Shown here one piece after another: positions 1 through 64,000 of a stretch of 64,000 nt of DNA. Source of the stretch: Firmicutes bacterium UBA4882. GTDB lineage: Bacteria > Bacillota > UBA4882. Under the pieces are notes generated by a model, which did no database searches, was not told the origin of the DNA, and saw nothing but the letters and a program-made list of their open reading frames with translations. The stretch is taken from NCBI GenBank assembly GCA_002399265.1, contig DHDG01000039.1, positions 33,847-97,846 of the forward strand, written 5' to 3'. The first letter of the stretch is position 1. Each line of letters starts with the position of its first letter. The translations under genes and the position numbers were made by a program.

Positions 1-1
1 T

Positions 2-514
2 AATAAATACTTACATGCCATGGACGTCTGCGTCAACCTGCGTTATCCGGAGGATGGCGAGACCAGTGCCACTATGATTCGGGCATTTGCAGCCGCGAAA
101 CCAGTCTTGTACACACCGTGCGGCGCAGGCGCCGAATTACCGGCGGGGATCGCTTTACCAATCCCGGCTAATTCTTCTGAAATCAGGCTGATTACCACAA
201 CTCTGATCCGGCTTTGCCTTGAACCTCTCCTCAGCAAGCTAATCGGAGAAAAGGCTCGCCGCTATTACAACGCCAATCATTTACCCGAAAGGACCGCCGC
301 AGATTACATACGGATGATTACCACCCTTAGTGGCGGTAGCGGTACCGGTTTCGGTGGGAACGGCAGTGTCGGAGACAGCGCTGGCCGCGGCCTGGGCACC
401 GCCAAGCAAAGCAACAAATCCGAATTCATGCACGGAGGGAACGGTAGTGAAAATAGGAGTGGATCTGCAGGCAATTCAGGGAACGTACAGCGACCGTGGA
501 ATCGGATTCTATAA
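2..514 (+). CDS. 3' part of a glycosyltransferase (GT1-like C-terminal region) that begins upstream of the window; Gly/Ser-rich tail
   Basis: Frame 2 is open from nt 2 with no stop. The sequence resembles the C-terminal half of group-1 glycosyltransferases. The last ~20 codons overlap the next GT gene in another frame. Confidence 0.4.
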   Translation, partial: NKYLHAMDVCVNLRYPEDGETSATMIRAFAAAKPVLYTPCGAGAELPAGIALPIPANSSEIRLITTTLIRLCLEPLLSKLIGEKARRYYNANHLPERTAADYIRMITTLSGGSGTGFGGNGSVGDSAGRGLGTAKQSNKSEFMHGGNGSENRSGSAGNSGNVQRPWNRIL

Positions 515-1787
515 TGAAAGTCTGTTCAAGAAAATAATCGCTGAAAAGCCCGCGCATATGGATTTCTTTTGGTTTTTGCAGCCTCAAAAACCGGTTCCGG
601 AATTTGCCGCGCACTCAGGTCATTCCGTCTTAATGCCAGCGAAAAGGTCAGAACATTGGTACGCAGACATAATCAGTGAGTTGGAACTGGATGTCTTTCA
701 CTGCACCTGTCCTTTCGGCGACTTTCCAGTTCCCAATGTAAGCAATAGCGGTTGCGGGACTATTGCTACCATTTATGACTTAATCCCACTCAAGTTGCCG
801 TTTTATTTCGCGGCAACCGTCAACAAGTCTGATTACATAAGCCGCCTACAGACATTGAAGAAATATCATAGCTTACTGACCATTTCTGACAGTGTCAAAG
901 ATGATATTAGACGCTATTTATCTTATCCGTCTGCGAAAATTTGCGTGATCGGAGCCGGAGTCGATGAGGAATTCTTTCAATGCCCGTCCAATAGCGATAG
1001 GGCTTTGCGCAGTCAGTATCTCATTTCCCAGCCTTATCTATTATGCACCGGCGGGGATGATCCGCGCAAGAACATGCCACGTCTAATTGAAGCGTTTGGG
1101 CTGCTTCCGCCACGCATGTCATCCTGCAAACTAGTAATTGTCTGTGACCTTTCGCCAGCAACGCAAAAAGCACTGTTGGCAAAAGCTGCTGAAGTTGGTG
1201 TTCAGGAACGCCTGATTTTAACCGGTTTTGTGCCCAAAAGCACGCTGATTGCCCTCTACAGATTTGCGGCCGCTTTTGTGTTTCCATCTTTGGCGGAAGG
1301 TTTTGGGTTGCCAATACTGGAAGCCATGGCCTGTGGCACCCCGGTGATCGCTTCCTTTGGTCGACCGTTCACCGACGTGGCCGGAGATGCCGCAATCTAT
1401 TTTGATCCATATAACCCCCATTCAATTGCATTTGCAATGTGCGCTGTGCTGGACAATAAAACCACGCATTTCCTGCTCGGCCAGAAAGGCCTGAAAAAAG
1501 CCGCCTCAAAAACATGGAACGCTGTGGCTCATGCTGCCTTAGCTGCTTATGAGAAGGTCAATGTTAATATTGATCGCCGCCATCGCGCCAATGAAAGCCC
1601 GAAATTGGAACGGCTGCTGACAACGATCCCTCTATCCTTACAGAAAAAACCTGCTCAGCCAGCGGCAGCTTCAGCGCTAACTGCAGCTTCGACACTAGCG
1701 CAGCCGCTAGTACAGGCTCCCCCAAAAAGGCCTTCCGATATCCGGGTATGGCCGGCCGTGTCGCTCAAAAAAGGCTATTTATCCTGA
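447..1787 (+). CDS. Group-1 glycosyltransferase (GT4-like); likely GTG start at 447 (track ORF opens at 330)
   Basis: A GT-B C-terminal signature is present (EGFGLPILEAMACGTPVI). GGAGGG lies 6 nt upstream of the GTG at 447, and the conserved domain begins right after it. There is a Pro/Ala-rich C-terminal tail. Confidence 0.75.
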   Translation: MKIGVDLQAIQGTYSDRGIGFYNESLFKKIIAEKPAHMDFFWFLQPQKPVPEFAAHSGHSVLMPAKRSEHWYADIISELELDVFHCTCPFGDFPVPNVSNSGCGTIATIYDLIPLKLPFYFAATVNKSDYISRLQTLKKYHSLLTISDSVKDDIRRYLSYPSAKICVIGAGVDEEFFQCPSNSDRALRSQYLISQPYLLCTGGDDPRKNMPRLIEAFGLLPPRMSSCKLVIVCDLSPATQKALLAKAAEVGVQERLILTGFVPKSTLIALYRFAAAFVFPSLAEGFGLPILEAMACGTPVIASFGRPFTDVAGDAAIYFDPYNPHSIAFAMCAVLDNKTTHFLLGQKGLKKAASKTWNAVAHAALAAYEKVNVNIDRRHRANESPKLERLLTTIPLSLQKKPAQPAAASALTAASTLAQPLVQAPPKRPSDIRVWPAVSLKKGYLS

Positions 1788-1911
1788 TTGCGTCTGCGCC
1801 CGCAATTGGCCCGACGAAATTCCTTTTTTTACTGTCTGGAAAGTCGGAAAGACTATCAGGCCGCTACCATATGATTAGAAAGGAACATTTATGGAAGAGG
1901 AGCGGTGAGCC

Positions 1912-2994
1912 ATGAAAGCAGTCATCTTGGCGGGCGGATTAGGAACCAGGCTGCGTCCGATGACCTACCGACGCCCAAAACCCGTCATTTCTCTTATGGG
2001 AAGACCTTTTCTGGAATTCCAAATTCGCTGGCTGGAATCATTTGGAGTGGAAGACATCGCTCTGTGCCTGCATTACCAAGCAGATCGGGTTGAGTCTGTT
2101 TTGGGAGACGGAAAACAATACGGCGTTCGTCTACATTACATCTTTGAGGAAACCCCCATGGGAACCGGCGGTGCCCTGGCAAACGCCGCATCTTTTTGGG
2201 GTCAGGATCGGCTTTTAGTCTTGAATGGTGACGTGTTGGTCAATTTTGATCTTTATAGCATGGTAGATATCCATGTGGCACGCAAGTCTGCTGCCACAAT
2301 CGCATTGGCGCGTGTTTCCGATCCGACTTCTTACGGCATGGTAATGGTGAAGCCAGACGGAAAAGTAGCGCGCTTCTTGGAAAAGCCGGCCTGGGATCAG
2401 GTTTCAGTCCGTAGTATCAACGCCGGCGTCTATATTCTGGAGCCGGAAATACTAAAGTTTATCCCGGCAGATCGCGAAATTTCCATCGAACGCGAAACAT
2501 TTCCTGTACTCTTAAGCGCAGGTTTGCCGTTTTATTCCTACCGCGAACCATTTTACTGGCTGGATATTGGGACTCCGGAAAAACTGATGCAAGCCCATTT
2601 TGATCTACTAGATCGTAGGATCTTTGCTAATTTGAATGGCAAACGGGTCAGTGATCACGTATGGGTCGATGATTCTGCCGAGCTGGGGGAGGGTGTCAGT
2701 CTGGTGCCTCCGGTTTTTATCGGAACGCAAGCCAAAATCGGGGCTGGTTCGACTATCGGACCATACGCGGTCATCGGCGCGCAAGCAATCGTAGAGAATG
2801 ATTGTGAGATTCGCCGCTCTGTGCTTTATGAAAACACCATTGTTGGCGCTAACTGCTTTTTATCCTGGTCGCTATTGGATGAACAGTCGCAAATCAGAGA
2901 AGAAGCCAGTATTCAAGGCTTTCTATTTTCCGCGGACTCGGTAATCGGAAAAGGCTGCCGCACTATTAAAGCATCCGAAGCCATTGACTCATAG
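1912..2994 (+). CDS. Sugar-phosphate nucleotidyltransferase (mannose-1-P guanylyltransferase / glucose-1-P thymidylyltransferase-like, with C-terminal left-handed beta-helix)
   Basis: The N-terminal motif MKAVILAGGLGTRLRP is present. An RBS (GAGGAG) lies upstream. A hexapeptide-repeat-like C-terminus is present. Confidence 0.85.
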   Translation: MKAVILAGGLGTRLRPMTYRRPKPVISLMGRPFLEFQIRWLESFGVEDIALCLHYQADRVESVLGDGKQYGVRLHYIFEETPMGTGGALANAASFWGQDRLLVLNGDVLVNFDLYSMVDIHVARKSAATIALARVSDPTSYGMVMVKPDGKVARFLEKPAWDQVSVRSINAGVYILEPEILKFIPADREISIERETFPVLLSAGLPFYSYREPFYWLDIGTPEKLMQAHFDLLDRRIFANLNGKRVSDHVWVDDSAELGEGVSLVPPVFIGTQAKIGAGSTIGPYAVIGAQAIVENDCEIRRSVLYENTIVGANCFLSWSLLDEQSQIREEASIQGFLFSADSVIGKGCRTIKASEAIDS

Positions 2995-3031
2995 AATTTA
3001 GTCGTTTTCAAAACCAGAGGTGATTACCGCC

Positions 3032-4210
3032 ATGTTCAGGTACAGTAACACCACGTTCGGGTTCAGTAATGTGTCATCGTCAAAACCATGTCATGTAAAT
3101 ATCGTCGGGCCGGTATTCGAGCCTACCGGCTACGCGCAGTTGACCAGAAAACTAGCCATGGGGTTGGACGCCGCGGGCATTGCTGTCAGGATCGGCCCTA
3201 TCAAATGGGGAGATGCACCAGAGGGCGTTGATTCCGCCACACGCCTCCGGCTGAATCGCCTGATCGGGGCACCGCTGGCGCAACGCATCACGATTCATAT
3301 CGGGCCACCAGATTTGTATCGTATTCCGGTCGCCGGGTATAGTATCCTGTTCGCTATGCTGGAATCCGACCGCATTCCAGCCCATTGGGCATCAGTCTGC
3401 AATGGCTTCAACGAGATCTGGGTTCCTACCGCATTTAACAAAAGTACTTTTGTCGCTGGCGGGATACGCCCCGGCAAAATCAGAATCGTCCCTTTGGGAG
3501 TGGATCACAGGCTGTTTTTACCACCCGCGGCTGGAACGCGTCCGCATCATCCGTTTACATTCCTGTCAGTGTTCGAGTGGATTCCGCGTAAAGGTTATCA
3601 TTGGCTCATTACAGCGTTTGCACGCATATTCAGCTCGAAGAACGTTCGCTTAGTGCTTAAGGTCCAGAAAAACGCCGGTTATCTGGACTGCCGCACCCAA
3701 ATTATCGCGGAAATCGAATCGCTCTGCAGCCAGGCTGGAAAAACGACCGCTGCACGGCAAATTGAGGTAATCAGCGAGATACTCAATGATAGCGCCATGG
3801 CTTCATTATACGCCCATGCAGATTGTTTTGTCCTGCCCAGCAGCGGGGAGGGGTGGTGCTTCCCCATCGTGGAAGCAGCGGCCGCCGGTCTGCCACTGAT
3901 TACAACTGATTGGGCTGGCCCGGCCGCTTATCTTGACAGAAACAATGCGTACCTGATCCCGGTTAAGAGAATGGTTCCGGCTGGCACAGGCGATCCGTAT
4001 CAGGACTTTCTATATGGCGGCAGCCAGTGGGCAGCACCGGATCCGGAAGTATTGGAACGCGCTATGATGGAAGTTTGGCAAAACCCTGCCTTAGCATTTG
4101 TCCGAGCCGATTCCCAGCGTCAACATATTTTAGGCAATTTTTCCTGGGAATGCGTCATACTAAGGGTAACAGGCCATATCAGAGAGATTCACGGAAATAT
4201 GTCGCGATGA
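3032..4210 (+). CDS. Group-1 glycosyltransferase
   Basis: GT1 C-terminal motifs are present (FVLPSSGEGWCFPIVEAAAAGLPLI). The ATG at 3032 is preceded by AGAGGTG. The track ORF begins at a GTG at 3020. Confidence 0.8.
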   Translation: MFRYSNTTFGFSNVSSSKPCHVNIVGPVFEPTGYAQLTRKLAMGLDAAGIAVRIGPIKWGDAPEGVDSATRLRLNRLIGAPLAQRITIHIGPPDLYRIPVAGYSILFAMLESDRIPAHWASVCNGFNEIWVPTAFNKSTFVAGGIRPGKIRIVPLGVDHRLFLPPAAGTRPHHPFTFLSVFEWIPRKGYHWLITAFARIFSSKNVRLVLKVQKNAGYLDCRTQIIAEIESLCSQAGKTTAARQIEVISEILNDSAMASLYAHADCFVLPSSGEGWCFPIVEAAAAGLPLITTDWAGPAAYLDRNNAYLIPVKRMVPAGTGDPYQDFLYGGSQWAAPDPEVLERAMMEVWQNPALAFVRADSQRQHILGNFSWECVILRVTGHIREIHGNMSR

Positions 4211-4223
4211 GGAGTGGCCGGGC

Positions 4224-5288
4224 TTGAAGAAAATTTTATTTTTATGCCGAGATCGTCTGACAACCAATCGGGCAGGGGACACCATCCAGATCGAGCAAAC
4301 AAAGCAAGCTCTGGAACGACTAAATGTCGAGGTGGACCTGATGACAACGTCCCAAGCTGAAAAGCCGGGTGCTTTTGTGGGACGTTTTTATGACGGAATC
4401 CACTTGTTTAATTTGATCCCGGTGGAAGAGACCTGGAGACAAGCCAGAATTGCAGATAGGCTTGGCATTCCATTCGCTCTGTCAACGATTTACTGGAACA
4501 TCGAGGAATACTTGCAGAAAGGCGGAGAACGGAGCGCCTCAGCGAAGATTTGGTGGCGTCAGGCCCAAACAATCAGACGGCTCCTGGCAGACAGCGCTCA
4601 AATACTACTGCCCAATTCACTGGCAGAAAAGGAGCTGCTCCTTACGGATTTCGGGGAAGATCTGGCCTGGAAAATGCATATTGTTCCCAATGCCGTAGAC
4701 CTGACGTTATCGGAAAACAGCCCTGAGCGATTCCGCACCCAGTTTGGCGTCAAGCGGCAATTTGTGCTCAGCGTGGGACGGATTGTGCGCCGCAAGAATC
4801 AGCTCGCGTTAATCCGCGCTTTGCAGAGTACTAATTTGCAGCTTGTTCTGATCGGTCCGGTCAATGATGCGGACTATTATCGCGAATGCCAAGCAGAAGC
4901 AAGCGACAAAGTGCGTTTTATTCCCGAGTTATCTTCGCAAATGCTGGCGTCCGCCTATGCGGCCGCCCGCGTCCATGCCCTGGTAAGCTGGTATGATACT
5001 CCAGGCCTGGTATCTTTGGAGGCGGCTTTGATGCAGTGTCATATTGTCACTACCGATCGCGGTCCTACCAGAGAGTATTTTGGTGATGATGCTTTTTATT
5101 GCGCGCCGGACTCTCCAGAGTCGATTAAAAATGCGGTGCTTAATGCCTGGAAAGCTTCTGCCAACGATCAATTGCGGGACAAAGTCATCAAAAACTACTC
5201 GTGGCAAAACTCAGCAGCAGCAACTTTGAAAGCCTATGATCATTTTGAAAAAGCAGGCGTGAAGACACGCCTGCTTGAGGAGGGATAG
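4224..5288 (+). CDS. Group-1 glycosyltransferase
   Basis: A GT1 C-terminal domain is present (LSVGRIVRRKNQ...SWYDTPGLVSLEAALMQCHIV). The start is TTG with an upstream GGAGTGG. Confidence 0.8.
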   Translation: MKKILFLCRDRLTTNRAGDTIQIEQTKQALERLNVEVDLMTTSQAEKPGAFVGRFYDGIHLFNLIPVEETWRQARIADRLGIPFALSTIYWNIEEYLQKGGERSASAKIWWRQAQTIRRLLADSAQILLPNSLAEKELLLTDFGEDLAWKMHIVPNAVDLTLSENSPERFRTQFGVKRQFVLSVGRIVRRKNQLALIRALQSTNLQLVLIGPVNDADYYRECQAEASDKVRFIPELSSQMLASAYAAARVHALVSWYDTPGLVSLEAALMQCHIVTTDRGPTREYFGDDAFYCAPDSPESIKNAVLNAWKASANDQLRDKVIKNYSWQNSAAATLKAYDHFEKAGVKTRLLEEG

Positions 5289-5295
5289 GGGAGAG

Positions 5296-5778
5296 TTATA
5301 TGCACGACGCCGGGAAACACCAGATACCTCTGCCCTGTGCCGGACCGGTCGCAAATACTCCGCAATGACCGGTGAGGACATCGATCTGCTCCAGGCTGGC
5401 AACTTTGATTAATACATGAGCCACTACTTTTTCAAGCAAGACTCCGTTGCAGAGCTTGAAATCAACAAAAAGATCCTGCAAGAAATTCTCAACGATGTGA
5501 CCGGGCTGGGTGCCGGGAATATCAGCCGCGATAACGAATGGAATGTCTACCCCTGTATGGCGGACAAAGTTGTCAGCGTCAACCCAGAAAATCTGTTTAT
5601 GAATGAACCCCTGTTTGACGACTTTATTTGGAAACACGTGATCCGTAACGTTCACCAAAGACGCTACTACGCGATCCACTTTAATGGCATCTGGAAGAGG
5701 AACATCAGCCGCCTCTACTATTTGCACCACTTTTTCCCCAACAACCCGCTCTGCTTTAATGCGAACTTTTTTCCACAT
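5296..5778 (-). CDS. Hypothetical protein, paralog 1 of a tandem pair (~160 aa, no recognisable domain)
   Basis: The ORF is ~60% identical to 6011..6496. Both begin MWKK at an ATG preceded by the same AAAGGCAGGTG RBS context. The first 20 codons of the track ORF were trimmed. Confidence 0.6.
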   Translation of the reverse strand: MWKKVRIKAERVVGEKVVQIVEAADVPLPDAIKVDRVVASLVNVTDHVFPNKVVKQGFIHKQIFWVDADNFVRHTGVDIPFVIAADIPGTQPGHIVENFLQDLFVDFKLCNGVLLEKVVAHVLIKVASLEQIDVLTGHCGVFATGPAQGRGIWCFPASCI

Positions 5779-6010
5779 TGAACTGTCCACCTGCCTTTCT
5801 GCTTTCAGCATATGGCCCAAAATCCCTGACTGTAACATGCCGAAAGCACAATCGCGTATTTATTTTATATCCCGATTCGTACCGACCGCCTCATCTCGTG
5901 CGCGTAAAGCGAGGCTATCCTTCCGGACAGCCTCGCCTCACCTAACATCTGAAGTCGCGATCTATATTGGTGATCTGGCCTCTAAAGCCTGTTATCACGG
6001 AATCAGAGAA

Positions 6011-6496
6011 TTAGGGATCGCAACCGAAGAACTGAAATACTGTCTGCCCAGGGGCAGGGCCGCTTGAAAATACACCACATTGGCCTGTGATGACATCAAG
6101 CTGCTCCAGGACGCTAACCTTCACCAGCACATGAGCGACTACTTTTTCGCATAAGAAGCCGTTGACCAGCTGGAAGTCGGTAAATACATCCTGCAGGAAC
6201 AGTTCTACGATTTGACCTGGAGTGGCAGCAGGAATATCGCATGCCGCACAAAACGGAATATCCTGAGCGATATGTCTGACAGTGTTGGTAGAGTCAACCC
6301 AGAATATTTGTTTGTGAACGAATCCCTGCAATACTACTTTGCCAGGGAAGAGATGATGGACGATATTAGTTAACGTGGCGACAATGCGATCCACCTTAAT
6401 GGCACCCGGCAATGCGAGAGCCGGCGCCTCTTCCACAATTTGAGCGATGCATTCGCCGACTACTCGTTCAGCCTTAATACGGGCTTTCTTCCACAT
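6011..6496 (-). CDS. Hypothetical protein, paralog 2 of a tandem pair
   Basis: The ORF is homologous to 5296..5778 along its full length, with the same RBS and the same MWKK start. Confidence 0.6.
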   Translation of the reverse strand: MWKKARIKAERVVGECIAQIVEEAPALALPGAIKVDRIVATLTNIVHHLFPGKVVLQGFVHKQIFWVDSTNTVRHIAQDIPFCAACDIPAATPGQIVELFLQDVFTDFQLVNGFLCEKVVAHVLVKVSVLEQLDVITGQCGVFSSGPAPGQTVFQFFGCDP

Positions 6497-6615
6497 TCGT
6501 GTCACCTGCCTTTCTGATTTCAGCTTATGCTGGCGATGGTCCTAAGTTTCGGGACAGCAGACCAACTTAATGCGCAAAGTGCTTTTAGCCGGACCGAGGC
6601 TTTGGTGTCGGGGCC

Positions 6616-7083
6616 TTAACGCCTGGATTCTAGTCCCGGGGGCGATGAACGGGCTCCTTTGCAATGAGGCGACCGGCGAATGGCAACATAATCAGGCACC
6701 TGCCAGGATGCTCTGGCGATCTGCATGCCATTTTCGAGAAAGACTTCAAAATTGATCAATTCCTTATAGAAGAAACTGCTGTCAAGGGCGGCTGCAAAGG
6801 TCGTTTCCGGAACTGGTTGGGCTATTATTACAGCTTCATGCCCCCGATAATAGACAAACAAGGGTCGAAAGCCATAGCAAGCCAAGATAATGCGGTCTGG
6901 AGGCCATTGCCATTGACCCTGGCTTTGGCTTGGGCAGTTTGCTTCATCGCGAAACTGAGCAAGGGTGGCGAAAACGCTAATACCGGATTGCTTGTTCTCA
7001 TTGCTGTATTCTAAAAAGGATTCCGGATGTAAAGGGATGTACTCGACAGCAGGGAATGGGCAGATTTGACGGGGAACATTCAA
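6616..7083 (-). CDS. Hypothetical protein downstream of the anti-sigma factor gene
   Basis: A 155-aa ORF with a weak RBS. A 116-aa ORF on the opposite strand overlaps it and cannot be excluded. Confidence 0.3.
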   Translation of the reverse strand: MNVPRQICPFPAVEYIPLHPESFLEYSNENKQSGISVFATLAQFRDEANCPSQSQGQWQWPPDRIILACYGFRPLFVYYRGHEAVIIAQPVPETTFAAALDSSFFYKELINFEVFLENGMQIARASWQVPDYVAIRRSPHCKGARSSPPGLESRR

Positions 7084-7209
7084 ATTGATCGCCTCCGCCG
7101 TGTAGTTTATTGCATCCTATGCTCAAATCCCAAAAATGGTTCAGTCACAAAAAATAGGCTGTTCATTGCCGAACAGCCTCAAAAGAATGGGGGATATGAG
7201 TTTACGAGA

Positions 7210-7788
7210 TTACCTATATTGCCCGGAAGGGAAGAGGTTAAGCTCATAGAATCCGGAGGAGGTATCGTCAAAAATCGTCGCAGGATTCTGACCGGCAACT
7301 ACTGACTTGATACTCCACGCCGAGGAAGAGCCATTACCAAGAGTTACCGGAAAATAATAGTGCCGATCTGTAAAAGGCGGGGCTTCTGTCGGAGAATCTG
7401 ACACCACTTGCACCTTGCGCTGCGGATTCTCTTGCGCGTAGCCATCCGGTTTGGCGTTGCGGACAAGTCCGTTCATTGAGAAAATCCCGATGAGCGCCGC
7501 CGCGGCAGCCAACATGAGACCCCGGCTGATCACTTTATGATTACCTGGCACAAATTCTATTGTTACGGAATGGCTTAATTCTTCTTTTACCAATGCTGAG
7601 AAATCATGATAAGGTTTGATGGATTCCAGGCGACCCAACAAACACCGAACCTCTTTCAATTGATCCAGCAAATCGTTGCATTGCCTGCAACTGACCAGGT
7701 GCTGGCGCACCTGCCGTTTTTCTTCAGCATCAAGCTCGTCATCGATAAAAGCCGACAACAGATGTGAAAGACGTGTACAATCCATCAT
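7210..7788 (-). CDS. Anti-sigma factor, zinc-binding (ZAS-type HxxxCxxC) with one transmembrane segment
   Basis: The N-terminal helix MMDCTRLSHLLSAFIDDELD plus the HLVSCRQC motif are typical. A TM segment follows (LMLAAAAALIGIF). GAGGAGG lies 7 nt upstream of the ATG at 7788, and the gene starts 4 nt after the sigma factor stop. Confidence 0.75.
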   Translation of the reverse strand: MMDCTRLSHLLSAFIDDELDAEEKRQVRQHLVSCRQCNDLLDQLKEVRCLLGRLESIKPYHDFSALVKEELSHSVTIEFVPGNHKVISRGLMLAAAAALIGIFSMNGLVRNAKPDGYAQENPQRKVQVVSDSPTEAPPFTDRHYYFPVTLGNGSSSAWSIKSVVAGQNPATIFDDTSSGFYELNLFPSGQYR

Positions 7789-7792
7789 CACA

Positions 7793-8383
7793 CTACCTCC
7801 TCTCACTACTGGAGGCTAAATAGGGCTGGAGTAATTCCCGCAGCTGCCTGCGCCCCCGGTGAATACGGGAACGAACCGTACCAATCGAACAATTTAAAAT
7901 GTGCGAAATCTCCTCATATGAAAAACCTTGCACGTCGCAGAGTATAATTGCGGCGCGAAACTCGGGTGACAGTGTTTTCAATGCCTTGGCGAGAACCCCC
8001 TGAAACTCCAAGCTTTCATAATCCTCAACTGGTCCCGCCGAATTGTCCGCAAGCTCACGCGTAATATCGCCCTCACTGGTACGTATGGGATTATCAAGTG
8101 ATTCCTGACGAATTTTGCGATTCTTACGTACATGATCCAGATAAAGATTATGAATGATACGGTATACCCAGCGGTCAAAACATGTTCCGGGAGTAAACTT
8201 GTCGTAATTCTTATAAGCCCGATAGAATGCCTCCTGAGTCAAATCCTTGGCCTCTTCGGGGTCGCCGGTCAGCCGGTAAGCAAAGTTGTACAGAGCGCGC
8301 TCATGCGTTTGCACCAGTTTCTCAAAAGAATCCCAGCCGTTTTCAAGACCAGTCGGCAATGAGAGCGCTTTGGATTGCAGCAT
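7793..8383 (-). CDS. ECF-family RNA polymerase sigma factor (sigma-70 regions 2 and 4)
   Basis: Sigma region 2 (DLTQEAFYRAYKN) and region 4 (EEISHILNCSIGTVRSRIHRGR) are present. The gene is directly followed by the anti-sigma gene. Confidence 0.85.
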   Translation of the reverse strand: MLQSKALSLPTGLENGWDSFEKLVQTHERALYNFAYRLTGDPEEAKDLTQEAFYRAYKNYDKFTPGTCFDRWVYRIIHNLYLDHVRKNRKIRQESLDNPIRTSEGDITRELADNSAGPVEDYESLEFQGVLAKALKTLSPEFRAAIILCDVQGFSYEEISHILNCSIGTVRSRIHRGRRQLRELLQPYLASSSERR

Positions 8384-8450
8384 ACAGACCCCTCCTCTTG
8401 CAGAGTAAGCTATTGAAATATCTTAGTGGAATAGAATATTGCTATCTTAA

Positions 8451-8479
8451 TTGTATAATTGATTGGCCCTGTTTGTCAA
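8451..8479 (-). promoter_or_regulatory. Candidate sigma-A promoter for the sigma/anti-sigma operon (TTGACA-16/17-TATACA)
   Basis: The minus strand reads TTGACAaacagggccaatcaatTATACAat between the htrA stop and the sigma factor start. Confidence 0.4.
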
Positions 8480-8487
8480 AAGGATGG

Positions 8488-9711
8488 TCATTCCAGCGAA
8501 TCGGGCATTTCCGTTAATTGGATCTGTATTGTACTGCGCTTCCCGTTGCGCAGTAGTTCAAAGCGGCAACGCTCACCCGGTTCTTTCGCACGAATAGCAC
8601 CTTGAGCCTCCGAGGGAGTGTTAATTTCCTTTCCATCGATAGTGAGAATGATATCACCCGCTTCCAGGCCGGCTTTCTGCGCAGGACTGTTGGCGTAGAT
8701 TTCGTAGACTACCACGCCGCGGCCAGGCATCACATTCAGCTGTGCTGCCAAGTCTTTGTTCAACTCCGCCAAAGTTACGCCCAGCCAGGAGCGGGGAACA
8801 TATCCTTTAGTAATCATAATATCCAGCACTTCTTTAGCGGTATTGATCGGAACCGCAAACCCAATGCCTTGCGCAGACTGAATAATGGCGGTATTAATTC
8901 CGATAACCCGCCCATTCAGGTCCACTAATGGACCGCCGCTATTGCCAGGATTAATGGCGGCATCGGTCTGGATAAAACCGCCTTCTCCATCAAGCGAGCG
9001 CCCCAATCCGCTAATAATGCCAGCTGTGACGGTGTCTTTCAATCCGTATGGGTTCCCGATGGCCAGAACCCACTGTCCCGGTTCCAGAGTAGATGAGTCA
9101 CCCAGCTCTACTACAGGAAGGTTTTCGCCAGGGATTTTTAAAACGGCGAGGTCATTAACTTTATCTTTGCCGACTACCGTAGCTTGATATTTACGCCCAT
9201 CCGCCAGCGAGACTGTTACTTCGTCTGCACCACTGACGACGTGTTCGTTGGTTAGCACATAACCATCCTTGGAGATAACGAAACCAGAGCCCTTGCCGGT
9301 GGTTTCCTGCGGCGTTTGGGGCATCGGCATAAAGCCGAAAAAGAAGTTATTGAAATTGTTATTGCCACTGGAGCGAGTCACTGTATCAATGTTAACCACC
9401 GCAGCGGCTACCTTTTTCCTGGCCTGAACAATCGGCTCGTCTTTCCAGTTCTGTGGTAATGAAATCGGAGTTGAGGATTCGGAAGGCGAAACACCAACAT
9501 TTCGACTTTTGGCTGTCTCATCAGGTTCTAATACCGATCCGCCTTTGGCAGTTTCGGAAATCGAGTTTTTATCAGAAGGAATAACCCCGGCAACCGCCAA
9601 AGTAATTACACTAGTGAACACTGAAGCAAAAATGGCTACTATCAAGACGATAAGTAAAGGATCAAAGGATTTTCCGCGCCTAAAATTGCTTGTCACTTGG
9701 ATTACCTCCAC
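8488..9711 (-). CDS. HtrA/DegP-family trypsin-like serine protease with PDZ domain, membrane-anchored
   Basis: The catalytic triad context is present (TNEHVV; GNSGGPL), followed by a C-terminal PDZ-like region and an N-terminal TM helix. Confidence 0.85.
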   Translation of the reverse strand: MEVIQVTSNFRRGKSFDPLLIVLIVAIFASVFTSVITLAVAGVIPSDKNSISETAKGGSVLEPDETAKSRNVGVSPSESSTPISLPQNWKDEPIVQARKKVAAAVVNIDTVTRSSGNNNFNNFFFGFMPMPQTPQETTGKGSGFVISKDGYVLTNEHVVSGADEVTVSLADGRKYQATVVGKDKVNDLAVLKIPGENLPVVELGDSSTLEPGQWVLAIGNPYGLKDTVTAGIISGLGRSLDGEGGFIQTDAAINPGNSGGPLVDLNGRVIGINTAIIQSAQGIGFAVPINTAKEVLDIMITKGYVPRSWLGVTLAELNKDLAAQLNVMPGRGVVVYEIYANSPAQKAGLEAGDIILTIDGKEINTPSEAQGAIRAKEPGERCRFELLRNGKRSTIQIQLTEMPDSLE

Positions 9712-9957
9712 TCACTGAATTGTATGAAATGGGTCTGTCAAATTAAACATGCTGTTACCGCGGCTTCTGTCTAAAAAAACGATTGAAAGACTAAAAAGTT
9801 CCTGAGCGATTACTTGAGCGGTAGCCTAGGCTGTCATTAGTGCGCCTTATCTCAGATTTTATCCGCCAAATCAGGAGGAAATGGGCTGGTGGGGTGGAAT
9901 AAAGGTGAGAGAAAGCATGTGCGCAATTGTGCACATTTTGCTAAAAGGGGATAGAAC

Positions 9958-10836
9958 ATGGCACTTAGTATGACGGGTTTTGGCCGTGGAGAATATAGCA
10001 GTCCGTTCTATAAAGTAAAAATCGAGATTCGCAGCGTTAATCATCGCTATTTGGACCTTTCTTTTCGAATCCCCCGGGCCTATCAGATTCTGGAAGATAA
10101 ACTCAGAACGGTTCTCAACGAAAGCCTTGCGCGCGGCAAGGTTGATATTACTGTTGCAATTCAGCCTGCTTTAGAATCCGAAAAAAAGGTTGAAGTTGAC
10201 TGGGGTCTAGCCGATGGATATGTGGCTGCCCTTAATGCGATCAAAGAGCGTTATGGCTTAGCCGACGAGCTTTCACTAGGCTCATTGCAGATCATGCCGG
10301 ATATTATTAAACCGGCCGAAAACGAACAGGATCTCGAAGTACTCTGGGATGCGGTGCAGCCTGCGCTGATGGAAGCTATTGAAACCCTCCTTGCAACCAG
10401 AAAGCGCGAAGGCAGCGCTATGGCAGCAGATGTTGCCAATCGGTTGGCCACAATTACTGAGCTGACGAAGCAAGTAGCTGAACGCGCGCCCGCCGTAACT
10501 GAGTCTTACCGTAACCGTTTGGAAAAGCGGCTGGCAGAACTAGATTTAGATGTGATGGCCGATCCTGCGCGGATCGCAACCGAAATTGCGCTATACGCTG
10601 ATCGTACCAATATTGATGAAGAAATAACCAGACTGCAGAGCCATCTTGTTCAAGGCCGCGATTTGCTGAAGTCTACTGATTCAATTGGTCGGCGCTTTGA
10701 TTTTCTGCTTCAAGAACTAAACCGCGAAGCCAACACGATTGGTTCAAAGGCCAACGATCTGGCTTTGTCAAATATTGTAATCGAAGTAAAAAGTGAGCTC
10801 GAGAAGATACGTGAACAGATTCAAAACATTGAATAG
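9958..10836 (+). CDS. yicC: YicC-family protein (YloC-like)
   Basis: The N-terminus MALSMTGFGRGEYSS...NHRYLD is characteristic. The gene sits at the conserved position upstream of remA/gmk. Confidence 0.85.
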   Translation: MALSMTGFGRGEYSSPFYKVKIEIRSVNHRYLDLSFRIPRAYQILEDKLRTVLNESLARGKVDITVAIQPALESEKKVEVDWGLADGYVAALNAIKERYGLADELSLGSLQIMPDIIKPAENEQDLEVLWDAVQPALMEAIETLLATRKREGSAMAADVANRLATITELTKQVAERAPAVTESYRNRLEKRLAELDLDVMADPARIATEIALYADRTNIDEEITRLQSHLVQGRDLLKSTDSIGRRFDFLLQELNREANTIGSKANDLALSNIVIEVKSELEKIREQIQNIE

Positions 10837-10849
10837 GGAGGTGAGAATT

Positions 10850-11158
10850 TTGGCCTTGCCAAAGCTTACTCCGGAAGAGAAACTGAAAGCTCTGAAGAAG
10901 GCACAGGAAATGCGGAGTCAGCGGGCTCGCATAAGGCATCAACTCAAATCTGGTCAAACTAATATTCGCGCTATTCTCGATCAAACTTCTGATGATGTAG
11001 TCGCAAAAATGCGAGTTGCTTACCTGATCGAATCATTGCCACGGATTGGAAAAGTTCGTACCCGGAAAATCATGACCGAACTTGGTATTGATGAAACACG
11101 CCGTATCCAGGGGCTCGGGATCAGGCAAAAGAAAGCCCTCCTGGAAAAGTTGGGATAG
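10850..11158 (+). CDS. Integration host factor, actinobacterial-type (mIHF-like) small DNA-binding protein
   Basis: There is a TTG start after GGGAGGTGAG. The sequence ALPKLTPEEK...IMTELGIDETRRIQGLGIRQKKALLEKLG closely resembles mIHF/sIHF proteins. The track ORF begins earlier, at 10793, overlapping yicC. Confidence 0.6.
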   Translation: MALPKLTPEEKLKALKKAQEMRSQRARIRHQLKSGQTNIRAILDQTSDDVVAKMRVAYLIESLPRIGKVRTRKIMTELGIDETRRIQGLGIRQKKALLEKLG

Positions 11159-11168
11159 TCATGATACG

Positions 11169-11206
11169 TCCGGGCAGGATAAGCCTGCCCGGATCATGTC
11201 TTTTTT
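11169..11206 (+). terminator. Rho-independent terminator after the mIHF-like gene
   Basis: The stem tccgggcagg/cctgcccgga is followed by TTTTTT. Confidence 0.6.
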
Positions 11207-11262
11207 GGTTCAGAAGTGAATGATAATAACCGCTATGTCAGTGCCTGGAAGGGGGAACCCTA

Positions 11263-11529
11263 GTGGAAATAAAGCTCATCAACATCGGCTTTGGCAATAT
11301 TGTCGCAGCTAATCGTATTATCGCCATCGTCAGCCCGGAATCGGCGCCAATCAAGCGAATTATTCAGGAAAGTCGTGACCGCGGAATGCTGATCGATGCA
11401 ACTTATGGTCGACGTACCAGAGCTGTCATTATTACCGACAGCGACCATGTTATTCTTTCAGCAGTACAACCGGAGACTGTTGCTAATCGGCTTTCCAGCA
11501 AAGACAACAGCTCCGATCCTGAGGACTGA
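11263..11529 (+). CDS. remA: RemA (YlzA, DUF370) biofilm/matrix regulatory protein
   Basis: Near-identity to the RemA core ([12 protein letters not shown]...PESAPIKR...[20 protein letters not shown]). The start is GTG. Confidence 0.85.
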
Positions 11530-11535
11530 GCAGGG

Positions 11536-12180
11536 TTGAAAATGTCAGACAAAGCAGTGATTGAAAAAGGAATTTTATTAGTAATCTCAGGGCCTTCCGG
11601 AGTCGGAAAAAACAGCGTACTCAACCGGGTGCTGGAATTATCTCCGTGTGTTTATTCCATATCCGCCACTACGAGAACCCCGCGTCCAGGTGAAGTGGAT
11701 GGCAAAAATTATTATTTTTACTCGCCAGACGAATTCCAAAAAGAGATTGACGATCATATGTTTTTGGAATGGGCTTGCGTCTACGGCGATTATTATGGTA
11801 CCCCTGCCGCGCTTGTCAATGATACGCTTAACAAGGGCCAAGATGTGGTACTGGATCTCGACATCCAGGGTGCCAGACAAGTGCGTGCCGCTATGCCTGA
11901 GGCAGTGTTGGTTTTCCTGTATCCGCCATCTCTGCAAGAGTTGTGCAACCGCTTAAGGCATCGGGGTACAGAAAAGGTCGATGCGCAGATCAAACGATTG
12001 GACTACGTGAAAGAAGAATTGGCAGCCGTCAATGAGTATGATTATTTGGTAATTAACGATGATCTCGATAAAGCTGTAGATCAAATCATACATATTTGGC
12101 AGGCTGAGAAATTGCGCGTCTCCAGAAAAAATACCGCCTTTCTGAACGAGTGTTTTTTTGATAAGGGTCAAAGAGGTTAG
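11536..12180 (+). CDS. gmk: Guanylate kinase
   Basis: The P-loop GPSGVGK is present, the length is typical of Gmk, and synteny fits. Confidence 0.9.
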   Translation: MKMSDKAVIEKGILLVISGPSGVGKNSVLNRVLELSPCVYSISATTRTPRPGEVDGKNYYFYSPDEFQKEIDDHMFLEWACVYGDYYGTPAALVNDTLNKGQDVVLDLDIQGARQVRAAMPEAVLVFLYPPSLQELCNRLRHRGTEKVDAQIKRLDYVKEELAAVNEYDYLVINDDLDKAVDQIIHIWQAEKLRVSRKNTAFLNECFFDKGQRG

Positions 12181-12244
12181 CTCAAAGTGGTTAGCTTAAG
12201 GCTAGTTTAGGCTGACTGCTGAGGATTAGCTAAAAAGCCTTTTG

Positions 12245-12280
12245 CCAGAGCCCGTTCGAACGGGCTCTGGTTGTTTAATT
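12245..12280 (+). terminator. Rho-independent terminator after gmk
   Basis: A 12-bp stem ccagagcccgtt/aacgggctctgg is followed by a T-rich run. Confidence 0.6.
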
Positions 12281-12294
12281 CGGAGGAGATCCCC

Positions 12295-14832
12295 ATGAAT
12301 GAAACCATATTTGTCAGAGTGGCATTACCCGTCCCCGGCGGCGACAACGGCATATTTCAATACTCAGTTCCTGAAGAACTGGCGTCCAAAGCTGTTTTGG
12401 GGGCGATGGTCACTGTTCCGCTTAGCAGCCGTAGAGTAACCGGATTTGTTGTCGGCTGCGATGATGTGCCTTTAGCCGGTGTCAGAATTAGACCCATTCT
12501 CGCGGTTGAGGATCAGCCATTGATTTTGCCGCATTTACTCAATCTGGGCGGTACTTGGCTACCTCAACAATACTGTGCCTCGCCGTATTATGGCCTGCGT
12601 TTGATGGTGCCACCTTCCGGTTCCGCGGGCACAAGGGTTACTGTTAAGCCTGAATATGAAACTGTGGCACAGAGCATTGAATGTTATCACTTTCCGCCGG
12701 CCGTTCAGGATCAGCTGCTGGAGTTGCTTCCGGAGTGCGCTACCAGCGGCCTGAGCATGCAAGAAATCAGGCATCGACTTGATAAGCAAGCGATGCTGGC
12801 CTTTAAAACACTGCTTAACGAAGGAATTTTCTTTAATGAGAAAATTAAGGCCCGCGGCAATGATAGCGCGAAATCTGCCGCCAGGCTATTTGCGATAAAG
12901 GCCAATCTGGATCGGGAAGGGCTAAAGCGAAAACAAGCTGCCAGGGAGCTTACCGCAAGGCAGTTTGAAATAGCGGCCAAACTAATCGGGGCAGAACCCG
13001 CCAATATTTCCAAATTGGCTGTCGCCGCCGGATGCGCACCTGCTACCCTCAAGAATCTAATCGAAAAGGACATTCTTAGCGCAGCGACAACGGAGTCACT
13101 GGGGCTGGGGACGGGCGCGGGGGCGGGACAACAGCTGGCTGCCAGCGAATCCCGGACCAGTTGCGCACTGGAACAGCCTCCGGAATTAACCCCGGATCAG
13201 CAAACTGCTGTCGCGCAAATACGGCAAGCATTACATGACAAGGCACCAACTGTTTTCTTACTGCATGGCATTACCGGCAGTGGGAAAACAGAAGTCTACC
13301 TGCGTGTCATTGCAGACGTCTTGGAACGTCAGCAGCAAGCTCTGTTGATTGTGCCGGAGATCTCTCTAACTCCTCAATTAATGAATCGTGTCAGGGCACG
13401 CTTTGGTAACCAGGCAGCCATCCTTCACAGCGCGTTGCCGGCAGCACAGCGGCGCAGTGAATGGCATCGGATCGCAGAAGGGCAAGCGCCCCTGGTGGTA
13501 GGCGCCCGTTCCGCTCTGTTTGCCCCATTGGCAAATCCGGGCGTGATTATCTTGGATGAAGAGCATGAAAACAGCTATAAACAAGACGAAGCTCCGCGCT
13601 ACCACACGCGAGAAGTTGCGGAGCATATGGTGCGCACCACTGGAGGCGTTCTGATATTGGGCAGTGCCACGCCAGCGATTGAGACCTATTATCGCAGCGA
13701 AAATGATCAAATGCGGCGTCTGACGCTGCCATCCAGAATTGGCAACCGGTCTTTGGCGGAGACCACTGTTGTTGATATGAGAGAAGAGCTAAAGAAGGGG
13801 AATCGCACAATCTTCAGTCAGTCACTGCGCGCAGCCGTCACGGAAACTCTGCAGCGGCATGAACAATGCATTCTGTTTCTGAATAGGCGAGGCTATTCTA
13901 CATTTGTGCTATGCCGGGAATGTGGTCATGTAATGAAATGCCCGCATTGCGATGTCAGTCTGACCTACCATGACCCCGACACCATGCTTTGTTGTCACTA
14001 TTGCGGTTTTGAGCAACGCTCACCGGAAATATGTCCCCATTGCGGCGGGAGTGCAATCCGCTTCTTTGGCACGGGGACGCAGAAAGTGCAGGCGGAACTG
14101 AAGCAGCTTTTCCCGCAAGCCCGTGTCGCTCGCATGGATGCCGATACCACAGCGCGCAAAGGCAGTCATGAACAGTTCTATAACGCCTTCGCACGTCATG
14201 AGATTGATATCCTCGTTGGCACGCAAATGGTTGCGAAAGGCCTCGATATCCCAAATGTCACATTGGTAGGCATTATTTCTTCTGATACTGCCCTGCATTT
14301 ACCTGACTTTCGGGCTGCGGAACGCACGTTTCAGCTCATTACACAGGTTTCAGGCAGAGCCGGGCGGGGGACACGACCCGGTAAGGTCATTCTCCAGACT
14401 TATAATCCGTCCCATTACAGCATTGAAATGGCGGCCAGACAGGATTATCCGTCTTTTTATGAGAAAGAGATTCAGTTCAGGGAGGAAGGCTGGTACCCTC
14501 CATTTAGCCGTCTCATTAGCTTTACAGCTCTAGCTGCAGACGAGGAGGCCGCGGAACAAATTCTGGCAGAAACGGCCGACAATCTATCGGAGCGAATTAG
14601 CGCATTAAACAAGGTGCGGCCGGCCCAAAAAGGCATCCGGTCCGAAATTCTGGGACCGATACCGGCGCCCATTGCACGCATTCAAAATAGATATCGCAGC
14701 CGGTTGGTGCTTAAAATCGACACCGATATTAGCCCGGCTGACTTGCTGGACAACGAGTTGGCTGCCAAGCTACGTTCACCAGGTAAAGGAATTTCCGTGA
14801 CAGTCGATATTAATCCCTATTCCATTGTATAA
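12295..14832 (+). CDS. priA: Primosomal protein N' (PriA helicase)
   Basis: The Walker A motif GITGSGKTEVY, the DEEH box, and the Cys4 zinc-binding motifs (CRECGHVMKCPHCDVSL...CHYCG...CPHCG) are present. The ATG at 12295 is preceded by GGAGGAG. Confidence 0.85.
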   Translation: MNETIFVRVALPVPGGDNGIFQYSVPEELASKAVLGAMVTVPLSSRRVTGFVVGCDDVPLAGVRIRPILAVEDQPLILPHLLNLGGTWLPQQYCASPYYGLRLMVPPSGSAGTRVTVKPEYETVAQSIECYHFPPAVQDQLLELLPECATSGLSMQEIRHRLDKQAMLAFKTLLNEGIFFNEKIKARGNDSAKSAARLFAIKANLDREGLKRKQAARELTARQFEIAAKLIGAEPANISKLAVAAGCAPATLKNLIEKDILSAATTESLGLGTGAGAGQQLAASESRTSCALEQPPELTPDQQTAVAQIRQALHDKAPTVFLLHGITGSGKTEVYLRVIADVLERQQQALLIVPEISLTPQLMNRVRARFGNQAAILHSALPAAQRRSEWHRIAEGQAPLVVGARSALFAPLANPGVIILDEEHENSYKQDEAPRYHTREVAEHMVRTTGGVLILGSATPAIETYYRSENDQMRRLTLPSRIGNRSLAETTVVDMREELKKGNRTIFSQSLRAAVTETLQRHEQCILFLNRRGYSTFVLCRECGHVMKCPHCDVSLTYHDPDTMLCCHYCGFEQRSPEICPHCGGSAIRFFGTGTQKVQAELKQLFPQARVARMDADTTARKGSHEQFYNAFARHEIDILVGTQMVAKGLDIPNVTLVGIISSDTALHLPDFRAAERTFQLITQVSGRAGRGTRPGKVILQTYNPSHYSIEMAARQDYPSFYEKEIQFREEGWYPPFSRLISFTALAADEEAAEQILAETADNLSERISALNKVRPAQKGIRSEILGPIPAPIARIQNRYRSRLVLKIDTDISPADLLDNELAAKLRSPGKGISVTVDINPYSIV

Positions 14833-14863
14833 TAGAACTGTGGGATAACTGAGGAGGGCTATT

Positions 14864-15337
14864 ATGGCTATACTTCCAATTCGCGAGTTTGAAGATCCGA
14901 TTTTAAGAAAAAAGGCTCTGCCGGTGGAGAAGATCACACGGCGAACCCAGAGAATTATTAAGGATATGATAGAGACCTTACACGACGCGGAAGGTGCAGG
15001 ATTAGCCGCGCCGCAAATAGGCCTTTCGGAGCGCATGATTGTGGTCGATGTTGGCGAAGGACCGATTGCGCTCATTAATCCGCAAATTCTTGAGGCTGAT
15101 GGCTCTCAGCGCGATGTTGAAGGATGCCTTAGTCTCCCAGGGGTAAGTGGCTACGTGACACGTAAGGACCGTGTTGTCGTAGAAGGGCTTAATGAGAATG
15201 GGAAGGCTGTGCGCCTTGAAGCAAAAGGTCTTATGTCGCGTGCATTCCAACATGAAATCGACCATTTGGACGGGAAGCTGTTTGTTGACTATCTTCCGCA
15301 GGATAAGGCGCATAATAAGACAGGTAATCCAAAATGA
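14864..15337 (+). CDS. def: Peptide deformylase
   Basis: The motifs EGCLSLPG and HEIDHLDG are present. Confidence 0.9.
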   Translation: MAILPIREFEDPILRKKALPVEKITRRTQRIIKDMIETLHDAEGAGLAAPQIGLSERMIVVDVGEGPIALINPQILEADGSQRDVEGCLSLPGVSGYVTRKDRVVVEGLNENGKAVRLEAKGLMSRAFQHEIDHLDGKLFVDYLPQDKAHNKTGNPK

Positions 15338-16302
15338 TGGTAGCATCCAAAATACGGACAGTTTTTATGGGTTCTCCCGAGTTCGCTGTGGAATCATTGA
15401 AGGCCCTTCATCAATGCAGCTTTATTGAGTTGTTAGGAGTCGTAACGCAACCGGATCGACCCAAAGGGCGCGGCTTAAAGATTCAGCCGCCACCTGTAAA
15501 GGTTTTTGCGGAGCAAATTGGTATCCCTGTATGGCAACCGGAGCGCGTTGCTGCACCGGATTTTATGGCGCAGATGCGATTACTCAGCCCTGAGTTAATC
15601 GTTGTGGTCGCGTTTGGACAGAAAATACCGACGGCATTGCTGGAACTACCACCTTTGGGATGCATTAATGTGCATGGCTCGTTATTGCCGGAGTATAGGG
15701 GAGCCGCTCCAATTCATCGAGCTATTATCGATGGTCGCACCGTTACGGGTGTAACCACCATGTATTTAGATGCGGGTTGGGACACTGGCGACATGATTCT
15801 GAAACGGGAATTGACCATCGCTCCGGATGAGACGGTTGGCAGTCTTCACGACCGCATGGCCTTGGCTGGCGGCGGATTATTGGCTCAGACGGCAACGTGC
15901 ATTCGTAACGGAAACGCTCCGCGTATCGCCCAAGATCATCAAAAAGCGACCTACGCGCCGAAGTTGAACTCGGCAGACGGCTTGATCCATTGGGATCAAT
16001 CAGCCTTGGAAATTGGCAATCTCATTCGGGGCTTAGATCCCTGGCCATCCGCTTTTACCTATTATGGTGATCGGCAGTTGCGGCTTTACTGTCCTGAGGT
16101 AATTGACCAGGATGTACGGAACTTTCCAAGCGGTGCAATCGTTAAAATAGATAAGGGGCAAGGTTTTATCGTTAGCACGGGTAAGGGCAGTCTGCTCATC
16201 AAAGAAGTACAGCCTGCTGGCAAAAAAAGAATGTCGGCGGGGGCTTTTCTCCAAGGCTACCCTCTGGAGCAGGGCGATCGGTTCGAGAGTAGGGTTCCTT
16301 AA
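15334..16302 (+). CDS. fmt: Methionyl-tRNA formyltransferase
   Basis: The Fmt N-terminal formyltransferase domain (VFMGSPEFAV...HGSLLP) and C-terminal domain are present. The start overlaps the def stop. Confidence 0.9.
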   Translation: MMVASKIRTVFMGSPEFAVESLKALHQCSFIELLGVVTQPDRPKGRGLKIQPPPVKVFAEQIGIPVWQPERVAAPDFMAQMRLLSPELIVVVAFGQKIPTALLELPPLGCINVHGSLLPEYRGAAPIHRAIIDGRTVTGVTTMYLDAGWDTGDMILKRELTIAPDETVGSLHDRMALAGGGLLAQTATCIRNGNAPRIAQDHQKATYAPKLNSADGLIHWDQSALEIGNLIRGLDPWPSAFTYYGDRQLRLYCPEVIDQDVRNFPSGAIVKIDKGQGFIVSTGKGSLLIKEVQPAGKKRMSAGAFLQGYPLEQGDRFESRVP

Positions 16303-16328
16303 TATATCCTAAAAGAAGGTGGTTGTAA

Positions 16329-17024
16329 ATGTATCCTCTTTTATGGGGAGATGCGACTTTTTTATTAGTGATTCCAGCTTTTTTATTGGCGATATATGCA
16401 CAGATGAAAGTGCAGGGAACGTATAGCAAATATTCAAAAGTGGCAGCCCGCTCCGGGTACACCGGTGCTCAGATGGCTCGCGCCTTATTGGATGCCAACC
16501 AGCTTAGCCATGTGTCCATTGAGATCACCGGCGGGCGGCTTTCGGATCATTATGATCCCGGCGAAAAAGTGCTGCGTCTTTCGCCGGAAGTGTATCACGG
16601 AAAATCTTTGGCAGCATTGGGGATCGCCGCGCACGAAATCGGACACGCTGCGCAGCATGCCAGGGCATATGTGCCTTTGGCCATTCGGAACAGTTTGGTT
16701 CCGATTGCCAATATCGGCAGTAATATGGCATTTCCTCTGTTTTTTATTGGTCTATTGATGCAAACCGGTTGGCTGGTGGACGCCGGGATCATTCTCTTTG
16801 CGGCCGCTGTTGCTTTTCAGCTTTTTACATTACCGGTTGAATTCAACGCCAGTAACAGAGCAATGGCTATGCTTGAAGGTCATGGCTATCTGTCCAGAGG
16901 CGAAGAACTGCAAGGCGCAAAAAAAGTGCTCAGTGCTGCTGCTCTGACTTATATTGCGGCTACTGCTGTCGCGTTGCTGCAATTGGTGCGCTTGCTGCTC
17001 CTGCGCGGGAGAAGGAATGACTAA
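16329..17024 (+). CDS. YugP-family putative zinc metallopeptidase (membrane)
   Basis: The HEIGHAAQH zinc-binding motif is present, and the sequence is close to B. subtilis YugP throughout. Confidence 0.75.
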   Translation: MYPLLWGDATFLLVIPAFLLAIYAQMKVQGTYSKYSKVAARSGYTGAQMARALLDANQLSHVSIEITGGRLSDHYDPGEKVLRLSPEVYHGKSLAALGIAAHEIGHAAQHARAYVPLAIRNSLVPIANIGSNMAFPLFFIGLLMQTGWLVDAGIILFAAAVAFQLFTLPVEFNASNRAMAMLEGHGYLSRGEELQGAKKVLSAAALTYIAATAVALLQLVRLLLLRGRRND

Positions 17025-18462
17025 CACTAGCCTTAAGGGCCACCAGAAGAAACCCAAAGCTCAAGTTAAGGTTCCAGAGGCGCGCACCATGGCGCTTCAG
17101 ATCCTCCTCCAAATAGAAAAAAATGAGGCTTATGCAAACATTGCACTGGATGCTGCCTTTCAAAAGTGGCCGGCATCCAAGCAGGAGCGAGCTTTCTGTA
17201 CTGAGCTGGTCTACGGTACTGTACGTCACCAGCTTACCCTGGATTGGATCGCCGGCATCTTTCTAAATCGTGGTAATACCGAGGACTTAACTCCAGCCAT
17301 CCGCAACATTCTGAGGATGGCTTTTTACCAATTGCACTTCATGCACTATCAACCCGAAGCCGCTGTAGTTGATGAAGCGGTCAAACTGGCATTGCGATTC
17401 GGTCACAGCGGCGTCTCCAAACTGGTGAATGCTGTACTGCGGTCTTATTTGCGCAACCCTGAAAAGGTTGTTTACCCTTCGGTAGAAGCAGAACCTGCCA
17501 AGTATCTTTCGATCAGATATTCCCATCCATCTTGGTTGGTTGAACGCTGGCTGAACCGATTCGGCTTCGAGACCACCGCCAGATTATGCGATTTTAACAA
17601 TGGTCCTGCGCCGGTCTGTATCCGGGTCAATACCTTGCGCTGTAGTAGAGAAGAGCTGATTGAGAGACTTCTTGCTGAGCAGGTCGTGGTAGCTCAATCG
17701 CTGTTGGTCCCTGAAGGACTGACAATCAGTGGTTTTAATCGCATTGAATCGCTTCCGTCGCATCGGGATGGATGGTTTATCGTTCAAGACGAAAGTTCAA
17801 TGATAGTCGGCCATGCGGTGGCTCCAAAACCCGGAGAAACAATCATTGATCTGTGTGGGGCACCAGGCGGCAAAGCTACACATCTGGCTCAATTGATGCA
17901 TAATGAAGGCCAAATTATCAGTGTTGATCTTCATGAGCAAAGGACCAGGCTAATTCAAGAAAATGCTAGCCGGCTCGGTGTCAGGATAATCGCTACAGTG
18001 GCCGGAGACGCTCTGAATTTTAGAATGCCTGCCGACGGCGGAGCAGCGGATGCCGTTTTATTGGATGCGCCTTGCACCGGTACTGGTGTCATCAGGCGGC
18101 GGGCTGATTCCCGCTGGCGCCGCATGCCGCGCGATATCAGTGAGTTGGCTGATTTACAGTACCGGCTACTGGAGCAGGCGGCTACGCTGGTAGAGCAGGG
18201 CGGGCGCTTGGTCTACTCCACCTGTTCTTTAGAGCCGGAGGAAAACCACTTATTAATTGAACGTTTTCTGAAACAGCATCAAGAATTCAGACCGGCCGAT
18301 CTCAGCGGGTTGTTATCCGCCAGACTACAGTCTTCTGCCGGGGCGGACAATCTGGGACGTCCAGAGCATCAGGGGCTTCAGGGGCCGGGCTTTTTTTACT
18401 TACTCCCTTGGGTACATAATACCGACGGTTTCTTTATCTGTCGCATGGAACGGGTCGTGTAA
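17017..18462 (+). CDS. rsmB: 16S rRNA (cytosine967-C5)-methyltransferase RsmB (NusB-like domain + SAM-MTase)
   Basis: The ATG at 17017 follows GGGAGAAGG and overlaps the yugP stop by 8 nt. The NusB fold, the SAM motif DLCGAPGGK, and the catalytic TCS motif are present. Confidence 0.85.
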   Translation: MTNTSLKGHQKKPKAQVKVPEARTMALQILLQIEKNEAYANIALDAAFQKWPASKQERAFCTELVYGTVRHQLTLDWIAGIFLNRGNTEDLTPAIRNILRMAFYQLHFMHYQPEAAVVDEAVKLALRFGHSGVSKLVNAVLRSYLRNPEKVVYPSVEAEPAKYLSIRYSHPSWLVERWLNRFGFETTARLCDFNNGPAPVCIRVNTLRCSREELIERLLAEQVVVAQSLLVPEGLTISGFNRIESLPSHRDGWFIVQDESSMIVGHAVAPKPGETIIDLCGAPGGKATHLAQLMHNEGQIISVDLHEQRTRLIQENASRLGVRIIATVAGDALNFRMPADGGAADAVLLDAPCTGTGVIRRRADSRWRRMPRDISELADLQYRLLEQAATLVEQGGRLVYSTCSLEPEENHLLIERFLKQHQEFRPADLSGLLSARLQSSAGADNLGRPEHQGLQGPGFFYLLPWVHNTDGFFICRMERVV

Positions 18463-18527
18463 TGGCGGCAGGTTTCCACTTACATTTACTGGAATGGCGA
18501 ACGGCCACACAGAACGGCGCAACTTCG

Positions 18528-18556
18528 TTGACAAAGATCGAAAAAGATCATATAAT
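18528..18556 (+). promoter_or_regulatory. Sigma-A promoter for tRNA-Pro (TTGACA-17-TATAAT)
   Basis: Both hexamers are a perfect match to consensus with a 17-nt spacer, about 30 nt upstream of the tRNA. Confidence 0.7.
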
Positions 18557-18586
18557 TATTAGTGTCCCTTTAATCAGACGTTTGTT

Positions 18587-18663
<77 letters not shown>

Positions 18664-18671
18664 TTGAAATC

Positions 18672-18704
18672 AAGGGTTTTGGCTTTTGCCGAAACCCTTT
18701 TTTG
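18672..18704 (+). terminator. Rho-independent terminator after tRNA-Pro
   Basis: The stem aagggttttggc/gccgaaaccctt is followed by TTTTT. Confidence 0.65.
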
Positions 18705-18871
18705 ATAAGTTTTTTGATAGGCATTTCATAGATGCGCCACATCTGCGGGCCGCCGTCCCTTTCCGTTGCGTTTTAAATCCCCGAATCCGAATCAATAGCA
18801 GGAGAGCTGAAAGTTTTGGGGAAATAAAAACAAGATAGTATTTCTTCATTGGTTCCCAAACTAGGGGGGAT

Positions 18872-20410
18872 GTGAAGTTGGTTCGAAAAAAACAACGGTT
18901 ATTCCTATATTTGATGATACTAATCGCAGCTTTAATCGCATTACGGGTTGCTCCGGCAAACGTGGCCGCTCAGACGTCTGCCACAACCTCGACGACTCCG
19001 CAAGCATTGCAGGGCAAGCAGCAACCGGCGGCGCAGCCGTCAGTGGAACCATCCATTCCTCTTTTTGGCAAGCAGGTGCTTTGGGAAGGCTTGCCGCAAT
19101 CTGAGGTCGGATTGCATTTTGCAGACCTCGATTTGGACGGGCTATCCGAAGTCATCTCTGTCTCAGAAGGAAGTGCCAAAATTTACAAGGCGTTTAATCG
19201 CCACTTTGAACTGCAGGCTACCATATTTTTAGAAGGCAAGAATTTCGTTTCCATTAATTCTGCAGATTTAGACGCCGATGGAAGCATTGAAATAATTCTG
19301 GGTACTGACGACCTTGGCTATTTAGCAATATACCGGTGGGATAACCGCCCGGTTCCCGTTGCTGTTAGTCGCCACACCTGGAAACCTGTTGAGCATATTA
19401 TCATTATTGATACTGAAGGAGACGGACTGAAGGAGATCTTCTCTGTCGCCTCTGATGGCGATGCCACCTTGTTTCGTTTTTCAGGTACTTCTATCGACGC
19501 AATCTGGCGCGGAGCAAAGGCGTTTCCTGATATCAAGACTTTTGCGACCATTCAGCTTGACGGAAGTGGACCGGAAGAACTACTGACTGTTGATAAGACC
19601 AGAAATGGTTTTGTGATCTATTCGTGGCAAAAAGGCGTTCTGAAAAAAATGTTGGAAAACTTGCCTTGGGGTGGCATTCTAGACTTTGTCGTCTGTGACA
19701 TCGATGGCGACGGAGCTGATGACATTCTAGCCATATCCGCCAGACGCATGTTTTACGCTTTTACTTGCATCGAGGGGGGCGTGCAGCAGAAAATTGCACC
19801 ATTTGAAACGCCAACCTTATGCGGCCGGATTTTCCAGTCTACTGACTTTCCGGGATCCTTTGCTTTAATTAGCAACTCATCATCGCAAGTGTTCAGTTAT
19901 TTTTGGAATAACGGTTCCCCAAAGGAACTAGCCCGCAGCACTACTTTTGGCCGTTCGCGTTTATTTACACTACTGCGTAATGAGGAGCTACTTTTCATTC
20001 TCAATACGGGAGAAATGATTTCGGTGGCCATGACGGCCCCTGAAAAACCGGATTTGATTGGCGTAATACTTAAAGATCGGCTGACAGTCTGGGAGCATTC
20101 ACCGCAGTTAGTGGAAGGCCATCCATACCTGCCATTGAGTGAGCTTGAGAGTATTCTTCCTCTGGAATGTGTTTTGTCTACAGAAAGTGGGGTAGGATAT
20201 CTTACGGCTTGGACAGGCACTTTTGCTTTCAAAACCGATAGCCCAATACTACTATTTACGATATTGCCCGACTGCACGCCGGAAATTCTGGCCAACCCGG
20301 TCCGCACATTTAGTGACGGGCAAGTTTACCTTCCATTAGAAATGATTAACCGGGTCCTACCCGGAAGAATTAAATGGGATGGCGACCGGGTAATATTGAT
20401 TGTCGGATGA
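18872..20410 (+). CDS. Secreted FG-GAP/VCBS-like repeat protein with C-terminal copper-amine-oxidase N-terminal-like (stalk) domain
   Basis: A signal peptide is present. Repeated DxDGDG calcium-binding-like motifs occur (DLDGLSE, DLDADGS, DIDGDGADD). The C-terminal ...GQVYLPLEMINRVLPGRIKWDGDRVILIV motif is present. The start is GTG after AGGGGGGA. Confidence 0.6.
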   Translation: MKLVRKKQRLFLYLMILIAALIALRVAPANVAAQTSATTSTTPQALQGKQQPAAQPSVEPSIPLFGKQVLWEGLPQSEVGLHFADLDLDGLSEVISVSEGSAKIYKAFNRHFELQATIFLEGKNFVSINSADLDADGSIEIILGTDDLGYLAIYRWDNRPVPVAVSRHTWKPVEHIIIIDTEGDGLKEIFSVASDGDATLFRFSGTSIDAIWRGAKAFPDIKTFATIQLDGSGPEELLTVDKTRNGFVIYSWQKGVLKKMLENLPWGGILDFVVCDIDGDGADDILAISARRMFYAFTCIEGGVQQKIAPFETPTLCGRIFQSTDFPGSFALISNSSSQVFSYFWNNGSPKELARSTTFGRSRLFTLLRNEELLFILNTGEMISVAMTAPEKPDLIGVILKDRLTVWEHSPQLVEGHPYLPLSELESILPLECVLSTESGVGYLTAWTGTFAFKTDSPILLFTILPDCTPEILANPVRTFSDGQVYLPLEMINRVLPGRIKWDGDRVILIVG

Positions 20411-20493
20411 TTGTCAACTGATTGCTGATTTGCCCTGGCGGGTCATAAGTGCGTTTCCCTCCTGCATAGTAATATTGTAGATGTAGGAGGGGA

Positions 20494-20895
20494 GTGTCCG
20501 ACATGAAAGATAACGCGGTTAGGGAAAATAGCTCTACGATTGGTGCCATTGTGCGCGGCTTGTTTATTTCCCTGCTGTTTGGCGTTGTGGTACTAATTCT
20601 GTTTACGATCGTTTTGTCCGTAATGGGCGCGCGTCCAACCGACGTACCGATGACGATTGTTCTTCTTTCGTATGTTACTGCCCTATTTGGCAGTATCACT
20701 GCTGGCAGACACTCGCCAAACCGCGGATGGCTGGCAGGCGGCTTAACTGGTGCTTTGTTTATGATCCTGCTGCTATTGTTCTTTGCCATGATTCCGGAAT
20801 CTGTTCTGAGCTGGCCTTTGGCGCTACTTCGCATTGCCTGCGCTTTTCCGGTGGGTGCGCTTGGCGGAATGCTGGGGGTCAACATTGGAACGTGA
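20494..20895 (+). CDS. Small integral membrane protein (4 predicted TM helices)
   Basis: The hydrophobicity pattern supports TM helices. AGGAGGGGAG lies upstream. Confidence 0.5.
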   Translation: MSDMKDNAVRENSSTIGAIVRGLFISLLFGVVVLILFTIVLSVMGARPTDVPMTIVLLSYVTALFGSITAGRHSPNRGWLAGGLTGALFMILLLLFFAMIPESVLSWPLALLRIACAFPVGALGGMLGVNIGT

Positions 20896-20979
20896 GTGGG
20901 TGAGTGAGCAGCAGGAGTAGGGGAGCTGATTGGGTAGTGTCTGGGTGGGGTGAGACTTAGAATGGTTTCAAATGCCTGC

Positions 20980-21008
20980 TTGACGTCCCTTTGTAGATCG
21001 AGTATAAT
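20980..21008 (+). promoter_or_regulatory. Sigma-A promoter for tRNA-Trp (TTGACG-17-TATAAT)
   Basis: Near-consensus hexamers with a 17-nt spacer lie ~20 nt upstream of the tRNA. Confidence 0.7.
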
Positions 21009-21026
21009 AAAAAAGCACTCACACGC

Positions 21027-21102
21027 AGGGGAGTAGCTCAATTGGTAGAGCATCGGTCTCCAAAACCGAGGGCTGCGGGTTCAAGTCCTGTCTCCCCTGC
21101 CA
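21027..21102 (+). tRNA. tRNA-Trp (anticodon CCA)
   Basis: The acceptor stem is aggggag/ctcccct. The anticodon loop reads cuCCAaa. The sequence ends in ...CCCCTGCCA, like Bacillus tRNA-Trp. Confidence 0.85.
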
Positions 21103-21112
21103 AATATGATTT

Positions 21113-21145
21113 CGCGGCCTTTGGTGGAACCAGAGGCTTTTTTTG
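21113..21145 (+). terminator. Probable terminator after tRNA-Trp
   Basis: An 8-bp stem gcctttgg/ccagaggc (one G-U pair) is followed by TTTTTTT. Confidence 0.45.
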
Positions 21146-21195
21146 TTATTCATCGACGAAGGACTTTCTTGGACAATAGCGTATTCATTAGAATG

Positions 21196-21215
21196 GTAAT
21201 AATACGTGTTATTAC
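21196..21215. promoter_or_regulatory. 20-bp perfect inverted repeat (gtaataa-tacgtg-ttattac) immediately upstream of the -10 TATAAT of pduL: candidate operator
   Basis: The palindrome abuts the tataat at 21218-21223 in the pduL upstream region. Confidence 0.4.
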
Positions 21216-21240
21216 GGTATAATAAGAGGGGGATGCATCT

Positions 21241-21825
21241 ATGGAAAAACAACCTTTATCAATCCCGGTCGGGGTTTCCAATCGGCATCTGCATCTGAGC
21301 CAAGCTGATCTGGAAGTGCTTTTTGGCAAAGGCTATCAATTGACAGTTAAGAAAGATCTCGGCCAGCCGGGTCAATTCGCTGCTGAAGAGACTGTTGATG
21401 TCCAGGGCCCGAAAAACACGATCAGCCGAATCCGGATTCTTGGTCCGATCAGAAAGCAGACCCAGATCGAAGTATCACTTACTGATTCCTTTACATTAGG
21501 CATTACGCCGCCAGTGCGTGATTCCGGTTCGCTGGCTGGATCACCTGGCGTGATCGTTAAAGGACCGCAAGGACAGATTGAGTTAAAAGAAGGCGTTGTC
21601 GCAGCCAAGCGTCACATCCATTGCACTCCGGAAGAAGCCGTCCAGCTTGGTGTAAAAGATATGGACATCGTTTCTGTTGCTGTGAAAGGCGGCGAGCGTT
21701 CCTTGACTTTTGGTGACGTCCTTGTACGCGTGCGTAATGACTTCGCCCTTGAATTCCATGTTGACACCGATGAAGCTAATGCCGCCGCTCTCAAGAACGG
21801 TGACTTGGTGCATATCGTACGTTAA
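21241..21825 (+). CDS. pduL: Phosphate propanoyltransferase PduL-like (EutD-type phosphotransacylase)
   Basis: Two PduL half-domains are present, with SNRHLHLS and AAKRHIHC motifs. RBS AGAGGGGGA is present. Confidence 0.75.
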   Translation: MEKQPLSIPVGVSNRHLHLSQADLEVLFGKGYQLTVKKDLGQPGQFAAEETVDVQGPKNTISRIRILGPIRKQTQIEVSLTDSFTLGITPPVRDSGSLAGSPGVIVKGPQGQIELKEGVVAAKRHIHCTPEEAVQLGVKDMDIVSVAVKGGERSLTFGDVLVRVRNDFALEFHVDTDEANAAALKNGDLVHIVR

Positions 21826-21851
21826 ATAACAGATTGAATCAGGTGAGAAGA

Positions 21852-22052
21852 ATGCCACTCTATGAATTTATCTGTGCCTCTTGTGGGAAAAAGTTTGAGG
21901 AATTATGTCGCACCTCTGAACAGACAGATGTTAGGTGTCCAGCATGTGGCTCGGAGAAAGCCGCACGTCAATTATCTGCATTTGCATGCAAAGGTGGCGG
22001 CTCCAGCTGCGGTGGTTCCTGTTCTGGCGGCTCGTGTTCGTCTTGTCACTAA
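21852..22052 (+). CDS. FmdB-family zinc-ribbon protein with Gly/Ser/Cys-rich tail
   Basis: The N-terminus MPLYEFICASCG...CPACGS is the FmdB CxxC...CxxC pattern. The ATG follows AGGTGAG. The track ORF starts 18 nt earlier. Confidence 0.65.
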   Translation: MPLYEFICASCGKKFEELCRTSEQTDVRCPACGSEKAARQLSAFACKGGGSSCGGSCSGGSCSSCH

Positions 22053-22107
22053 AGAACGTCCCAAGCCTAGAACCAGGCCAAAGAATGTCCTTAAATAAAC
22101 CCGAATT

Positions 22108-22133
22108 AAACCCGCCTCTTTGGGCGGGTTTTA
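22108..22133 (+). terminator. Rho-independent terminator
   Basis: The stem aaacccgcc/ggcgggttt is followed by T-rich sequence. Confidence 0.6.
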
Positions 22134-22241
22134 GCATCAGGATCCCGATTTCAAAATTCTAGTTTACATAAGATATATTATAGGACTCAAAAAATCGAAA
22201 AGGCAGACACCACCGAAGCTCAAATTTGGGCTGTGGCTCGA

Positions 22242-22523
22242 TTATTTTGACTTTAAGGTGTAAACCTCAGCCGAGCTTTTCTTGGTTAGTCTGAGCCTTT
22301 GTAGGGACTTCCCGGGAGACTTAAATGGCTTTAGCGCGGGTTTCGATGTCTCCGGACCTTCTTGCTGCCATAAAATCTCGGTTACTTCAATCGCTCTGTA
22401 ATCTGCGTCAAGGCCGATACAGGCCCCGCAGTTGTCGCAAATCTTAGAAGGATCTACGTCGCACTTCAAGCACTCTCCGCAGTTATTGCAGATTTTGTCC
22501 TCGGTCAATACACACTCTTTCAA
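22242..22523 (-). CDS. Small cysteine-rich protein (three CxxC(G)xC motifs, putative zinc ribbon)
   Basis: The start is TTG, preceded by AGGCGGTG. Regularly spaced Cys pairs occur. The gene is not recognised. Confidence 0.35.
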   Translation of the reverse strand: MKECVLTEDKICNNCGECLKCDVDPSKICDNCGACIGLDADYRAIEVTEILWQQEGPETSKPALKPFKSPGKSLQRLRLTKKSSAEVYTLKSK

Positions 22524-22635
22524 AACAGCACCGCCTATATTTAAAATCCAGAGATCACAACTTCGGTCCTGCTTGTTTTTCTTCCTGACGGCGCAAATCC
22601 CTTTATTGGACTAGACAATCAGATATATTTGTTGT

Positions 22636-22932
22636 TTATGGAAGCTGTAAAAGCATGCCAGGCTGAAGATTTTTGGATGCCAGGCCATTGAGCTTGCAGA
22701 TCTGATTAACTGTAACGCGTGGGTCGCAATCTGGATTATGCTTAACAGCAATATTCCACAAAGTATCTCCTGGACGAACTACCGTAAATTCTTCGTTTTG
22801 AGCAGGTTTTTCACTAGATAGCGCTGTTGTTGCCAAGATTAAGAATAACACAGAAAGTATTGCCATATTTCGAAGAAATATAAGCGGTCTCCAACGCAAA
22901 CGTTTTTTTACCTGCATTATTCCCCACCCCAA
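22636..22932 (-). CDS. yneA: LysM-domain membrane protein, YneA-like SOS cell-division inhibitor candidate
   Basis: A LysM motif (VRPGDTLWNIAVKH...) follows an N-terminal TM helix. The gene is divergent from lexA and shares the LexA-box region with it. Confidence 0.6.
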   Translation of the reverse strand: MGWGIMQVKKRLRWRPLIFLRNMAILSVLFLILATTALSSEKPAQNEEFTVVRPGDTLWNIAVKHNPDCDPRVTVNQICKLNGLASKNLQPGMLLQLP

Positions 22933-22943
22933 ACATTCGTTCG
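22931..22943. promoter_or_regulatory. LexA (Cheo) box 1: CGAACgaatGTTT on the minus strand
   Basis: Matches the GAAC-N4-GTTC/T Firmicute SOS box. Confidence 0.6.
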
Positions 22944-22961
22944 TTCATTTGAATTATAGCA

Positions 22962-22975
22962 CGAACATATGTTCC
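22962..22975. promoter_or_regulatory. LexA (Cheo) box 2: CGAACATATGTTCC, perfect
   Basis: Exact CGAACRNRYGTTYC consensus. Confidence 0.8.
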
Positions 22976-22989
22976 GGTCAATGCTAAAT

Positions 22990-23003
22990 CGAACAAATGT
23001 TTG
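22990..23003. promoter_or_regulatory. LexA (Cheo) box 3: CGAACAAATGTTTG, overlapping the lexA -35
   Basis: GAAC-N4-GTTT. The box overlaps the TTGCAT hexamer of the lexA promoter. Confidence 0.65.
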
Positions 23004-23029
23004 CATATTGAAAATGATTATGTTATAAT
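23001..23029 (+). promoter_or_regulatory. Sigma-A promoter for lexA (TTGCAT-17-TATAAT)
   Basis: Hexamers with a 17-nt spacer lie ~65 nt upstream of the lexA GTG. Confidence 0.65.
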
Positions 23030-23093
23030 TTTCCTAGGACTAATAAGTCTGTTTTTTTCTTGCCTTTATATGTTTTGAGAGGAGTGTCGAGTT

Positions 23094-23702
23094 GTGGAAG
23101 ATCTGACTGCTCGCCAACAAGAAATCCTCGATTTTATTAGAAAAGAAGTGCGCGAAAAGGGCTATCCTCCCTCTGTACGTGAAATTGGCGAAGCTGTAAA
23201 CCTGAGCTCAAGTTCTACAGTTCATTCCCACTTAGAACGTCTCGAGAAGCTCGGATACATCCGTCGAGATCCGACCAAGCCGAGAGCCATTGAAATCCTT
23301 TCTGAATCATCAACCGCCCCTGCCCCTGTAATCAATGTACCTTTAATTGGACGGGTGGCGGCCGGCTCGCCCATTCTCGCCGAACAAAATGTTGAGGACA
23401 TCTATCCCCTGCCAAAAGACTTTGTCTTATACGAAGATGCTTTTATGCTTAAAGTCCGTGGCGACAGCATGATTGAGACGGGCATCTTCGATGGAGATTT
23501 GGTAGTAGTGCGTCGCACGACCGATGCCAGGAACGGAGAGATCGTGGTCGCACTTGTCGGAGAGGAAGCTACCGTAAAGCGCTTTTTCCGCGAAAAAGAC
23601 TGCATCCGTCTTCAACCCGAAAATTCAGCTATGGAGCCTATTATGGTGAAAGATGTTACAATCTTGGGTAAGGTCACGGGCCTGCTACGCAAGATTCATT
23701 AG
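23094..23702 (+). CDS. lexA: LexA repressor
   Basis: The N-terminal wHTH ([13 protein letters not shown]...[10 protein letters not shown]) and the C-terminal S24 peptidase motifs (VAAG...GDSM) are present. The start is GTG after GAGAGGAG. Confidence 0.9.
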
Positions 23703-23726
23703 TACTCAATCATCTAAAGCACAAAG

Positions 23727-23767
23727 AACCCGCAGAAGCTTGAGCCTCTGCGGGTTCGTCATTTTTC
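23727..23767. terminator. Bidirectional rho-independent terminator between lexA and the convergent surE-side operon
   Basis: The stem gaacccgcagaag/cctctgcgggttc has U-rich flanks on both strands. Confidence 0.55.
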
Positions 23768-23804
23768 AACAAATGTTCCAAGCAATAGGGTCTGTCCCAA
23801 CGGA

Positions 23805-24008
23805 TTACTCCCTGGAATCGCCTTCGGGATGATCGTTGCTAGATGAGTCGTATATGATAATGCGGTAATTTGTGCCGTCCAGTGTTAATCCAAAAATCAA
23901 ATCCCGGTCTTTGAGGGTTTTGTTCAGGAATGTCACTAGTTGGTGCGTTTCTCCTTTAAGACGAAATGACTTTTCGCCTAAAATCGGAAGCTTGGTGTGC
24001 TGCGTCAT
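23805..24008 (-). CDS. Small hypothetical protein (67 aa) translationally coupled to surE (ATGA overlap)
   Basis: The ATG overlaps the surE TGA stop. No homolog is recognised. Confidence 0.45.
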   Translation of the reverse strand: MTQHTKLPILGEKSFRLKGETHQLVTFLNKTLKDRDLIFGLTLDGTNYRIIIYDSSSNDHPEGDSRE

Positions 24009-24874
24009 GGTGTACCTCCCGAAAGGTCGTCTACATTAAGAGCAGACCCATACGTGTTTTGGGCGTTTTTGGCGCTAGCGCCGGTCGGCTGTTTGAAAGG
24101 AACCGTAGCAAAACACGCTTCATCAATGACCTTACTGACGGCCGGTATGATATCCGCACGCGTCAGGTCAAATTGAAGCGGTGTCACAGACACTTTGTTC
24201 TGAAGGATAGCATCAAGATCGGTATCTTTTTCGCTGTTCATAACCGGCTCTCCGGCAATCCAGTAGTAGACTTTTCCCCGGGGGTCGACCCTCCTCTCAA
24301 TCACTTTGCTGTATTGGCGTCTTCCCAAACGTGCCACTGCGATGCCAGCAAGTTCCTCAGATCGCACTCCTGGGACATTAATGTTCAACAGCGTATTCTG
24401 TGGTAAAGGGTTTTTCAGCATAACAGCGGCAATTTCGGCGGCAACTTCTGCTGCCAACTCGAATCCGTCTCCAGAAAGGTCACAGAGCGAGACAGCCATC
24501 GCCGGAAAGCCAATCAGCGTGGCTTCAATGGCGGCTGATACAGTCCCGGAATAAAGAACATCTGTGCCTAGATTAGAGCCACGGTTAATGCCCGAGATTA
24601 CCAGATCCGGTTGCTCTGGTAGCAGCGCCCCTTCAATCGCCAGCTTGACGCAGTCTGCAGGTGTGCCGTCGACTTCCCAAGCCTGGGCCGCACCAGGAAT
24701 TTTGCGTTCTAACATACGTAGCGGGCGATGCAACGATATTGCATGCCCGCATGCACTCTGTTCGCGATCTGGAGCGATAACGTAGACTTTTCCCAGTTGT
24801 GAAATTCGATTACACAAAATATGCAAGCCTTCGGAATGGATGCCATCGTCATTCGCCAGTAGAAAAACAGCCAT
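24005..24874 (-). CDS. surE: 5'/3'-nucleotidase SurE
   Basis: The N-terminal motif LLANDDGIHSEGL is present, with full-length SurE similarity. Confidence 0.9.
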   Translation of the reverse strand: MAVFLLANDDGIHSEGLHILCNRISQLGKVYVIAPDREQSACGHAISLHRPLRMLERKIPGAAQAWEVDGTPADCVKLAIEGALLPEQPDLVISGINRGSNLGTDVLYSGTVSAAIEATLIGFPAMAVSLCDLSGDGFELAAEVAAEIAAVMLKNPLPQNTLLNINVPGVRSEELAGIAVARLGRRQYSKVIERRVDPRGKVYYWIAGEPVMNSEKDTDLDAILQNKVSVTPLQFDLTRADIIPAVSKVIDEACFATVPFKQPTGASAKNAQNTYGSALNVDDLSGGTP

Positions 24875-25530
24875 TATAAGTTTCTCACCCGTACTTTCAA
24901 AATTCCCTCAACATCTTTTAGTTCCCCAGCCAGTTGTGCAACCCCTGATCCACGTCCTGTTACATGTAGCGTCATATTAGCTTCTCCTTGATCGTCAGGT
25001 TCGATATTCACGTCCCGGATACTGAAATGCAGATTGCCAAGGACAACTGCAATAGCTCCCAATTGACCGGGACGATCCAGGATCCGGCACTCAATGATCA
25101 AAGTTTTCGAAGAAACAATATTTCTCTCGGCCTTATCCAGCAGCGTCAGGGTGCCTACAGCCATAAAGGCCGTAATCACAGCAGGAAGATAAAAACCGCT
25201 TCCCACCGCCAGACCAATTCCAGCAACCACCCAAAGACTCGCGGCAGTAGTCAGACCCCTGATGTTGGCACCTTCACGCATAATTGTGCCAGCTCCCAAG
25301 AAGCCAATTCCGCTAACCACCTGGGCTGCCAATCGAGCTGGATCGCGGGCTGTACCAAATTCGGGAAACGCATAGGCCGACACAATCATAATCAAGGCCG
25401 AACCGACACAAACGAGAATATGTGTGCGCAATCCCGCAGGTCGTCCGTGGCTTTCGCGCTCCAGTCCTATAAAGCCGCCCAAAATGCCGGCGCTAATCAA
25501 ACGGGCGATAATCTGCCAGTTATTGCCCAC
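24874..25530 (-). CDS. mgtC: MgtC/SapB-family membrane protein
   Basis: The MgtC signature ARLISAGILGGFIGLERE and an ACT-like C-terminal domain are present. The stop overlaps the surE start by 1 nt. Confidence 0.8.
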   Translation of the reverse strand: MGNNWQIIARLISAGILGGFIGLERESHGRPAGLRTHILVCVGSALIMIVSAYAFPEFGTARDPARLAAQVVSGIGFLGAGTIMREGANIRGLTTAASLWVVAGIGLAVGSGFYLPAVITAFMAVGTLTLLDKAERNIVSSKTLIIECRILDRPGQLGAIAVVLGNLHFSIRDVNIEPDDQGEANMTLHVTGRGSGVAQLAGELKDVEGILKVRVRNL

Positions 25531-25582
25531 TCCTACTCACATCCCCTGCCATCCATGCTTTCACAATATTGATGCCTCATTC

Positions 25583-27346
25583 TTATTGTGATAGATTTTG
25601 AATAAAATAACCAAACATCGCAGGCGTTATTCCGGGAAACGCTCTGCAAAGAGCTTCTATATCGATGGTATTGCTCTTAGCAAAAACGCGCAGTTGCTCC
25701 AGTGTATTTTCAATCTCAGGAATGGTCGAACCGCCAAGCGGGGTCAGGGTATTATTGCTCCATTTCAGTACCAGCTGGGACGATTGAAGCCAAAGGTTAG
25801 GATCAACCATTTCATCAATCAAGACAAGCTTGGGTGAAAGTGCTGCCAGCAACTCACATGACTCAGTATTTTGAGAATCCAGTAAAAACAGTGATGGCTT
25901 ATCCAGAAACTCCAATGCAATAGCAGGGACTGGCGCGTTCTTTGTCTTATTAATCCCTTGCAGCAGTGCAATGCTGAACCGGTCAGCGGCAATTGCTTTT
26001 CGCAGGCTTTTGGCCAAATCAGCGCGGGCCTCGGGAGAATCAGCATTCAGTGTGAGCTTTGCTAACAAACCTAAAAGTGACTCCAATTCCGATTGGATGC
26101 GACTTAATTGGAACTGCACAACTACCTTTTCCTGATCGGCAACCAGACCGCCATATTTGCCAGAATATCTGTTCAATAAATCTGACAGACGGCTCAGACT
26201 TTTTTCATATTTTCGCTGGGCCTTAGACGGGCTACTCTTGCCAGGATCCTTAAGCAGTTCACTTTCAATTTTAATGGTCTTTGATAGTGCCTTATAGACT
26301 TTTCTATTATCGAGAAACAGCGCCGGGTTAAACTGAATGGCCGGAACAGGCATTGCTTTTAGCCGACCTAAATCTTTAATAAGCGCATTCTCTTCACCCT
26401 TGAGTTTTCCATATTGATCAAGCAAGACCAAATGTTGTTCAAGAGTTTTGATTTCCTTTTCCAGGGAATCAAGCACTTCTTGCCTGAATGATAACTGCTG
26501 CCAGACCTGAACAAGCTGCTGCGATAGATCATATAGCTCTTTTTCTCCGCCGTAATAGGCAGGCGGATCCATCTGAGACAGACAGTCTTTTAAAGTGCCA
26601 ACAATTGGACCTGACATGACACAAGCCACAAATTTCTTGCGTTCATCTTTGAGAGAGAAGGACCATTTTATCAATGCAGCGGCGATTTCGGGGAGCGGAG
26701 CTGAATTCCAGTTCAGAGGCAGATATTTGTTTTTGAGTATAGCAACCTGCTGCTCAGTGATTTCTTTACCGACCAGCTGTGCAAAGCAGTCCGGTGAATG
26801 CGCAGGTACAACTTGAGGTACTGTGGCCCCGGAGAAAAAACTTCCGACATTCTGATTGCCCGCCAGAGTTTTGGAACCAGCCATGTCGTTCATGTTATTT
26901 AGAAAAGCAGTATAATCGCTTTTGGGTAACTCAAATTGCAGGACATCAGAAATCTCCTGATTACCCGTATTATCCAGCAGGTTCTGATGATCATACCCCG
27001 GAATTATTATTTCCCAACGCATCGGCAGCTGCTGCCCATATGCTGACATTAAATCGAAAATGTCATGTGAAAGCTTAAAGCAATGTATCACACAAATAAC
27101 GGTGCCCTGTCCGCCTGGGTGCGCGACAGGGCCACCGCATTCAAGCACTGTGTCACCGGCGACTAAGTAAACTGTTTTGTTCTTTTCGGCCCCGGTGATC
27201 TTTTTTTTGAGTAATGAGTTTAATTCATCACGGACTTTTTCATCTGAATCAATTGACGTTGCCCCAAGAATACTACGCAATTCGCTCCAGGATGCATGAT
27301 CAAATGTCAAGAAATAGTTGTCCGTGGATTGTCCTAAATTATGCAA
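25583..27346 (-). CDS. Hypothetical 587-aa soluble protein (N-terminal alpha/beta region, central coiled-coil-rich region); third gene of a cryptic three-gene operon
   Basis: No recognisable domain or nucleotide-binding motif. The ATG is preceded by GGGGGG 12 nt upstream. The gene follows gene B after a 60-nt spacer without a terminator. Confidence 0.6.
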   Translation of the reverse strand: MHNLGQSTDNYFLTFDHASWSELRSILGATSIDSDEKVRDELNSLLKKKITGAEKNKTVYLVAGDTVLECGGPVAHPGGQGTVICVIHCFKLSHDIFDLMSAYGQQLPMRWEIIIPGYDHQNLLDNTGNQEISDVLQFELPKSDYTAFLNNMNDMAGSKTLAGNQNVGSFFSGATVPQVVPAHSPDCFAQLVGKEITEQQVAILKNKYLPLNWNSAPLPEIAAALIKWSFSLKDERKKFVACVMSGPIVGTLKDCLSQMDPPAYYGGEKELYDLSQQLVQVWQQLSFRQEVLDSLEKEIKTLEQHLVLLDQYGKLKGEENALIKDLGRLKAMPVPAIQFNPALFLDNRKVYKALSKTIKIESELLKDPGKSSPSKAQRKYEKSLSRLSDLLNRYSGKYGGLVADQEKVVVQFQLSRIQSELESLLGLLAKLTLNADSPEARADLAKSLRKAIAADRFSIALLQGINKTKNAPVPAIALEFLDKPSLFLLDSQNTESCELLAALSPKLVLIDEMVDPNLWLQSSQLVLKWSNNTLTPLGGSTIPEIENTLEQLRVFAKSNTIDIEALCRAFPGITPAMFGYFIQNLSQ

Positions 27347-27406
27347 ACGGACTTCCCCCCTAAATGGGTGAGGCCAGAATGTTGAATCGTTATTGCTCAG
27401 TCAGAC

Positions 27407-29221
27407 TCATTGGCCGCCTTTTAATTTAGCAATCATATCATCGATTTGCTTCTGGGACATGATCGGTTCTCCCTCATCTTTTGCCGGTCCTGCCATTATA
27501 GGAGCAGTTGTCTTGCCAGACGTGACTGGCAAAGGCGCCATCCCCATCCGGTTAGTTTGGAACGGCTGAACCTGCGACTGGCCCAAAGAAGGAGTCCTTA
27601 GACCAGGTTGACTTGTGGAAGGTTCCGGCATGGTTCGATTAACCGGCTGTGCGTTAAATGGCCGCGGTTGTGGCGGTTGTTGCTGCTGTGGTTGTTCCGG
27701 CAGGAACGGCTGTGCCGGCAACACGCTTCTTTGAAATTGAGCCATCGTGTCCGGATTGGAGGGCACCTGCCGAGCAAAAGGCTGCGACAGCGAGTTCGAG
27801 TTCGAGTTCAAGTTCGAATCAGCAGGTTTAGGATCATCACTATCGTTATTAGGGGCAAACTGCCTGAAAAGGTCGTCAATCGATTTCTGACTCATTGATA
27901 CTGCACTATAAGAACTTGGCTTAATACGATTCCCGGCCACATCTTTCATTGAATCGTTCATAGCGCGGCCTTCAGACGATGCTGCAACCTCTGGAACGGA
28001 ATAACCGGGCTTTTTAAGCAGCCTATCCGCTACATCTTGGGAAACATCGCCTTCTACAGCATAACTTTCGCTATATTTAATTTTTACCTTACCCTTATCA
28101 TTATAATCGGCGCTACCAGCACTGGGTTCGGAAACCAACTTTTCTGAAACACTCTCGACGTTTTTGGTAGCTTCATTTTCTCTCGGAAACACCCAGCCAT
28201 CCAATATGTTATTGGCAGGCTGTGCGTTGGCGGTTTGTGCACTGGTATTGCCAGAAATGAAGGGAGCACTATTTGCTTTGACGTCCAGAGAAAAGAGCGA
28301 ATCGCTCTGCTCTTGTTCCGGTACGGCGCTTCCGTTTGACAAATCTCCGCCGACCGAAAGGTCAAAATGAAGCTCTTCAGTTTGCGGAGCAGATTGCGCG
28401 TTCATTTCGAAACCCGGCACCGAACTTGCACCAACCTCCGCTGGTATTGCTGCTTCCTTAAAGAAAACAGGAGCTTGCTCAGCTGCCGGCGTTGATGGCA
28501 TCACCGGTGTCGGTGCAACTGGCATCGCTGAGGCCACGAATTCGTCGAAAGCAGGCGCAGGATCTGATTCTACTACTGGTGACGAAGGAGCAGCTTTGAC
28601 AATTTCCACCCAAGGCTTAGGCTGCGGCGCAGAAGGCCTTTCGCTGACTACTTCAGCCACTGGAGATACTGCAGGTTTTACCATTGGGGCCGCTGCAGGT
28701 TGTACCACTGGCGGTGGAGCTGGCGCTGCTGCGGGTTGTGCTGGCCTTTCGCTTTTGTAATAATGTGACTCTGAGGCGGATTCCTCCGGAAAGAAAAAGG
28801 AATAAAGCGCTTCTGCTGAAGGCGTGGGAATAAATTCATCTTCAGGCAAAAGGATTTCCCATGAAGCTTTAATTAAAACGCCTTCATTAAAGGCTGTCAC
28901 TGCATCACCATCGGAAGTTTGACGGCAGGAATGCACTCTCAATACCGAACCGGTATCCTTACGCACGAGCGTACAAGGTAGCACAAAGCATCTGGATAGC
29001 AGCAGCAGGTTGTTGCCTTCTTTAATAGCCCAAATATCCGACTCCAGAGTTTTCTGCAGCGTTGTTCTTGGATCGGAGGTGCGCGGATCGATTGGTAATT
29101 GTTTCTTTACTTCAGCGGGAATTTGAAACAGGATGCGCATGAATCCGTTCCAGCTGGCTTCTGTAAATTGCAGAGAGACTTCTTGTTCAATGCTAAATTC
29201 TCGTCCATGAAGTTGTTGCAT
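27407..29221 (-). CDS. Hypothetical protein: ~170-aa N-terminal globular domain followed by a ~430-aa Pro/Ala/Gln/Ser/Asn-rich disordered region
   Basis: The ATG (MQQLHG...) lies 1 nt after the gene C stop, with GGGGGG inside the gene C 3' end. The low-complexity region is extreme (PAQPAAAPAPPPVVQPAAAP..., NSNSNS, QPQQQQPPQPRP). No TM segment. The track ORF starts 14 codons earlier. Confidence 0.6.
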   Translation of the reverse strand: MQQLHGREFSIEQEVSLQFTEASWNGFMRILFQIPAEVKKQLPIDPRTSDPRTTLQKTLESDIWAIKEGNNLLLLSRCFVLPCTLVRKDTGSVLRVHSCRQTSDGDAVTAFNEGVLIKASWEILLPEDEFIPTPSAEALYSFFFPEESASESHYYKSERPAQPAAAPAPPPVVQPAAAPMVKPAVSPVAEVVSERPSAPQPKPWVEIVKAAPSSPVVESDPAPAFDEFVASAMPVAPTPVMPSTPAAEQAPVFFKEAAIPAEVGASSVPGFEMNAQSAPQTEELHFDLSVGGDLSNGSAVPEQEQSDSLFSLDVKANSAPFISGNTSAQTANAQPANNILDGWVFPRENEATKNVESVSEKLVSEPSAGSADYNDKGKVKIKYSESYAVEGDVSQDVADRLLKKPGYSVPEVAASSEGRAMNDSMKDVAGNRIKPSSYSAVSMSQKSIDDLFRQFAPNNDSDDPKPADSNLNSNSNSLSQPFARQVPSNPDTMAQFQRSVLPAQPFLPEQPQQQQPPQPRPFNAQPVNRTMPEPSTSQPGLRTPSLGQSQVQPFQTNRMGMAPLPVTSGKTTAPIMAGPAKDEGEPIMSQKQIDDMIAKLKGGQ

Positions 29222-29222
29222 C

Positions 29223-30581
29223 TTAATTCCCCCCGCCAGGATTGATAAGAGGGTTAATATCACTCATAACCCAGAACTTTTGCAGACCGGGAGCCAGAAA
29301 CTCCCACCACCCGGAATCCTTGACGCCACTTCGATAACGATGTCGAACTGCAACCGCTGGAATATCATGACTCAATACCGAAAGCTTGCCGACATTCAAA
29401 TCTGATTCAGTGTAGATATTTGTTCCGGCCTTCAAATAGTCAAAAGCGATCTGATCCTGCTTTATCCAGCCATCTAGTTGTGAATTCTGTACGTAAAGCC
29501 ACGGTTCCTGCAAGGAGTCATAATCTCTTTCGAGAATATCCAGTTTTTCACCGGATTGAAAGCGACCCTGAGGATCCCCTCCGCCAACTCTCGGGAAAAC
29601 ATTGACAACGCCTTTGGCATAACCGCGGATTGTTGTAACCGAAAACTCCTCACTGATAGGCAGTCGCAACGTTTTTGCTATCTCAGGAGCAGTCTCCCCC
29701 ACCCAATACTTGGCGATATACCAGGCTTGCTGAAAATACATCGGTTTGAACTGGTAGGCCCCGAAAAAAACTCCACCAATAATCATCAGGACCAGAGCTA
29801 CCTTAGCCAACTTTGACGAAGATCTGCTTCTGGATCTGGATATAGACTTTGATTTGGCACGGCGTTCAAATCGTCTTTGGGCTGGCCGCGGCTCCGTTCG
29901 TGGACCGGTGCTGCACTCAAAAGCAGTTACGTGAAAACGCTCTAACTCAATTGAATCCAAGACTTTCGGAAACTTGCCGAAATAGGCGTCTAAATCGGAC
30001 GGTTTCAAGATCCTGTATGGAAAAGGCAAGAAATTATATTGCTTGTCTTGCGGAAAATCATGCAAAATTATGATGCTCGGTATAACATTGAGGGTTGCTT
30101 TTTTTACGCGTGCCTGTGTCCATTGGCAGACAGCGAGGATTGTTTCCTGCAACTCTGTTTTGGAATCAGCAAGATTCTGACCCTCTAAATCAGCCCTGTC
30201 AAATATAACGAAGATACCTGCAGAACCTGACGCAATAAGGGCCGGATCCCTTTTTTGGATAGACCAGTCATCCGGCATTTGTATCAGTTTCCCGGCTGCC
30301 TGAATTTTGGCTTGATGTTCAAATACCCACTGGGCATCCTGATCATTTTTCGAAAACAAAGCGATCATGAAAAGAGCAACTACAGCTAACAGAAATAAAA
30401 GCCCGCCCGCCATTGCGAATCTGAAATCAACAAACCCGCCAATGGCCAGGATTACCATAGCTGTTGTTATAACCAGCCCGCCGATTGAGATCAGCAACAG
30501 GAAATTGAAAATGCGGTTTTTCGGAGAAAAACCCTTAGCGGGTGAAACATCCGCTATAATGCTCGTCAATAACCCGGCCAA
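29223..30581 (-). CDS. Membrane protein with 3 TM helices: cytoplasmic NERD-like segment between TM2 and TM3, basic Ser/Arg-rich linker, extracytoplasmic LysM-like + SH3b-like C-terminal region
   Basis: The start is TTG after AGGTGG, 6 nt upstream. The motif GSAGIFVIFDRADLEG...W resembles the NERD core GIFVIEVK...W. The C-terminal GEKLDILERDYD...WLYVQNSQLDGWIKQDQIAF is SH3b-like. The segment GETAPEIAKTLRLPISE is LysM-like. Confidence 0.55.
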   Translation of the reverse strand: MAGLLTSIIADVSPAKGFSPKNRIFNFLLLISIGGLVITTAMVILAIGGFVDFRFAMAGGLLFLLAVVALFMIALFSKNDQDAQWVFEHQAKIQAAGKLIQMPDDWSIQKRDPALIASGSAGIFVIFDRADLEGQNLADSKTELQETILAVCQWTQARVKKATLNVIPSIIILHDFPQDKQYNFLPFPYRILKPSDLDAYFGKFPKVLDSIELERFHVTAFECSTGPRTEPRPAQRRFERRAKSKSISRSRSRSSSKLAKVALVLMIIGGVFFGAYQFKPMYFQQAWYIAKYWVGETAPEIAKTLRLPISEEFSVTTIRGYAKGVVNVFPRVGGGDPQGRFQSGEKLDILERDYDSLQEPWLYVQNSQLDGWIKQDQIAFDYLKAGTNIYTESDLNVGKLSVLSHDIPAVAVRHRYRSGVKDSGWWEFLAPGLQKFWVMSDINPLINPGGGN

Positions 30582-30699
30582 TTACAGCCACCTGCACTTC
30601 CAAGAAACATACTCCAAATAAAGATACCTTTTACTATTTATCGGCAAAAGGCACTGTCATCTTTAGCTGTTATAGAGAAATATCTCCAGACATTTAGGT

Positions 30700-30729
30700 A
30701 AAAAAACAAGCCCGGGCTCTTCCCGGGCT
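30700..30729 (-). terminator. Rho-independent terminator after speH, upstream of the three-gene operon
   Basis: The stem gcccggg/cccgggc is followed by UUGUUUUUUU on the minus strand. Confidence 0.65.
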
Positions 30730-30766
30730 ACCTGTAGCGCCCTTAGTTAATTACTTACTCTTCATT

Positions 30767-31150
30767 TTACGAAATTTTTTCCAAAACCATTTCGTTTGCA
30801 GTGAACAAACCGCGTTTAACTTCTGTAGCGCTCATATGTCCGGCTCGGAAACGTTTCGTAATATAATTACAAGCCTTCCAAGGATCAACGCTATCACCGC
30901 ATGTGAAAACGTCTAATGCGGCGTAACCCAGCTCAGGCCAGGTGTGAATGGTTAAATGAGACTCGGATATAACCACTACACCGCTGACACCCTGGGGGCT
31001 AAATTTATGGAAGGCGACCTCCCGAACTTCCGCTCCAGCACCCAAAGCCGCTTCGACCATGATTTGTTCGATCGCTTTACGATCATCCAACACCTTAGGG
31101 TCACACCCATGGACTTCACATAAGATATGACGCCCCAAAGCATTGTTCAT
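30767..31150 (-). CDS. speH: S-adenosylmethionine decarboxylase proenzyme (class 1B SpeH/SpeD)
   Basis: The motif ISESHLTIHTWPE (serine self-cleavage site) is present, and the size matches. Confidence 0.85.
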   Translation of the reverse strand: MNNALGRHILCEVHGCDPKVLDDRKAIEQIMVEAALGAGAEVREVAFHKFSPQGVSGVVVISESHLTIHTWPELGYAALDVFTCGDSVDPWKACNYITKRFRAGHMSATEVKRGLFTANEMVLEKIS

Positions 31151-31234
31151 TTACATTCTTTGCCCCCTTCATTCTTCAGGTGCGCTTAACGCACTAAATC
31201 CCACGCTCCTGACTGCAAAATCTAATCAAAATTT

Positions 31235-31262
31235 ATTTTAACAGAGTACCCCCAAAAGTCAA
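31235..31262 (-). promoter_or_regulatory. Candidate sigma-A promoter for speH (TTGACT-16-TAAAAT)
   Basis: The minus strand reads TTGACTtttgggggtactctgtTAAAAT, ~90 nt upstream of the ATG. Confidence 0.4.
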
Positions 31263-31302
31263 GAGTTAAGCAGATATTTTCCTCTAAACCTTCTTGCCTA
31301 TA

Positions 31303-32574
31303 CTATCTTATACTATGCAAATTTCGGAAAGCGTTTACTATTGCCGGGACTATTTGCTCGATAGCAAATCCGCCCTGGACAAATACTGTATATGGTTCGC
31401 GCAATGGGGCGTCTGCGGATAGTTCCATGGAAGCGCCCTGGACAAATGTCCCACCAGCCATTACTACCGGATCAGGGTAACCAGGCATTGGTGCCGGTTC
31501 AGGATAAATGTGCGCTCCCACCGGCGATGCCTGCTGTAATCCTCGGCAGAATGCGACCAATAATTCTGCTCTGCGCAGATTAACAGACTGAATAATATCA
31601 GTGCGATTATCGTCAGGTCCAGGACTGCAGTAGTACCCTAATCGGCCGCCAAGTGCCGCCGTAAATACCGCGCCTGTCAGGGATTCCGTCACAAAGTGCG
31701 GCGCGAGAAACAGCCCCTGAAAAAGCAGCCTGTTGCCTGTCAGACTTGGCCCGATTTCGCCTTTAATCACCGGCGCATACAACCTGGCAGCTACCCTGTC
31801 AACCATCTCCTTTTTGCCGGCAACATAGCCGCCGCCTGGAGCCAAACCTCCTCCGGGATTCTTGATTAACGATCCGGCGGTCAAATCTGCGCCCAAAGAT
31901 GGAGGTTCAGCCTGCTCAACAAATTCTCCGTAACAGTTGTCTACCAAAATAACTGTGCCAGGCGCTTTCTGTTTTGCCAGAGCAATAATCTGACTTATTT
32001 GTGAAAGTGTCCGTGAAGGCACATTGCTGTAACCGCGTGAACGTTGAACCAGAAGCACTTTTGGCGATTTAAGCAAAAGCCGCTCCAATGCGCTCCAATC
32101 TATACTTCCGTCAGCGGTCAGCTCACATTCCAGATAATTAATCCCGCTATCAATCATACTGCCCGGTTCTGGCGCGCCTCCTGCGCCGATTACACGGCGC
32201 AGGGTATCATAGGGTGCTCCGGCAGCACTGATCAGGAGATCGCCAGGTTGCAGCAACGCACCCAGGCATAGTGCCAAAGCGTGAGTCCCAGAAACGATCT
32301 GCTGCCTGACCAAGGCGGCCTCTGCGCCGAATATTTGAGCATAAACTGTCTCCAAAGCCTCCCGGCCGGCATCATCATAACCATAACCATCTGTGGCAGA
32401 AAAATGATGATAATCAAGCCTCACGCTGGTGAAGGCCTTTCTGATCCGTTCGGTCCATAAAAAAGAGTTCTCCAAAAATTTAGGGCGGTGTTCCATACTG
32501 CACTCGAAGGACTCCGTCGCCGCCTTACGCAAATCGTCCGTAACATCTCCCAGGAAAAGATCTTTACTAATCAT
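31303..32574 (-). CDS. PLP-dependent Cys/Met-metabolism family protein (YnbB / aluminium-resistance-protein-like, methionine gamma-lyase family)
   Basis: Full-length similarity to YnbB-type proteins. A Gly-rich PLP region is present (KNPGGGLAPGGGYVAGKKE). Confidence 0.7.
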   Translation of the reverse strand: MISKDLFLGDVTDDLRKAATESFECSMEHRPKFLENSFLWTERIRKAFTSVRLDYHHFSATDGYGYDDAGREALETVYAQIFGAEAALVRQQIVSGTHALALCLGALLQPGDLLISAAGAPYDTLRRVIGAGGAPEPGSMIDSGINYLECELTADGSIDWSALERLLLKSPKVLLVQRSRGYSNVPSRTLSQISQIIALAKQKAPGTVILVDNCYGEFVEQAEPPSLGADLTAGSLIKNPGGGLAPGGGYVAGKKEMVDRVAARLYAPVIKGEIGPSLTGNRLLFQGLFLAPHFVTESLTGAVFTAALGGRLGYYCSPGPDDNRTDIIQSVNLRRAELLVAFCRGLQQASPVGAHIYPEPAPMPGYPDPVVMAGGTFVQGASMELSADAPLREPYTVFVQGGFAIEQIVPAIVNAFRNLHSIR

Positions 32575-32597
32575 AGGTCGCCTCCAGCTACCAATCT

Positions 32598-32637
32598 GCT
32601 TCTTTCAATGAAAGCAGCGGCCTGACAGGCCGCTGCT
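32598..32637 (-). terminator. Hairpin after hfq (weak U-tract; possible partial terminator)
   Basis: A perfect 10-bp stem agcagcggcc/ggccgctgct sits between hfq and the downstream gene. Confidence 0.35.
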
Positions 32638-32668
32638 TGCGCTTGCGCTAAAAGATAACTACTAGGAT

Positions 32669-32932
32669 TTAGGATTCATCAGTAAAGGTGCTCTCAGTAC
32701 GTGGTGCATCACTCGCAAAGTCGAGCGCTTTGGCGGGAATAATCGTGGAAATCGCATGTTTATAAACTAGTTCGTGCTTACCGTCATTCTCGAGAATGAT
32801 CGTGAAATTATCAAATCCACGGACAATGCCACGCACCTGAAAGCCATTTACCAGGTAGATGGTTACTATTACGGCGTCTTTGCGCACCTGATTCAAGAAA
32901 CCATCCTGCAAATTTATGGCGGGTTTATTCAT
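32669..32932 (-). CDS. hfq: RNA chaperone Hfq
   Basis: The Sm motifs are present ([25 protein letters not shown]). Confidence 0.9.
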
Positions 32933-32966
32933 GAAAATCCCTCCAGTGTTAACAATCGTTGGTTCC

Positions 32967-33914
32967 TTATTCGCCGTTACAGATTGACCTTCCTTCTAGC
33001 ATTGCTGATATTTGTCCACTCATTTCGGTAGTGCTCTTGCCCGTATGATCCAGCCAAACCGCGTTTTCTTCCCGGCGAAACCAAGTTAACTGCCTTTTGG
33101 CAAATCTGCGTGTGTTACGCTTAATTATTTCAACCGTCTCTGCCAGCGTCGCCCTCCCGTAAAGATAATGCACGATTTCAGCATACCCCAGAGCGGAAAG
33201 CGGGCCTTTATGAGTATTGTACCCTTTGGCTAATAGGTACTGCGTTTCAGCGATCCATCCAGCGGCCATCATTTTTTCGGTTCGCAAGTTAATGCGTTCA
33301 TACAATTCACTACGGTCCCTATCCAAACAAAGCATCAGGCAGTTATATCTTTCTTCAGAACTCTGAAGACATTTGGCTTGTTGGCTGACCGGGAAACCAC
33401 TCTGGTGATAAACTTCTAGTGCCCGAATAATTCTGACCCTGTCGTTCACATGAATGCGTGCTGCAGACACCTGATCAACTTCCTGCAGCTTTTCCCAAAG
33501 GTGTTTATTACCGTACATCTCAGCTTCCTGTTCCAATTCGTAGCGATAGTGCTCGTCCCGACCGGGGCTTGGAAAAAGAAAACCTGTTACGGCAGCACGA
33601 ATATATAATCCGGTTCCGCCCACCAAAATCGGAATGTGACCGCGCCCGACAATCTCCGGCACAATGCGGCTGACATCGGCAGCGAACTGGGCGGCATTAT
33701 AAATCTCATCAGGTTCGGCAATATCGATCAAATGATGCCGCACCAGCAATTGCTCTTCTTTGGACGGTTTGGCGGTACCGATATCGAAATAACGATAGAC
33801 CTGCATCGAATCGCCGGAAATGATCTCGCCGCCTAATTTTTGAGCAATATGTAGAGCCACATCACTTTTGCCGCTGGCGGTTGGCCCGACAATCGCCAAG
33901 AGCGGATACTTCAT
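32967..33914 (-). CDS. miaA: tRNA dimethylallyltransferase MiaA
   Basis: The P-loop GPTASGKS is present. The ATG at 33914 is preceded by AGGTGA. The track ORF starts 8 codons earlier, abutting the mutL stop. Confidence 0.9.
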
Positions 33915-33934
33915 CTGCTGCTCACCTGCATCTG

Positions 33935-35758
33935 TCACTTGCGTCGGAAGCGCCGGTCTAATTCGTCCCGGCTTAACCTAATCATAGTTGGACGTCCGTG
34001 AGGACATGTATATGGATTTCTGGTTTTCCAAAGATCAGACAGCAACTGCTCCTTTTCAAGGTTTGCCAGTCTGTCGCCAGCCTTAACAGCGGCCCGACAA
34101 GACATAGTGATTAAGAAAGCTTCCTGAATTTCTTTAGGATTATTGAATCTTTCGGTGGCCAGCAATTGCTCGATCAAATCCAGCAGTAAAGGTTTATGAT
34201 CTGAAATTCCCCTAATGACCGGAACAGCTCTAATTACAATTGTTTTCCCCCCGAATGGCTCTAAGTCATAACCCAGACTCTTAAAAACGGGGATTTTCTC
34301 CGAAGCCATTTTGTATTGCCTGTAATTAAGCTCCATCGTTTCCGGTATCACCAGCAGTTGGCTGTTATCGGGACGCAACGTTTGCATCAGCCTGTCAAAA
34401 ATCACTCTTTCATGAGCGGCATGTTGATCAATTAATATTAATCCATCACCACCGGTGGCGAAAAGATAAGTACGATCGAGTTGCCCTTCCAGACAATGCA
34501 CTTCCGTTTTTTCCGAGGGGCGGTTGTCTCCTGCCACGCCGGCCTCACTGCGCCACGCATCTACAACCTCCGGACCCGGATCAACTATAACCGCAGCAGC
34601 ATTGTCAGCGGCATTTGCTTCACTGGCAGACGTAGCCGCAATGTAGCCAGCGCTACTTTTCGAATCCGAATGAGCAAATTGCAGTTGCGGTTGCGGCAAC
34701 GTCCCTGACGTCCCGGGCATCCCTGACGTCCCGGGCAAATCATCTTTCATTTTCCATGAAGGAATCAACTCATTCAACCTGAGAGCATTGCTGACTGCTC
34801 GGTAAACCGCAGAAAAAATGGCGTCTTCCCTGCTAAATTTGACTTCAGCCTTGGTAGGGTGCACATTGACATCCACTTCTGTGCCTGGTAGCTCCATGAA
34901 AATTACTGCCAAAGGAAATCTGGCAATCGGAAGCAACGTTTTATATGCTTTCTCCAAAGCGGCCCCGATCAACGGGCTACGTACCGTCCTGCCACTCACA
35001 AAGAAATGCTGCGAATGTCTGTTAGATCTGGCATGCTCCGGTTTGCCAATGAATCCGCTAATTCTAAGGTTCTCAGCCTCATAGCCAATCTCCAGCAAAT
35101 CCTTGGCAATATCTTTCCCCAAAACGGCACTTAAAACTTCGGCCATGTTTCCAGTACCATGCGTGAACAAGACCTCAAAATCGCCATGCAACAACCTAAA
35201 GGAAACATCCGGCCGTGACATGGCCAGCCGACCAATCAAGTCGGCTATGTAAGAGGCCTCTGTTGGAATCGACTTCATATATTTGAGTCTGGCAGGAACA
35301 TTAAAAAACAAATCCCGGATGGTAATGGTCGTGCCAACCGCCGCTCCGGCTTCCTGAACACTCTTGATTACGCCCGCCTTGGCTTCCAAAGCAGTGCCGA
35401 TGCTGCCACTTTTCGGGACGGTGACCAGTTTGAAAATAGATACCGCGGCGATACTGGCGAGTGCCTCGCCACGGAAGCCAAGGGTTTTTAAGCTTTCCAG
35501 GTCTTCCGACTCTCTGATTTTGCTCGTGGAATGACGTTCCAGTGCCATGACCGCATCATCCCGGTCCATGCCCGCTCCGTTATCGGTAACCCTAATCAAC
35601 TGACGGCCCCCGGCTCTGATTTCTACTTCTATTCTGGTCGCACCCGCGTCCAGAGAGTTTTCTAATAGTTCTTTAACCACGGAAGCGGGACGCTCAATAA
35701 TTTCCCCGGCGGCTATTTTATTAATCGTTGCTTCGGAGAGCAATCTGATGTTACCCAT
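33935..35758 (-). CDS. mutL: DNA mismatch repair protein MutL
   Basis: The GHKL ATPase motifs are present (ELLENSLDAGAT; DNGAGM). The ATG at 35758 (MGNIRLL) is preceded by GGGAGAGG and overlaps the mutS stop by 8 nt. Confidence 0.9.
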   Translation of the reverse strand: MGNIRLLSEATINKIAAGEIIERPASVVKELLENSLDAGATRIEVEIRAGGRQLIRVTDNGAGMDRDDAVMALERHSTSKIRESEDLESLKTLGFRGEALASIAAVSIFKLVTVPKSGSIGTALEAKAGVIKSVQEAGAAVGTTITIRDLFFNVPARLKYMKSIPTEASYIADLIGRLAMSRPDVSFRLLHGDFEVLFTHGTGNMAEVLSAVLGKDIAKDLLEIGYEAENLRISGFIGKPEHARSNRHSQHFFVSGRTVRSPLIGAALEKAYKTLLPIARFPLAVIFMELPGTEVDVNVHPTKAEVKFSREDAIFSAVYRAVSNALRLNELIPSWKMKDDLPGTSGMPGTSGTLPQPQLQFAHSDSKSSAGYIAATSASEANAADNAAAVIVDPGPEVVDAWRSEAGVAGDNRPSEKTEVHCLEGQLDRTYLFATGGDGLILIDQHAAHERVIFDRLMQTLRPDNSQLLVIPETMELNYRQYKMASEKIPVFKSLGYDLEPFGGKTIVIRAVPVIRGISDHKPLLLDLIEQLLATERFNNPKEIQEAFLITMSCRAAVKAGDRLANLEKEQLLSDLWKTRNPYTCPHGRPTMIRLSRDELDRRFRRK

Positions 35759-38522
35759 TGCGTTCCTCTCCCTCTGATGTCGCCGCAACTTCCGCTATCT
35801 TTTGGGAAGTAGCGGCTGCTGCAACCTTGTTGGAGGCTGTAGCCTCACTATTTGACTTACTATTTGGCTCACTATTTAACTTACTGTATCTATGCTGCCA
35901 TTCATGAAGCAATGTTAAAGCTTCAAGCGGGGTCAGTCTTGATAAGTCAAGCCTGGCTAGTTCAGCAGCGAGTGGCTCCGGTGTAGGTTGAAATAACGCC
36001 AACTGTTGTACAGGTTTGGCGTTTTCGGAGTCGGCAGCAACAGCGGATGCGACTGATGTACCAGTTTTCCGCACTACCATACTCAATTCATCCGCAGCAG
36101 TTCTTTCCAAATCCACAAGAATTTCGCGGGCACGTTCCAGAACCGCAGCAGGCAGGCCTGCCAGCCTGGCAACCTCAATGCCATAACTGCGATCCGCACC
36201 GCCCGGCACGATTTTTCTAAGAAAGACAATGTCTTCTCCGTGCTTGCTAACGGAAACCTGAACATTCTTGATGCCTGGCAGTCGCCCTTCTAATTCTGTC
36301 AGTTCGTGATAGTGCGTGGCAAAAAGCGTTTTTGCACCAATATTCTCCGGATCCTGCAAGTACTCAATGACTGCCCAGGCAATACTGAGTCCGTCATAGG
36401 TACTTGTCCCGCGGCCAATTTCATCCAGAATCAACAGGCTGTTTTTGCCGGCATGATTGAGAATGTTGGCGAGTTCATTCATTTCCACCATGAAAGTACT
36501 CTGTCCGGTCGCCAGATCGTCACTAGCCCCTACCCTTGTGAAAATGCGATCCACAATGGCCAGCCTGGCGTAAGAAGCCGGTACAAAAGAACCGATCTGG
36601 GACAGCAGTACGATCAGCGCTGTCTGTCTCAGAAAGGTACTCTTACCAGCCATATTCGGTCCAGTCACAATCATAATCCGATTATCTTTGAGATCCAAAT
36701 AGAGATCATTCGCCACAAAACTTCCGGCATCGCTCATTTTTTCTACTACAGGATGCCGCCCATCTTTATAAAAAAGCTCTCCTCCTGTGACCAGTTCCGG
36801 ACGAACATAATTATTGCGTACGGCGGTTTCAGCAAACGCGCTCAAAACATCCATTTCGGCAAGAGCCTGGGCGTTTTCCTGCATGATTGACGTAAAACCG
36901 GAGATCGTCTCACGCAGTTTAACAAAGAGCTCATATTCAAGAAGCGCGCCTTTTTCATCGGATCCTAGAATGATATCTTCGTATTTCTTCAGATCAGAGG
37001 TCACAAACCGCTCGCAGTTTGCTAACGTCTGCTTACGCGTATAGTCAGCAGGAACCAGATGCAGATTGGGATTGGTTACTTCTATGTAATATCCGAACAC
37101 CTGATTGAATCCGACCTTGAGTGATTTGATGCCGGTACGTTCTTTTTCCGCCGCTTCAAAGGTGCCCAACCATTCTTTCGCACCAACAGCCACAGTTCTC
37201 AATTCATCGAGTGCCTTGGAAAAGCCTGGTTTAATCAGGCCGCCTTCTTTAATCGCCACAGGCGGATCCTCTACGATGGCTTGGGTGATCGCTGACACTA
37301 CCTCGACCAGTGGATTAATGCGCTGGCAAATGGCAGATAAGGTCGCACTATTAAACCCACCCAGAATACTAATGACTGATGGCAACCGTGACAAAGTCAA
37401 CTGCAATGCATTTAAGTCACGTGCGTTAGCACTGGCGGCGGCAATTCTCCCCGCCAAACGCTCCAAGTCATAAACGCCGTCCAGAGCCATGCGCAGATCA
37501 CCGCGCGCCTGATTATCAGTAGCCAACGCCTCAACCGCTGCATGCCTTTTGCAAATTTCGGCCTGATTGATCAACGGTTGCTCAACCCATTTGCGAATTA
37601 GGCGCCGGCCCATGGGTGTCACAGTGGCATCCAGCACCCAGAGCAAGGAGCCTTGATAATCCCCTTCCCGCAAAGTCCTGGTAAGCTCCAGATTTCTTCT
37701 GGTCGAACTGTCCAGATACATATATTTGCTTGTCTGATAAGAGCTTAGTTTCAGAATCTGCGGAATCGCATGTTTCTGTGTTTCTCGTAAATAGGACAGC
37801 AAAGCCCCAGAGGCCGTGATCGCCAGCGGCCATTCTGAACATCCGAATCCTTCCAAAGAGACTACGCCAAATTGCTCTAAGAGCTCATTGCGTGCATTAT
37901 CATACTGGAAAAAGCGTTCCGCAGTTTCATCGCGATAAATCCCTGGCAGTCTGTCGAAAATGCCGCTCTCCTTGAGCCATGCGGTCTGACGCGGGGCTGT
38001 GATTATTTCCAACGGCGTAATTCTATATAACTCATCCGCCAAAATACCAGCGCAGTTCGCGCCTTCGATTTGGGTGGTAAAAAATTCGCCTGTGGAAATA
38101 TCGGCAAAGGCAAAACCGTAGGCTTCTTTACCAACATAAATACAGGCAATATAACCGTTTTGGCCTTCAAAAGCCGATCCCTCAGCAAATGTGCCCGGCG
38201 TAACTACCCGGACTACTTCTCTTTTCACCAGACCCTTGGCTTCACGCGGATCTTCCACCTGCTCGCAAATAGCCACTTTATAGCCTTTTTCGACCAGCCG
38301 CCCAATATACGACGAGGCGGCATGATATGGCACTCCGCACATCGGCACGCGGTTGTCTTTTCCGGCGTCACGAGAAGTCAGCGTCAATTCAAGTTCTTTA
38401 GAGCCAATCAGGGCGTCGTCATTAAACATCTCATAGAAATCACCCAGCCTGAAGAAAAGAATAGCCCCCGGGTTATCCTTCTTGATTGATAAGTATTGTT
38501 CCAGCATGGGTGTTACAGCCAA
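35751..38522 (-). CDS. mutS: DNA mismatch repair protein MutS (with low-complexity C-terminal tail)
   Basis: The Walker A motif GPNMAGKST, the mismatch-binding N-terminus (LGDFYE), and the clamp domain are present. The start is TTG after GAGGAGG. Confidence 0.9.
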   Translation of the reverse strand: MAVTPMLEQYLSIKKDNPGAILFFRLGDFYEMFNDDALIGSKELELTLTSRDAGKDNRVPMCGVPYHAASSYIGRLVEKGYKVAICEQVEDPREAKGLVKREVVRVVTPGTFAEGSAFEGQNGYIACIYVGKEAYGFAFADISTGEFFTTQIEGANCAGILADELYRITPLEIITAPRQTAWLKESGIFDRLPGIYRDETAERFFQYDNARNELLEQFGVVSLEGFGCSEWPLAITASGALLSYLRETQKHAIPQILKLSSYQTSKYMYLDSSTRRNLELTRTLREGDYQGSLLWVLDATVTPMGRRLIRKWVEQPLINQAEICKRHAAVEALATDNQARGDLRMALDGVYDLERLAGRIAAASANARDLNALQLTLSRLPSVISILGGFNSATLSAICQRINPLVEVVSAITQAIVEDPPVAIKEGGLIKPGFSKALDELRTVAVGAKEWLGTFEAAEKERTGIKSLKVGFNQVFGYYIEVTNPNLHLVPADYTRKQTLANCERFVTSDLKKYEDIILGSDEKGALLEYELFVKLRETISGFTSIMQENAQALAEMDVLSAFAETAVRNNYVRPELVTGGELFYKDGRHPVVEKMSDAGSFVANDLYLDLKDNRIMIVTGPNMAGKSTFLRQTALIVLLSQIGSFVPASYARLAIVDRIFTRVGASDDLATGQSTFMVEMNELANILNHAGKNSLLILDEIGRGTSTYDGLSIAWAVIEYLQDPENIGAKTLFATHYHELTELEGRLPGIKNVQVSVSKHGEDIVFLRKIVPGGADRSYGIEVARLAGLPAAVLERAREILVDLERTAADELSMVVRKTGTSVASAVAADSENAKPVQQLALFQPTPEPLAAELARLDLSRLTPLEALTLLHEWQHRYSKLNSEPNSKSNSEATASNKVAAAATSQKIAEVAATSEGEERNG

Positions 38523-38595
38523 TGGGTCGAGGCCTCCTCGCAGAACTTTTTAGAGAACAGGTAGAGGACAAGCGCGGCACATGCGCCGGACTCCT

Positions 38596-39978
38596 CTAAC
38601 TCTGCCTGGTCCCATAAAGTGTATGGGTTTGCCCTTCGGTGATCAGAACTTTAATAGTCTGGCCAACTGCCATACCGACTTCATAATTGAAATGAACCAG
38701 CTTATTACTTCTAGTGCGGCCTACCCAGACGGTCTCTTCCCGCTGGCTGGGACCTTCCACCAGGATCTCGTGAACGCGCCCGGTCTCAGCCTGATTTAGT
38801 TCCAGACTGATCCCGTTTTGCAGGTTAATAAGCTGCTGCAAGCGTTCTTGTTTGATCGCAGCATCAACTTGCTCATTACTTGCGGCCGCCGGCGTGCCCT
38901 TTCTGGGAGAATAGGCAAAGGTAAAGGCGGAATCATATCGGACTGCCTTCATAACCGCCAGCGTATCCTCAAAATCCGCAGCACTTTCACCCGGAAACCC
39001 GACAATAATATCAGTTGTCAGCGAAATTTCAGGCATGGCATGACGGAGACCGTCGACAATATTGAGATAATGTGCCACAGTATAACCCCGGTTCATCAAG
39101 CGCAAAACGCGATCACTACCTGCCTGCAGTGGCAAATGCAAGTGTTCACAGACTTTCTCACAATCTGCCATCGTCTGGATCAGTTTAGTTGTGACATCAC
39201 GGGGATGGGAAGTCTGAAAACGAATGCGCTCTATTCCGGGCACACCATTGGCAGCCCGTAGCAGATCAGCAAAATCAGGCTGCCCGTCCAAATCTTTTCC
39301 ATAAGAGTTGACGTTCTGCCCTAGCAATGTAACTTCGCGCACACCAGCATTACCCAGCATAGAAAGTTCGGCAAGAATGTCACTCATTTGTCGACTTTTT
39401 TCGCGACCCCGCACATAGGGAACAATGCAGTAGGAACAAAAGTTATTGCACCCGTGCATAATCGTAACCCAGGCTTTGAGTTGCGAAGCTCGCTTAACCG
39501 GAATGTCCTCAACGACATCCCCTTCTGCCAGAATTTCGCAAATCGGTTTTCCGGTCTCTTTGAACCTGGCAATCAGCTCCGGAAGCCTGTGGGTATTATG
39601 TGTGCCAAATACTAAATCAACATGCGCTAATTGCCGCATAAGCGCTGCTGCTTCTCCGGGCTGCTGCGGCAGACAGCCGCATACACCAATTATAGCGTCG
39701 GGCTTGGTTTTCTTAATCCTTTTTAGACTGGCGACATGTCCATAAAGCCTTTGCGCAGCATTTTCCCGAACACAGCAAGTGTTGAATAGCGTTACGTCTG
39801 CCTCATCAGATTCCGTTCGTTGATAGCCCATTTTTTCCAAAATTCCGGCCAGTATCTCGGAATCGTGTTCATTCATCTGACATCCAAAAGTTACAATGCG
39901 ATAAGTTTTTGTTTCCAAAGAACTAATCCTCCGTTTGGCTATGTATCTATCATAACACAAAACAAGTTTTTCCCACAC
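38596..39978 (-). CDS. miaB: tRNA-i6A37 methylthiotransferase MiaB (radical SAM)
   Basis: An MTTase N-domain, a radical-SAM CxxxCxxC (CNNFCSYC) and a TRAM domain are present. Confidence 0.9.
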   Translation of the reverse strand: MWEKLVLCYDRYIAKRRISSLETKTYRIVTFGCQMNEHDSEILAGILEKMGYQRTESDEADVTLFNTCCVRENAAQRLYGHVASLKRIKKTKPDAIIGVCGCLPQQPGEAAALMRQLAHVDLVFGTHNTHRLPELIARFKETGKPICEILAEGDVVEDIPVKRASQLKAWVTIMHGCNNFCSYCIVPYVRGREKSRQMSDILAELSMLGNAGVREVTLLGQNVNSYGKDLDGQPDFADLLRAANGVPGIERIRFQTSHPRDVTTKLIQTMADCEKVCEHLHLPLQAGSDRVLRLMNRGYTVAHYLNIVDGLRHAMPEISLTTDIIVGFPGESAADFEDTLAVMKAVRYDSAFTFAYSPRKGTPAAASNEQVDAAIKQERLQQLINLQNGISLELNQAETGRVHEILVEGPSQREETVWVGRTRSNKLVHFNYEVGMAVGQTIKVLITEGQTHTLYGTRQS

Positions 39979-40072
39979 TCCACCAATGACGGAACAACAA
40001 AAAAGTCACTAAAAAGCCGGCTGAAAATGCATATTTTCCAGCCGGCGATCAAATCAGTACCAGAGAATCAAA

Positions 40073-40297
40073 CTACTTGGAGCTTGAATCACCAGATGCC
40101 TTGGCTACAGGTTTATGGCTGCGGTTATCAGTTGAATAAAAACCGCTGCCCAAGAAGATAATGTTAGCATTGCGGCTAATTAGACGGCGGATATCCTCCG
40201 AACCGCACTGCGGACAAACTTTGAACGGTGCTTCGGTAATTCTTTGTAAAGCTTCAAATCGACCACAGTGATGGCATTCATAATCATAAGTAGGCAT
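40073..40297 (-). CDS. FmdB-family zinc-ribbon protein (second copy in window)
   Basis: MPTYDYECHHCG...CPQCGS. Confidence 0.6.
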   Translation of the reverse strand: MPTYDYECHHCGRFEALQRITEAPFKVCPQCGSEDIRRLISRNANIIFLGSGFYSTDNRSHKPVAKASGDSSSK

Positions 40298-40363
40298 TTT
40301 AGCAGCATCTCCTGACGAGTGATAATTGTTATAAGAATAGTATATCCCTGCCCAAAAGGCGTG

Positions 40364-41035
40364 TCAAGATACCGGACTACTGCCGCTAAACAACTCCTGA
40401 ACCTCTTTTTCCCGGTATGGCTGACATAATGCCAAAACCTGATCGCCGGCCTGAACTAGAGTACTACCACGCGGTACTTTAGCGGAATTCTCTTTGAAAA
40501 TGGTTATGATAATACATTCCGCTGGCAACTCCAGTTCGTTAATACGCTTGCCGACAGCTTTGGAATCGGAAGCTACCTGAATCTGAGTCATGCGCAAATC
40601 GCCTATTGAGCGTGGCAGAATGGCCCCGACTAATTTGGCATCTACTTCTTTTTGAATCAGACCGGCCAGCAGTGACGTAGGACAGACCGTCATGTTAACG
40701 CCCAGCCACCTAAACAGCTCAGCGTTGCCCGGATTATTAACCAAAGTAAAAGTACGCTCTACTTTAAAATGTCTCTCAGCTAACTGGCAAATTACCAGAT
40801 TATCATGATCGTCATTGGTTAGCGCAACAACGGCCTGAGCCCGCTCGGCATCCGCTTTCTTCAGAAAATTCTCTTCAGCTCCATCGCCATGGATTACCTT
40901 GACGTTCAGATCTTTCTTTATTTGCCGACATTTTTCGGAATCGCGCTCTATTACACAAACCTCATGATCGTTTTGGCTGAGCATCTTAGCGAGATGATAT
41001 CCCGAGCGCCCGCCACCGATGATGATTATATACAT
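40364..41035 (-). CDS. trkA: TrkA/KtrA-type potassium transporter NAD-binding subunit
   Basis: An RCK_N Rossmann motif (IIIGGGRSG) and an RCK_C domain are present. The ATG at 41035 (MYIIII) was chosen. The track ORF starts 8 codons earlier. Confidence 0.75.
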   Translation of the reverse strand: MYIIIIGGGRSGYHLAKMLSQNDHEVCVIERDSEKCRQIKKDLNVKVIHGDGAEENFLKKADAERAQAVVALTNDDHDNLVICQLAERHFKVERTFTLVNNPGNAELFRWLGVNMTVCPTSLLAGLIQKEVDAKLVGAILPRSIGDLRMTQIQVASDSKAVGKRINELELPAECIIITIFKENSAKVPRGSTLVQAGDQVLALCQPYREKEVQELFSGSSPVS

Positions 41036-41145
41036 CTTGCGAATGACCCCCTCTTCCAACCTTATCTATTTTATCAGTCCGAGAGGGCCTAATCAACTCC
41101 ACTTCATCTTTTATCGATAATCTTTCATAAGTTTTCTTTTCCAGG

Positions 41146-42009
41146 TTATCTTTTATCCAACTCTTTTGCCATCGCGATTGCGGCAATCTGCCCCTGACCA
41201 ACTGCTCTGGCAATTTGCCATGGTCTTCCGGTGCAATCGCCAGCCGCATAAACTCCAGGAATATTGGTCTCCATATTTTCATCAATAATGATCTTTTCAT
41301 TGACAATCTGCAATCCGTCGATCAGTTTTAAAGGCGGGATGCCTGGTCGCTCAATGAAAATCCCTTGAACAGACAGACTTTGATCGCCAATTTCGATCGC
41401 CGCGACCGTCTCTTGGCCGGTAATGCTCTTCGGCACTCCGGATAAAATGGTGACATTTTCCGCAATGCTTTGAGGCAGCGGCCGGTATTGCGGTATATAA
41501 TAAACTCGCCTGCAAATACCAGCCAAAAAGCGCGCTTCTGTTTCAGCTTCCGGTAAATAGGCAATCATAGCTACGTCTTTGCCCCTAAAAAAGGCACCAT
41601 CGCAAGTGGCACAATAGCTGACACCCTTACCTTCAAATTCATTTTCTCCTGGAATGCTTTTATTTTCCATTACTCCTACGGCCAATAATAGTTTTCTGGC
41701 CTGATACTGCTCCTCACGCCCCATCACCCAGAAAACATCGCCGTCTTTGACAATCTGCTGCGCCTCATCGCGTTTGAATTCAGTTCCCATGGCGCTGGCA
41801 TGCTCATATAAAGCTTTGCCTAGCTCTGTGCCTGTAATGTCGGCAATTCCAGGATAATTGGCAACTTTAGGCGCGGCCTGCAGTTTATGGCTAATCTGCT
41901 CTTTTGCCAGCACCAAGACTTGTTTGTTTCTCTTGCGGGCATTAATCGCGGCCGAAAGCCCCGCCGGACCTCCACCGATAATCAAAATCGGCCAGACAAA
42001 TGTACTCAA
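41146..42009 (-). CDS. Thioredoxin-disulfide reductase family flavoprotein (TrxB-like)
   Basis: The FAD motif IIGGGPAG, the redox-active CATCDG and a second dinucleotide motif are present. The likely start is the TTG at 42009, preceded by GGGAGGT 9 nt upstream. The track ATG at 42027 has no SD. Confidence 0.75.
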   Translation of the reverse strand: MSTFVWPILIIGGGPAGLSAAINARKRNKQVLVLAKEQISHKLQAAPKVANYPGIADITGTELGKALYEHASAMGTEFKRDEAQQIVKDGDVFWVMGREEQYQARKLLLAVGVMENKSIPGENEFEGKGVSYCATCDGAFFRGKDVAMIAYLPEAETEARFLAGICRRVYYIPQYRPLPQSIAENVTILSGVPKSITGQETVAAIEIGDQSLSVQGIFIERPGIPPLKLIDGLQIVNEKIIIDENMETNIPGVYAAGDCTGRPWQIARAVGQGQIAAIAMAKELDKR

Positions 42010-42035
42010 TGGACTGATACCTCCCACATTGTCTG

Positions 42036-42278
42036 CTAAAAGTAGGATGTTCTCACTGTCACCCCGCCTATTTGAGTCAACTCCTGTTCCAGATTTTTGA
42101 TCTCTTCCGTATCAGCTTCCAGACTTAATGTAATTAACCCGTTATTCCCGTTTTCCTGGGAAACGCCCGTGCGACAGCGGATGATTGTGCCATGCTCGGT
42201 CAGAACCTCCTGGAGTTGTGGTGCGTTTTGGCACCGATTGTCAACTAACAGACCCATAACAGCCATTTTTTTGCTCAT
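42036..42278 (-). CDS. Small ACT-like regulatory protein, TM1266 family (putative iron-only hydrogenase system regulator-like)
   Basis: About 80 aa with the MAVMGLLVDNR...GLITLSLEADTEEIKNLEQ pattern. The ATG at 42278 is preceded by AAAGGA. Confidence 0.45.
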   Translation of the reverse strand: MSKKMAVMGLLVDNRCQNAPQLQEVLTEHGTIIRCRTGVSQENGNNGLITLSLEADTEEIKNLEQELTQIGGVTVRTSYF

Positions 42279-42457
42279 AATATGCATCCTTTCTCTGCCC
42301 TTTTTCATTAATGACACTGTTTACTGTAACCCGAATACCAAGATTTCTATTCGACCACCTGCGCAGGGTTTAATAGCTGAGATTTCCGATTGTGCCAGTA
42401 AAATAGTATAATCACGCGGACCTTTATCGACCAAAATACTAGCGAGGAGGTGATCTA

Positions 42458-42814
42458 ATGGGCAGTGGGCAAAAATCTAATACTCCTGTTGTTCAGCAGG
42501 CATATAAAGCCCTGGATCAATTCAAATATGAAGTTGCCAATGAGCTTGGCATTGATCAAAACCAGATCTACGGCGGCTACTGGGGCAACCTAACTTCTCG
42601 CGACTGCGGAGCAGTCGGGGGACATATGGTACGCCGCATGATTGAAGCTGCTGAACGTTCCCTGGCCGAACAGACTATGGCAGGCGTAAAAACCGGCTTC
42701 CAGTCGGCTTTCAACGCTAGCAGCAATCTGAACGTCAATCCGAACAATATTACCGGTACGAAACCCAGTTTCACCCAGTCTCCGTCCAGTGAGGGACCCA
42801 CTCGTTACGTATAA
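42458..42814 (+). CDS. Small acid-soluble spore protein, alpha/beta type, with ~45-aa Q/N/S-rich C-terminal extension
   Basis: The SASP signatures KALDQFKYEVANELGI and GGHMVRRMIEAAE are present. A strong RBS AGGAGGTGAT is present. Confidence 0.85.
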   Translation: MGSGQKSNTPVVQQAYKALDQFKYEVANELGIDQNQIYGGYWGNLTSRDCGAVGGHMVRRMIEAAERSLAEQTMAGVKTGFQSAFNASSNLNVNPNNITGTKPSFTQSPSSEGPTRYV

Positions 42815-42870
42815 TAGTTCCTGTATAAGCAAATAAGCAAATTCCCAAATAACACATGGAGGTGTAATTC

Positions 42871-43203
42871 ATGGGTAGTGGACAGAGAAGCAATGCTCCC
42901 GTAGTCCAGCAGGCGTACAAAGCCCTGGATCAGTTTAAATACGAAATCGCCAATGAGCTCGGCATTGATCAGAATCAAATCTATGGCGGTTACTGGGGTA
43001 ACCTGACCTCCCGTGACTGCGGAGCAGTCGGAGGTCATATGGTACGGCGCATGATCGAAGCTGCTGAACAATCATTGGCTCAGCAGGCCCTGGCTGGTAT
43101 GAAAACCGGATTCCAGACCGGCTTTAATGCGGCGGGAAGCAACCCGAACCAGAGTGTGAAAATCGGCACCACACCAAACCAAGGTCCGAATACCTATCAG
43201 TAA
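42871..43203 (+). CDS. Small acid-soluble spore protein, alpha/beta type (second tandem copy), extended C-terminus
   Basis: The conserved core is the same. RBS GGAGGTG is present. Confidence 0.85.
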   Translation: MGSGQRSNAPVVQQAYKALDQFKYEIANELGIDQNQIYGGYWGNLTSRDCGAVGGHMVRRMIEAAEQSLAQQALAGMKTGFQTGFNAAGSNPNQSVKIGTTPNQGPNTYQ

Positions 43204-43272
43204 ACTCAACTGTAAACACAATAGCAAACGCAACAATAAACTTAATACCGAACGTTACTTAGGCGGCTAAGA

Positions 43273-43305
43273 ACAAAAAGCGGGGCTGCCAATGGCGGCC
43301 TCGCT
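43273..43305 (-). terminator. Terminator-like hairpin after the SLH-domain gene
   Basis: An imperfect GC-rich stem is followed by UUUUUGUUC on the minus strand. Confidence 0.4.
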
Positions 43306-43320
43306 TATGCTACGCAGCAG

Positions 43321-44058
43321 TTACGGGAACAGCACTCCCAAGACGCCAGCGGCAACGGCTAATACGATCGCGATAATGCTCCAGACACGAGCGTCTTTTT
43401 GCGCTTTTTCGGCATCTGCCTTGGCAGTTTCCAATTCGGAATTCAGCTGCGCTATTTCAGCGTCGTGTTTTTCATCCGCCGCTGCGGAATCCTCTGTAAG
43501 TGCGGCCACAGAATTCTCAAGAGCGGAAAGATCCGTTTCCATGCCTGTCAATTTTTGTTCTGCTTCGGTAACCCTGTTTTTGAGGGCGATGATTTCCTGC
43601 AAGGATTTGGCCATTTCATCCCGCACCTGACCGGTCTCTGTTTTCCAGGCTGCCATATCAGCACCCATCGCAGTGCGATCACGCTCGTATTGTGCGAGCG
43701 CTTCTTCCAGATTTTTTGTGCGCAAAGAAAGAGCTACTAGTTCTTGCCGAAATTCACCAGTTAGCCGGCGCATCAGATCAGCGTCTTCCTGATTCATGCT
43801 AATGGAACCCGCCACTGAGTCACCGAGCAGTCTTGAGACAACCACGGCCAACGTGAAACGATCGACCGGTTGGTTCCCCCTGAAAGTATTGTCAGCGTAT
43901 AATCCTAAGTACCCTTCTGAAACAAGCTTTTTCACGGCCTGGTACGCCCAATGGTTTGACTGGACATCCGCAATCTGCGGATCAGCCGCTGACGCGACAG
44001 CAGCTGTCGAAACTGCCAGGGTGAGTGCCAGTATGAGAGCGATCGACAAACGTTTCAT
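43321..44058 (-). CDS. SLH-domain protein with coiled-coil region and C-terminal TM anchor
   Basis: A signal peptide and an SLH motif (WAYQAVKKLVSEGYLGLYADNTFRGNQPVDRFTLAVVVSRLL) are present. The ATG at 44058 is preceded by AGGAGG. Confidence 0.7.
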   Translation of the reverse strand: MKRLSIALILALTLAVSTAAVASAADPQIADVQSNHWAYQAVKKLVSEGYLGLYADNTFRGNQPVDRFTLAVVVSRLLGDSVAGSISMNQEDADLMRRLTGEFRQELVALSLRTKNLEEALAQYERDRTAMGADMAAWKTETGQVRDEMAKSLQEIIALKNRVTEAEQKLTGMETDLSALENSVAALTEDSAAADEKHDAEIAQLNSELETAKADAEKAQKDARVWSIIAIVLAVAAGVLGVLFP

Positions 44059-44143
44059 GCCCGTACCTCCTGCCTTTTTATTCAATCTTATTTGGCATGC
44101 CGCCACTGACTGCTATGGCGCAATCAGCTTATGGCGCAACCTA

Positions 44144-46126
44144 CTATTGATCCTTATTCTCGCTGACTGCGGTGACTGGCACAGGTTTTCCAGACGGATC
44201 CAGCAAGCGCAGAACGGCACTCTGCATGGCCAGCGGACCGTTACCGCCGGACTTTCTCCTGACCCAAACCGTGGCAAAATTCTCAAACTGTTTGCCTGTC
44301 GCTGTGGAACGGGTAGCTTCCAGCAACACCGCGTTCCCTTCCATGACAGGCTCTCTCAGCCAAGATAAAACTTTGCCGTCTTGCACCATAAACCCGCCTC
44401 TTTGAACAGCCAGCAGTTCTGTATCCGAATCAAAAGTTACCCGCAGCGCGAGCTGGGACGCTTCTGGCAGATTGACCAGGTCAATATCCACTTGGTACCA
44501 TCCTGGCCGTTCCGTGACCGGTGCAGAAACGCTCCTTATCTGACGAGGTAAATCAGGCCATTGAATCGCATTGGACCCAGAAATTACCTTGTTTTCATTA
44601 CATCCCGTCAAGATCTTGAACCCGGTAGAACCTACCCCACCCGAAGAAACAACGGACCAGCGTACCAACACTTCAGTGCCGGGGGCAAGTTTGCCAATAT
44701 AGCGGCGTGACGACTCTCCAGGGGCCAGTTCAATGCCGTTACCCGGAGCCAGCTCAGCCCAGGTATCAGTTGCAACATCTCCGCCATCATTGGAGACAAT
44801 CGCCTGCACTGCCACAGGATACGGTTCATATCGTCCCGTGACTGATTTAACCATAGGCGGGTCCAAGACCGTCAATCCCAGTTTGGGAGGGGCAATCAGC
44901 TTGATTTTGCGTTCGACGATGACCGGGTCACTTTCAAAGGCGTGACCGCGAACATTAATGGTTGCTGTCCCGGAGCCTACCGCTGTGAAAGTCCAAGCGG
45001 CTTGACGCGTTTCGCCCGGCTTTAGTGACCCAATATCTACTTTAATGGGGTTCAAAAGCCGCAATGAATTGGGAACGTCAATAGTCAGTGATACGTCACG
45101 TGCTACACCTTCACCGCGGTTTTCCAGATAGGCTAATACAATGTACTGCTCGGTAGTTCCCGACTGAACAGACGCCGGCGCGGTGACACCCAGTGTCAAC
45201 TCGCCCTTAGAAATGGTGACGCCACCCAGGCCATAATATGTTACCCGTGACAGAGCGGCTCCGGGAGGTAAATCCGTTGCATCCCACATTAGAGCTACGG
45301 CACTATCATATTCAAATTCACCAACTCTGGTAAAGTCTCTGCCCGCAATCAAGACGGGGTTCCATGGCTGATCCGCAAAGGTGCCCCAGTTGGAAAAGAA
45401 AAGACGATCAGGGGTGGTCAGCTCACCGCCGGCAAGTGTCCCCTGGGCGATGACTTTGGGCTCTTCCAGAGAATCAAAAGCCTGCCAGTATGACTGGATA
45501 GTTGAGCCCTGCGCGCCATAATCCGTAAGGATCTGTTTCTCGCCCATACGGAACGGAGCACCGTCATTTTCCCCAAGCATGGCGTCAATGCAAACCCGCA
45601 AACCGACTGAATGGTAGACTTGTCCTCTGTTCACCATGGTATACGCAATTCTGGCGGTATCCGGCAACCCGGTAGTTGGCCCGTCAACAATCGAGATGTA
45701 TTGCGTTACTTCCAGATCACCATAGCGCCACGCCGTGACAATTGCCCCGTCGCGCACTTCCGGTTTTTGAATCATCAGGCCGGTGGCCAACCCCTCGCCG
45801 GCACGCTTTGATACCGGACCGCCAAACGCGAACAATAAGCCGTTCATATTAATCGTGGTATAAGAGGTCCAGGGAAGAGGGCGGCCATAAATCAAAGGCT
45901 GGTTATCGTCGTCATCACGTTCAGGATCTCCGCCTGTTACATCAACCGCAAAACGGCCGCGCCCATCCGCGGTATTATTGACAAAAACCTTGATATATTC
46001 GTTTTCAATTGTCACCAAGGACTGGTCTTCCGCAGAAACCAGCGCACCCAATAAAAAGGCGACCGCAATTACGGCTGTCCAAAGCAGGGTAAATGAAGTA
46101 TACTTCTTCGCGTGTCTCATTCTCAT
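44144..46126 (-). CDS. Large secreted protein (660 aa, signal peptide, beta-rich; no recognisable catalytic motif), translationally coupled to tonB
   Basis: The ATG overlaps the tonB TGA (ATGA). The N-terminus is signal-peptide-like (KKYTSFTLLWTAVIAVAFLLGALVSA). The protein does not look like a TonB-dependent receptor (no plug, no C-terminal aromatic residue). Confidence 0.6.
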   Translation of the reverse strand: MRMRHAKKYTSFTLLWTAVIAVAFLLGALVSAEDQSLVTIENEYIKVFVNNTADGRGRFAVDVTGGDPERDDDDNQPLIYGRPLPWTSYTTINMNGLLFAFGGPVSKRAGEGLATGLMIQKPEVRDGAIVTAWRYGDLEVTQYISIVDGPTTGLPDTARIAYTMVNRGQVYHSVGLRVCIDAMLGENDGAPFRMGEKQILTDYGAQGSTIQSYWQAFDSLEEPKVIAQGTLAGGELTTPDRLFFSNWGTFADQPWNPVLIAGRDFTRVGEFEYDSAVALMWDATDLPPGAALSRVTYYGLGGVTISKGELTLGVTAPASVQSGTTEQYIVLAYLENRGEGVARDVSLTIDVPNSLRLLNPIKVDIGSLKPGETRQAAWTFTAVGSGTATINVRGHAFESDPVIVERKIKLIAPPKLGLTVLDPPMVKSVTGRYEPYPVAVQAIVSNDGGDVATDTWAELAPGNGIELAPGESSRRYIGKLAPGTEVLVRWSVVSSGGVGSTGFKILTGCNENKVISGSNAIQWPDLPRQIRSVSAPVTERPGWYQVDIDLVNLPEASQLALRVTFDSDTELLAVQRGGFMVQDGKVLSWLREPVMEGNAVLLEATRSTATGKQFENFATVWVRRKSGGNGPLAMQSAVLRLLDPSGKPVPVTAVSENKDQ

Positions 46127-46869
46127 GGCTGCGCTTCGCTCCTTTCCCACTGCTCGCTGCCCTGAAAAACAACTTTGACTTCGCCGCTGCGGAAAATGAG
46201 GGCGATCTTTATTTTCACAGGGAATGCCGGACGCGTATATTGCCATGCCTCTTTCAGAGCACGCAGTGAATAGGAATCCAGCCTTTGATCACCGGAAGCT
46301 GATAGCAGTACCACCTGAATCTCACCTTCCGGAGTCAACCTGACCTCTGTCAATACTTCTCCTTCTGAGCCTTCGTTCTGAGCATTTTTAGGATAAGTCA
46401 CCGGTTGACTGAGAACAAAGCCTTCCCCACTGCCGAGTCCCAGTCCCTTGTTTCCGCCTTGCGATGCACCGTTATTGCCGGCGCCCGATCCAGGCGAGCC
46501 AGGCGATGAATCAGACGGCACCGGCGGCACTGTGGAGCTATCTTGGGGCAATGTTTTGATCGGTTCATTAGTCTTGGGCTGCTGGGCGGTTTTTATTGGC
46601 GGGGATTCCTTTGGAGGTGGTTCTTTTTGCTGCGGCCGTTGTTGCTGTTCTTGAGCAGCTTCATTGACATTAATCTGCACAGCAGCAGTTTGCTCGGCGC
46701 GGCCGTCAGAAATCGTTGGACCCAGTTCGACAAAGCCGACCTCCAAAACTTCCATGCCGTTGCCTGCGGAAAGTCCTCCGCCAGGTACTGACGCCAACAG
46801 CAATAAGACTACATGCAGGATCAGTGATATGGTCCAGGAAATACCTTTACGCCAACCTGCGCTCATCAA
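46123..46869 (-). CDS. tonB: TonB-like energy transducer (TM anchor, Pro-rich spacer, TonB C-terminal domain)
   Basis: The architecture and the C-terminal domain pattern fit TonB. The gene follows exbD with a 4-nt overlap. Confidence 0.7.
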   Translation of the reverse strand: MMSAGWRKGISWTISLILHVVLLLLASVPGGGLSAGNGMEVLEVGFVELGPTISDGRAEQTAAVQINVNEAAQEQQQRPQQKEPPPKESPPIKTAQQPKTNEPIKTLPQDSSTVPPVPSDSSPGSPGSGAGNNGASQGGNKGLGLGSGEGFVLSQPVTYPKNAQNEGSEGEVLTEVRLTPEGEIQVVLLSASGDQRLDSYSLRALKEAWQYTRPAFPVKIKIALIFRSGEVKVVFQGSEQWERSEAQP

Positions 46870-47294
46870 TCAATCACCCCGTCATCGGAGGGACCTTGAT
46901 CCACGCGGCGTACACCCAGCGCAGGTCTTTCTGCTCCTCCCTCCCTAATCAGGTCCAGAGCGGCCACCAGGTCTTCGTATGCCACTTTGCGATCCGGATA
47001 CAAGACTACTTGCATCTGCGGGTTATCGATCAATGATTGCGTAACCCGCGCGGAGACTTCCGCAGCAGGAATCCGCAGACCTTCGATGAAATATTGCCCC
47101 TCGGTATCAAGCGCCACAACCAATTGCTCAATCTCAGCGACCGGGGCAGTGCTTGAGTCTGGAAGAGAAACCGGAATGGAAGCTGCTCCATTATCAAAAG
47201 TACCATAGATCACGAAAAAGAAGACCAGCATTACCATTACATCGATCAGAGGTACAATGTCAACCCTGGCTTTACGCTTCCAGTATCGAGCCAT
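46866..47294 (-). CDS. exbD: Biopolymer transport protein ExbD/TolR
   Basis: The N-terminus IVPLIDVMVMLVFFF is typical, and the size matches. Confidence 0.85.
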   Translation of the reverse strand: MARYWKRKARVDIVPLIDVMVMLVFFFVIYGTFDNGAASIPVSLPDSSTAPVAEIEQLVVALDTEGQYFIEGLRIPAAEVSARVTQSLIDNPQMQVVLYPDRKVAYEDLVAALDLIREGGAERPALGVRRVDQGPSDDGVID

Positions 47295-47910
47295 GGTTAC
47301 CCCTCCGATCTTTTAACATTGCCGAGAAATCAATTGTCTCACGTTCCAGCATCTCGGCGACGGATTCAGCGCGATGCACAAAATAGTTCATGGCCACCAG
47401 TGTAGGAATCGCAATAATTAATCCTGATGCAGTAGTAATCAGCGCTTCAGCAATACCCAAGCCAACCGATTCCATCCTGGCCATCGCCGAGGCTGCGCCA
47501 AGCAAGCGGAAAGTATTGAGAATGCCAGTAACAGTACCCAACAGTCCCAGAAGGGGCGCTGCCGTTACGATTGTGTCCAGAATGGAGAGCCCCGAAAATA
47601 ACTTTTTTCTTTCCAGACTGGCGGCCGCTTGCATTTCAAGCTCAGCATTTTCAGGATTTGCCGCTGCCAGGCCATTTGATAAAACCCGCATTACTGGACC
47701 GTCCGAATCGTTAAACAGTAGAACCGCTTCATTGGTAGCACCGGCGGCAATCAGCTTCCGGGCTGCTCTGAGACGATCCGATAATCCATTTTCCGTTTTG
47801 CGCAGCCGGACAAAAAAGATGATCCTTTCTACTATCACCGCCAGAGCCGTGACAGAACACAGCAACAGAGGATACATAACGGGCCCGCCTTTGGAAATTA
47901 TTGTGAACAT
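47272..47910 (-). CDS. exbB: MotA/TolQ/ExbB proton-channel protein
   Basis: Three TM helices and the conserved C-terminal helix region are present. RBS AAGGAGGA lies 7 nt upstream. Confidence 0.85.
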   Translation of the reverse strand: MFTIISKGGPVMYPLLLCSVTALAVIVERIIFFVRLRKTENGLSDRLRAARKLIAAGATNEAVLLFNDSDGPVMRVLSNGLAAANPENAELEMQAAASLERKKLFSGLSILDTIVTAAPLLGLLGTVTGILNTFRLLGAASAMARMESVGLGIAEALITTASGLIIAIPTLVAMNYFVHRAESVAEMLERETIDFSAMLKDRRGNHGSILEA

Positions 47911-48075
47911 AGAAATTCCTCCTTACTGTTTTAGGGTCTTTTCACTGGCGCACACATCTAAAAAGCAATCCATTTCCTGAATCCTTTTCACAAACGCACT
48001 TCTTTTTATTTCTTTTCCAGGGACTCCTATTCCTGCCCAGAAAATATTTAAGAAGATATGCAAAAACTGGAAACA

Positions 48076-48110
48076 CCAAAAAGGCTATCCGATGCTGAAT
48101 AGCCTTTTTG
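48076..48110. terminator. Bidirectional rho-independent terminator between deoC and exbB
   Basis: The stem aaaaaggctat/atagccttttt has flanking A/T runs on both strands. Confidence 0.6.
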
Positions 48111-48155
48111 CACACATGCCTGGACGCGCTGCAGTGTGCAGCGCCATGTCCGAAA

Positions 48156-48839
48156 CTAATATGAACTCTGCCCAGCCGATCCAGTGACGACCGCGACACC
48201 GGCACTCAGACCGAGACGACTGGCACCGGCTTCCACCATTCGCAACGCCGTTTCGCGATCTCTGATTCCGCCGGAGGCCTTCACGCCAATCTCTGAACCC
48301 ACCATGGCCCGCATCAGCTTCACATCTTCAACGGTGGCACCACCGCGACTGAACCCAGTTGATGTCTTGACGAAATTGGCACCAGCTTCCACTGCGATTT
48401 TGCAGGCGGTTTTCTTCTCTTCATCAGTTAATAATGCGGTTTCAATAATCACCTTAACCAAACGTCCGCCGGACGCATCCACAACGGCGGCGATATCGCG
48501 GTGCACTTCCTGATAAAGCCCAGATTTCAGTGCGCCAATTCGTATCACCATATCAAGCTCATCGGCTCCCATGGCAGCTGCATCTCTAGCTTCGGCGGCT
48601 TTGGCAAAAGCAGACGTAGCCCCCAGGGGAAATCCAATAACAGTACAGACTTTGACCGGCGATCCAGCCAGTTCCTGCTTAGCCAGCGGTACAAAGACCG
48701 GATTCACGCAAACCGAACAGAACTGATATTCCCGTGCTTCCTGACAGAGCTTCCGGATGTCTGCAGGCGTAGCCTCCGGTTTTAAAAGAGTATGATCAAT
48801 TATGCCAGCCAGTTCTTTGTCAAAATAACTATTTGCCAT
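48156..48839 (-). CDS. deoC: Deoxyribose-phosphate aldolase
   Basis: Begins [24 protein letters not shown]. The Schiff-base lysine context is present. A strong internal RBS AAGGAGG lies 8 nt upstream of the ATG at 48839. Confidence 0.85.
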
Positions 48840-49445
48840 TGGCAGTTCCTCCTTTTTGCATCGCTGCATAATATTCAGTGCCAGTTGTACAGCAGGTCCG
48901 ACACCTGCAATGCCAATAATTGACCCGATTCCTACCGGACCCCCCAGGATATATCCCAGCACGGCTGCAAAGACGTCCAATAGTATCCGCACTAACCCAG
49001 GCTTAATTTTCAATTTTTCGCTGATCCCGACCATAGCGAGTTCAATGGGACCCTCGCCGAGATTACCGCTGATATAGATTGCTGAGCCAAAGCCGATCGC
49101 AAAAACCGCAATCACGATAAAAAGGATTTGCAGATGAATGATACCGCCAACCTCAGGTAATATTCCCAGCAGACAGTCCAGTATCAGGCCTACCAAAAAA
49201 AAGTTGGCCAGTGTGGCAAGCCCCGGCTTTCTCTTCAGAATCAGCAAACAAAAGACAATCAACAGAAGACCAACAATTTGAGAGGCTCTCCCGGGAGTAA
49301 TCCCTGCCGCCTTAGACAGTCCCAGAGTCAGGATTGTCCAAGGATCAACTCCCAATTCCGCCCTGACATATAACGCGATGCCAAATCCAATTAGAGCAAT
49401 ACCGACTAAAACGGTTAGCCCGCGCCAAAAGCAATTTTTTAGCAG
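48156..49445 (-). CDS. YczE-like (4-5 TM) membrane domain read through in-frame into deoC with no intervening stop; possible natural fusion or lost stop
   Basis: The track ORF is continuous from the membrane domain into DeoC. The only plausible start downstream of the purD stop is a CTG (49445) after AAAGGAG, which makes the start uncertain. Confidence 0.4.
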
Positions 49446-49461
49446 TTGAGGAGACTCCTTT

Positions 49462-50763
49462 CTAACGGGCAATATCTTTGCGATAGACCATGCCGTCGAA
49501 ATGAACGTGTGCGAGGCCTTGATACGCCAAGTCAGCCGCCTGCGCCACGCCAGCGTCGGATTGCGCCACCACATTCAGAACTCTTCCGCCAGCGGTTACC
49601 AGACCATCAGGACTGTCGGCCGTGCCAGCGTGAAAGATCTGACACCCCAATGCTTCCGCTTCCGACAGGCCTGTGATAATTTTACCGCTTCGATACTTTC
49701 CCGGATAACCTTGGGACGCCGCAACCACACATACAGATGATCTATTTTCCCATTGCAGCGCTTTTCCTGCAAGCTTTTTCATGACAGCCGCCCATAAAAT
49801 TTCCGCCAGATCCGTCTGCAGCAGAGGCAGCAAGGCTTGTGTTTCTGGATCACCAAAACGAGCATTAAATTCGACAACTTTAGGTCCATCTCCTGTCAGC
49901 ATTAACCCGGCATAGAGCAGACCTGTGAACGGCCGTCCCATTTCCGCCAAGGTTTTCAGAACTGGATCAATAATTGAGTTCTTCACCAACTCTGCCAAAT
50001 TGTCCGGCGCATCAGCAACTGGGGCAAACGCGCCCATCCCTCCGGTATTGGCACCGGTATTCCCTTCGCCAATTGCTTTATGATCACGTGCCGGAATCAT
50101 GATTACCGAATCAGTGCCACTGCAGACTGCAAAAACAGAAGCTTCTTTGCCTGCCATAAACTCTTCAATTAAGACACAGTTATCCCCGGAAGATTGTGCC
50201 TTGGACGATTGCAGCCCGCCAGGATGCTCTTCGCAACATTGTGGCAAGAATTCGCAGATGGTCTCCTCAGCTTCGCTTAGGCTATGACAGATCCGCACCC
50301 CTTTTCCGGCAGCCAAGTTGTTCATCTTAAGCACTACAGGAAAATTGGCCGAAGAAAGGGAGCGCAAACCCGTTTTTCTATCGTGAACCTCCTGATAAGT
50401 GGCAGTCGGCACTTTCGCCTTGCGCATTACCTGCTTGGCGAAGACTTTACTGGTCTCGATTTCAGCGGCGGCTGCGGATGGACCAAAGGCAGGAATACCA
50501 GCTCTGGTGAGCATGTCAGACAGACCGGCCGCCAAATATATTTCCGGACCGATTACAACTAAATCGGGCCGTGCATTGACAGCCCAATCATAGATCGCGC
50601 CGGCACTCAAGTCACCAGGCCGAACATTTTCGGCGTATCTGGCTGTCCCGGGATTGCCCGGTGCGCAATATAGCTTTTTTACCAATGGACTGCGGGATAA
50701 CTTCCAACAGAGAGCATCCTCTCTGGCTCCGCTTCCGACAATTAGAATTTTCATTGTGCTCAT
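49462..50763 (-). CDS. purD: Phosphoribosylamine-glycine ligase
   Basis: The ATP-grasp motifs are present, with full-length PurD similarity. Confidence 0.9.
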
Positions 50764-50832
50764 GCTATGCTACCTCCTGCTGATGGGCAATCATGCTGCC
50801 CGGTAATATCACGCCCGTCTCTCCAGTAATCT

Positions 50833-52476
<1,644 letters not shown>

Positions 52477-52501
52477 GTGATGTCCCTCCTAATCCATCTC
52501 C

Positions 52502-53107
52502 CTAATCCAAGATGCGCACTTTACGGCCTTCAATTTGCAGCCGTCCTTGCGCAAACAGACTGACTGCCAAAGGAAACAGTCGGTGTTCGACCTGCAGCAC
52601 CCGGGCAGCCAGATTATCCTCGTCATCATCTGGAAGAACCGGAACCGCCTCCTGCAAAATAACCGGACCGCTGTCGATTCCGCCATCCACAAAGTGCACA
52701 GTACACCCGCTAATCTTGGCACCGTAGCGCAGTACATCCCGATGCGGATGGGCACCGGGAAACGCAGGCAGCAAAGCAGGATGAATGTTCATGATTTTTC
52801 CCTGATAGCGCTCCAGAAAATGTCCTCTCAACAAATACATAAAACCCGCCGTCAAGACCAGATCCGGATTGTAAGGCGCGATCAGTTCCGCCATGGCATC
52901 ACCATATAAGTCCGGATTGGAATCCGGCTTTCTGGATATTATCGCGACCGGAATATTGTTTTCTTTGGCATACAATAGGCCCGGAACTTCTGGAGCACTA
53001 CTAACAACGGCCACGATGCTGCCGTCGATTTGCCCCGCTGCAATGGCGTCGATAATCGCTTTCAGGTTGCTGCCTCTGCCTGATATCAAGACTACTATGC
53101 GAATCAA
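52502..53107 (-). CDS. purN: Phosphoribosylglycinamide formyltransferase
   Basis: The N-terminus MIRIVVLISGRGSNL and the formyltransferase His/Asp motifs are present. Confidence 0.9.
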   Translation of the reverse strand: MIRIVVLISGRGSNLKAIIDAIAAGQIDGSIVAVVSSAPEVPGLLYAKENNIPVAIISRKPDSNPDLYGDAMAELIAPYNPDLVLTAGFMYLLRGHFLERYQGKIMNIHPALLPAFPGAHPHRDVLRYGAKISGCTVHFVDGGIDSGPVILQEAVPVLPDDDEDNLAARVLQVEHRLFPLAVSLFAQGRLQIEGRKVRILD

Positions 53108-53111
53108 ACAA

Positions 53112-54134
53112 TCACTTCCTATAGGTCACTCCCGGAAGATCGGTAATCTCACCGACTACCCAGGCGTTGATTCCCGCTTCTGCCAGGAATGAGACCGCCT
53201 TCACGGCCTGTTTCTCCGGCACAACAGCGACCATTCCCAGACCCATATTAAATGTGCGGAACATTTCCGCCTCGTCTACGCCAGCGGTATTAGCCAAAAA
53301 TCCGAAAATTGGGGGTACTGGCCAAGAGGACAAATTAAAGACCGCCCCGTTACCCTCCGGCAGAATTCTGGGCACATTTTCGGTTAGGCCGCCGCCGGTA
53401 ATATGAGCCAATCCGCGAACCTCCACCTCTTTGATCAGACCCAAAACAGGTTTGACATAAATCTGAGTCGGCGTAAGCAGTACTTCTCCCAGAGGTTTAC
53501 GGAAACCAGCGACATAGTCCTCATAGGACAGCCGATGGTCTTTCATGATCTTGCGTACCAATGAAAAGCCATTACTATGTACACCGGTGGAAGCCATACC
53601 GATTATGGCGTCCCCTTTTTGGATAGAACGGCCGTCAATGATCTGATCATGTTCCACCACGCCGACAGAAAAGCCAGCAATGTCGCATGAGCCAGCCTCC
53701 ATATGACCGGGGTGTTCGGCAGTCTCTCCGCCAATCAGCGAACAGCCTGCCTGACGGCAACCTTCCGCCACGCCCGCGATCACGGCCGCCCCAACATTGA
53801 CGTCCAGTTTGCCGGTCACGAAATAGTCCAGAAAGAAGAGCGGTTCCGCTCCCACCACCACCAAGTCATTGACACACATTGCTACCGCGTCTATACCAAT
53901 CGTATCATGCTTATCCATAAACTGGGATATCATTACTTTAGTGCCGGCACCGTCTGTTGAGGAAACCAGCACCGGGCGCCGATAACCGCCAGGTAGGTCA
54001 CACAAAGCTCCAAAGCCGCCAATGCTGGAGAGTACTTCTGGCCTGCGGGTTGAGGCGGTGTAAGGCGCGATTCTGCGCACAAATTCATTTCCGGCATCAA
54101 TGTTGACACCTGAATCCCGGTAAGTTAAAGACAT
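53112..54134 (-). CDS. purM: Phosphoribosylformylglycinamidine cyclo-ligase (AIR synthetase)
   Basis: A PurM-like N-domain and C-domain are present. The gene overlaps the purF stop by 10 nt. Confidence 0.9.
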   Translation of the reverse strand: MSLTYRDSGVNIDAGNEFVRRIAPYTASTRRPEVLSSIGGFGALCDLPGGYRRPVLVSSTDGAGTKVMISQFMDKHDTIGIDAVAMCVNDLVVVGAEPLFFLDYFVTGKLDVNVGAAVIAGVAEGCRQAGCSLIGGETAEHPGHMEAGSCDIAGFSVGVVEHDQIIDGRSIQKGDAIIGMASTGVHSNGFSLVRKIMKDHRLSYEDYVAGFRKPLGEVLLTPTQIYVKPVLGLIKEVEVRGLAHITGGGLTENVPRILPEGNGAVFNLSSWPVPPIFGFLANTAGVDEAEMFRTFNMGLGMVAVVPEKQAVKAVSFLAEAGINAWVVGEITDLPGVTYRK

Positions 54135-55612
54135 GCTTGCTCCTCCTCCAGAATGTGCTTGCTTCCGCAGTCGCAGCCCCGCGGTATGCCAAATGGATAT
54201 TCTCCGTTAAAGCAGGCTAGACAAAGTCCGTCCGGCAGACCGATCGATTGCTGCAAGCCTTCAATCGTCTGGAAATGCAGTGAATCTGCACCAATAGAGC
54301 GGCGCATCTCATCCACCGAACAAGTAGCGGCAATCAGTTCACGGCTAGCCGAAATATCAATTCCGTAAAAGCAAGGGTATTTAAGGGGCGGTGAACTGAT
54401 AAACATGTGCACCTCTTTTGCTCCAGCCTCATGCAACATTTTGACCAAGAGCTTACTGGTCGTGCCTCTGACAATCGAATCGTCGATGATGACAATCCGT
54501 TTGCCTCTTAAGATCTGGCTGATCGGATGCAGCTTCAGGTTAACCCCCATGTTGCGCTCCGCCTGAAGCGGCCTAATAAAGGTTCTTCCCACATAACGAT
54601 TCACTACCAGCGCGGTATCAAGCGGTAATCCCGATTGTTCGGCGTACCCGATCGCTGTGGAAAAACCGCTCTCTGGAACTGGTACTACCAAATCGGCGTC
54701 AATCTCACTGACCCGCGCTAGTTGGCGTCCCATTTCCTTCCTGGTTTCGTGAACCAGTCGTCCCTCAATGACACTGTCCGCTCTGGAAAAATAGACGAAC
54801 TCCATAGCGCACAGAGCCCGTTTAGTCGGTGGCAACACGCGCTGCGAGCGTATACCATCCGGAGACAAAATCACCATTTCCCCGGGGTCGATATCACGCA
54901 AGACTTCTCCACCAATAGAACTGATCGCGCTCGATTCAGAAGCCACGACATAGCCTTCCGGCACGATCCCGAGGGACAGGGGGCGATTGCCGCCACCGTC
55001 CCTGACAGCGTAAACAGTATTACCGTGCAGAACGACCAGCGAAAAACTACCTTTTAATTTGGACACCGTTTTGCGGATCGCTGATTCGATCGATTCCGTA
55101 CTATATCTGGCAATTAAATTTAAGATTACTTCTGTGTCAGAAGTAGTTTGAAATACTGAACCGCCCTGCGCCAGTTCGTCGCAGAGGGCGGCAGTATTGA
55201 TCAAATTCCCATTATGAGCGACCGCCAGCATGCCCTTCAGACAACGTGCCACGATCGGCTGTGCGTTCACTACTGAGCTGGTGCCGGTCGTTGAGTAACG
55301 CACATGCCCGATTGCTGAGGTTCCAATCAAACCGTCGATAATCGTTTCGTCAAAGACATGCCGGACCATGCCCATGTTTTTATGACAGATCATTTTATGA
55401 CCGTCCGACACGGTGATTCCGGCACTCTCTTGACCGCGGTGCTGCAGTGCATATAACCCCATATAAGACATGCGCGCTGCAGCGCAACCTGAACGCCCGG
55501 CCACCCCAAACACGCCGCATTCCTCGTGCAGACGATCCTCAAAGATGTCTTCTGAGCCTTCCACTGCGCCTGCTATTGGGCCTTCATGCAGTTGGCAATA
55601 CTGTTTTTCCAT
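54125..55612 (-). CDS. purF: Amidophosphoribosyltransferase (with ~30-aa propeptide before the catalytic Cys)
   Basis: The motif ECGVFGV, a PRTase motif, and [4Fe-4S] Cys residues are present. The ATG at 55612 overlaps the purL 3' end by 40 nt. Confidence 0.9.
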
Positions 55613-58572
55613 CTCTGCTCCATCTCCCTTACGGGTACGTCGACACAGGGGGACGGTTCTTCTGTGCTATTTTGATCGCAACAACAAGAGCAAGCGTACT
55701 TTCCCTGTTTAGCTGGCTCGATTGTGATTTGCAGATTCATACCGCCCACTGTTCCCAGTTTAGTAGCACTAATGCCATAATGTCCGGCAAGCTCCACGAT
55801 TGCCGCCGACGACTCCGCCGGAGCTGAGATCAAAATCCGGCTTTGGCTCTCACCGAATAACAGCGCATCGGGCCTGATCAAATTGGAATTAGAATCGGTA
55901 GCCGGCAGGCGCAGTGTGGCACCTTTACCGCCGGCAATACAGCATTCTGCGGCTGCAACCGCCAGACCACCCTCGCTGAGATCATGCGCCGAAACAATGA
56001 GGCTCCGGTCAATGAGCTCCAGAATCAGACTAATCAGCTGCTTCTCTTTCTTAAGATCAAGTTCTGGAACTCGGCCAGCAACCGTTTGGGCACAGACCTT
56101 CAAATACTCGCTGCCGCCAAGCTCTTCCCTGGTCTCGCCCAGCAGAATGACACTGTGGTCCTCTACTTTAAAGGCCATGTCGCATCTTTTGCTAATGTCG
56201 TTTATGAGCCCGAGCATGCCAATAATCGGCGACGGGTAGATCGGCTGGCCGTTGGTTTCGTTGTAAAAACTAACATTACCGCCGATCACCGGCGTTTCAA
56301 GTTCTCGGCAAGCGTCGGCAATCCCGTCAACCCCTCTGGCGAATTGCCAATAAACATCGGGCTTCTCCGGATTACCGTAGTTCAGCCCATCAGTGACTGC
56401 CACCGGTTTGGCACCTGTGCAAGCTACGTTCCGAGCGGCTTCCGCGACTGCAGCAGCTGCACCGGTATAGGGATCGAGATAGCAAAGACGCCCGTTACCA
56501 TCGATTGAAAACGCAATACCCTTTTGCGTATCTTTTACGCGCAAAACAGCAGCATCCGCACTGCCAGGGACGAGTACCGTATTATTTTGGATCATATGAT
56601 CGTATTGCCGATACACCCATTCTTTACTGGCTATGCCCGGAGACGCCAACAGCTTCAGCAGGCACGCATTAAAATCGGACGGCAAAGGGACTGCGTTCAT
56701 ATCATAGTTATTCAGCTCGTCAAGATAGGCGGGCTTTTCACATTCAGTAACGTACTTTGGAGCACCTTGCGTTGACAATGACCAGGCCGGTACTTCTGCC
56801 ACCACTTGGGGTCCTTCATAAAGTCGCAGCATGCCATCGTCGGTTACGGTGCCGACAATATTACAATCCAAACCCCAGCGCTCATAAATGGCGGTGACCG
56901 CTTCCTCGCAACCCGGCTTGGGCACGAGCAGCATCCGTTCCTGAGACTCCGAAAGCATCATTTCATAGGGTGTGATACCTTCTTCGCGGCGTGGCACTTT
57001 CAGCAAATCCATTTCAATGCCGGTATCGGCTCTGGCAGCCATTTCACAAGCTGAGCTGGTCAATCCGGCTGCTCCCATATCCTGAACCCCAACAAGCAAT
57101 TTTGCTTTGATTACTTCCAGAGTAGCTTCAATGAGCAGTTTCTCGGTAAAGGGGTCGCCAACCTGAACGGCGGGCCTTTTTTCTTCGGAGTTTTCATTGA
57201 GCTCACCAGAAGCAAAGCTGGCACCTAAAATGCCATCGCGTCCAGTATTGGCACCAGCCACCATTACAGCATTGCCGACGCCACTAGCGGAAGCGGTGAT
57301 AATATCGTCTGTTTTAGCCAATCCAACACACATCACGTTGACAAGAGGATTACCATAATAACAAGAATCAAACTGAATCTCGCCGCCAATAGTTGGCACG
57401 CCGACACAATTACCATATCCGGCGATGCCAGACACTACGCCCGAAAATAAGTAACGGGTGCGGTCATCCGTCAGTGGACTAAAGCGCAGCGAATTCAGAC
57501 AAGCAACCGGCCGGGCGCCCATAGTGAAGATATCGCGCAGAATGCCGCCAATGCCGGTAGCTGCTCCCTGATAAGGCTCGATCGCCGAAGGATGATTATG
57601 GCTTTCTACTTTCATCACGACCGCCATACCATCGCCAATGTCGATAATGCCGGCGTTTTCACCCGGTCCCTGCAGAATATGGGGGCCTTCTGTAGGAAAG
57701 CGCGAGAATAAAGCCCGGGAATGTTTGTAGGCACAATGTTCAGACCACAGAGCGGCGAACATACCTAATTCAGTAAGATTCGGTTCACGACCAAGCTGGC
57801 TGATGATTCTGTCGTATTCGGCAGAAGTAAGGCCAAGCTCAACTGCTTTTGCTCTCATGCTCATGCTGTCCACCTGCCGCTTCCTGATTAGTGACTTGAT
57901 GATCGACTTAAAAATGTAATTGCCGTCTTCAGAGCCGAGAATGCTTTCCCCGGCCCGCTCTGGATGCGGCATCAGTCCAAAAACGTTGCCGCTTTCATTA
58001 ACAATACCCGCGATATTGGCGACGGAACCATTTGGATTATGCTCGGGAAGCACCGTTCCATTAGAACCGCAATAGCTTAGAACAATACCGCCATAACCGC
58101 GCAAGCGCTCCAAGCCTGTCTCATCAATATAGAAATTGCCGTCCATGTGGGCAATGGGGATGCTCAAAACTTGATCAGGAGTACAGGTGTTCGTAAAAAT
58201 GGTTTCGTTATTTTCAACCTTTAAAAATGTATTATTGCAAATAAAACTGATTCCCTCATTGCGCCGCAGCGCGCCGGGGAGTAAGCCAGACTCCGTCAGA
58301 ATTTGAAAGCCGTTACAGATGCCAATCACTGGACCACCAGATTCCGCAAAACGTCGGACAGCTTCCATGATTGGGGAAAAACGGGCAATCGCGCCTGGAC
58401 GCAAATAATCGCCATAAGAAAAGCCTCCGGGCAGAACGATCGCATCGATATCATTGAACGCCTGCTCACCGTGCCAAATATATTCGGTCTCTTGCTGCAG
58501 CACATCTTCCAGCGCGTGACGGCAATCATCGTCGCAGTTCGATCCCGGGAAAACAACTATTCCAAAGCGCAT
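55573..58572 (-). CDS. purQL: Fused PurQ-PurL: N-terminal glutamine amidotransferase (aa 1-236) joined in-frame to FGAM synthase II (aa 237-999)
   Basis: The PurQ catalytic region (GICNGFQIL...HPER) is followed, with no stop, by a canonical PurL N-terminus [18 protein letters not shown]...[10 protein letters not shown]. An internal ATG at 57864 is preceded by AGGTGG 5 nt upstream. The PurL C-terminus matches the expected ...ELxRAWKxxIxxxLK ending. Confidence 0.85.
55642..55666. repeat. 25-nt repeat copy 2 (GACACAGGGGGACGGTTCTTCTGTG), inside the purL 3' coding region, 30 nt upstream of the purF ATG
   Basis: 24/25 identity with 60511..60535. It contains an imperfect inverted repeat. It encodes ...TEEPSPCVD... 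in PurL. Confidence 0.7.
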
Positions 58573-58573
58573 C

Positions 58574-58834
58574 TTAGTTCTGCACCTCCGTCAGAGTACA
58601 GCTGAAAGTCTCAATAACCGGGTTAGACAACACCCGCCGTGCAATTTCTTCTAATGTCTTTTGGGCCTCTTGTTGGGTTTTGGCATTGATGCTTAGCTCA
58701 AAATACCTTCCCGAACGAACATTAGCAGCACAATCGTAGCCCAGTTTGGCTAATGCACCTTCCACTGCCTTCCCCTGCGGATCAAGAATGCCTTCCTTCG
58801 GCAAAACCCGCACTACTCCCTTAAACATCGTCAA
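58574..58834 (-). CDS. purS: FGAM synthase PurS subunit
   Basis: An 86-aa PurS fold sequence ([19 protein letters not shown]). The gene ends 1 nt before the purQL start. Confidence 0.85.
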
Positions 58835-58863
58835 TCATCCTTTCAGCTGCAATTTTAATTATC

Positions 58864-60261
58864 CTAATTCCGATGATAGAGTTGTTCTTCCCAACAAGCG
58901 CAGACTGTTTCAGTCTTTTGAGACGCAATCCCAAGATAATCAAGCGGATTTTCCAGAGCATCACTGCCTCGTTTGCTGATGGTGCCCAGATACTTTGTCA
59001 AAGTCGGCTCCTGTTGGACGATCTCTTTTAGGGATTGGCCTTTTTGATCAGCTTCCAGTGTCATTTTTCGGACGGCTTCATGGGCATTGGGATGACCGGC
59101 GGCCGCCAAGCAAATATAGAGCGGTTCTGCGACAAAGCGTTCGGAAGATTGCTGCGCATTGGCGCGCATCTGGTCAGAATCGACCGTCATTTTCCGGAGC
59201 ACCCGCGTGGTGCGGTCCAGTGCCAAAATGAATCCAGTGACCAGCTCAGGCGCAAACCGGCCGGAAGCCGAATTGGTTAGATCACGCTGATGTTCCGAAA
59301 TTTGATCCATGTAAGCCGTCATGATGCGTGGGGCAAAGCTTTTCCAGAGACTTTTGATATGTTCGAAATTCCAGGGATTTCTCTTATGGGGCATGGTCGA
59401 AGATCCAACTTGCGTAGCAGAAAAGGCCTCGCTGATCTCAGCAATTTCGCTGCGCTGCAGATTACGGAAATCATCCGCTAAATTGGCCAGCACGCCAAAA
59501 GCAGAGACAATGCCATGCAGGTAGTCGAGCAAAAACTCGGGCGCCACAATTTGCGTACTATGCGTGGCTGGCTGCAGGCCAAGTTTTGCCAGGACATTCT
59601 TTTCGAATGCCTCAGGATTATCAATAATGAGCGCGGAAGCGTTATAAGCGCCTACCGCTCCGGCCATTTTTCCTTTCAGCTGTGCAACACCATGATCCAA
59701 ATAAGTAATGCGTTCGCCGAGCCTGGCAACGTATTCCGCAACAGCAAAGCCAAACGTGATGGGTACAGCGTGTTGTCCATGGGTTCTTCCAATTTGAACT
59801 GTGTCTTTTTCGCGTCTGGCCAAGTCGATGAGCTCTTGCTCCAATGCCAGCAACATAGGCCGCAGCAGCTCATGGTAAGCGTCGCGGAACCGCAGTGCAT
59901 TCGCCGTATCCAGAATGTCGACAGAAGTGGCTGTTAAGTGAATATATGGTCGGACGGACTCACTGACCCGCTGGGCAATACAATTCGTCAGAGCCCTGAT
60001 ATTATGATGCGTTCTTTCTTCTTCCTGGTAGACAGCGTCGGGATTAATCGCTGCACAAGCCTTCTCGATTTCGGCAGCAGTTCCGATTGGACAAATACCT
60101 GCTTCTTCTAACCCCTGCGCCAAGGCTGTTTCCACCCGGAGCTGGTAGTGGACGGCTGCATTTTCACTGAAGTAGCTGGACACCTTGTCCATTAACTCTT
60201 GGTTGGATTTATAGTAGCGGTGATCTAGAGGACTGATCTGATCAAATATGTCTCGTTTCAT
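58864..60261 (-). CDS. purB: Adenylosuccinate lyase
   Basis: The fumarate-lyase signature GSSTMPHKRNP is present, with full-length similarity. RBS GGGGAGG lies 7 nt upstream. Confidence 0.9.
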   Translation of the reverse strand: MKRDIFDQISPLDHRYYKSNQELMDKVSSYFSENAAVHYQLRVETALAQGLEEAGICPIGTAAEIEKACAAINPDAVYQEEERTHHNIRALTNCIAQRVSESVRPYIHLTATSVDILDTANALRFRDAYHELLRPMLLALEQELIDLARREKDTVQIGRTHGQHAVPITFGFAVAEYVARLGERITYLDHGVAQLKGKMAGAVGAYNASALIIDNPEAFEKNVLAKLGLQPATHSTQIVAPEFLLDYLHGIVSAFGVLANLADDFRNLQRSEIAEISEAFSATQVGSSTMPHKRNPWNFEHIKSLWKSFAPRIMTAYMDQISEHQRDLTNSASGRFAPELVTGFILALDRTTRVLRKMTVDSDQMRANAQQSSERFVAEPLYICLAAAGHPNAHEAVRKMTLEADQKGQSLKEIVQQEPTLTKYLGTISKRGSDALENPLDYLGIASQKTETVCACWEEQLYHRN

Positions 60262-60330
60262 TTGCGAACCTCCCCGCCTATTTTCCTATTCTCAATATGC
60301 TCCAAAAATCGGTGATTCAGCAAACGCTTT

Positions 60331-60369
60331 CAAAAAAATAAGCAGACAGAACCGGATAATTCTGTCCGC
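60331..60369 (-). terminator. Intrinsic terminator-like hairpin in the purB 5' leader (between promoter and RBS): candidate attenuator
   Basis: On the minus strand, a 10-bp stem gcggacagaa/uucugucugc with an 8-nt loop is followed by UUAUUUUUUUG. It lies ~40 nt downstream of the predicted +1. Confidence 0.5.
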
Positions 60370-60413
60370 CGGAGTCTATCACTTCGTGGCGTAGCGCGTG
60401 GCGTGACACCTAA

Positions 60414-60442
60414 ATTGTACAAGTACTGTTGTCGGTTGTCAA
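60414..60442 (-). promoter_or_regulatory. Sigma-A promoter upstream of purB (TTGACA-17-TACAAT)
   Basis: A perfect -35 and a near-perfect -10 with a 17-nt spacer on the minus strand. Confidence 0.6.
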
Positions 60443-60510
60443 TACAAGTTGTGTGACTTTTTTGTTAGGCGGGCAAAAATAGGATTTGGCGTCACAATAT
60501 TCTGACATTT

Positions 60511-60535
60511 GACACAGGGGGACGGTTCTCCTGTG
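60511..60535. repeat. 25-nt repeat copy 1 (GACACAGGGGGACGGTTCTCCTGTG) forming an 8-bp-stem hairpin, immediately after the purE stop
   Basis: The perfect inverted arms GACACAGG/CCTGTGTC (60511-18 / 60530-37) flank an 11-nt loop. It is 24/25 identical to 55642..55666. Confidence 0.7.
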
Positions 60536-60538
60536 TCC

Positions 60539-61039
60539 CTAATAATTGCGCCAGCCATTTTGCTGGAGGCGGTTGTCTTTATCTAAAACCTGTTGTACCA
60601 TGCGTGCTTTGTATGCTTTCATTTTTTCGCGCAATGCTGCGTCGGACAGGCTTAGTATTTGCACGGCCAGAATCCCGGCGTTACGGGCAGCCCCCACTCC
60701 TACGCAGGCAACCGGTATTCCTGATGGCATCTGCACCATGGAAAGCAATGAATCAAGTCCACTAAGGCTCGCACCCAGAATCGGTACCGCAATGACCGGC
60801 AACGTTGTTTCGGAGGCAATTACGCCCGCCAAATGGGCTGCACCGCCAGCTCCAGCGATAATTGCACCGAAACCCTCTGCAGCGGCGGCTTTGGCAAATG
60901 CAGTTGTCTGATCCGGAGTCCGATGCGCCGATAAAATGCGCATACAATATTCGACCCCAAACTCCTCCAGCACCTCGCCGGCCGCTTTCATGATCCCTAA
61001 ATCGGAGTCGCTGCCCATCATGATGGCAACTTTCTGCAT
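60539..61039 (-). CDS. purE: N5-carboxyaminoimidazole ribonucleotide mutase PurE
   Basis: The N-terminus MQKVAIMMGSDSDL and the PurE fold are present. RBS GAGGAGG lies 8 nt upstream. Confidence 0.9.
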   Translation of the reverse strand: MQKVAIMMGSDSDLGIMKAAGEVLEEFGVEYCMRILSAHRTPDQTTAFAKAAAAEGFGAIIAGAGGAAHLAGVIASETTLPVIAVPILGASLSGLDSLLSMVQMPSGIPVACVGVGAARNAGILAVQILSLSDAALREKMKAYKARMVQQVLDKDNRLQQNGWRNY

Positions 61040-61217
61040 TTTGCCAGCCTCCTCGCATCTAGATTTTTATTAAGTCGTATATCTTAATTTTAGCGTTTTA
61101 AAGCATAGTAACTAGACGCATGGGACACAACCTGCTGCCCACTGCTCAGCCCAGCACTTGCACAATAATAGGAGCAACCACTTTTTGTCGCGGCCGCTCC
61201 ATCCGAATGAAAAGTAA

Positions 61218-62510
61218 TCAGGCTTCTGCCTGCTTCTGCACGTGTTCTTTTTCTTTGTTCTTGCCAGTCAGCTGGAAGAGCAGGTTCAGGATCACCCCAG
61301 CCAATGTGGCGAACGCCATGGAACTAACCTGAATAACGTTGCCGAAGGCGTGCGCATTCAGTTTGGCACCGCCAATACCAAGAGTCAGTACTACAGACGA
61401 CAAGAGCAGGTTATGCTTGTCCGTATAATCGACGCCGGAAGAAACCAGCATTCTGAGCCCGGAAGCAGCAATAATACCGAACAACGCCATGCAGATCCCG
61501 CCCATAACAGGTTGCGGAATAGAGGAAATAAAGGCTTCAAATTTCCCGAAAACCGAAAGCAGAATGGCCAATACCGCTGCTCCGCCAGTCACCCAGACGC
61601 TGTATACTTTGGTGATTGCCATTACGCCGATGTTTTCGCCGTAAGTAGTATTAGGTGGTCCGCCAACAAGTCCCGCAAAAGAGGTGGCCAATCCGTCGCC
61701 AAGCAGCGTACGGTGCAGCCCTGGATTGGCTGTGAAATCTCTTCCGGTAACGCCACTGAGCGTCAGAATATCTCCGATATGCTCTGCCATTGTTACCAGA
61801 GCTACGGGAGCGATTCCAGCAATCGCAGGCAGGCTAAATTCCGGAAGTGTGAACTTCGGCACAGAGAACCAGACTGCTCCTTCTATGATCTTCAAATCAA
61901 CCAGTCCGGTAAGCAATCCCGTAAAATAACCGGCAGCAATTCCAAACAGGATCGGAATAACCCCTAAAAAACCCTTGAAGAAAACCGAGGCAATAATCGT
62001 CACTGCCAGTGTCACCAGCGCGGTAAATACGCCAGGATTTGATAATGCCGCCGTATCACTGTTAAGGACAGCCATTGATATCGCAGTCGGCGCCAGACCC
62101 ATCCCGATGACAATGATTACAGAACCGACTAGCACCGGCGGGAAAAACTTTTTAATCCACCCGGTACCAATTAAAGAGATGATTGCAGAAGCAAGGACAT
62201 AAATCAGTCCGGCAGCGATTGTTCCGCCTAATGCAGCAGGTATGCCGTACTGTTCTTTAGCGGCAATAATCGGACCGATGAAAGCAAATGAAGAGCCAAG
62301 ATAAGCCGGCACTTTTCCTTTCGTGCACACGATAAAAATCAGTGTGCCGAAGCCACTGGTAAACAGTGCGACTGCAGGACTCAGTCCGGTTAAAAAGGGC
62401 ACCAGCACAGTGGCACCAAACATAGCCAAAAGGTGCTGCAGGCTTAAGGCGATCCACTTGTGTGGCGCAGGGCGCTCATGAACCTCAATGGTCTTCTGCG
62501 ATGATTTCAT
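61218..62510 (-). CDS. pyrP: Uracil permease (NCS2 family, UraA/PyrP)
   Basis: The N-terminal motif ERPAPHKWIALSLQHLLAMFGATVLVP matches UraA. The ATG at 62510 is preceded by GGGAGG 7 nt upstream. The gene lies directly downstream of pyrR. Confidence 0.85.
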   Translation of the reverse strand: MKSSQKTIEVHERPAPHKWIALSLQHLLAMFGATVLVPFLTGLSPAVALFTSGFGTLIFIVCTKGKVPAYLGSSFAFIGPIIAAKEQYGIPAALGGTIAAGLIYVLASAIISLIGTGWIKKFFPPVLVGSVIIVIGMGLAPTAISMAVLNSDTAALSNPGVFTALVTLAVTIIASVFFKGFLGVIPILFGIAAGYFTGLLTGLVDLKIIEGAVWFSVPKFTLPEFSLPAIAGIAPVALVTMAEHIGDILTLSGVTGRDFTANPGLHRTLLGDGLATSFAGLVGGPPNTTYGENIGVMAITKVYSVWVTGGAAVLAILLSVFGKFEAFISSIPQPVMGGICMALFGIIAASGLRMLVSSGVDYTDKHNLLLSSVVLTLGIGGAKLNAHAFGNVIQVSSMAFATLAGVILNLLFQLTGKNKEKEHVQKQAEA

Positions 62511-62554
62511 CTTGCTTCCTCCCAGCATTATTATGGTATTGTTAATAAAACCGG

Positions 62555-63127
<573 letters not shown>

Positions 63128-63143
63128 TCAACCGTCACCTCAC

Positions 63144-63230
63144 AAAAAAGCCTTCCCCGGCTGCCGCCGCAAGAAGGTTTAACTCAAACACAGAGTTTAC
63201 TCTCCTTGCCGACCTCACGGGATCGTACTT
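63144..63230 (-). promoter_or_regulatory. PyrR-dependent transcription attenuator in the pyrR leader (PyrR-binding loop GAUCCCGUGAGGUC + terminator hairpin)
   Basis: On the minus strand, a motif matching the PyrR binding-loop consensus (UCC-G-GAGG) is followed by the stem ccuuc...gaagg plus CUUUUUUG, directly before the pyrR RBS. Confidence 0.6.
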
Positions 63231-63254
63231 AAAGGATTTGCGCTACACACTCTT

Positions 63255-63283
63255 ATTAAACATTAGGCAGATCATAAAGTCAA
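63255..63283 (-). promoter_or_regulatory. Sigma-A promoter for the pyrR operon (TTGACT-17-TTTAAT)
   Basis: Hexamers with a 17-nt spacer lie upstream of the attenuator. Confidence 0.5.
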
Positions 63284-63330
63284 CATTTTTATGGGCTCTC
63301 CAGGCCTTCCGGGCCCCCCTGATGTTCCTG

Positions 63331-63918
63331 TTACAGGCCTTCGCTATGCTCGCGGCCTTCTTGGCGCGCGGTGACCGGCCCGAATTCAGACAGAGGCCAC
63401 AGACGCCAAACCACCCGGCCCTGCATCTGCACCCGCGGAACAGAACCAATCGCCGGATCCCTGCTGTCCAAACTATGATCACGATTATCGCCCATCAGGA
63501 AATAACGGTCGGTAGGAACCAGCAACGGCTCAAGATTAGTCCAAGGTCCCATTATGCCATTAATATAGCTCTCCTGTTGCACAAGGCCGTTCACAGACAG
63601 CGTGCCACTGACAATCGCGATCTGGTCTCCCGGAAGTGCCACAACCCTTTTGATGAGAATCCCTTCTGCTGCAGCGCAGGTAAATCCGTATATTTCCCCT
63701 GGCTCAGGCTGATGCCAGATTCCGGACAGTTTTTCCGTGACCACAATGTCCCCGTCTGCCAGAGTCGGACGCATGGAATCGCCGGAGATGACAATAATTC
63801 TTCCGATAAAAAGTATGAAAACGCTGGCTACCACGGAGGCCAGCGCCAGCCATTCCAGCCATTCGCGCAAAAATGTTTTTTTCACAGCCAGACCACTCAA
63901 GACTGCCAGCCCCCTCAA
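63331..63918 (-). CDS. lepB: Signal peptidase I
   Basis: The SPase I boxes are present (GDSMRPTL, GDNRDHSLDSR). The start codon is uncertain: the TTG at 63918 and the GTG at 63885 both lack a good SD. Confidence 0.8.
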   Translation of the reverse strand: MRGLAVLSGLAVKKTFLREWLEWLALASVVASVFILFIGRIIVISGDSMRPTLADGDIVVTEKLSGIWHQPEPGEIYGFTCAAAEGILIKRVVALPGDQIAIVSGTLSVNGLVQQESYINGIMGPWTNLEPLLVPTDRYFLMGDNRDHSLDSRDPAIGSVPRVQMQGRVVWRLWPLSEFGPVTARQEGREHSEGL

Positions 63919-63927
63919 ACGAAAAGG

Positions 63928-63948
63928 AGGGCTGATTTAATCAGCCCT
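63928..63948 (-). other. Perfect 9-bp-stem hairpin (agggctgat-tta-atcagccct) overlapping the rplS stop codon, followed by a short U-run: leaky terminator or processing element between rplS and lepB
   Basis: A palindrome was read directly in the sequence. A weak U-tract (ccuuuucguuu) follows on the minus strand. Confidence 0.4.
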
Positions 63949-64000
63949 CTGAAACGTTGATGCCTTTACGGCGCTCAGTAATACGCGCAGCACGGCCGGA
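63941..64000 (-). CDS. rplS: 3' end of the ribosomal protein L19 gene (continues beyond the window)
   Basis: The minus-strand translation ...SGRAARITERRKGINVSEG* resembles the L19 C-terminus (GKAARIKERR). The rplS-lepB arrangement is common. Confidence 0.4.
   Translation of the reverse strand, partial: SGRAARITERRKGINVSEG

Follow-up and report, generated by a model that had tools for sequence, protein, structure and literature searches.

A probable two-base deletion in purQ joins PurQ and PurL in one reading frame in a bacterial micro-clade

In the window (the whole 64,000-nucleotide stretch of DNA analyzed here), purQ and purL were found as a single uninterrupted ORF of 999 aa on the minus strand (55573..58572; ORF list of the window). 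Its first 228 residues form a complete PurQ, eight new residues (IRKRQVDS) follow, and aa 237-999 are a complete small PurL. The preliminary description of this DNA, made by reading the sequence alone, had stated that PurQ continues without a stop codon into PurL, and this was confirmed by the ORF and by the matches to both equivalog models. The alignments to related contigs suggest that the cause is very probably a real 2-bp deletion in purQ, which would shift the frame into purL and give a 999-aa PurQ-PurL protein. It was seen in a handful of strains that are very close to one another, from an uncultured Bacillota species. The features of the region are as follows.

54125..55612, minus strand: purF, the next operon gene, with a 40-nt overlap with the purL 3′ end as called (ORF list)
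55573..57864, minus strand: purL part, aa 237-999 plus the stop codon, a complete small PurL (FGAM synthetase)
57861..57864, minus strand: ATGA, the purL start ATG (M237, 57864-57862) overlapping the old purQ stop TGA (57863-57861)
57865..57888, minus strand: eight frameshift-derived codons IRKRQVDS (aa 229-236), the present linker (translation, compared with the 237-aa PurQ of contig L081)
57870..57875, minus strand: Shine-Dalgarno sequence AGGTGG of purL, kept inside the fused ORF (sequence)
57888..57890, minus strand: site of the 2-bp deletion, CACT^AATC in the window versus CACTAGAATC in other strains (alignments to L081, L082, L083, and L091-L100)
57889..58572, minus strand: purQ-derived part, aa 1-228, with the full glutaminase fold (NCBIfam PurQ equivalogs over aa 1-227)
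58574..58828, minus strand: purS (84 aa as called on related contigs), directly upstream of purQ (Pfam PurS; NCBIfam NF004630)

Both halves of the fused ORF were matched nearly end to end by NCBIfam equivalog models. The PurQ model NF002957 scored 317.5 bits (cut-off 212); its positions 1-219, of 222, aligned with aa 1-227, and inspection of the translation located the Cys86/His203/Glu205 triad of a class-I glutaminase in the motifs GICNGF and MPHPER. Residues 6-211 of the 213 residues of Thermotoga maritima PurQ (PDB 3D54 chain D) aligned with aa 4-228. The PurL model NF002290 scored 1018.7 bits (cut-off 648); its positions 1-719, of 723, aligned with aa 248-992, and residues 1-697 of PDB 3VIU aligned with aa 239-949. 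The Pfam domains GATase_5, FGAR-AT_linker, AIRS, and AIRS_C were all present in the fused ORF, and its PurL part has the FGAR-AT linker, two AIRS, and two AIRS_C domains of a small PurL. A 763-aa protein that is 100% identical to the purL part (P0001) was called as a stand-alone PurL on L081 and L082. The AlphaFold2 (AF2) model of the 999-aa protein had a mean pLDDT of 88.9 and a pTM of 0.78, values that express overall confidence only. Its only low-confidence stretches were residues 53-57 and the linker residues 233-236, the latter with pLDDT below 50.

PurS is encoded separately as a small protein (NF004630, 90.5 bits; cut-off 75), and the identical 84-aa PurS product was indexed in 142-143 collection blocks. 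The purL/purF arrangement was called likewise on related contigs, and the remaining pur genes of the window are all intact. Rfam scans of 48000-64000 and a permissive scan of 60200-61300 revealed no purine or other riboswitch.

On the minus strand, the junction reads ...AAGTCACTAATCAGGAAGCGGCAGGTGGACAGCATGAGCATGAGAGC..., and comparison with other strains showed that CACTAGAATC had become CACTAATC at window positions 57888-57890, with AG or GA within CACTAGAATC lost from purQ codon 229. Some 25 nt separate this site from the ATGA overlap downstream, and the deletion brings purQ into the purL frame, with the native PurQ tail ESGSGRWTA-stop replaced by IRKRQVDS. On unfused contigs, the ATGA tetranucleotide is both the purQ end and the purL start; here, the old TGA (57863-57861) is out of frame. 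The purL ATG (M237) begins 5 nt past AGGTGG, a sequence shared by all strains and by an 85%-identical relative, and a second ATG is found near the junction at 57858-57856. The overlap with its out-of-frame TGA and the Shine-Dalgarno sequence (57875-57870) 5 nt before the internal ATG at 57864 had both been described before and were read at these positions. The earlier proposal that an indel removed the purQ stop was right about the cause, but alignment to near-identical contigs showed a loss of 2 nt rather than 1, located at 57888-57890 and not at the stop codon. A frame shift from this deletion agrees with the earlier remark that the junction still looks like an ATGA overlap. Overlapping genes with an internal Shine-Dalgarno-like element upstream of the junction might also be expected for programmed recoding (frameshifting or readthrough). 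However, the window ORF is continuous, has no in-frame stop and needs no frameshift, relatives have a plain ATGA stop/start overlap, and no slippery heptamer is present at the site, which leaves recoding with a negligible probability.

In the proposed mechanism, the deletion in codon 229 would shift the purQ frame by +2. Because purQ and purL overlap by ATGA in this species, purL lies in exactly the +2 frame, and the ribosome would read from PurQ residue 228 through IRKRQVDS into Met1 of PurL. The fused product, translated from the purQ start, would have 999 aa and a mass of ~107 kDa, and free PurQ would no longer be made. With AGGTGG intact 5 nt before the ATG, some free 81-kDa PurL may be made as well; dual translation into the fused protein and free PurL is plausible, since both the Shine-Dalgarno sequence and the ATG are retained.

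Most conspecific contigs (99.4-99.8% identical) and the 85%-identical relative (L083) retain both bases and have separate purQ and purL genes, the usual products in the species being 237 aa and 763 aa, respectively. On L081, L082, and L083, AG is present, purQ (237-238 aa) ends at the TGA of ATGA, and purL (763 and 754 aa) was called apart. Separate genes were found on at least 12 distinct conspecific contigs and on L083, whose junctions are identical in other respects. The identical deletion and the 999-aa gene were found on L098 (ENA ERZ724028) and on L100/L107 (NCBI GCA_036789385.1), so that the fused allele occurs in three assemblies including the window, all from one micro-clade, and PurQ and PurL are not separate polypeptides in the window, L098, and L100. 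In the junction comparison among relatives, which had been suggested in the preliminary description, most are unfused with the same junction, and L098 and L100/L107 are fused. The 2-bp gap was the only gap within 8-18.5 kb aligned blocks at 99.4-99.6% identity to the window, and over 15,427 bp L107 and the window aligned without gaps and with one mismatch. The two aligned blocks are set apart by the purE-purB spacer, whose length differs by 45 nt.

In a cluster look-up, the 999-aa protein occurred once in the protein collection, whereas 237-aa PurQ variants were placed on 19, 7, and 6 contigs. Its record there has neither an NCBI accession nor a name. An exact-sequence look-up of the 999-aa product among the contig records returned no entry. 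Two junction pattern scans of metagenome contigs gave no match to either the deletion or the wild-type sequence and therefore provide no allele census.

The contigs with the deletion all belong to a clade whose members differ by 0-4 SNPs per 4.2 kb, and the AG-bearing contigs L095 and L096 belong to it as well. L096 matches L100 at all SNPs over 4.2 kb yet carries AG; on L098, the deletion is accompanied by ancestral SNP alleles, and on L096, AG is accompanied by derived ones. A single clean origin does not account for this four-gamete pattern, which requires recombination, recurrence, or a mosaic metagenome consensus. A sequencing, consensus, or assembly artefact, introduced by assembly or polishing into a genome that truly has AG and separate purQ and purL genes, would agree with the SNP identity of L096 and L100, the unfused majority of conspecific contigs, the coverage of just 4.4x given in the record name of L098, and the missing NCBI protein accession, and the three assemblies may come from related samples or even shared runs. 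However, the same 2-bp deletion appears under different record-naming styles (one ENA NODE_ contig and two NCBI MAG contigs), the CACTAGAATC context is neither a homopolymer nor a repeat, and there is no further indel in 15-18 kb. A noisy long-read assembly was rejected on this last ground. The one-off assembly error considered earlier is unlikely, since two other assemblies share the deletion and no other indel occurs in 15-18 kb at 99.4-99.99% identity, and we consider an artefact of any of these kinds improbable. We regard the deletion as most likely real and very young, an allele of one micro-clade in which both alleles occur. We infer that it is segregating beside the wild type.

Fusions with the same domain order were found in other lineages, where they are kept across species (P0042/P0051, 74% identical; P0006/P0007, 75.5%; P0008/P0018, 73%). 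P0051 is the 1046-aa PurQ-PurL fusion of Alicyclobacillus ferrooxydans (WP_083485949.1). Alicyclobacillus fused ORFs have been recorded both as ~1040-aa "PurL" and as shorter calls of 765-827 aa. The existence of PurQ-then-PurL fusions conserved between species indicates that the architecture is viable. The natural fusions (Alicyclobacillus, P0042, P0006/P0007, P0008-P0018, and P0206) resemble the window protein in having an N-terminal glutaminase and a C-terminal small PurL, and they share the operon context purS-purQL-purF. They differ in their linkers, which are mostly ~50-115 aa in the species-conserved fusions (P/A/R-rich in the P0006-P0018 group), whereas 20 residues, eight of them new, separate the model ends in the window; P0206 also has a short linker. 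They differ in age as well: the window fusion is a strain-level polymorphism, whereas the Alicyclobacillus-type fusions are conserved at species-level divergence (the 73-75% pairs). The conservation elsewhere might suggest that the window has an established, selected fusion typical of its lineage, like that of Alicyclobacillus, but most strains, the closest sisters L095 and L096, and the 85% relative L083 are unfused with ATGA intact, so this explanation is highly improbable. The earlier idea that a natural fusion is being formed therefore holds for a young strain-level allele but not for a lineage trait, given at least 12 unfused conspecific contigs and the unfused 85% relative; conservation of the fusion among related species or strains was not found for the window allele.

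Among the long top matches from a search of 1.84 billion representatives, P0206 was the only PurQ-PurL fusion, although clustering at 50% hides others and allows no census of the architecture. The other long top matches were mostly intein-containing PurL proteins, together with one PurC-PurL fusion and one long PurL without an extra Pfam domain. Junction-spanning tblastn segments (Rokubacteria, Solirubrobacterales, Cohnella, and others) were rejected as fusions at at least 16 loci (L001-L007, L009-L013, L015, L021, L022, and L025), where one stop codon lies between in-frame purQ and purL. Only L020, from a Solirubrobacterales MAG of the P0008-P0018 group, gave one ORF, which was fused but truncated. 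P0036, P0037, and P0070, whose PurQ C-terminal regions are scrambled, are probably frameshift read-throughs and were dropped as precedents. A literature search found no paper describing the PurQ-then-PurL architecture.

Compared with the known forms of FGAR amidotransferase, the window allele has the components and gene order (purS-purQ-purL) of the three-subunit PurS2-PurQ-small PurL complex of Gram-positives and archaea (T. maritima, PDB 3D54), chains A and D of which are direct homologues. The species' wild-type allele, with PurQ and PurL separate, is a typical case of this group, whereas the window allele joins them in one chain through eight frameshift-derived residues, with no free PurQ. 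The large PurL (lgPurL) of Gram-negatives and eukaryotes (Salmonella, PDB 1T3T) also has the glutaminase and the FGAM synthetase in one chain and performs the same chemistry. Its order is a PurS-like N-domain, linker, synthetase, and C-terminal glutaminase (PMC3261824; PMC3815217), whereas in the window the glutaminase is N-terminal and PurS is a separate protein. The lgPurL models scored far under their cut-offs on the fused ORF (NF003672, 245 versus 783 bits; TIGR01735, 198 versus 1123 bits), which also lacks the single chain of ~1300 aa, the PurS-like N-domain, and the C-terminal glutaminase. The difference in domain order from large PurL, noted previously, was thus borne out by the profile matches and the literature (PMC3261824; PMC3815217). 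Further length variants of small PurL are mdPurL of archaea without purS, the PurC-PurL fusion P0274, and the intein-containing PurL proteins P0146, P0158, and P0234. These have other partners or insertions, none has an N-terminal PurQ, and they show that the PurL family tolerates fusions and insertions.

Because the clade is too young for a selection signal, the functional status of the fused enzyme rests on prediction. Small PurL alone has ammonia-dependent activity, as known from the biochemistry of Bacillus subtilis. A real mutation might be a loss of function, in which the glutaminase is over-tethered or its C-terminal helix disturbed and it is uncoupled from PurL, with survival through ammonia-dependent PurL (the domain or the product of the internal start) or through salvage of purines where a fermentation habitat supplies them richly; such an allele would mark the onset of decay rather than the birth of an enzyme. 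The rarity and extreme youth of the allele, the linker far below the length in species-conserved fusions, the loss of the native PurQ tail, and the label "fermentation metagenome" on one conspecific contig are consistent with this reading. In addition, the glutaminase C-terminal helix borders a cavity in StPurL and TmPurQ, treated under "Regulation of the glutaminase domain" (PMC3815217). On the other side, the PurQ fold is whole to the residue matching 211 of 213 of T. maritima PurQ, PurL is whole, the AF2 model is confident overall, the short-linker fusion P0206 exists, and the window shows no damage in any other pur gene. Loss of function is a possibility to be taken seriously, without being the expected outcome. 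If the allele is real, the fused enzyme would probably, by a modest margin, still join the PurS dimer as a glutamine-dependent FGAM synthase. The fullest reading is tentative: that one 2-bp deletion turned a two-subunit glutaminase/synthetase into a single chain, that the deletion allele encodes a functional newborn fused amidotransferase with an order permuted relative to large PurL and an eight-residue linker, that fused protein and free PurL are both made, and that it coexists with the unfused allele.

Subunit fusions are usually caught long after their formation; here, the alleles are two bases apart, and their backgrounds differ by 0-4 SNPs per 4 kb. This makes it plain how the fusion arose by mutation, namely by a shift of purQ into the reading frame of the downstream gene that it overlaps. 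Older, species-conserved fusions of the same architecture in other lineages offer a comparison. If the fused enzyme is inactive, the allele would be a tolerated frameshift and an annotation pitfall. If it is active, the allele pair would be a clean natural test of the first effects of a fusion (stoichiometry, ammonia channelling, and lost translational coupling) and of the minimum linker length that the PurQ-PurL interface accepts. Should the functional reading be true, natural populations that carry both alleles would allow a direct measurement of how a newly arisen gene fusion affects fitness.

One 999-codon ORF spans 55573..58572 on the minus strand (ORF listing), and complete models of PurQ and of the small PurL both match it, confirming the in-frame fusion proposed in the preliminary description. 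The domain calls and the neighboring purS gene are as follows.
aa 1-227: PurQ, full length (NCBIfam equivalog NF002957, 317.5 bits, cut-off 212)
aa 248-992: small PurL, full length (NCBIfam equivalog NF002290, 1018.7 bits, cut-off 648)
58574..58828/58834: PurS, upstream of the 999-aa ORF (Pfam and NCBIfam)

The NCBIfam models of the large single-chain PurL scored far under their cut-offs for this ORF, and Pfam returned GATase_5, FGAR-AT_linker, and two AIRS/AIRS_C pairs. The ORF is a member of a pur cluster ordered purE, purB, purS, purQ-L, purF, purM, purN, purH, and purD. In the translation, the glutaminase motifs GICNGF (Cys86) and MPHPER (His203, Glu205) were undamaged. The alignments showed that the PurQ part was retained to the residue matching 211/213 of Thermotoga maritima PurQ (PDB 3D54_D) and that the PurL part was present from its first residue (residues 1-697 of PDB 3VIU align to aa 239-949). 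The computed mass of the fused product was 107.1 kDa, compared with 25.7 and 81.4 kDa for the separate proteins. As described earlier, the glutaminase comes first, unlike in the large single-chain PurL, where it is C-terminal (PMC3261824; PMC3815217).

Several other features of this region were observed. An insertion of about 20 residues, rich in Cys, lies in a variable C-terminal loop of PurL (window about 55640-55710, PurL aa ~955-978); neither the PurL of the 85%-identical relative (P0002) nor other PurL proteins have it, and AlphaFold2 confidence was low there. Codon 442 of the fused ORF (window 57247) falls within the conserved PurL motif GAxTGRDG, at a position where the alignment consensus is Arg; it is Asn (AAT) in the deletion-allele micro-clade except contig L098 and Lys (AAG) in other strains. 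The called purF start lies 40 nt within the 3′ end of purL (55573-55612), about 31 residues ahead of the conserved amidotransferase Cys (HEECGVFGV), and the real start may be further downstream. Directly downstream of the pur cluster (about 46121-47908, minus strand) are ExbB/MotA, ExbD, and TonB_C genes, called by carry-over from the near-identical contig L084, which hints at an outer-membrane (diderm) envelope in this Firmicutes/Bacillota-labelled genome.

On the minus strand, the junction reads ...AAG TCA CTA ATC AGG AAG CGG CAG GTG GAC AGC ATG AGC ATG AGA..., and the following elements were located in it.
57888-57890, minus strand: 2-nt deletion, ~25 nt upstream of the purL ATG
57875-57870, minus strand: Shine-Dalgarno AGGTGG, read from the junction
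57864-57862, minus strand: first ATG (Met237), 5 nt past AGGTGG
57863-57861, minus strand: TGA of the ATGA, out of frame in the window

The ribosome-binding site 5 nt before the internal ATG at 57864 and the still visible ATGA overlap with its out-of-frame TGA were thus present as first reported. The closest database match of the PurL part was P0001, a 763-aa PurL that is 100% identical. On the two ENA metagenome contigs that encode it, purQ is a gene of its own (237 aa) and stops in the ATGA overlap; the 85%-identical relative (contig L083) has the same layout. The junction alignment showed that the window was two bases (AG) short of other strains, CACTAGAATCAGG in the others versus CACTAATCAGG in the window. 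Unfused PurQ ends with its own C-terminal tail and a stop codon, whereas in the window the frame changes after Leu228 and runs through IRKRQVDS to Met1 of PurL. Because the 4-nt overlap sets purL at +2 relative to purQ, the deletion brings purQ into the purL frame. The earlier proposal that a 1-nt indel or assembly error had removed the purQ stop was therefore right about an indel, but two bases were lost, upstream of the stop codon. L083 carries an 18-nt insertion between the first and second ATG; its spacing from the Shine-Dalgarno sequence to the first ATG is unchanged, which favors the first ATG as the native start codon of purL.

Over 8-18.5 kb, identity between the window and the conspecific contigs L081/L082 and longer L084/L085 was 99.4-99.6%. 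Within the aligned blocks, the 2-bp deletion was the sole gap; the two blocks were split where the purE-purB spacer differs in length by 45 nt. With this lone gap, the window assembly is unlike an indel-prone one. Among ten conspecific contigs found via an exact match to the window PurS protein, eight had AG and separate genes with the ATGA overlap, and two carried the identical deletion and the 999-aa gene: L098 (ENA ERZ724028, NODE_188, coverage 4.4 per its record name) and L100 (NCBI GCA_036789385.1, 337 kb). The L100 contig with wider flanks (L107) differed from the window by one mismatch and no gaps over 15,427 bp. In the cluster look-up, the 999-aa protein occurred once, without a protein accession, on a 168,602-bp NCBI contig, and 237-aa PurQ variants were on 19, 7, and 6 contigs. 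Two pattern scans of metagenome contigs for the junction gave no match, wild-type sequence included. A systematic error in all carrying assemblies is possible, as these may come from related samples; an error of a single assembly is unlikely. Very probably, the deletion represents a real allele that arose very recently and lives alongside the wild type. The natural fusion in formation that had been suggested thus stands as a strain-level, apparently segregating allele, not as a lineage trait.

SNP analysis of 4.2 kb grouped the window, L100, L098, L096, and L095 tightly, as a single clade with 0-4 SNPs. AG was retained by L096 and L095; between L096 and L100 there were no SNPs, the 2-bp indel being the sole difference. 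In L098, the deletion was accompanied by the ancestral allele at each of three SNP sites. The resulting four-gamete conflict could reflect recombination or recurrence; the simplest explanation is that the contigs are mosaic consensus sequences of coexisting strains. The shorter purE-purB spacer was common to the clade except L095 (region partly Ns), tagging the same micro-clade as the deletion allele. The spacer features were as follows.
60511-60539, minus strand: site, just past the purE stop, of a 45-nt segment GGGACGGTTCTCCTGTGTCTTTCTCAGTGTCTTTGGGGACACAGG, missing in the window, L096, L098, and L100 and present in other strains
60442-60414, minus strand: near-consensus sigma-70-type promoter, TTGACA-17-TACAAT (11/12 matches), upstream of purB
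60370-60341, minus strand: 13-bp hairpin and T-run, after the promoter and before purB-purS-purQL

The region near 60511-60539 is an inverted repeat, GGACACAGG...CCTGTGTC. From their sequence, the promoter, hairpin, and T-run look like a transcription-attenuation leader; Rfam searches of the operon leaders (48000-64000; permissive thresholds at 60200-61300) found no family and no purine riboswitch.

From the deletion allele, free PurQ could no longer be produced, and termination-reinitiation coupling at the ATGA would be gone. Since the purL Shine-Dalgarno sequence and ATG are unaltered, internal initiation may still give some free PurL. AlphaFold2, run with an alignment that contained natural fusions, gave a mean pLDDT of 88.9 and a pTM of 0.78, with low confidence at residues 53-57 and linker residues 233-236; the predicted PurQ C-terminal helix (215-234) continues into the new residues. 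The model fits a protein folded into two domains and is silent on glutaminase docking. The small PurL of Bacillus subtilis has ammonia-dependent activity by itself. If the allele is real, we somewhat favor a working fused enzyme; less probably, coupling is impaired and the strain lives on ammonia-dependent PurL activity or on salvage. A perturbation of the glutaminase C-terminal helix and cavity region by the deletion is conceivable, because this helix flanks the cavity treated under 'Regulation of the glutaminase domain' (PMC3815217).

Proteins with a full PurQ followed by a full small PurL were found in public data. Natural fusions checked on contigs, in purS-purQL-purF context, were P0042 (1041 aa, three contigs), P0051 (1046 aa, RefSeq WP_083485949.1, Alicyclobacillus ferrooxydans), and P0006 (1024 aa). 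In pairs at 73-75% identity, the ORF stays open across divergent linkers, which indicates that these natural fusions are selected. Their linkers, measured between model ends, were roughly 50-115 aa versus 20 in the window; that of another fusion, P0206 (957 aa), was just ~11 residues longer than the window's. P0036, P0037, and P0070 were rejected as precedents, as their scrambled PurQ C-terminal regions resemble frameshift read-through. The other representatives retrieved were mostly PurL proteins of about 890-1260 aa with inteins (Intein_splicing) in the first AIRS domain (P0146, P0158, P0187, P0234, and P0144), three with a LAGLIDADG domain, plus one PurC-PurL fusion (P0274). In Alicyclobacillus 90%-identity clusters (P0042/P0141/P0142; P0051/P0138/P0139), ~1040-aa ORFs named PurL occur with shorter 765-827-aa calls, which suggests inconsistent start-site annotation of naturally fused genes.

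Many apparent fusions in the genome-collection scan were also rejected, at least 16 loci having one stop codon between purQ and purL, through which the tblastn alignments pass. These same-frame pairs (contigs L001-L007, L009-L013, L015, L021, L022, and L025) belong to MAGs/genomes of Rokubacteria/Methylomirabilota, Solirubrobacterales, Cohnella, Verrucomicrobia, and Nitrospirota. They are a single point mutation short of fusion, or could be stop-codon readthrough candidates.

Published work (PMC3261824; PMC3815217; PMC7124931) covers the PurS2-PurQ-PurL complex and also the large PurL, a single chain whose glutaminase is C-terminal, and the literature distinguishes lgPurL, smPurL with PurQ and PurS, and mdPurL; no paper was found on a PurQ-PurL fusion with an N-terminal glutaminase. 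The window gene is composed of the parts of the three-subunit FGAR amidotransferase and would be expected to work alike, but its subunits are not separate; it also differs from fixed PurQ-PurL fusions, which have lineage conservation and a long linker. It is an incipient case of an architecture that exists elsewhere and is absent from the papers found. If the fused enzyme is active, comparing the fused and unfused alleles on their near-identical backgrounds would directly test the effect of gene fusion at its origin.

Follow-up and report, generated by a model that had tools for sequence, protein, structure and literature searches.

The window, as we call the whole 64-kb stretch of DNA that was analysed, contains a cluster of pur genes, all of which lie on the minus strand. 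The genes purQ and purL are fused into one open reading frame of 999 aa, which carries an insertion near its 3' end, and the start of purF overlaps the end of purL by 40 nt. The same 40-nt overlap is present in a sister species, whose purL is without the insertion. At higher coordinates of the window, the stop codon of purE abuts a second copy of a repeat that is also found in purL. The rest of the purE-purB spacer, outside this copy, holds both a promoter-like site (TTGACA-17-TACAAT) and the leader of purB, itself containing a terminator-like hairpin, an arrangement that places the repeat at the 3' end of a purE unit and upstream of what would be a separate purB promoter. An exact-protein look-up of PurS gave a match from its ATG start and none from its TTG start. 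The features of the locus are listed below; bit scores and E-values are those of a covariance model (CM) of the repeat.

54125-55612, minus strand: purF, whose start overlaps the purL end by 40 nt
55573-58572, minus strand: purQ-purL fused ORF (999 aa), with an insertion near its 3' end
55642-55666, plus strand: putative REP copy 1, intact arm of the purL doublet (CM 35.5 bits, E 2.8e-9)
55648-55710, minus strand: REPIN-like doublet, an in-frame 63-nt insertion (DNA alignment with sister contig L137; PurL tails)
55684-55708, minus strand: putative decayed second REP arm, reading ACAGGGAAAGTACGCTTGCTCTTGT (local alignment to the consensus)
60262-60442, minus strand: rest of the purE-purB spacer, with the promoter-like site and the purB leader with its terminator-like hairpin
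60511-60538, plus strand: putative REP copy 2 (singlet), directly after the purE stop codon (CM 41.2 bits, E 3.3e-11)
60539-61039, minus strand: purE, whose stop codon abuts REP copy 2

An earlier reading of these letters without database searches (the sequence-only reading) had described a 25-nt repeat inside the end of purL, just before purF, with a 24/25 identical recurrence in an intergenic region, and both the repeat and its position were borne out. The repeat, GACACAGGGGGACGGTTCTTCTGTG, lies at 55642-55666 (+), and its second copy, 24/25 identical, at 60511-60535 (+). These are the only two matches in 64 kb at up to three mismatches, and no match was obtained in 100 shuffles. The covariance model, scanned over the whole window, again gave these two sites (E 3e-11 and 3e-9) and no other convincing one; no further decayed copies were detected by it in the 64 kb. 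In total, two intact REP copies and one decayed arm are seen in the window.

Copy 1 falls within the last 31 codons of purL, 29 nt upstream of the purF ATG (55612). The G-rich consensus ACAGGGGGACGGTTCTTCTGT is located in it at 55645-55665 on the plus strand, while the mRNA strand encodes T-E-E-P-S-P-C-V in frame (..STEEPSPCV..). Copy 2 is intergenic and is composed of a stem (GACACAGG/CCTGTGTC) and a loop (GGGACGGTTCT), and its extended stem starts at the G of TAG (60539-60541), which ends purE. The repeat had also been called hairpin-forming, which suits copy 2, with its reasonable fold (mRNA strand, -13.3 kcal/mol, z -2.0; plus strand, -17.7, z -3.0), and holds less well for copy 1, which alone is a weak hairpin (-7.3 on the mRNA strand and -12.1 kcal/mol on the plus strand; z -1.0 and -0.7). 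An intrinsic terminator was rejected as an identity of the copies, because no T-run follows either of them on the minus (mRNA) strand, and the sole terminator-like call at the copies is antisense (55644-55666, plus strand).

The purL insertion and the polymorphic purE-purB site

The Cys-rich segment in the tail of PurL, which the sequence-only reading had suspected to be inserted, turned out to be a clean 63-nt in-frame insertion relative to the sister species. According to the DNA alignment, the sister species (PurL 85% identical) has no motif and no insertion in purL, and no target-site duplication was found at the inserted segment in this comparison. The segment is also missing from the protein tails of 31 + 30 PurL homologues, and these tails confirmed that the PurL ending behind it is conserved. 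The sister species was found with the full-length PurL as a query; a 275-aa query gave only fragments of at most 52% identity. The insertion adds 21 residues to PurL, in a loop of variable length, and is identical in 20/20 conspecific contigs.

The inserted DNA is laid out as a decayed arm, an 18-nt spacer (55666-55683) and the intact arm. The decayed arm, ACAGGGAAAGTACGCTTGCTCTTGT, agrees end to end with the consensus ACAGGGGGACGGTTCTCCTGT at 17/21 positions with 2 gaps, and its local alignment score of 20 was reached by 0/2000 shuffles. The covariance model did not detect this arm at E<=10, so we infer its identity from the alignment. The decayed arm and the spacer together encode the Cys-rich YACSCCC, and the core-to-core distance is 44 nt in the purL doublet versus 46 nt in a doublet that the species has at an intergenic site.

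That intergenic doublet belongs to the purE-purB site, which varies among conspecific contigs between a doublet (322-nt spacer) and a singlet (277 nt, as in the window). The difference is a 45-nt indel bounded by a 9-nt direct repeat, GGACACAGG, and slippage alone would suffice to produce it. For the conspecific doublet, a folding energy of -62.8 kcal/mol (z -10) was computed. The purE-purB site of the sister species, whose genes stand in the same order, is without the motif. Where the filled sites have ACACA and then GGGGGACGG, both empty sites of the sister species read ACATA, a pattern that hints at a possible defined insertion target 3' of ACAYA.

Distribution of the repeat family and its link to a transposase

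The sequence-only reading would have taken the repeat for coincidental conservation had only two copies existed and had all PurL orthologs shared the Cys-rich segment; neither is the case. A wider pattern search found the core ACAG-GGGGACGGTTCT-N-CTGT at more than 116 genome loci among the matches listed, in Bacillota and Coriobacteriia. The 21-mer ACAGGGGGACGGTTCTNCTGT likewise occurs at more than 116 loci among the matches listed, whereas about one chance match was calculated for 596 Gb. The taxa among these matches include Bacilli, Clostridia, Negativicutes, Halanaerobiales, Syntrophomonadaceae, Desulfotomaculia-like lineages and Coriobacteriia; Niallia and Mesobacillus are examples of taxa rich in the motif.

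The family has the consensus RAR-ACAG-GGGGACGGTTCT-N-CTGT-YTY, in which the 12-nt loop GGGGACGGTTCT is conserved and the stem is variable but paired, always with ACAG/CTGT. Covariation of the stem was evident in 110 copies, with 194 cells changed on both sides versus 90 +/- 13 in shuffles; the observed score was reached by 0/500 shuffles, and slid controls scored less than half of it. A GTAG or CGTC tag is absent, as the profile of 305 copies shows no conserved base outside RAR-ACAG...CTGT-YTY; such a tag marks the classical REP superfamilies and not RAYT association itself.

The motif loci, 806 kb in all, contain 308 core copies, with up to 10 per 8 kb, and neighbouring copies are preferentially arranged as head-to-head doublets ('+-' 65 vs '-+' 3). 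About 75% of the copies lie outside ORFs, though ORFs cover 85% of the bases; only few copies (17) lie between divergent genes, compared with 138 between unidirectional and 41 between convergent ones. The motif adjoins unrelated genes across its many loci, and some copies in other genomes are followed by T-runs. When the ORFs around the 116 motif loci listed were clustered, only ABC ATPases and two-component proteins recurred. Plasmid and phage collections gave no meaningful match to the motif, suggesting that the REP is not plasmid or phage sequence. A literature search with the strings GGGGACGGTTC and GAACCGTCCCC and their RNA forms returned only unrelated primer matches and no description of the REP consensus.

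The link to a transposase emerged only from a search with IS200 and RAYT sequences. The protein adjoining the motif at one locus (L081) matches Pfam Y1_Tnp and reaches 90.4 bits against NCBIfam NF047646, 'REP-associated tyrosine transposase' (cut-off 80), and 16.6 bits against the IS200 equivalog (cut-off 55). Its gene is bracketed by inverted REPs. Among 80 metagenomic homologues, the core (at most 2 mismatches) was located within 300 nt upstream in 46, mostly 48-65 nt away and in G orientation, and downstream in 33, mostly 13-20 nt away and in C orientation. Both flanks carry the core in 28/80, against a chance expectation of about 0.05 matches per locus; where the exact core is lacking, homologues have related ones, such as GGGGACAGG. 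The transposase is extended at its C-terminus by about 110 aa, a part that bears a helix-turn-helix annotation in some members. In public sources, the family, with more than 3400 protein clusters, goes by the name 'REP element-mobilizing transposase RayT'. The gene lies within 8 kb in only 2 of the 116 motif loci listed, which implies many repeats per gene, a ratio fitting REP/RAYT. Neither the 64-kb window nor the conspecific loci yielded a RAYT gene, and none of the 80 metagenomic RAYT loci convincingly resembles the species in composition (best tetranucleotide correlation 0.71 versus 0.95 for conspecific DNA).

Identity of the repeats and comparison with known systems

We interpret both window copies as REPs of a REP/REPIN-RAYT system widespread in Bacillota, and we give this reading a probability of roughly 85%. 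The small mobile, REP/MITE-like element that had been suggested for the repeat was thus upheld as a REP of a RAYT-associated family. Several points count against this interpretation: the small number of copies in the 64 kb, which leaves a high copy number in this genome conjectural, the failure to find a RAYT gene in the window or the conspecific loci, the missing GTAG or CGTC tag, the decayed arm that escapes the covariance model, a polymorphism for which slippage would be enough, and a core that is near-identical across classes and in a second phylum, unlike the lineage-specific REPs of Proteobacteria. The same core across classes and Coriobacteriia would point to very old vertical inheritance or to horizontal spread.

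The repeat might alternatively be a pur cis-regulatory element, an RNA stem-loop or operator acting on purF translation, on purE termination or on the stability of the transcript. Such a role would suit the positions of the two copies, which both sit where pur genes meet, one at the purE stop codon and the other 29 nt ahead of the purF start, as well as the doublet allele, whose hairpin directly behind purE is very stable. For E. coli, it is reported (Liang, Rudd and Deutscher 2015; older malE-malF work) that a REP near a stop codon can lower the expression of the upstream gene and stabilise the upstream mRNA. However, the sister species shares the gene order and the purL/purF overlap and has the motif at neither site, doublet and singlet differ among strains of one species, and the motif stands beside unrelated genes in hundreds of loci. 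These observations also speak against the protein operator proposed in the sequence-only reading, which is absent from both sister-species sites. On the mRNA strand, the fold of the purL copy is no more stable than that of shuffled sequence, and no U-tract follows either copy. Rfam was searched with the whole window under gathering thresholds, with the surroundings of both copies at E<=10, where there was no match to a regulatory family, and with seven doublet-rich loci; only sub-threshold matches to generic long hairpins (miRNA precursors) were returned. The proposed RNA structure controlling purF translation or stability is therefore not sustained either, given its weak mRNA-strand fold at purL, its absence in the sister species and the lack of an Rfam match. 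We consider cis-regulation improbable as the identity of the repeat, while a secondary, co-opted effect of the REP on purE mRNA is possible.

Two other kinds of mobile element were weighed as well. The doublets resemble two inverted repeats around a short spacer, as would be seen in a conventional MITE, the deletion derivative of a DDE-transposase IS with terminal inverted repeats and target-site duplications. Yet the purL insertion is without a target-site duplication, and no DDE transposase recurs near the motif, where only the ABC ATPases and two-component proteins do so in the loci listed. The gene bracketed by repeats encodes a Y1/HUH enzyme instead, each repeat is a covarying hairpin, as HUH substrates typically are and DDE terminal repeats are not, and plasmid and phage collections lack the motif, which together make a MITE very improbable. 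An end of an autonomous IS200/IS605 element, or of a palindrome-associated derivative (PATE), in place of the REP of a domesticated RAYT, is very unlikely too. The associated protein does belong to the same Y1_Tnp superfamily, and some sources label its relatives 'Transposase IS200-family protein', but it stays far below the IS200 cut-off and exceeds that of the RAYT equivalog, its flanks are inverted copies of one hairpin and not distinct left and right ends, and it is near only 2/116 motif loci listed. LexA/Cheo-box, PurBox, tRNA-like and group II intron origins were rejected, because the repeat does not match what we take to be their sequences.

The REP interpretation that we prefer can be set beside the gammaproteobacterial REP/REPIN-RAYT systems, such as E. 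coli REP/BIME with TnpA-REP and the Pseudomonas fluorescens REPINs (PMC2817692, PMC3116915, PMC3337134, PMC3479197), and the REPIN concept and the role of RAYTs described previously (PMC3337134, PMC3116915, PMC4690160). Like gammaproteobacterial REPs, the Bacillota repeat is an imperfect palindrome of 20-40 nt that is mostly extragenic and avoids divergent promoter regions; inverted doublets are the likely mobile unit, with singlets as remnants, and a Y1/HUH gene is bracketed by inverted REPs, with many repeats per transposase gene. In contrast, the Bacillota family has no 5' GTAG tag, is conserved in its 12-nt loop with the stem free, and keeps the same core in several Bacillota classes and Coriobacteriia, and its transposase has the extra C-terminal part of about 110 aa. 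Its hosts are Gram-positive anaerobes and bacilli, which are not treated in the RAYT papers cited here.

A further likeness exists to TIRtrons, whose TIRYT tyrosine transposases have flanking repeats sharing GGGGWSAS (Di Nocera et al. 2013, PMC3733652). In both cases, inverted repeats with a GGGG-initiated motif stand on either side of RAYT-like genes at fixed distances, and the repeat families are moderately abundant, as singles, dimers or clusters. The window core GGGGACGG agrees with GGGGWSAS at 7/8 positions, and the cores beside related transposases, GGGGACAG, at 8/8. The TIRtron species named in the text of PMC3733652 are from Stenotrophomonas, Acidobacteria and others, and not from Bacillota. 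The same paper documents intragenic in-frame palindromic repeats, namely the Rickettsia RPEs and intragenic GTAG/CGTC REPs. As in those examples, an in-frame palindromic repeat in a housekeeping gene adds a peptide to PurL where shorter homologues have none; unlike in those examples, the repeat family and the host are different, a sister species shows the empty site directly, and the unit inserted is an entire doublet, one arm of which has decayed. The REP element is ordinary in kind, and its in-frame site inside purL is unusual.

Proposed history of the elements and significance

The replicating form is probably a head-to-head doublet (REPIN), which consists of a G-rich copy, a spacer of about 10-40 nt and a C-rich copy. 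A HUH/Y1 transposase of about 257 aa, encoded by a single-copy gene, would probably mobilise this doublet in trans and on single-stranded DNA; the enzyme is presumably a RAYT with a C-terminal helix-turn-helix, whose own gene would lie between the same two inverted REPs; the reaction would be a RAYT-catalysed cut-and-paste of single-stranded DNA. Two doublets were probably inserted in the window's lineage after its split from the sister species. One of them would have entered the variable-length loop near the PurL C-terminus, where, being 63 nt long and free of stop codons, it could be kept as 21 extra residues, and one of its arms would have decayed later. The other would have landed directly behind the purE stop codon and become a singlet in some strains, including that of the window, by the 45-nt deletion between the GGACACAGG repeats; we infer that the change ran from doublet to singlet. 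Both copies are now probably essentially neutral passengers in the pur cluster, and the intergenic hairpin might at most serve as an mRNA 3' stem-loop.

More tentatively, and with slightly less than an even chance in our estimate, the repeats may represent an undescribed REPIN-RAYT system that spans Bacillota and departs in three respects from the proteobacterial model. In such a system, the loop GGGGACGGTTCT (in sister cores, GGGGACAGG) would apparently be read by the transposase while the stem is free, the core would have been kept across classes and Coriobacteriia, and the elements would still be turning over in natural populations and be usable as coding sequence in essential genes.

A REP insertion accounts for both the Cys-rich 21-residue segment of PurL and the length polymorphism of the purE-purB spacer, and new regulation is unneeded. 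Annotators should be warned that the Cys-rich segment of PurL is repeat-derived. REPIN-RAYT biology has so far come almost wholly from Proteobacteria, and the present analysis yields a REP consensus, a covariance model and a gene-repeat association for a large RAYT family of Gram-positive bacteria. With its conserved loop and free stem, its pairs of filled and empty sites and its doublet/singlet polymorphism in one species, the family is a convenient system for RAYT substrate recognition and movement.

Two repeat copies and the hairpin family they belong to

The 25-mer GACACAGGGGGACGGTTCTTCTGTG is located within the final 31 codons of purL, 29 nt ahead of the purF ATG, where it is translated as ..STEEPSPCV... 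A second copy, identical at 24 of 25 positions, lies in the 277 nt between purE and purB, with an extended stem that starts from the G of the TAG codon ending purE. Every gene of the pur region is on the minus strand:

60539-61039, minus, purE
60511-60535, plus, copy 2 of the repeat
58864-60261, minus, purB
after purB and before purQ-purL, minus, purS
55573-58572, minus, fused purQ-purL ORF
55642-55666, plus, copy 1 of the repeat
54125-55612, minus, purF
after purF, minus, purM, purN, purH and purD in this order

With up to three mismatches, the 25-mer has two matches in the whole window and none in 100 dinucleotide-preserving shuffles, which bears out the recurrence noted in the sequence-only reading. 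Its description as hairpin-forming holds for copy 2, a fair hairpin, and needs qualifying for copy 1, which by itself folds no better than shuffled sequence. The window also carries two tRNA genes (18587-18660 and 21027-21099), and its plus-strand GC skew flips sign near 24 kb, from about +0.05 at 8-24 kb to -0.07 to -0.13 at 24-64 kb, which may mark a boundary related to replication or a place where gene orientation switches.

A pattern search with ACAGGGGGACGGTTCTNCTGT (20 fixed bases) covered one genome per species, and the distribution it gives is a lower bound. The motif was found at a minimum of 116 loci, against a calculated chance expectation of about one match per 596 Gb, and it is not specific to pur genes. 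Among the matches listed, the hosts include Bacillaceae (Niallia, Mesobacillus, Virgibacillus and Bacillus species), other Bacillota (Lachnospiraceae, Oscillospiraceae, Clostridiaceae, Syntrophomonadaceae, Desulfosporosinus, Pelotomaculum, Halanaerobiales and the negativicute Anaerospora) and Coriobacteriia (Denitrobacterium, Eggerthellaceae).

A profile of 305 copies gave the consensus RAR-ACAG-GGGGACGGTTCT-N-CTGT-YTY, with no information beyond it. The flanks beside ACAG and CTGT vary between loci yet pair mutually (gggtg...caccc, gtgag...ctcac, tgaa...ttca). Across the nine-pair stem of 110 distinct copies, both sides were changed in 194 cells, compared with 90 +/- 13 in shuffles; the covariation score was reached by none of 500 shuffles, and every slid control scored below half of it. 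The repeat unit is thus a hairpin whose stem is free to vary around a constant loop of 12 nt, the core. No Rfam family matches the repeat, nothing similar was found in plasmid and phage collections, and neither its sequence nor a description of its consensus was found in the literature searched.

Allowing one mismatch, the core occurs 308 times in 806 kb, and some 8-kb loci contain 8-10 copies. Copies often form doublets: neighbours within 300 nt are arranged G-rich then C-rich 65 times and in the opposite order three times, and doublets in Bacillaceae are regular (hairpin, spacer of ~10-40 nt, inverted hairpin). According to crude ORF calls, about 75% of copies lie outside ORFs, though ORFs make up 85% of the bases, and the gaps between divergent genes hold few copies. 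In other genomes, partial units recur every ~21-27 nt in short tandem arrays, such as repeated GGGACACAGGGGGACGGTTCTTCTG (L015 48-132; L091 ~1230-1290; L046; L051 334-420; L110 452-780), which suggests repeated insertion beside an existing copy, or slippage.

The associated transposase

Clustering of neighbouring ORFs around the motif loci revealed no linked gene. Searches with IS200 and RAYT (REP-associated tyrosine transposase) sequences identified one transposase-like ORF directly adjoining the motif at each of two loci, L081 and L047, both matching Pfam Y1_Tnp. An NCBIfam scan covering the L081 protein (257 aa) assigned it to the equivalog "REP-associated tyrosine transposase" with 90.4 bits (cut-off 80), while its score for the IS200 equivalog, 16.6 bits, is under the cut-off of 55. 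The L081 gene lies between inverted REPs, one 22 nt past the stop and the inverted one ~55 nt ahead of the start.

Among 80 metagenomic loci encoding homologues 43-62% identical (core with at most two mismatches, within 300 nt upstream), 46 carry the core upstream, nearly always 48-65 nt before the start and in G orientation; it is downstream in 33, mostly 13-20 nt past the stop and in C orientation, and on both sides in 28, compared with a calculated ~0.05 chance matches per locus. RAYT homologues without the exact GGGGACGGTTCT core are flanked by the related cores GGGGACAGGTTC, GGGGACAGGGAC, GGGGACGGGGTT and GGGACAGGTACCTGTCCC (loci L152, L167, L170, L173, L175 and L192), so the repeat seems to diverge in step with its enzyme; this implies several co-diverging REP/RAYT subfamilies in Bacillota. 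The transposase family comprises more than 3400 clusters and is already labelled "REP element-mobilizing transposase RayT" in some sources. As in other REP/RAYT systems, there are many repeats per gene: among the matches listed, a RAYT gene lies within 8 kb of just 2 of 116 motif loci.

Insertion in purL and between purE and purB

Look-ups of the exact PurS and PurE proteins retrieved about 20 same-species contigs from anaerobic-digester and fermentation metagenomes and from several NCBI MAGs, and a full-length PurL search retrieved a sister species (PurL P0122, 85% identity, locus L137). Sister purL reads ..CAG ATT GCA GCC AGT CGA GTT directly followed by TAT GTC GAT GTA CCC.., and the window has 63 additional bases at this junction, with no target duplication in the DNA alignment to L137. 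Downstream of it, the 40-nt purL/purF overlap is the same in both. The aligned PurL tail stretch measures 36 residues in the window and 15 in the sister species, and the loop has 0-13 residues in more distant PurLs; the alignment to the best PDB relative ends at the residues preceding it. The proposal that the Cys-rich segment is an insertion, for which a comparison of PurL C-termini had been advised, is thus confirmed.

In mRNA sense, the 5' part of the insert (ACAGGGAAAGTACGCTTGCTCTTGT) aligns with the whole REP consensus, end to end, at a score reached by none of 2000 shuffles, and its distance from the intact core, 44 nt, is that expected in a doublet; on these grounds the insert appears to be a REPIN (inverted REP doublet) with one decayed arm. 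Its Cys codons would trace to the spacer and the decayed arm, which are T/G-rich. All conspecific contigs carry the insert unchanged. Separately, the window shares with three conspecific contigs (L124, L126, L135) a single ORF of 999 aa for purQ and purL, whereas most others have separate purQ (237 aa) and purL (763 aa) with a 4-nt overlap. The difference is 2 nt (window 55573-58572, junction near 57860; L117 6257-9258 versus L124 6257-9256) and may reflect a genuine fusion allele or else an assembly or frameshift variant that these contigs share.

Within the species, the purE-purB site has turned over. In most conspecific contigs the spacer is 322 nt long and holds the perfect doublet GGACACAGGGGGACGGTTCTCCTGTGTC - 17 nt - GGACACAGGAGAACCGTCCCCCTGTGTC (folding energy -62.8 kcal/mol), and the window and four other contigs have the 277-nt spacer with one copy; the direct repeat GGACACAGG bounds the 45 nt by which the two forms differ. 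The sister spacer contains no motif, and both sites were probably filled after speciation. Three conspecific contigs (L121, L128, L132) contain runs of N (452-2255 bases) that split many called genes, including purL, purS and rimM; repeat-induced assembly breaks are likely, because the L128 gap separates the two REPs of the purE-purB doublet.

The purB leader (window 60262-60442, minus; L137 150-370) has a near-consensus promoter, TTGACA-17-TACAAT (11/12), followed by AGGTGTCACG, a variable insert (12 nt in the window, ~60 nt in the sister), CCACGAAGTGATA, a 13-bp hairpin with a T7 tail (60370-60341) and the purB start. Its flanks, including a possible GTCAC/GTGAT helix, are conserved between both species. 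No Rfam match was obtained at E<=10; the leader may be an attenuator or riboswitch.

Origin of the copies and place among known systems

The sequence-only reading had proposed a mobile or a regulatory element. The former is supported by the linkage to RAYT, the spread over at least 116 loci and the empty sister sites. We infer that the doublets were moved on single-stranded DNA by a RAYT whose gene lies elsewhere in the genome, that the purE-adjacent doublet collapsed to a singlet by slippage, and that both copies would now be passengers. A regulatory role, as protein operator or RNA structure, is unlikely to be the reason for their presence, since the sister species manages without either copy, strains differ at the purE-purB site, the purL copy lacks structure on the mRNA strand and neither copy is followed by a U-tract. 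As a side effect, a hairpin directly adjoining the purE stop, above all that of the doublet allele (-63 kcal/mol), could possibly shield the 3' end of purE or interfere with termination, as E. coli REPs reportedly do. On the G-rich strand, both empty sister sites (L137 ~4905-4912 and 68-75) read ACATA where the filled sites (window 55642-55648 and 60511-60517) read ACACA then GGGGGACGG (GGGGG); these two sites may point to a preferred insertion target 3' of ACAYA.

According to previous studies, REPs are remnants of REPINs, which consist of two inverted REPs and a spacer and are mobilised by RAYTs (PMC3337134, PMC3116915), and RAYTs bind and cleave REP DNA (PMC4690160). Our results on repeat and enzyme match these definitions, and the system behaves as a member of the REP/REPIN-RAYT kind and, by the criteria tested, is one. 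Unlike classical REP families, it lacks the GTAG or CGTC tag, is conserved in the loop rather than the stem, shares one core among several classes and a second phylum, and has a transposase with a C-terminal extension. The closest published description is that of the TIRtron/TIRYT class, with GGGGWSAS common to its repeats (PMC3733652); this motif is matched in full by cores of related enzymes here (GGGGACAG) and at 7 of 8 positions by the window core. The same study documents in-frame intragenic REPs. The RAYT literature searched does not treat Firmicutes. The mechanism would be an ordinary one, but the system is a clean example from nature and opens a way into the RAYT biology of Gram-positive bacteria.

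Follow-up and report, generated by a model that had tools for sequence, protein, structure and literature searches.

The leader of purB in the window (the whole stretch of 64,000 nucleotides of DNA that was analysed) is best explained as a fossil PRPP riboswitch that now acts as a ligand-blind attenuator, and we give this reading as a whole a probability of roughly 0.6. That the element descends from a PRPP riboswitch of the ykkC subtype 2b type and has lost its aptamer is very probable, given its homology with the leaders of related bacteria. For its present working, we lean slightly, on the basis of folding predictions, towards a strong promoter followed by a constitutive terminator, with the level of expression set by read-through. 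The element is not a new riboswitch class. The initial annotation had recognised the layout of an attenuator or riboswitch upstream of purB, which stands, and had raised the possibility of a short riboregulator, which does not, since the leader is what remains of the 3' part of a PRPP-type aptamer.

Results

The genes on the minus strand follow the order pyrR (63127-62555), a uracil/xanthine permease gene (62528-61218), purE (61039-60539), an intergenic region of 277 nt and purB (60261-58864, with its ATG at 60261), and the source lineage belongs to uncultured Bacillota known from fermentation and bioreactor metagenomes. The consensus promoter that the initial annotation had attributed to purB was found again as a predicted sigma-A/sigma-70-type site (60414-60442, minus strand), with TTGACA at 60442-60437, a 17-nt spacer and TACAAT at 60419-60414. 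This site matches the consensus at 11 of 12 positions and is the best of only six promoter-like sites in 9 kb, the other sites reaching 9/12. The same hexamers with the same spacing are present in the relatives L035, L031, L042 and L039, and the hexamers are thus kept, 17 nt apart, in five lineages. Transcription is predicted to start at about G60407 (range 60411-60407), within a discriminator and initial transcribed block, TTAGGTGTCAC (60403-60413, minus strand), that is itself part of a run of 24 positions invariant in three lineages. This block lies outside the aptamer, because L031 and L042 have a spacer of about 45 nt between the two. We also considered UUAGGUGUCACG as a mutated CUAGGGUUCCG core, which would have made the leader a miniaturised ykkC fold, and rejected it, as L031, L034 and L042 carry this block at the start of the transcript, followed by the spacer of about 45 nt and a separate full aptamer.

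Just 5' of the -35 hexamer lies a conserved A-rich block with a TCACACAA box (TAACAAAAAAGTCACACAA; 60449-60467, minus strand), which could be a UP element or an operator. The TCACACAA box is identical in three lineages, and a box akin to it, AAAAAGTCGCACAA, is found in L039 (67% PurB identity). As a separate observation, boxes containing GTCAC stand on both sides of the purB promoter, AAAAAGTCACACAA at 60456-60449 (5' of the -35) and GGTGTCAC at 60407-60403 (about +1 to +5), and in L039 (1530-1600) both promoter-flanking boxes read GTCG, as AAAAAGTCGCACAA and CTGTCGAACAA, the second of which contains the PurBox-like core CGAAC. The change from GTCAC to GTCG in both boxes looks concerted and so suggests a common DNA-binding factor, as judged by eye in two clades only. 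We conjecture from these motifs that the boxes may be operators of a PRPP-responsive repressor, in which case the aptamer would become redundant. The box 5' of the -35 was compared by eye with the PurBox of B. subtilis-type PurR and agreed at only 8/13 positions in the window and 10/13 in L039, and its identity as a PurBox was left as a conjecture.

Downstream of the promoter, an intrinsic terminator hairpin, GGCGGACAGAAUU-AUCC-GGUUCUGUCUGCU (60341-60370, minus strand), starts 43 nt past the -10 and is followed by TATTTTTTT (60340-60332). The hairpin has 13 pairs, four of them G-U, and a 4-nt loop, and the U-tract UAUUUUUUU (60332-60340, minus strand) has U at eight of its first nine tail bases. 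An earlier description of this region as a hairpin plus tail at 60331-60369 was right about both elements and too short in its stem, given as 10 bp. The predicted dG is -17.2 kcal/mol and, like the quality of the U-tract, is on par with that of the relatives with canonical aptamers, which rules out a weakened terminator. The hairpin sequence occurs as a single copy in the window. Its 5' arm begins in the GGCGG of the aptamer 3' tail, and the terminator found behind the full-length aptamers of L031 and L042 is identical to that of the window. From this sequence correspondence, we take the purB-leader hairpin to be the former expression platform of a riboswitch.

The post-terminator 5' UTR of purB (60262-60331, minus strand) contains GCATATTGAG at 60300-60291, which is identical in 4/4 lineages, and the RBS GGAGG at 60273-60269. 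A stretch of 60 nt around GCATATTGAG is, by estimate, about 90% identical among the window, L031 and L042, against about 55% at four-fold sites. A promoter scan between the hairpin and purB returned no site at 9/12 or better, and a second promoter 3' of the terminator was discarded both on this ground and because hand-picked candidates are not conserved in L035. A cre/LacI-type operator, TTGAAAGCGTTTGCT (60333-60319, minus strand, overlapping the end of the U-tract), was also set aside as not significant and probably due to chance: the CcpA cre pattern WTGNAANCGNWNNCW has four matches in the window against 1.5 expected, with 6 of 100 shuffles reaching four, and the cre-like sequence has one mismatch in L031 and in L042 and is missing in L035.

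The initial annotation had judged the leader of about 40 nt to be too short for guanine, ZTP, PRPP or ppGpp aptamers and to match none of them, and had recognised no purine riboswitch before purE. Our searches agree with both statements. An Rfam scan of 60230-60560 at E<=10 with lax filters gave no match, RF00442 (guanidine-I) included; a scan of 55000-64000 gave nothing at E<=10 except a PyrR site elsewhere; and at the gathering score the whole window contains no riboswitch family, including the purine (guanine/adenine) and ZTP families.

The origin of the leader became apparent from orthologous leaders gathered through PurB homologues. Eight relatives with 58-67% PurB identity (L003, L004, L005, L006, L022, L026, L039 and L041) have a canonical ykkC-type aptamer and a terminator directly 5' of purB, the aptamer reading GUGCACCUAGGGUUCCG, P1a/P1b, GGUCCAAGUGGUGCAGGCGC, loop and GCGUUACACCCUAGAGGGAUAAAAACCCCGGCGG. 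These aptamers score 58-68 bits with RF00442, the only Rfam family that they match, and 109-113 bits with R1, a covariance model trained on the canonical aptamers of six purB leaders. They differ from the guanidine-I consensus by GGUCCAAGUG in place of GGUCCGAGAG, extra J2/3 nucleotides, a GGCGG tail and their purine-gene context, and they retain the G after P3 (the G96 equivalent) that separates PRPP from ppGpp aptamers. Because of this sequence signature and the purB context, the aptamers of the distant relatives are called PRPP-type ykkC subtype 2.

When R1 is applied to the window, it yields 8.6 bits (E 0.5-4) over model positions of about 58 to 106, with 49 positions (P1/P1a/P1b and the core) skipped, and aligns AGGUGUCAcgCCACGCGCUACGCCACGAAGUGAUAGA--CUCCGGCGGACA against aggCgccg..uaaggcGcuACACCgUAGAGGGAUAAAAaCCCgGGCGGAUA. 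As this match is limited to the 3' end of the aptamer, we read the 40-nt leader as an aptamer stub, GCGCUACGCCACGAAGUGAUAGACUCC (60371-60397, minus strand), joined to the conserved transcript start at 60413-60403. The stub, of about 27 nt, comprises the P2 3' strand, J2/3 and a P3 relic, and matches GCGCUAC-ACC-...-GAUA-...-CCGGCGG of the intact aptamers, base for base at the 3' end (alignment A1). Its J2/3 has changed from ACAC to ACGC and its P3 relic reads AGU-GAUAG-ACU, as against GGG-AUAAAAG-CCC in intact aptamers; the G after P3 is still there. Absent from the window are the ykkC fold of P1, P1a, P1b, P2 and P3 with its CUAGGGUUCCG and GGUCC(A/G)AG cores, the P0 helix, of which the 5' tail is gone and only the 3' tail GGCGG is left, and the binding-site nucleotides (ACAC in J2/3, and GGG/CCC with the AUAAAAG loop in P3). 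Present are a terminator platform that overlaps the 3' end of the aptamer and the link with de novo purine genes, the element standing directly 5' of purB-purS-purQL-purF-purM-purN-purH-purD.

The series of states between the canonical aptamers and the window comes from four close lineages, which are roughly equidistant and separated at species level (85-88% PurB identity, 46-58% at four-fold sites). They have the promoter and the terminator in common, the latter base for base, and differ in between, with 12, 62 or about 150 nt separating the conserved ends. In lineage i (L031, L034), a spacer of about 45 nt precedes a full-length aptamer in which CUAGGG has become CUGGGGG and P3 has collapsed (GAUUGGUAAACCCC). 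Lineage ii (L020, L042, L043) also has the spacer and a full-length aptamer, in which P1 is rich in wobble pairs, P2 cannot pair and P3 contains a mismatch (G-U/C-G vs CCC) whose base differs among strains. Lineage iii (L001, L021, L035-L037) retains the spacer, P2 and the P3 relic and has P1, P1a, P1b and the core deleted, and in lineage iv (the window, L029 and L044-L050) the spacer and all aptamer parts 5' of the P2 3' strand are deleted. Against the 109-113 bits of canonical aptamers, the R1 scores are 51 for L031, 26.5 for L042, 8.6 for the window and 6.1, which is noise, for L035. This graded passage at one locus from canonical to damaged to deleted, under a shared promoter and terminator, points to a PRPP riboswitch as the ancestor of the element. 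At least nine assemblies, namely the window and eight more from different samples, share one identical truncated leader, which is consequently real and fixed in the species, and no assembly artefact. Longer intergenic regions in L049 and L050 were considered as possible aptamers and turned out to be N runs at a REP-like palindrome. Given the likeness of the 5' block (AGGUGUC) to the P2 5' strand (AGGCGCC), a deletion between short repeats is plausible; the core of lineages iii and iv may have been lost once or twice.

The elements at L031:1486-1602 and L042:1244-1363 deserve mention on their own as full-length, non-canonical ykkC subtype-2 aptamers, with CUGGGGG or CUUGGGG for CUAGGG and with P2 and/or P3 damaged. 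Their 5' domain is about 90% identical by our own count, against about 55% at neutral sites. To judge from these sequences, they may be either PRPP aptamers in decay or a variant that has been re-tuned.

Of the 170 four-fold sites of purB, 36 (21%) agree across the four lineages. Across the same four, the terminator block CCGGCGGACAGAATTATCCGGTTCTGTCTGCTT is unchanged at every position (33/33), including the loop, and GTACTTGTACAATTTAGGTGTCAC is invariant at 24/24 in three, the fourth differing at four positions by our own count. Set against the 21% background, these values indicate that promoter and terminator have been maintained while the aptamer decays or vanishes, and the conservation in relatives for which the initial annotation had asked is there for promoter and hairpin alike, above the four-fold background. 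Part of the invariance of the terminator may go back to a stage at which the leader still contained an aptamer. The stub itself is about 79% identical between the window and L035 (own count, alignment A1), with 48% at four-fold sites.

In folding predictions, the terminator has a pairing probability of about 1.0 from any plausible start, and the best terminator-free fold lies at +10.2 kcal/mol. Until the 3' arm has been transcribed, the nascent RNA is predicted to pair its 5' end with the terminator 5' arm (UGUC-A-CGCC with GGCG-GACA, p of about 1), and this is the dominant fold. The helix, whose extended pairing is peculiar to the junction of the window, is the only competing nascent structure and has an estimated displacement barrier of about 4.2 kcal/mol. 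With a barrier this low, it should be no effective antiterminator, and a constitutive antiterminator formed by the 5' end was rejected for this reason and because the terminator is 10 kcal/mol more stable.

Discussion

Intact PRPP riboswitches are ON switches in which P3 is the antiterminator and P0, formed by the two aptamer tails, is part of the expression platform (PMC5912903, PMC6031431). A large share of the binding pocket is built by P3, whose loop docks into P1a; nucleotides of P1a help to recognise the ligand, and J2/3 C75-A76-C77 and the G96 after P3 are binding-site residues (PMC6031431). Because this pocket is missing, PRPP binding and PRPP-dependent antitermination are predicted to be lost in the window, and none of the computational tests run on its leader supports current ligand sensing. 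We propose that the ancestral leader consisted of a spacer, a PRPP aptamer (P0, P1, P1a, P1b, P2 and P3) and a terminator with its 5' arm in the aptamer 3' tail, and that PRPP would have held P3/P0 together and thereby blocked the terminator. A deletion would then have taken the spacer, the P0 5' strand, P1, P1a, P1b, the GGUCCAAG core and the P2 5' strand, leaving the window species with the promoter, the stub of about 27 nt and the complete terminator. As neither a sensor nor an effective competing fold is left, the terminator would form on essentially every transcript. The near-consensus promoter would fire strongly, most transcripts, including read-through from purE, would end at about 60332-60340, and a fixed minority would read through into purB-purD. 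Any purine-responsive control would act at initiation, for example via the boxes that flank the promoter. Stabilising selection on the dosage of the operon would explain why promoter and terminator are both invariant.

The weak point of this proposal is that an ON switch that has lost its sensor and kept its terminator should leave the nine-gene operon nearly silenced. It also speaks against an attenuator that purB is needed for AMP synthesis as well, yet sits behind a terminator that should be mostly closed. The read-through that the attenuator calls for is hypothetical, and the characterised relative, the purB element of Heliobacterium modesticaldum, allows no expression in vivo when its ligand is lacking (PMC5912903).

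In Bacillus subtilis, de novo purine genes are controlled at the promoter and at a leader terminator. The leader of the pur operon combines a guanine riboswitch, an OFF switch with an intact aptamer, with the PurR repressor acting at the promoter; the window differs from it in having no purine aptamer, and a PurR-type operator there is only a conjecture. The guanidine-I riboswitch (RF00442, ykkC-yxkD) has the same fold family as the aptamers of the relatives, which show the subtype-2 departures from it. The closest counterpart is the experimentally validated singlet PRPP ON switch of H. modesticaldum purB (ykkC subtype 2b; Sherlock et al., 2018, PMC5912903; structure in Knappenberger et al., 2018, PMC6031431), which precedes the same gene at the head of purine genes and shares with the relatives of the window the same succession of promoter, aptamer and terminator, with the terminator 5' arm overlapping the aptamer 3' tail. 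An association with de novo purine biosynthesis genes has been described for PRPP riboswitches (PMC5912903). Measured against them, the window has an orthologous terminator and 27-nt stub and, beyond the strands and core listed above that it is without, a mutated J2/3 and P3 loop and no detectable aptamer. As the defining aptamer features are absent, its element is not classed as a functional member, though kin by descent and by platform. Its nearest experimental analogue would be the aptamer-disrupting mutant M1, which gives the same terminated and full-length fractions at any PRPP level (PMC5912903). As is predicted for the window, the sensor is inactive there and the terminator intact, and by analogy PRPP-independent fractions are expected in the window too. 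The window differs from M1 in that its knockout is natural, arose by deletion and not by point mutation, is fixed in a species and belongs to a genus in which the aptamer has decayed in 4/4 lineages. A search of a limited body of literature for riboswitch remnants or aptamer loss found nothing relevant, which is a weak negative, as other cases may exist.

Several other readings of the same leader were weighed. The terminator might be regulated by a trans-acting protein or sRNA that recognises the hairpin, loop or stub and prevents termination as purine or PRPP levels demand, so that the sensor has changed on an old platform; we think this unlikely, though less so than the other alternatives. 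The conservation at the sequence level (33/33 in four lineages, with the 4-nt loop) extends to the stub and to the GCATATTGAG block of the UTR, and since a conserved loop, stub and UTR block exceed the needs of a plain terminator, a trans-acting partner could be involved. The operon is moreover intact and its expression required, and the decay of the aptamer in 4/4 lineages suggests that the sensor is dispensable and the terminator is not. Against this, conserved terminator stems are common even where no partner exists, neither a candidate factor nor a binding motif was found, the leader has no PyrR-type motif and is empty in Rfam scans, and the hairpin, as a single copy in the window, gives no regulon signal. 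We are also doubtful of the fuller version of this idea, in which, once the PRPP aptamer had become dispensable in this genus, protein or RNA input has taken over the terminator, a trans factor thus replacing the cis aptamer, and the lineages are snapshots of the decay of the sensor. A more radical possibility is that the locus serves mainly to make the short terminated RNA of about 70-80 nt (60407-60411 to about 60332), a riboswitch-derived sRNA acting in trans for which purB is incidental. Terminated riboswitch transcripts that act in trans are known, for example from the SAM riboswitches of Listeria, a strong promoter and a strong terminator would give an abundant, stable, hairpin-ended RNA, and the 5' block and hairpin are invariant. 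We consider this reading improbable nevertheless, as the middle of the RNA differs between lineages by large indels, with 12, 62 or about 150 nt between the conserved ends, unlike a conserved sRNA, and as the expression of purB-purD is left unexplained.

In the alternative that the initial annotation itself had named, the hexamers are unused and the hairpin does no more than terminate purE; purB would then be transcribed from an unrecognised downstream start. The hairpin right after the purE stop lacks a U-tract, which leaves purE with no convincing terminator of its own, and the purB-leader hairpin would stop purE transcripts too. It lies, however, about 170 nt beyond purE and 3' of a conserved 11/12 promoter, no promoter-like site of at least 9/12 follows between it and purB, and in the relatives it is orthologous to the terminator of the purB riboswitch, which leaves this alternative with very little credit. 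Least credible of all would be a leader of about 40 nt that is a new minimal cis aptamer or a working mini PRPP aptamer. The riboswitch layout, the three Watson-Crick pairs that the P3 relic can form (AGU/ACU) and the nascent pairing of the 5' end with the terminator 5' arm (UGUC-A-CGCC/GGCG-GACA) are in line with it. Opposed to it are the deletion of P1a, the altered P3 loop and the ACAC to ACGC change, all in parts with roles in the pocket (PMC6031431), together with the barrier of only about 4 kcal/mol from the alternative helix to the terminator and the lack of any Rfam match. In addition, the core-less L035 has an unrelated middle of 62 nt, so that nothing conserved is left for a pocket.

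If the fossil riboswitch with ligand-blind attenuation is the correct reading, it has consequences for how such leaders are viewed. Riboswitches are usually catalogued as present or absent, and the series in this genus shows the natural decay of an ON riboswitch. The order of decay is unexpected, as the sensor was lost first while terminator and promoter are under strong purifying selection before an intact nine-gene operon. Should the terminator be a fixed attenuator, the locus shows that an expression platform can persist after its aptamer is gone and serve to set dosage; should expression still be regulated, something else has taken the place of the aptamer. As a warning, an orphan leader made of a promoter plus a terminator may be a fossil and not a new class. 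For structure-function studies of the PRPP aptamer, the series also provides naturally occurring loss-of-function variants.

Further observations at the locus

Behind the terminator, purB, purS, purQ-purL, purF, purM, purN, purH and purD (49462-60261, minus strand) all have intact reading frames. purF, purM, purN, purH and purD have NCBIfam matches above cutoff, and the best NCBIfam match of purB, TIGR00928, reaches 292.9 bits, under its cutoff of 326. In L020 (244-290) and L042 (1501-1545), purB begins with a tandem 9-nt repeat (ATGCGCGAC x3), giving MKRDMRDMRDMRD and a protein of 475 aa vs 465 aa. In the window, purQ and purL form one frame of 999 aa (ORF 58572-55573, junction at about 57888, minus strand), because two bases are absent (CACTAGAATCAGG is CACTAATCAGG), and in L029, L044 and L045, of the same species, purQ (237 aa) and purL (763 aa) are separate and overlapping. 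The fusion is either real and strain-specific, with the glutaminase N-terminal, or a sequencing error.

Directly after the purE stop codon lies a 27-nt palindromic REP-like element, GACACAGGGGGACGGTTCTCCTGTGTC (60511-60537), and a second copy with three mismatches is found in the 3' end of the purQ-purL frame (55642-55668). Other strains of the window species have two inverted copies after purE (L029:2179-2252), where the window has one, and two public assemblies have N runs exactly at this palindrome. Weak Rfam 'MIR5998' matches on the element reflect the long palindrome only.

Upstream of the purine genes, a PyrR-binding-site attenuator (63143-63239, minus strand) lies 5' of pyrR and the permease gene, with its own terminator and a full-length match. 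Its score of 48.4 bits is under the Rfam gathering score of 54 (E=2e-4), and it is probably genuine. purE follows downstream of this pyr unit, past a weak terminator-like hairpin at 61200-61171. Finally, a gene for a TolQ/ExbB-family protein (47272-47910, minus strand) lies close to the pur operon, which hints at a diderm Bacillota lineage; public records carry the label Bacillota bacterium.

Follow-up and report, generated by a model that had tools for sequence, protein, structure and literature searches.

What is a perfect palindrome doing immediately behind the stop codon of purE, and does it have anything to do with the purine genes among which it stands? An earlier note on the window (the whole 64-kb stretch of DNA that was analysed) had drawn attention to this hairpin and to a second copy of the same repeat at another junction of the purine array, and had suggested that they mark boundaries of the array, as operators for a purine regulator or as RNA stability or processing signals. 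We think it highly probable, from comparison of sequences, that the purE hairpin belongs instead to a family of mobile palindromes, REP/REPIN-like and resembling the TIRtrons, a family whose copies in other genomes are associated with a RAYT-type transposase.

The hairpin itself is real. On the minus strand one reads ATTATTAG, then G GACACAGG AGAACCGTCCC CCTGTGTC AAATG, and the element proper (GACACAGG-AGAACCGTCCC-CCTGTGTC, a singlet of 27 nt at 60511-60537, minus strand) is made of an 8-bp stem, 60511-60518 paired with 60530-60537 with no mismatch, and an 11-nt loop; the 25-nt repeat common to both copies of the window corresponds to 60511-60535. The gene purE (60539-61039, minus strand) codes for an AIR carboxylase/mutase of 166 aa (Pfam AIRC) and, since its TAG occupies 60539-60541, the stem begins 1 nt 3' of the stop codon. 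The earlier note rightly held that this is not a classical terminator: there is no T/U run on its 3' side, where AAAUGUCAG follows instead, a terminator scan of the minus strand did not call the site, and Rfam gave no match at the hairpin, whether the entire window was searched at the gathering threshold or the site itself at E <= 10. The strong promoter placed some 70 nt further on was confirmed as well; it is a sigma-70-type promoter of the purB leader (TTGACA-17-TACAAT, 60414-60442, minus strand), 69 nt downstream of the element. The leader also contains a terminator-like hairpin with a T-run (60341-60370, minus strand), which is outside the repeat and is kept in relatives. On the other side of purE, another terminator-like, GC-rich hairpin (61171-61200, minus strand) is found in the 178-nt spacer between a xanthine/uracil permease gene and purE, and may be a leader or attenuator of purE.

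Folded alone, the RNA of the purE hairpin (41 nt) has a free energy of -13.3 kcal/mol (z -2.55, 1 of 200 shuffles) and the DNA one of -7.9 kcal/mol (z -3.2). We estimate, however, that about 15 hairpins of 8 bp are expected by chance in 64 kb, so that a stem of this length is common in itself and the significance of this one lies in its membership of a repeat family, from the consensus of which it differs at 0 positions.

The second copy announced by the earlier note exists (24 of 25 positions identical to the purE-site repeat, at 55642-55666), but it is not in the purL/purF junction; it lies inside the purL ORF, near the 3' end of a purQ-purL ORF (55573-58572) and 30 nt upstream of the ATG of purF (55612), whose start overlaps purL. 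The complete element, AGCACAGA-AGAACCGTCCC-CCTGTGTC (55642-55668, minus strand), is in frame within purL, where it encodes S-T-E-E-P-S-P-C-V, and its hairpin is weaker than that of purE (6 bp, -5.9 kcal/mol). This copy is fixed in 7 conspecific contigs and lies in a length-variable loop near the C-terminus of PurL, the protein being about 15-20 residues longer there than most of its homologues; the protein search retrieved mainly fragments, and we use it only to show that the insertion falls in a variable loop. A PurL fragment from a 'Clostridia bacterium' (P0045) has an unrelated insertion of about 25 aa in the same C-terminal loop (alignment columns 300-330), which seems to be tolerant of insertions. 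In a sister species (PurE 89% identical) the element is also present in purL, with two in-frame differences from the window: a 48-nt block upstream of the copy (55675-55722, minus strand) is missing, and a 9-nt partial-unit duplication is present. Within this block, 55684-55708 looks like a decayed inverted arm (ACAGGGAAAGTACGCTTGCTCTTGT versus ACAGGGGGACGGTTCTCTTGT; local alignment score 22, 1 of 2000 shuffles), a likeness to be taken as suggestive only, because the variant was picked after the fact; the purL insertion may thus once have been a doublet, of which the 48-nt block would be a possible remnant. As an aside, purQ and purL are fused into one ORF of 999 aa (55573-58572, minus strand) in the window strain and in the contig L009, by a 2-nt (AG) deletion near the 3' end of purQ (near 57880); in the other strains of the species, purQ (237 aa) and purL (763 aa) are distinct genes that overlap.

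These two sites belong to a large family. Scanning 185,579 species genomes with a 19-mer core, AGAACCGTCCCCCTGTGTC, which contains a stop codon in none of its six frames (as read from the sequence), gave more than 110 stretches from dozens of mostly Clostridia genomes, where we would expect about 4 by chance according to our own estimate. Among the matches listed, the hosts include Syntrophomonas, Pelotomaculum, Thermacetogenium, Desulfotomaculum, Desulfoscipio, Halanaerobiales, Alkaliphilus, Anaerovoracaceae and Oscillospiraceae, together with, outside Clostridia-type Bacillota, some MAGs of Coriobacteriales, Actinomycetes and Bacteroidales; three matches without the 5' stem arm (L035, L094 and L098, from Bacilli and Acidobacteriaceae) are possibly chance or coding matches and were left out of the family. 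Copies occur as singlets, as inverted doublets with long perfect stems, as direct arrays with periods of 24-45 nt, and with partial-unit tails such as CCCCTGTGTC. Isolated copies number 98, single MAGs carry at least 14-15 exact-core copies, and Syntrophomonas erecta has about 6 copies in 20 kb, compared with 2 in the 64 kb of our source DNA. The S. erecta stretch (L214) also contains, at 1502, 5356 and 13817, members of a second subfamily, whose covarying stem reads GGAAGC...GCTTCC and whose loop, RGGACCGTYCCC, departs slightly from the usual one, in the same 20 kb as a RAYT-like gene. In MAGs of Coriobacteriales (L024, L071), Actinomycetes (L072) and Prevotellaceae (L014), inverted doublets are found inside long ORFs (510-984 aa), which would mean in-frame intragenic insertion and presence across phyla, unless the contigs are mis-binned. 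In the search for vehicles of spread, IMG/VR viral contigs yielded no match to the core, and PLSDB plasmids none to the doublet. To our knowledge, work on REP/RAYT systems has been almost confined to Proteobacteria, and our search of the literature for this sequence and for REP/RAYT in Firmicutes or Clostridia found no description; it is apparently an undescribed family of a known kind.

What defines the family is its loop. Among 382 copies gathered by the loop alone, GAACCGTCCCC is invariant and the stem, of 6-8 bp, varies. The variation is compensatory, with pairs of arms such as GGTGTCAA/TTGACACC, TATATC/GATATA and CAATCAC/GTGATTG: in these copies pairing is found in 68% of cells, where shuffles give 53.9 +/- 1.1, and double-change cells number 132, against 64.7 +/- 7.1; neither observed value was reached in any of 500 shuffles, and the slid controls lay at 27-48%. 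In the most frequent subfamily, about half of the copies have A.C mismatches at the two inner pairs, so that the perfect 8-bp stem at purE is one variant among others. The edges of the unit are sharp at 27 nt, beyond which the flanks are random except for a weak A-A-T preference on the 5' side.

The location of the copies is that of an element which mostly avoids genes and often follows them. ORFs of 150 aa or more contain only 26% of them, compared with 85% of background positions; clusters fall 72 times in tandem, 21 times in convergent and 9 times in divergent spacers, and 31 of 174 are intragenic. The distance from a singlet to a stop codon is at most 18 nt in 30 of 57 cases.

A partner gene emerges from the neighbourhood of the copies. 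When all ORFs of 110 core-bearing loci were clustered for recurrent neighbours, the only informative one was a protein of about 250 aa with the Pfam domain Y1_Tnp (IS200-like), encoded at six loci, each in a different genome; the other recurrent neighbours were only generic ABC transporters. In each complete case among these six loci, the gene is flanked by inverted copies of the repeat, those upstream reading GACACAGGGGGACGGTTCT and those downstream AGAACCGTCCCCCTGTGTC. The same arrangement is recovered independently of the motif: in 80 metagenome loci fetched by the protein alone, a 17-nt core (with up to 3 mismatches) was found at 25, with about 0.5 matches expected by chance. There, 31 of 34 upstream copies are in one orientation, mainly 65-80 nt before the start of the transposase gene, and 19 of 21 downstream copies are in the opposite orientation, mainly 11-23 nt past its stop codon. 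At the 55 remaining RAYT-like loci the core did not appear; many of these have short flanks, and others presumably carry different variants of the repeat. The layout is not peculiar to metagenomes, as the complete genome of the isolate Syntrophomonas erecta has the same transposase gene between inverted copies, with more copies within 20 kb.

This protein is best, and solely, matched among NCBIfam models by REP_Tyr_transpos (NF047646), with 70.7-72 bits, under the curated cut-off of 80. The HUH and Y motifs are present, and a profile of the family searched against PDB matched only the TnpAREP of E. coli (4ER8), with no match to the TnpA of IS608 or ISDra2; phmmer with one RAYT-like protein gave nothing meaningful in PDB. 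After the Y1 core comes a C-terminal extension of about 120 aa with the conserved GLSIRQISRxTG..IVRK, in which a helix-turn-helix (HTH) is detected at sub-threshold level only (HTH_38, E 0.05; HTH_58, E 0.23) and which is similar by BLASTP to region 4 of sigma-70. The family counts about 8000 proteins at E <= 1e-20, named in their sources 'transposase' or 'REP element-mobilizing transposase RayT'. The 64-kb window has no RAYT-like gene: its sole tblastn match (7871-8272) was rejected as such, being an ECF sigma factor with an HTH like that of the RAYT tail. This sigma factor gene (Sigma70_r2/r4) and an adjacent zf-HC2 anti-sigma gene occupy 7210-8383 (minus strand). Also within the window, the largest direct repeat (42458-43203, plus strand; 260 nt, 79% identity) corresponds to two paralogous genes in tandem, both for small acid-soluble spore proteins of alpha/beta type, which indicates a spore-forming Firmicute.

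The history of the purE site can be read from close relatives. Many metagenome contigs and MAGs of one species (labelled 'Firmicutes bacterium' by NCBI) encode an identical PurE, and in 8 of 10 conspecific contigs purE is followed by an inverted doublet, GGACACAGG-GGGACGGTTCT-CCTGTGTC tttctcagtgtctttgg GGACACAGG-AGAACCGTCCC-CCTGTGTC, with copies 17 nt apart, which folds as a 27-bp stem of -62.8 kcal/mol. The singlet allele, 45 nt shorter, is that of the window and of L009, which is 99.97% identical to it; strains with the doublet match the window at about 98.8%. The change from one allele to the other is explained by a deletion or a duplication between the direct GGACACAGG arms. We compared the orthologous purE-purB spacer in three related species whose PurE is 93%, 89% and 87% identical. 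The 93% and 87% species have no copy in this spacer, and the 89% species has a decayed one, GGGACATAGGAGAACCGTCCCGCTGTGCTC; the filler between the purE stop codon and a conserved TGTCAGAAAATTG block differs among them, and the purB promoter and leader terminator are kept in all three, with or without the element. It is the conserved promoter and leader that constitute the true regulatory signals between purE and purB.

The purB leader deserves a remark in its own right. It extends over 60262-60442 (minus strand) in the window, with counterparts in the three related species (L208, 6640-6950; L211, 2440-2750; L213, 2440-2690) that are about 110-170 nt longer and show a weak, full-length likeness to the ykkC/Guanidine-I aptamer (14.7 bits, E 2.4, below the gathering threshold of 63), through the motifs GGGUUCCG, GUCUGGUCC and GAUAAAA-CCCGG. 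It may be a divergent ykkC subtype (for example of PRPP type) or a new purine-related riboswitch in these relatives; in the species of the window, most of the aptamer is lost and the terminator is retained.

Several other readings have to be weighed against a mobile repeat. The one that survives best, although we consider it rather unlikely, is compatible with a mobile origin: the copy at purE would have been exapted as an RNA element, stabilising the 3' end of the purE mRNA, serving as a processing or pause site between purE and purB, or perturbing the termination of translation, effects which have all been described for REPs of E. coli. A stable hairpin does stand right behind the stop codon, and between it and the purB promoter there is no other terminator; the family is often found within 18 nt of stop codons, the hairpin of the doublet allele is very stable, and it is established that REPs act on the stability of mRNA and on its translation (Newbury 1987; Liang, Rudd and Deutscher 2015, as they are cited in PMC6006769). 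By analogy, a 3' hairpin of about -13 kcal/mol in the purE transcript could shield it from 3' exonucleases or disturb the termination of translation. Yet the site is not conserved in relatives, singlet and doublet alleles coexist, and the family has no orientation bias relative to the upstream gene (25 in the same and 32 in the opposite orientation); we see no sign of selection for an RNA effect at purE. The role in RNA stability or processing envisaged by the earlier note is not the reason for the presence of this sequence, and any effect on the purE mRNA would be incidental.

That the repeat could be the end of some other mobile element than the Y1 type, in particular a MITE of a DDE-type insertion sequence, strikes us as very improbable. 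Inverted doublets do resemble paired terminal inverted repeats, but no DDE transposase recurs beside the copies, where only the Y1_Tnp gene and the generic ABC transporters do, no target-site duplication is evident in their flanks, and singlets with their own hairpin dominate (the 98 isolated copies).

We give still less credit to an operator for a dimeric purine transcription factor (GACACAGG-N11-CCTGTGTC) marking regulatory boundaries of the pur cluster. This idea had in its favour the perfect inverted half-sites and the two copies within the cluster. However, it is the supposed spacer, that is the loop, which is invariant and asymmetric, and the supposed half-sites covary or are mismatched in about half of the copies; an asymmetric invariant loop with a covarying stem is the opposite of what a dimeric operator should be. 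One of the two copies is within the coding sequence of purL, and elsewhere copies are found in tandem arrays and after stop codons, not in promoters. The earlier note had itself said that its proposal would fall if the motif was absent from orthologous intergenic regions in close relatives and not enriched near purine or nucleotide genes across the genome. At the orthologous site the motif is absent in two species and decaying in a third, despite the conserved promoter, and none of the 110 core-bearing loci of other genomes (722 kb) contains a homologue of any of the 11 pur-cluster proteins; a purine-specific role, be it a boundary mark or an operator, is consequently refuted by that note's own criteria.

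Finally, a chance similarity or an assembly artefact, which the presence of only two copies in the window and a run of Ns at the purE site in one related assembly (L002) might have suggested, has a negligible probability, since 0 of 100 shuffles yield two matches (by our estimate such a pair would arise in 64 kb with a chance of about 3e-4), hundreds of copies exist in independent assemblies and isolate genomes, and singlet and doublet follow strain lineage (99.97% versus about 98.8% identity) with the same assembler for both alleles.

Returning to the mobile repeat, we propose the following scenario. The small elements would correspond to the arrangement of a transposase gene between inverted copies, minus the gene, and would exist as singlets, inverted doublets and arrays, the doublets being the gene-less counterpart of the transposase unit. 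By analogy with TnpAREP and with the TnpA of IS200/IS605 (Ton-Hoang 2012; Messing 2012, PMC3479197), the transposase may recognise the hairpin in single-stranded DNA, here mainly via the loop, and may then cut and rejoin the hairpin DNA. New copies would be seeded preferentially just past stop codons, and the inserted copies would afterwards be reshaped as their own short repeats slip or recombine, which would explain both the singlet of the window as compared with the doublet of other strains and the in-frame indels of purL. The element of the purE site most likely sits there, between purE and the purB promoter, as a neutral passenger.

The first consequence is practical: annotations of this locus should not present the purE hairpin as a site of purine regulation. 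The singlet/doublet polymorphism would offer a marker for strain typing, the purL copy is an example of in-frame insertion into an essential enzyme, and the repeat is also behind assembly gaps (as in L002). The second consequence depends on a broader proposition, which the sequences make conceivable and to which we would give somewhat less than an even chance, namely that a hitherto undescribed REP/REPIN family, its loop constant from class to class and even between phyla above a covarying stem, extends over much of Bacillota in partnership with HTH-bearing RAYTs of Group 1/subclass 2.1. If this is true, the largest and most enigmatic group of RAYTs gains a hairpin substrate, and a family with a loop signature tied to Group-1 RAYTs would supply these enzymes with a defined DNA substrate; one would also be dealing with a REP system that spreads horizontally across deep lineages and inserts in frame into essential genes (purL).

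How does this family compare with known systems? Two resemblances are partial. The purL copy recalls the Rickettsia palindromic elements (RPE) and intragenic REPs in that the in-frame insertion of a palindrome is tolerated in a variable surface loop, but the sequence is unrelated to that of RPE and measures 27 nt, against about 100-150 nt. As in the CGTC-tagged REPs (Di Nocera 2013), a CGTC stands beside a C-rich stem arm; those REPs, however, carry the tag at the base of the palindrome and are not known to have a transposase of their own, whereas our CGTC falls within the loop of an element that does have an associated transposase. With IS200/IS605 the family would share, by analogy, a Y1 HUH transposase acting on subterminal single-stranded hairpins and the existence of non-autonomous hairpin derivatives, but the ends of IS200/IS605 are two different hairpins and not, as here, inverted copies of one.

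The likeness is greater to the REP/BIME/REPIN sequences and their RAYT (TnpAREP) in Escherichia, Pseudomonas and Stenotrophomonas (Nunvar 2010, PMC2817692; Bertels and Rainey 2011, PMC3116915; Ton-Hoang 2012; structure 4ER8). In both systems one finds a short, imperfect palindrome that lies mainly outside genes, on their downstream side, and that occurs as singlets, inverted doublets with long hairpins and clusters, and a single HUH-Y1 transposase gene between inverted copies (seen here in other genomes). The present family differs from these REPs by the absence of the 5' GTAG/GTGG tag (GT[AG]G) at the foot of the hairpin, the conserved determinant being the loop GAACCGTCCCC and not the stem; by a core that stays almost the same throughout many classes of Bacillota and in some MAGs of Actinomycetota and Bacteroidota, whereas classical REPs are lineage-specific; and by its hosts, Gram-positive anaerobes, and its transposase, which measures about 250 aa and has a helix-turn-helix-like tail at its C-terminus.

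The closest known class appears to be that of the TIRtrons and their TIRYT (Di Nocera 2013, PMC3733652), equivalent to TnpAREP subclass 2.1 (Quentin 2018, PMC6006769) and to RAYT Group 1 (Bertels 2017, PMC5581495), by a resemblance of features. Quentin et al. (PMC6006769) reported no REP-like sequences next to subclass 2.1 genes, whereas each flanking repeat described here is itself a covarying hairpin; the published examples of TIRtrons are moreover mostly from Proteobacteria and Acidobacteria, unlike ours. On the other hand, both have a RAYT-like gene with a C-terminal extension (of HTH type in TIRYT, putatively so in our case) and inverted repeats at fixed distances from it, together with moderately abundant families of repeats in the form of monomers, dimers or clusters, and GGGGACGG of our element matches 7 of the 8 positions of the published TIRtron flank motif GGGGWSAS (PMC3733652). 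RAYT Group 1 has itself been reported in Clostridia, with signs of horizontal transfer (PMC5581495).
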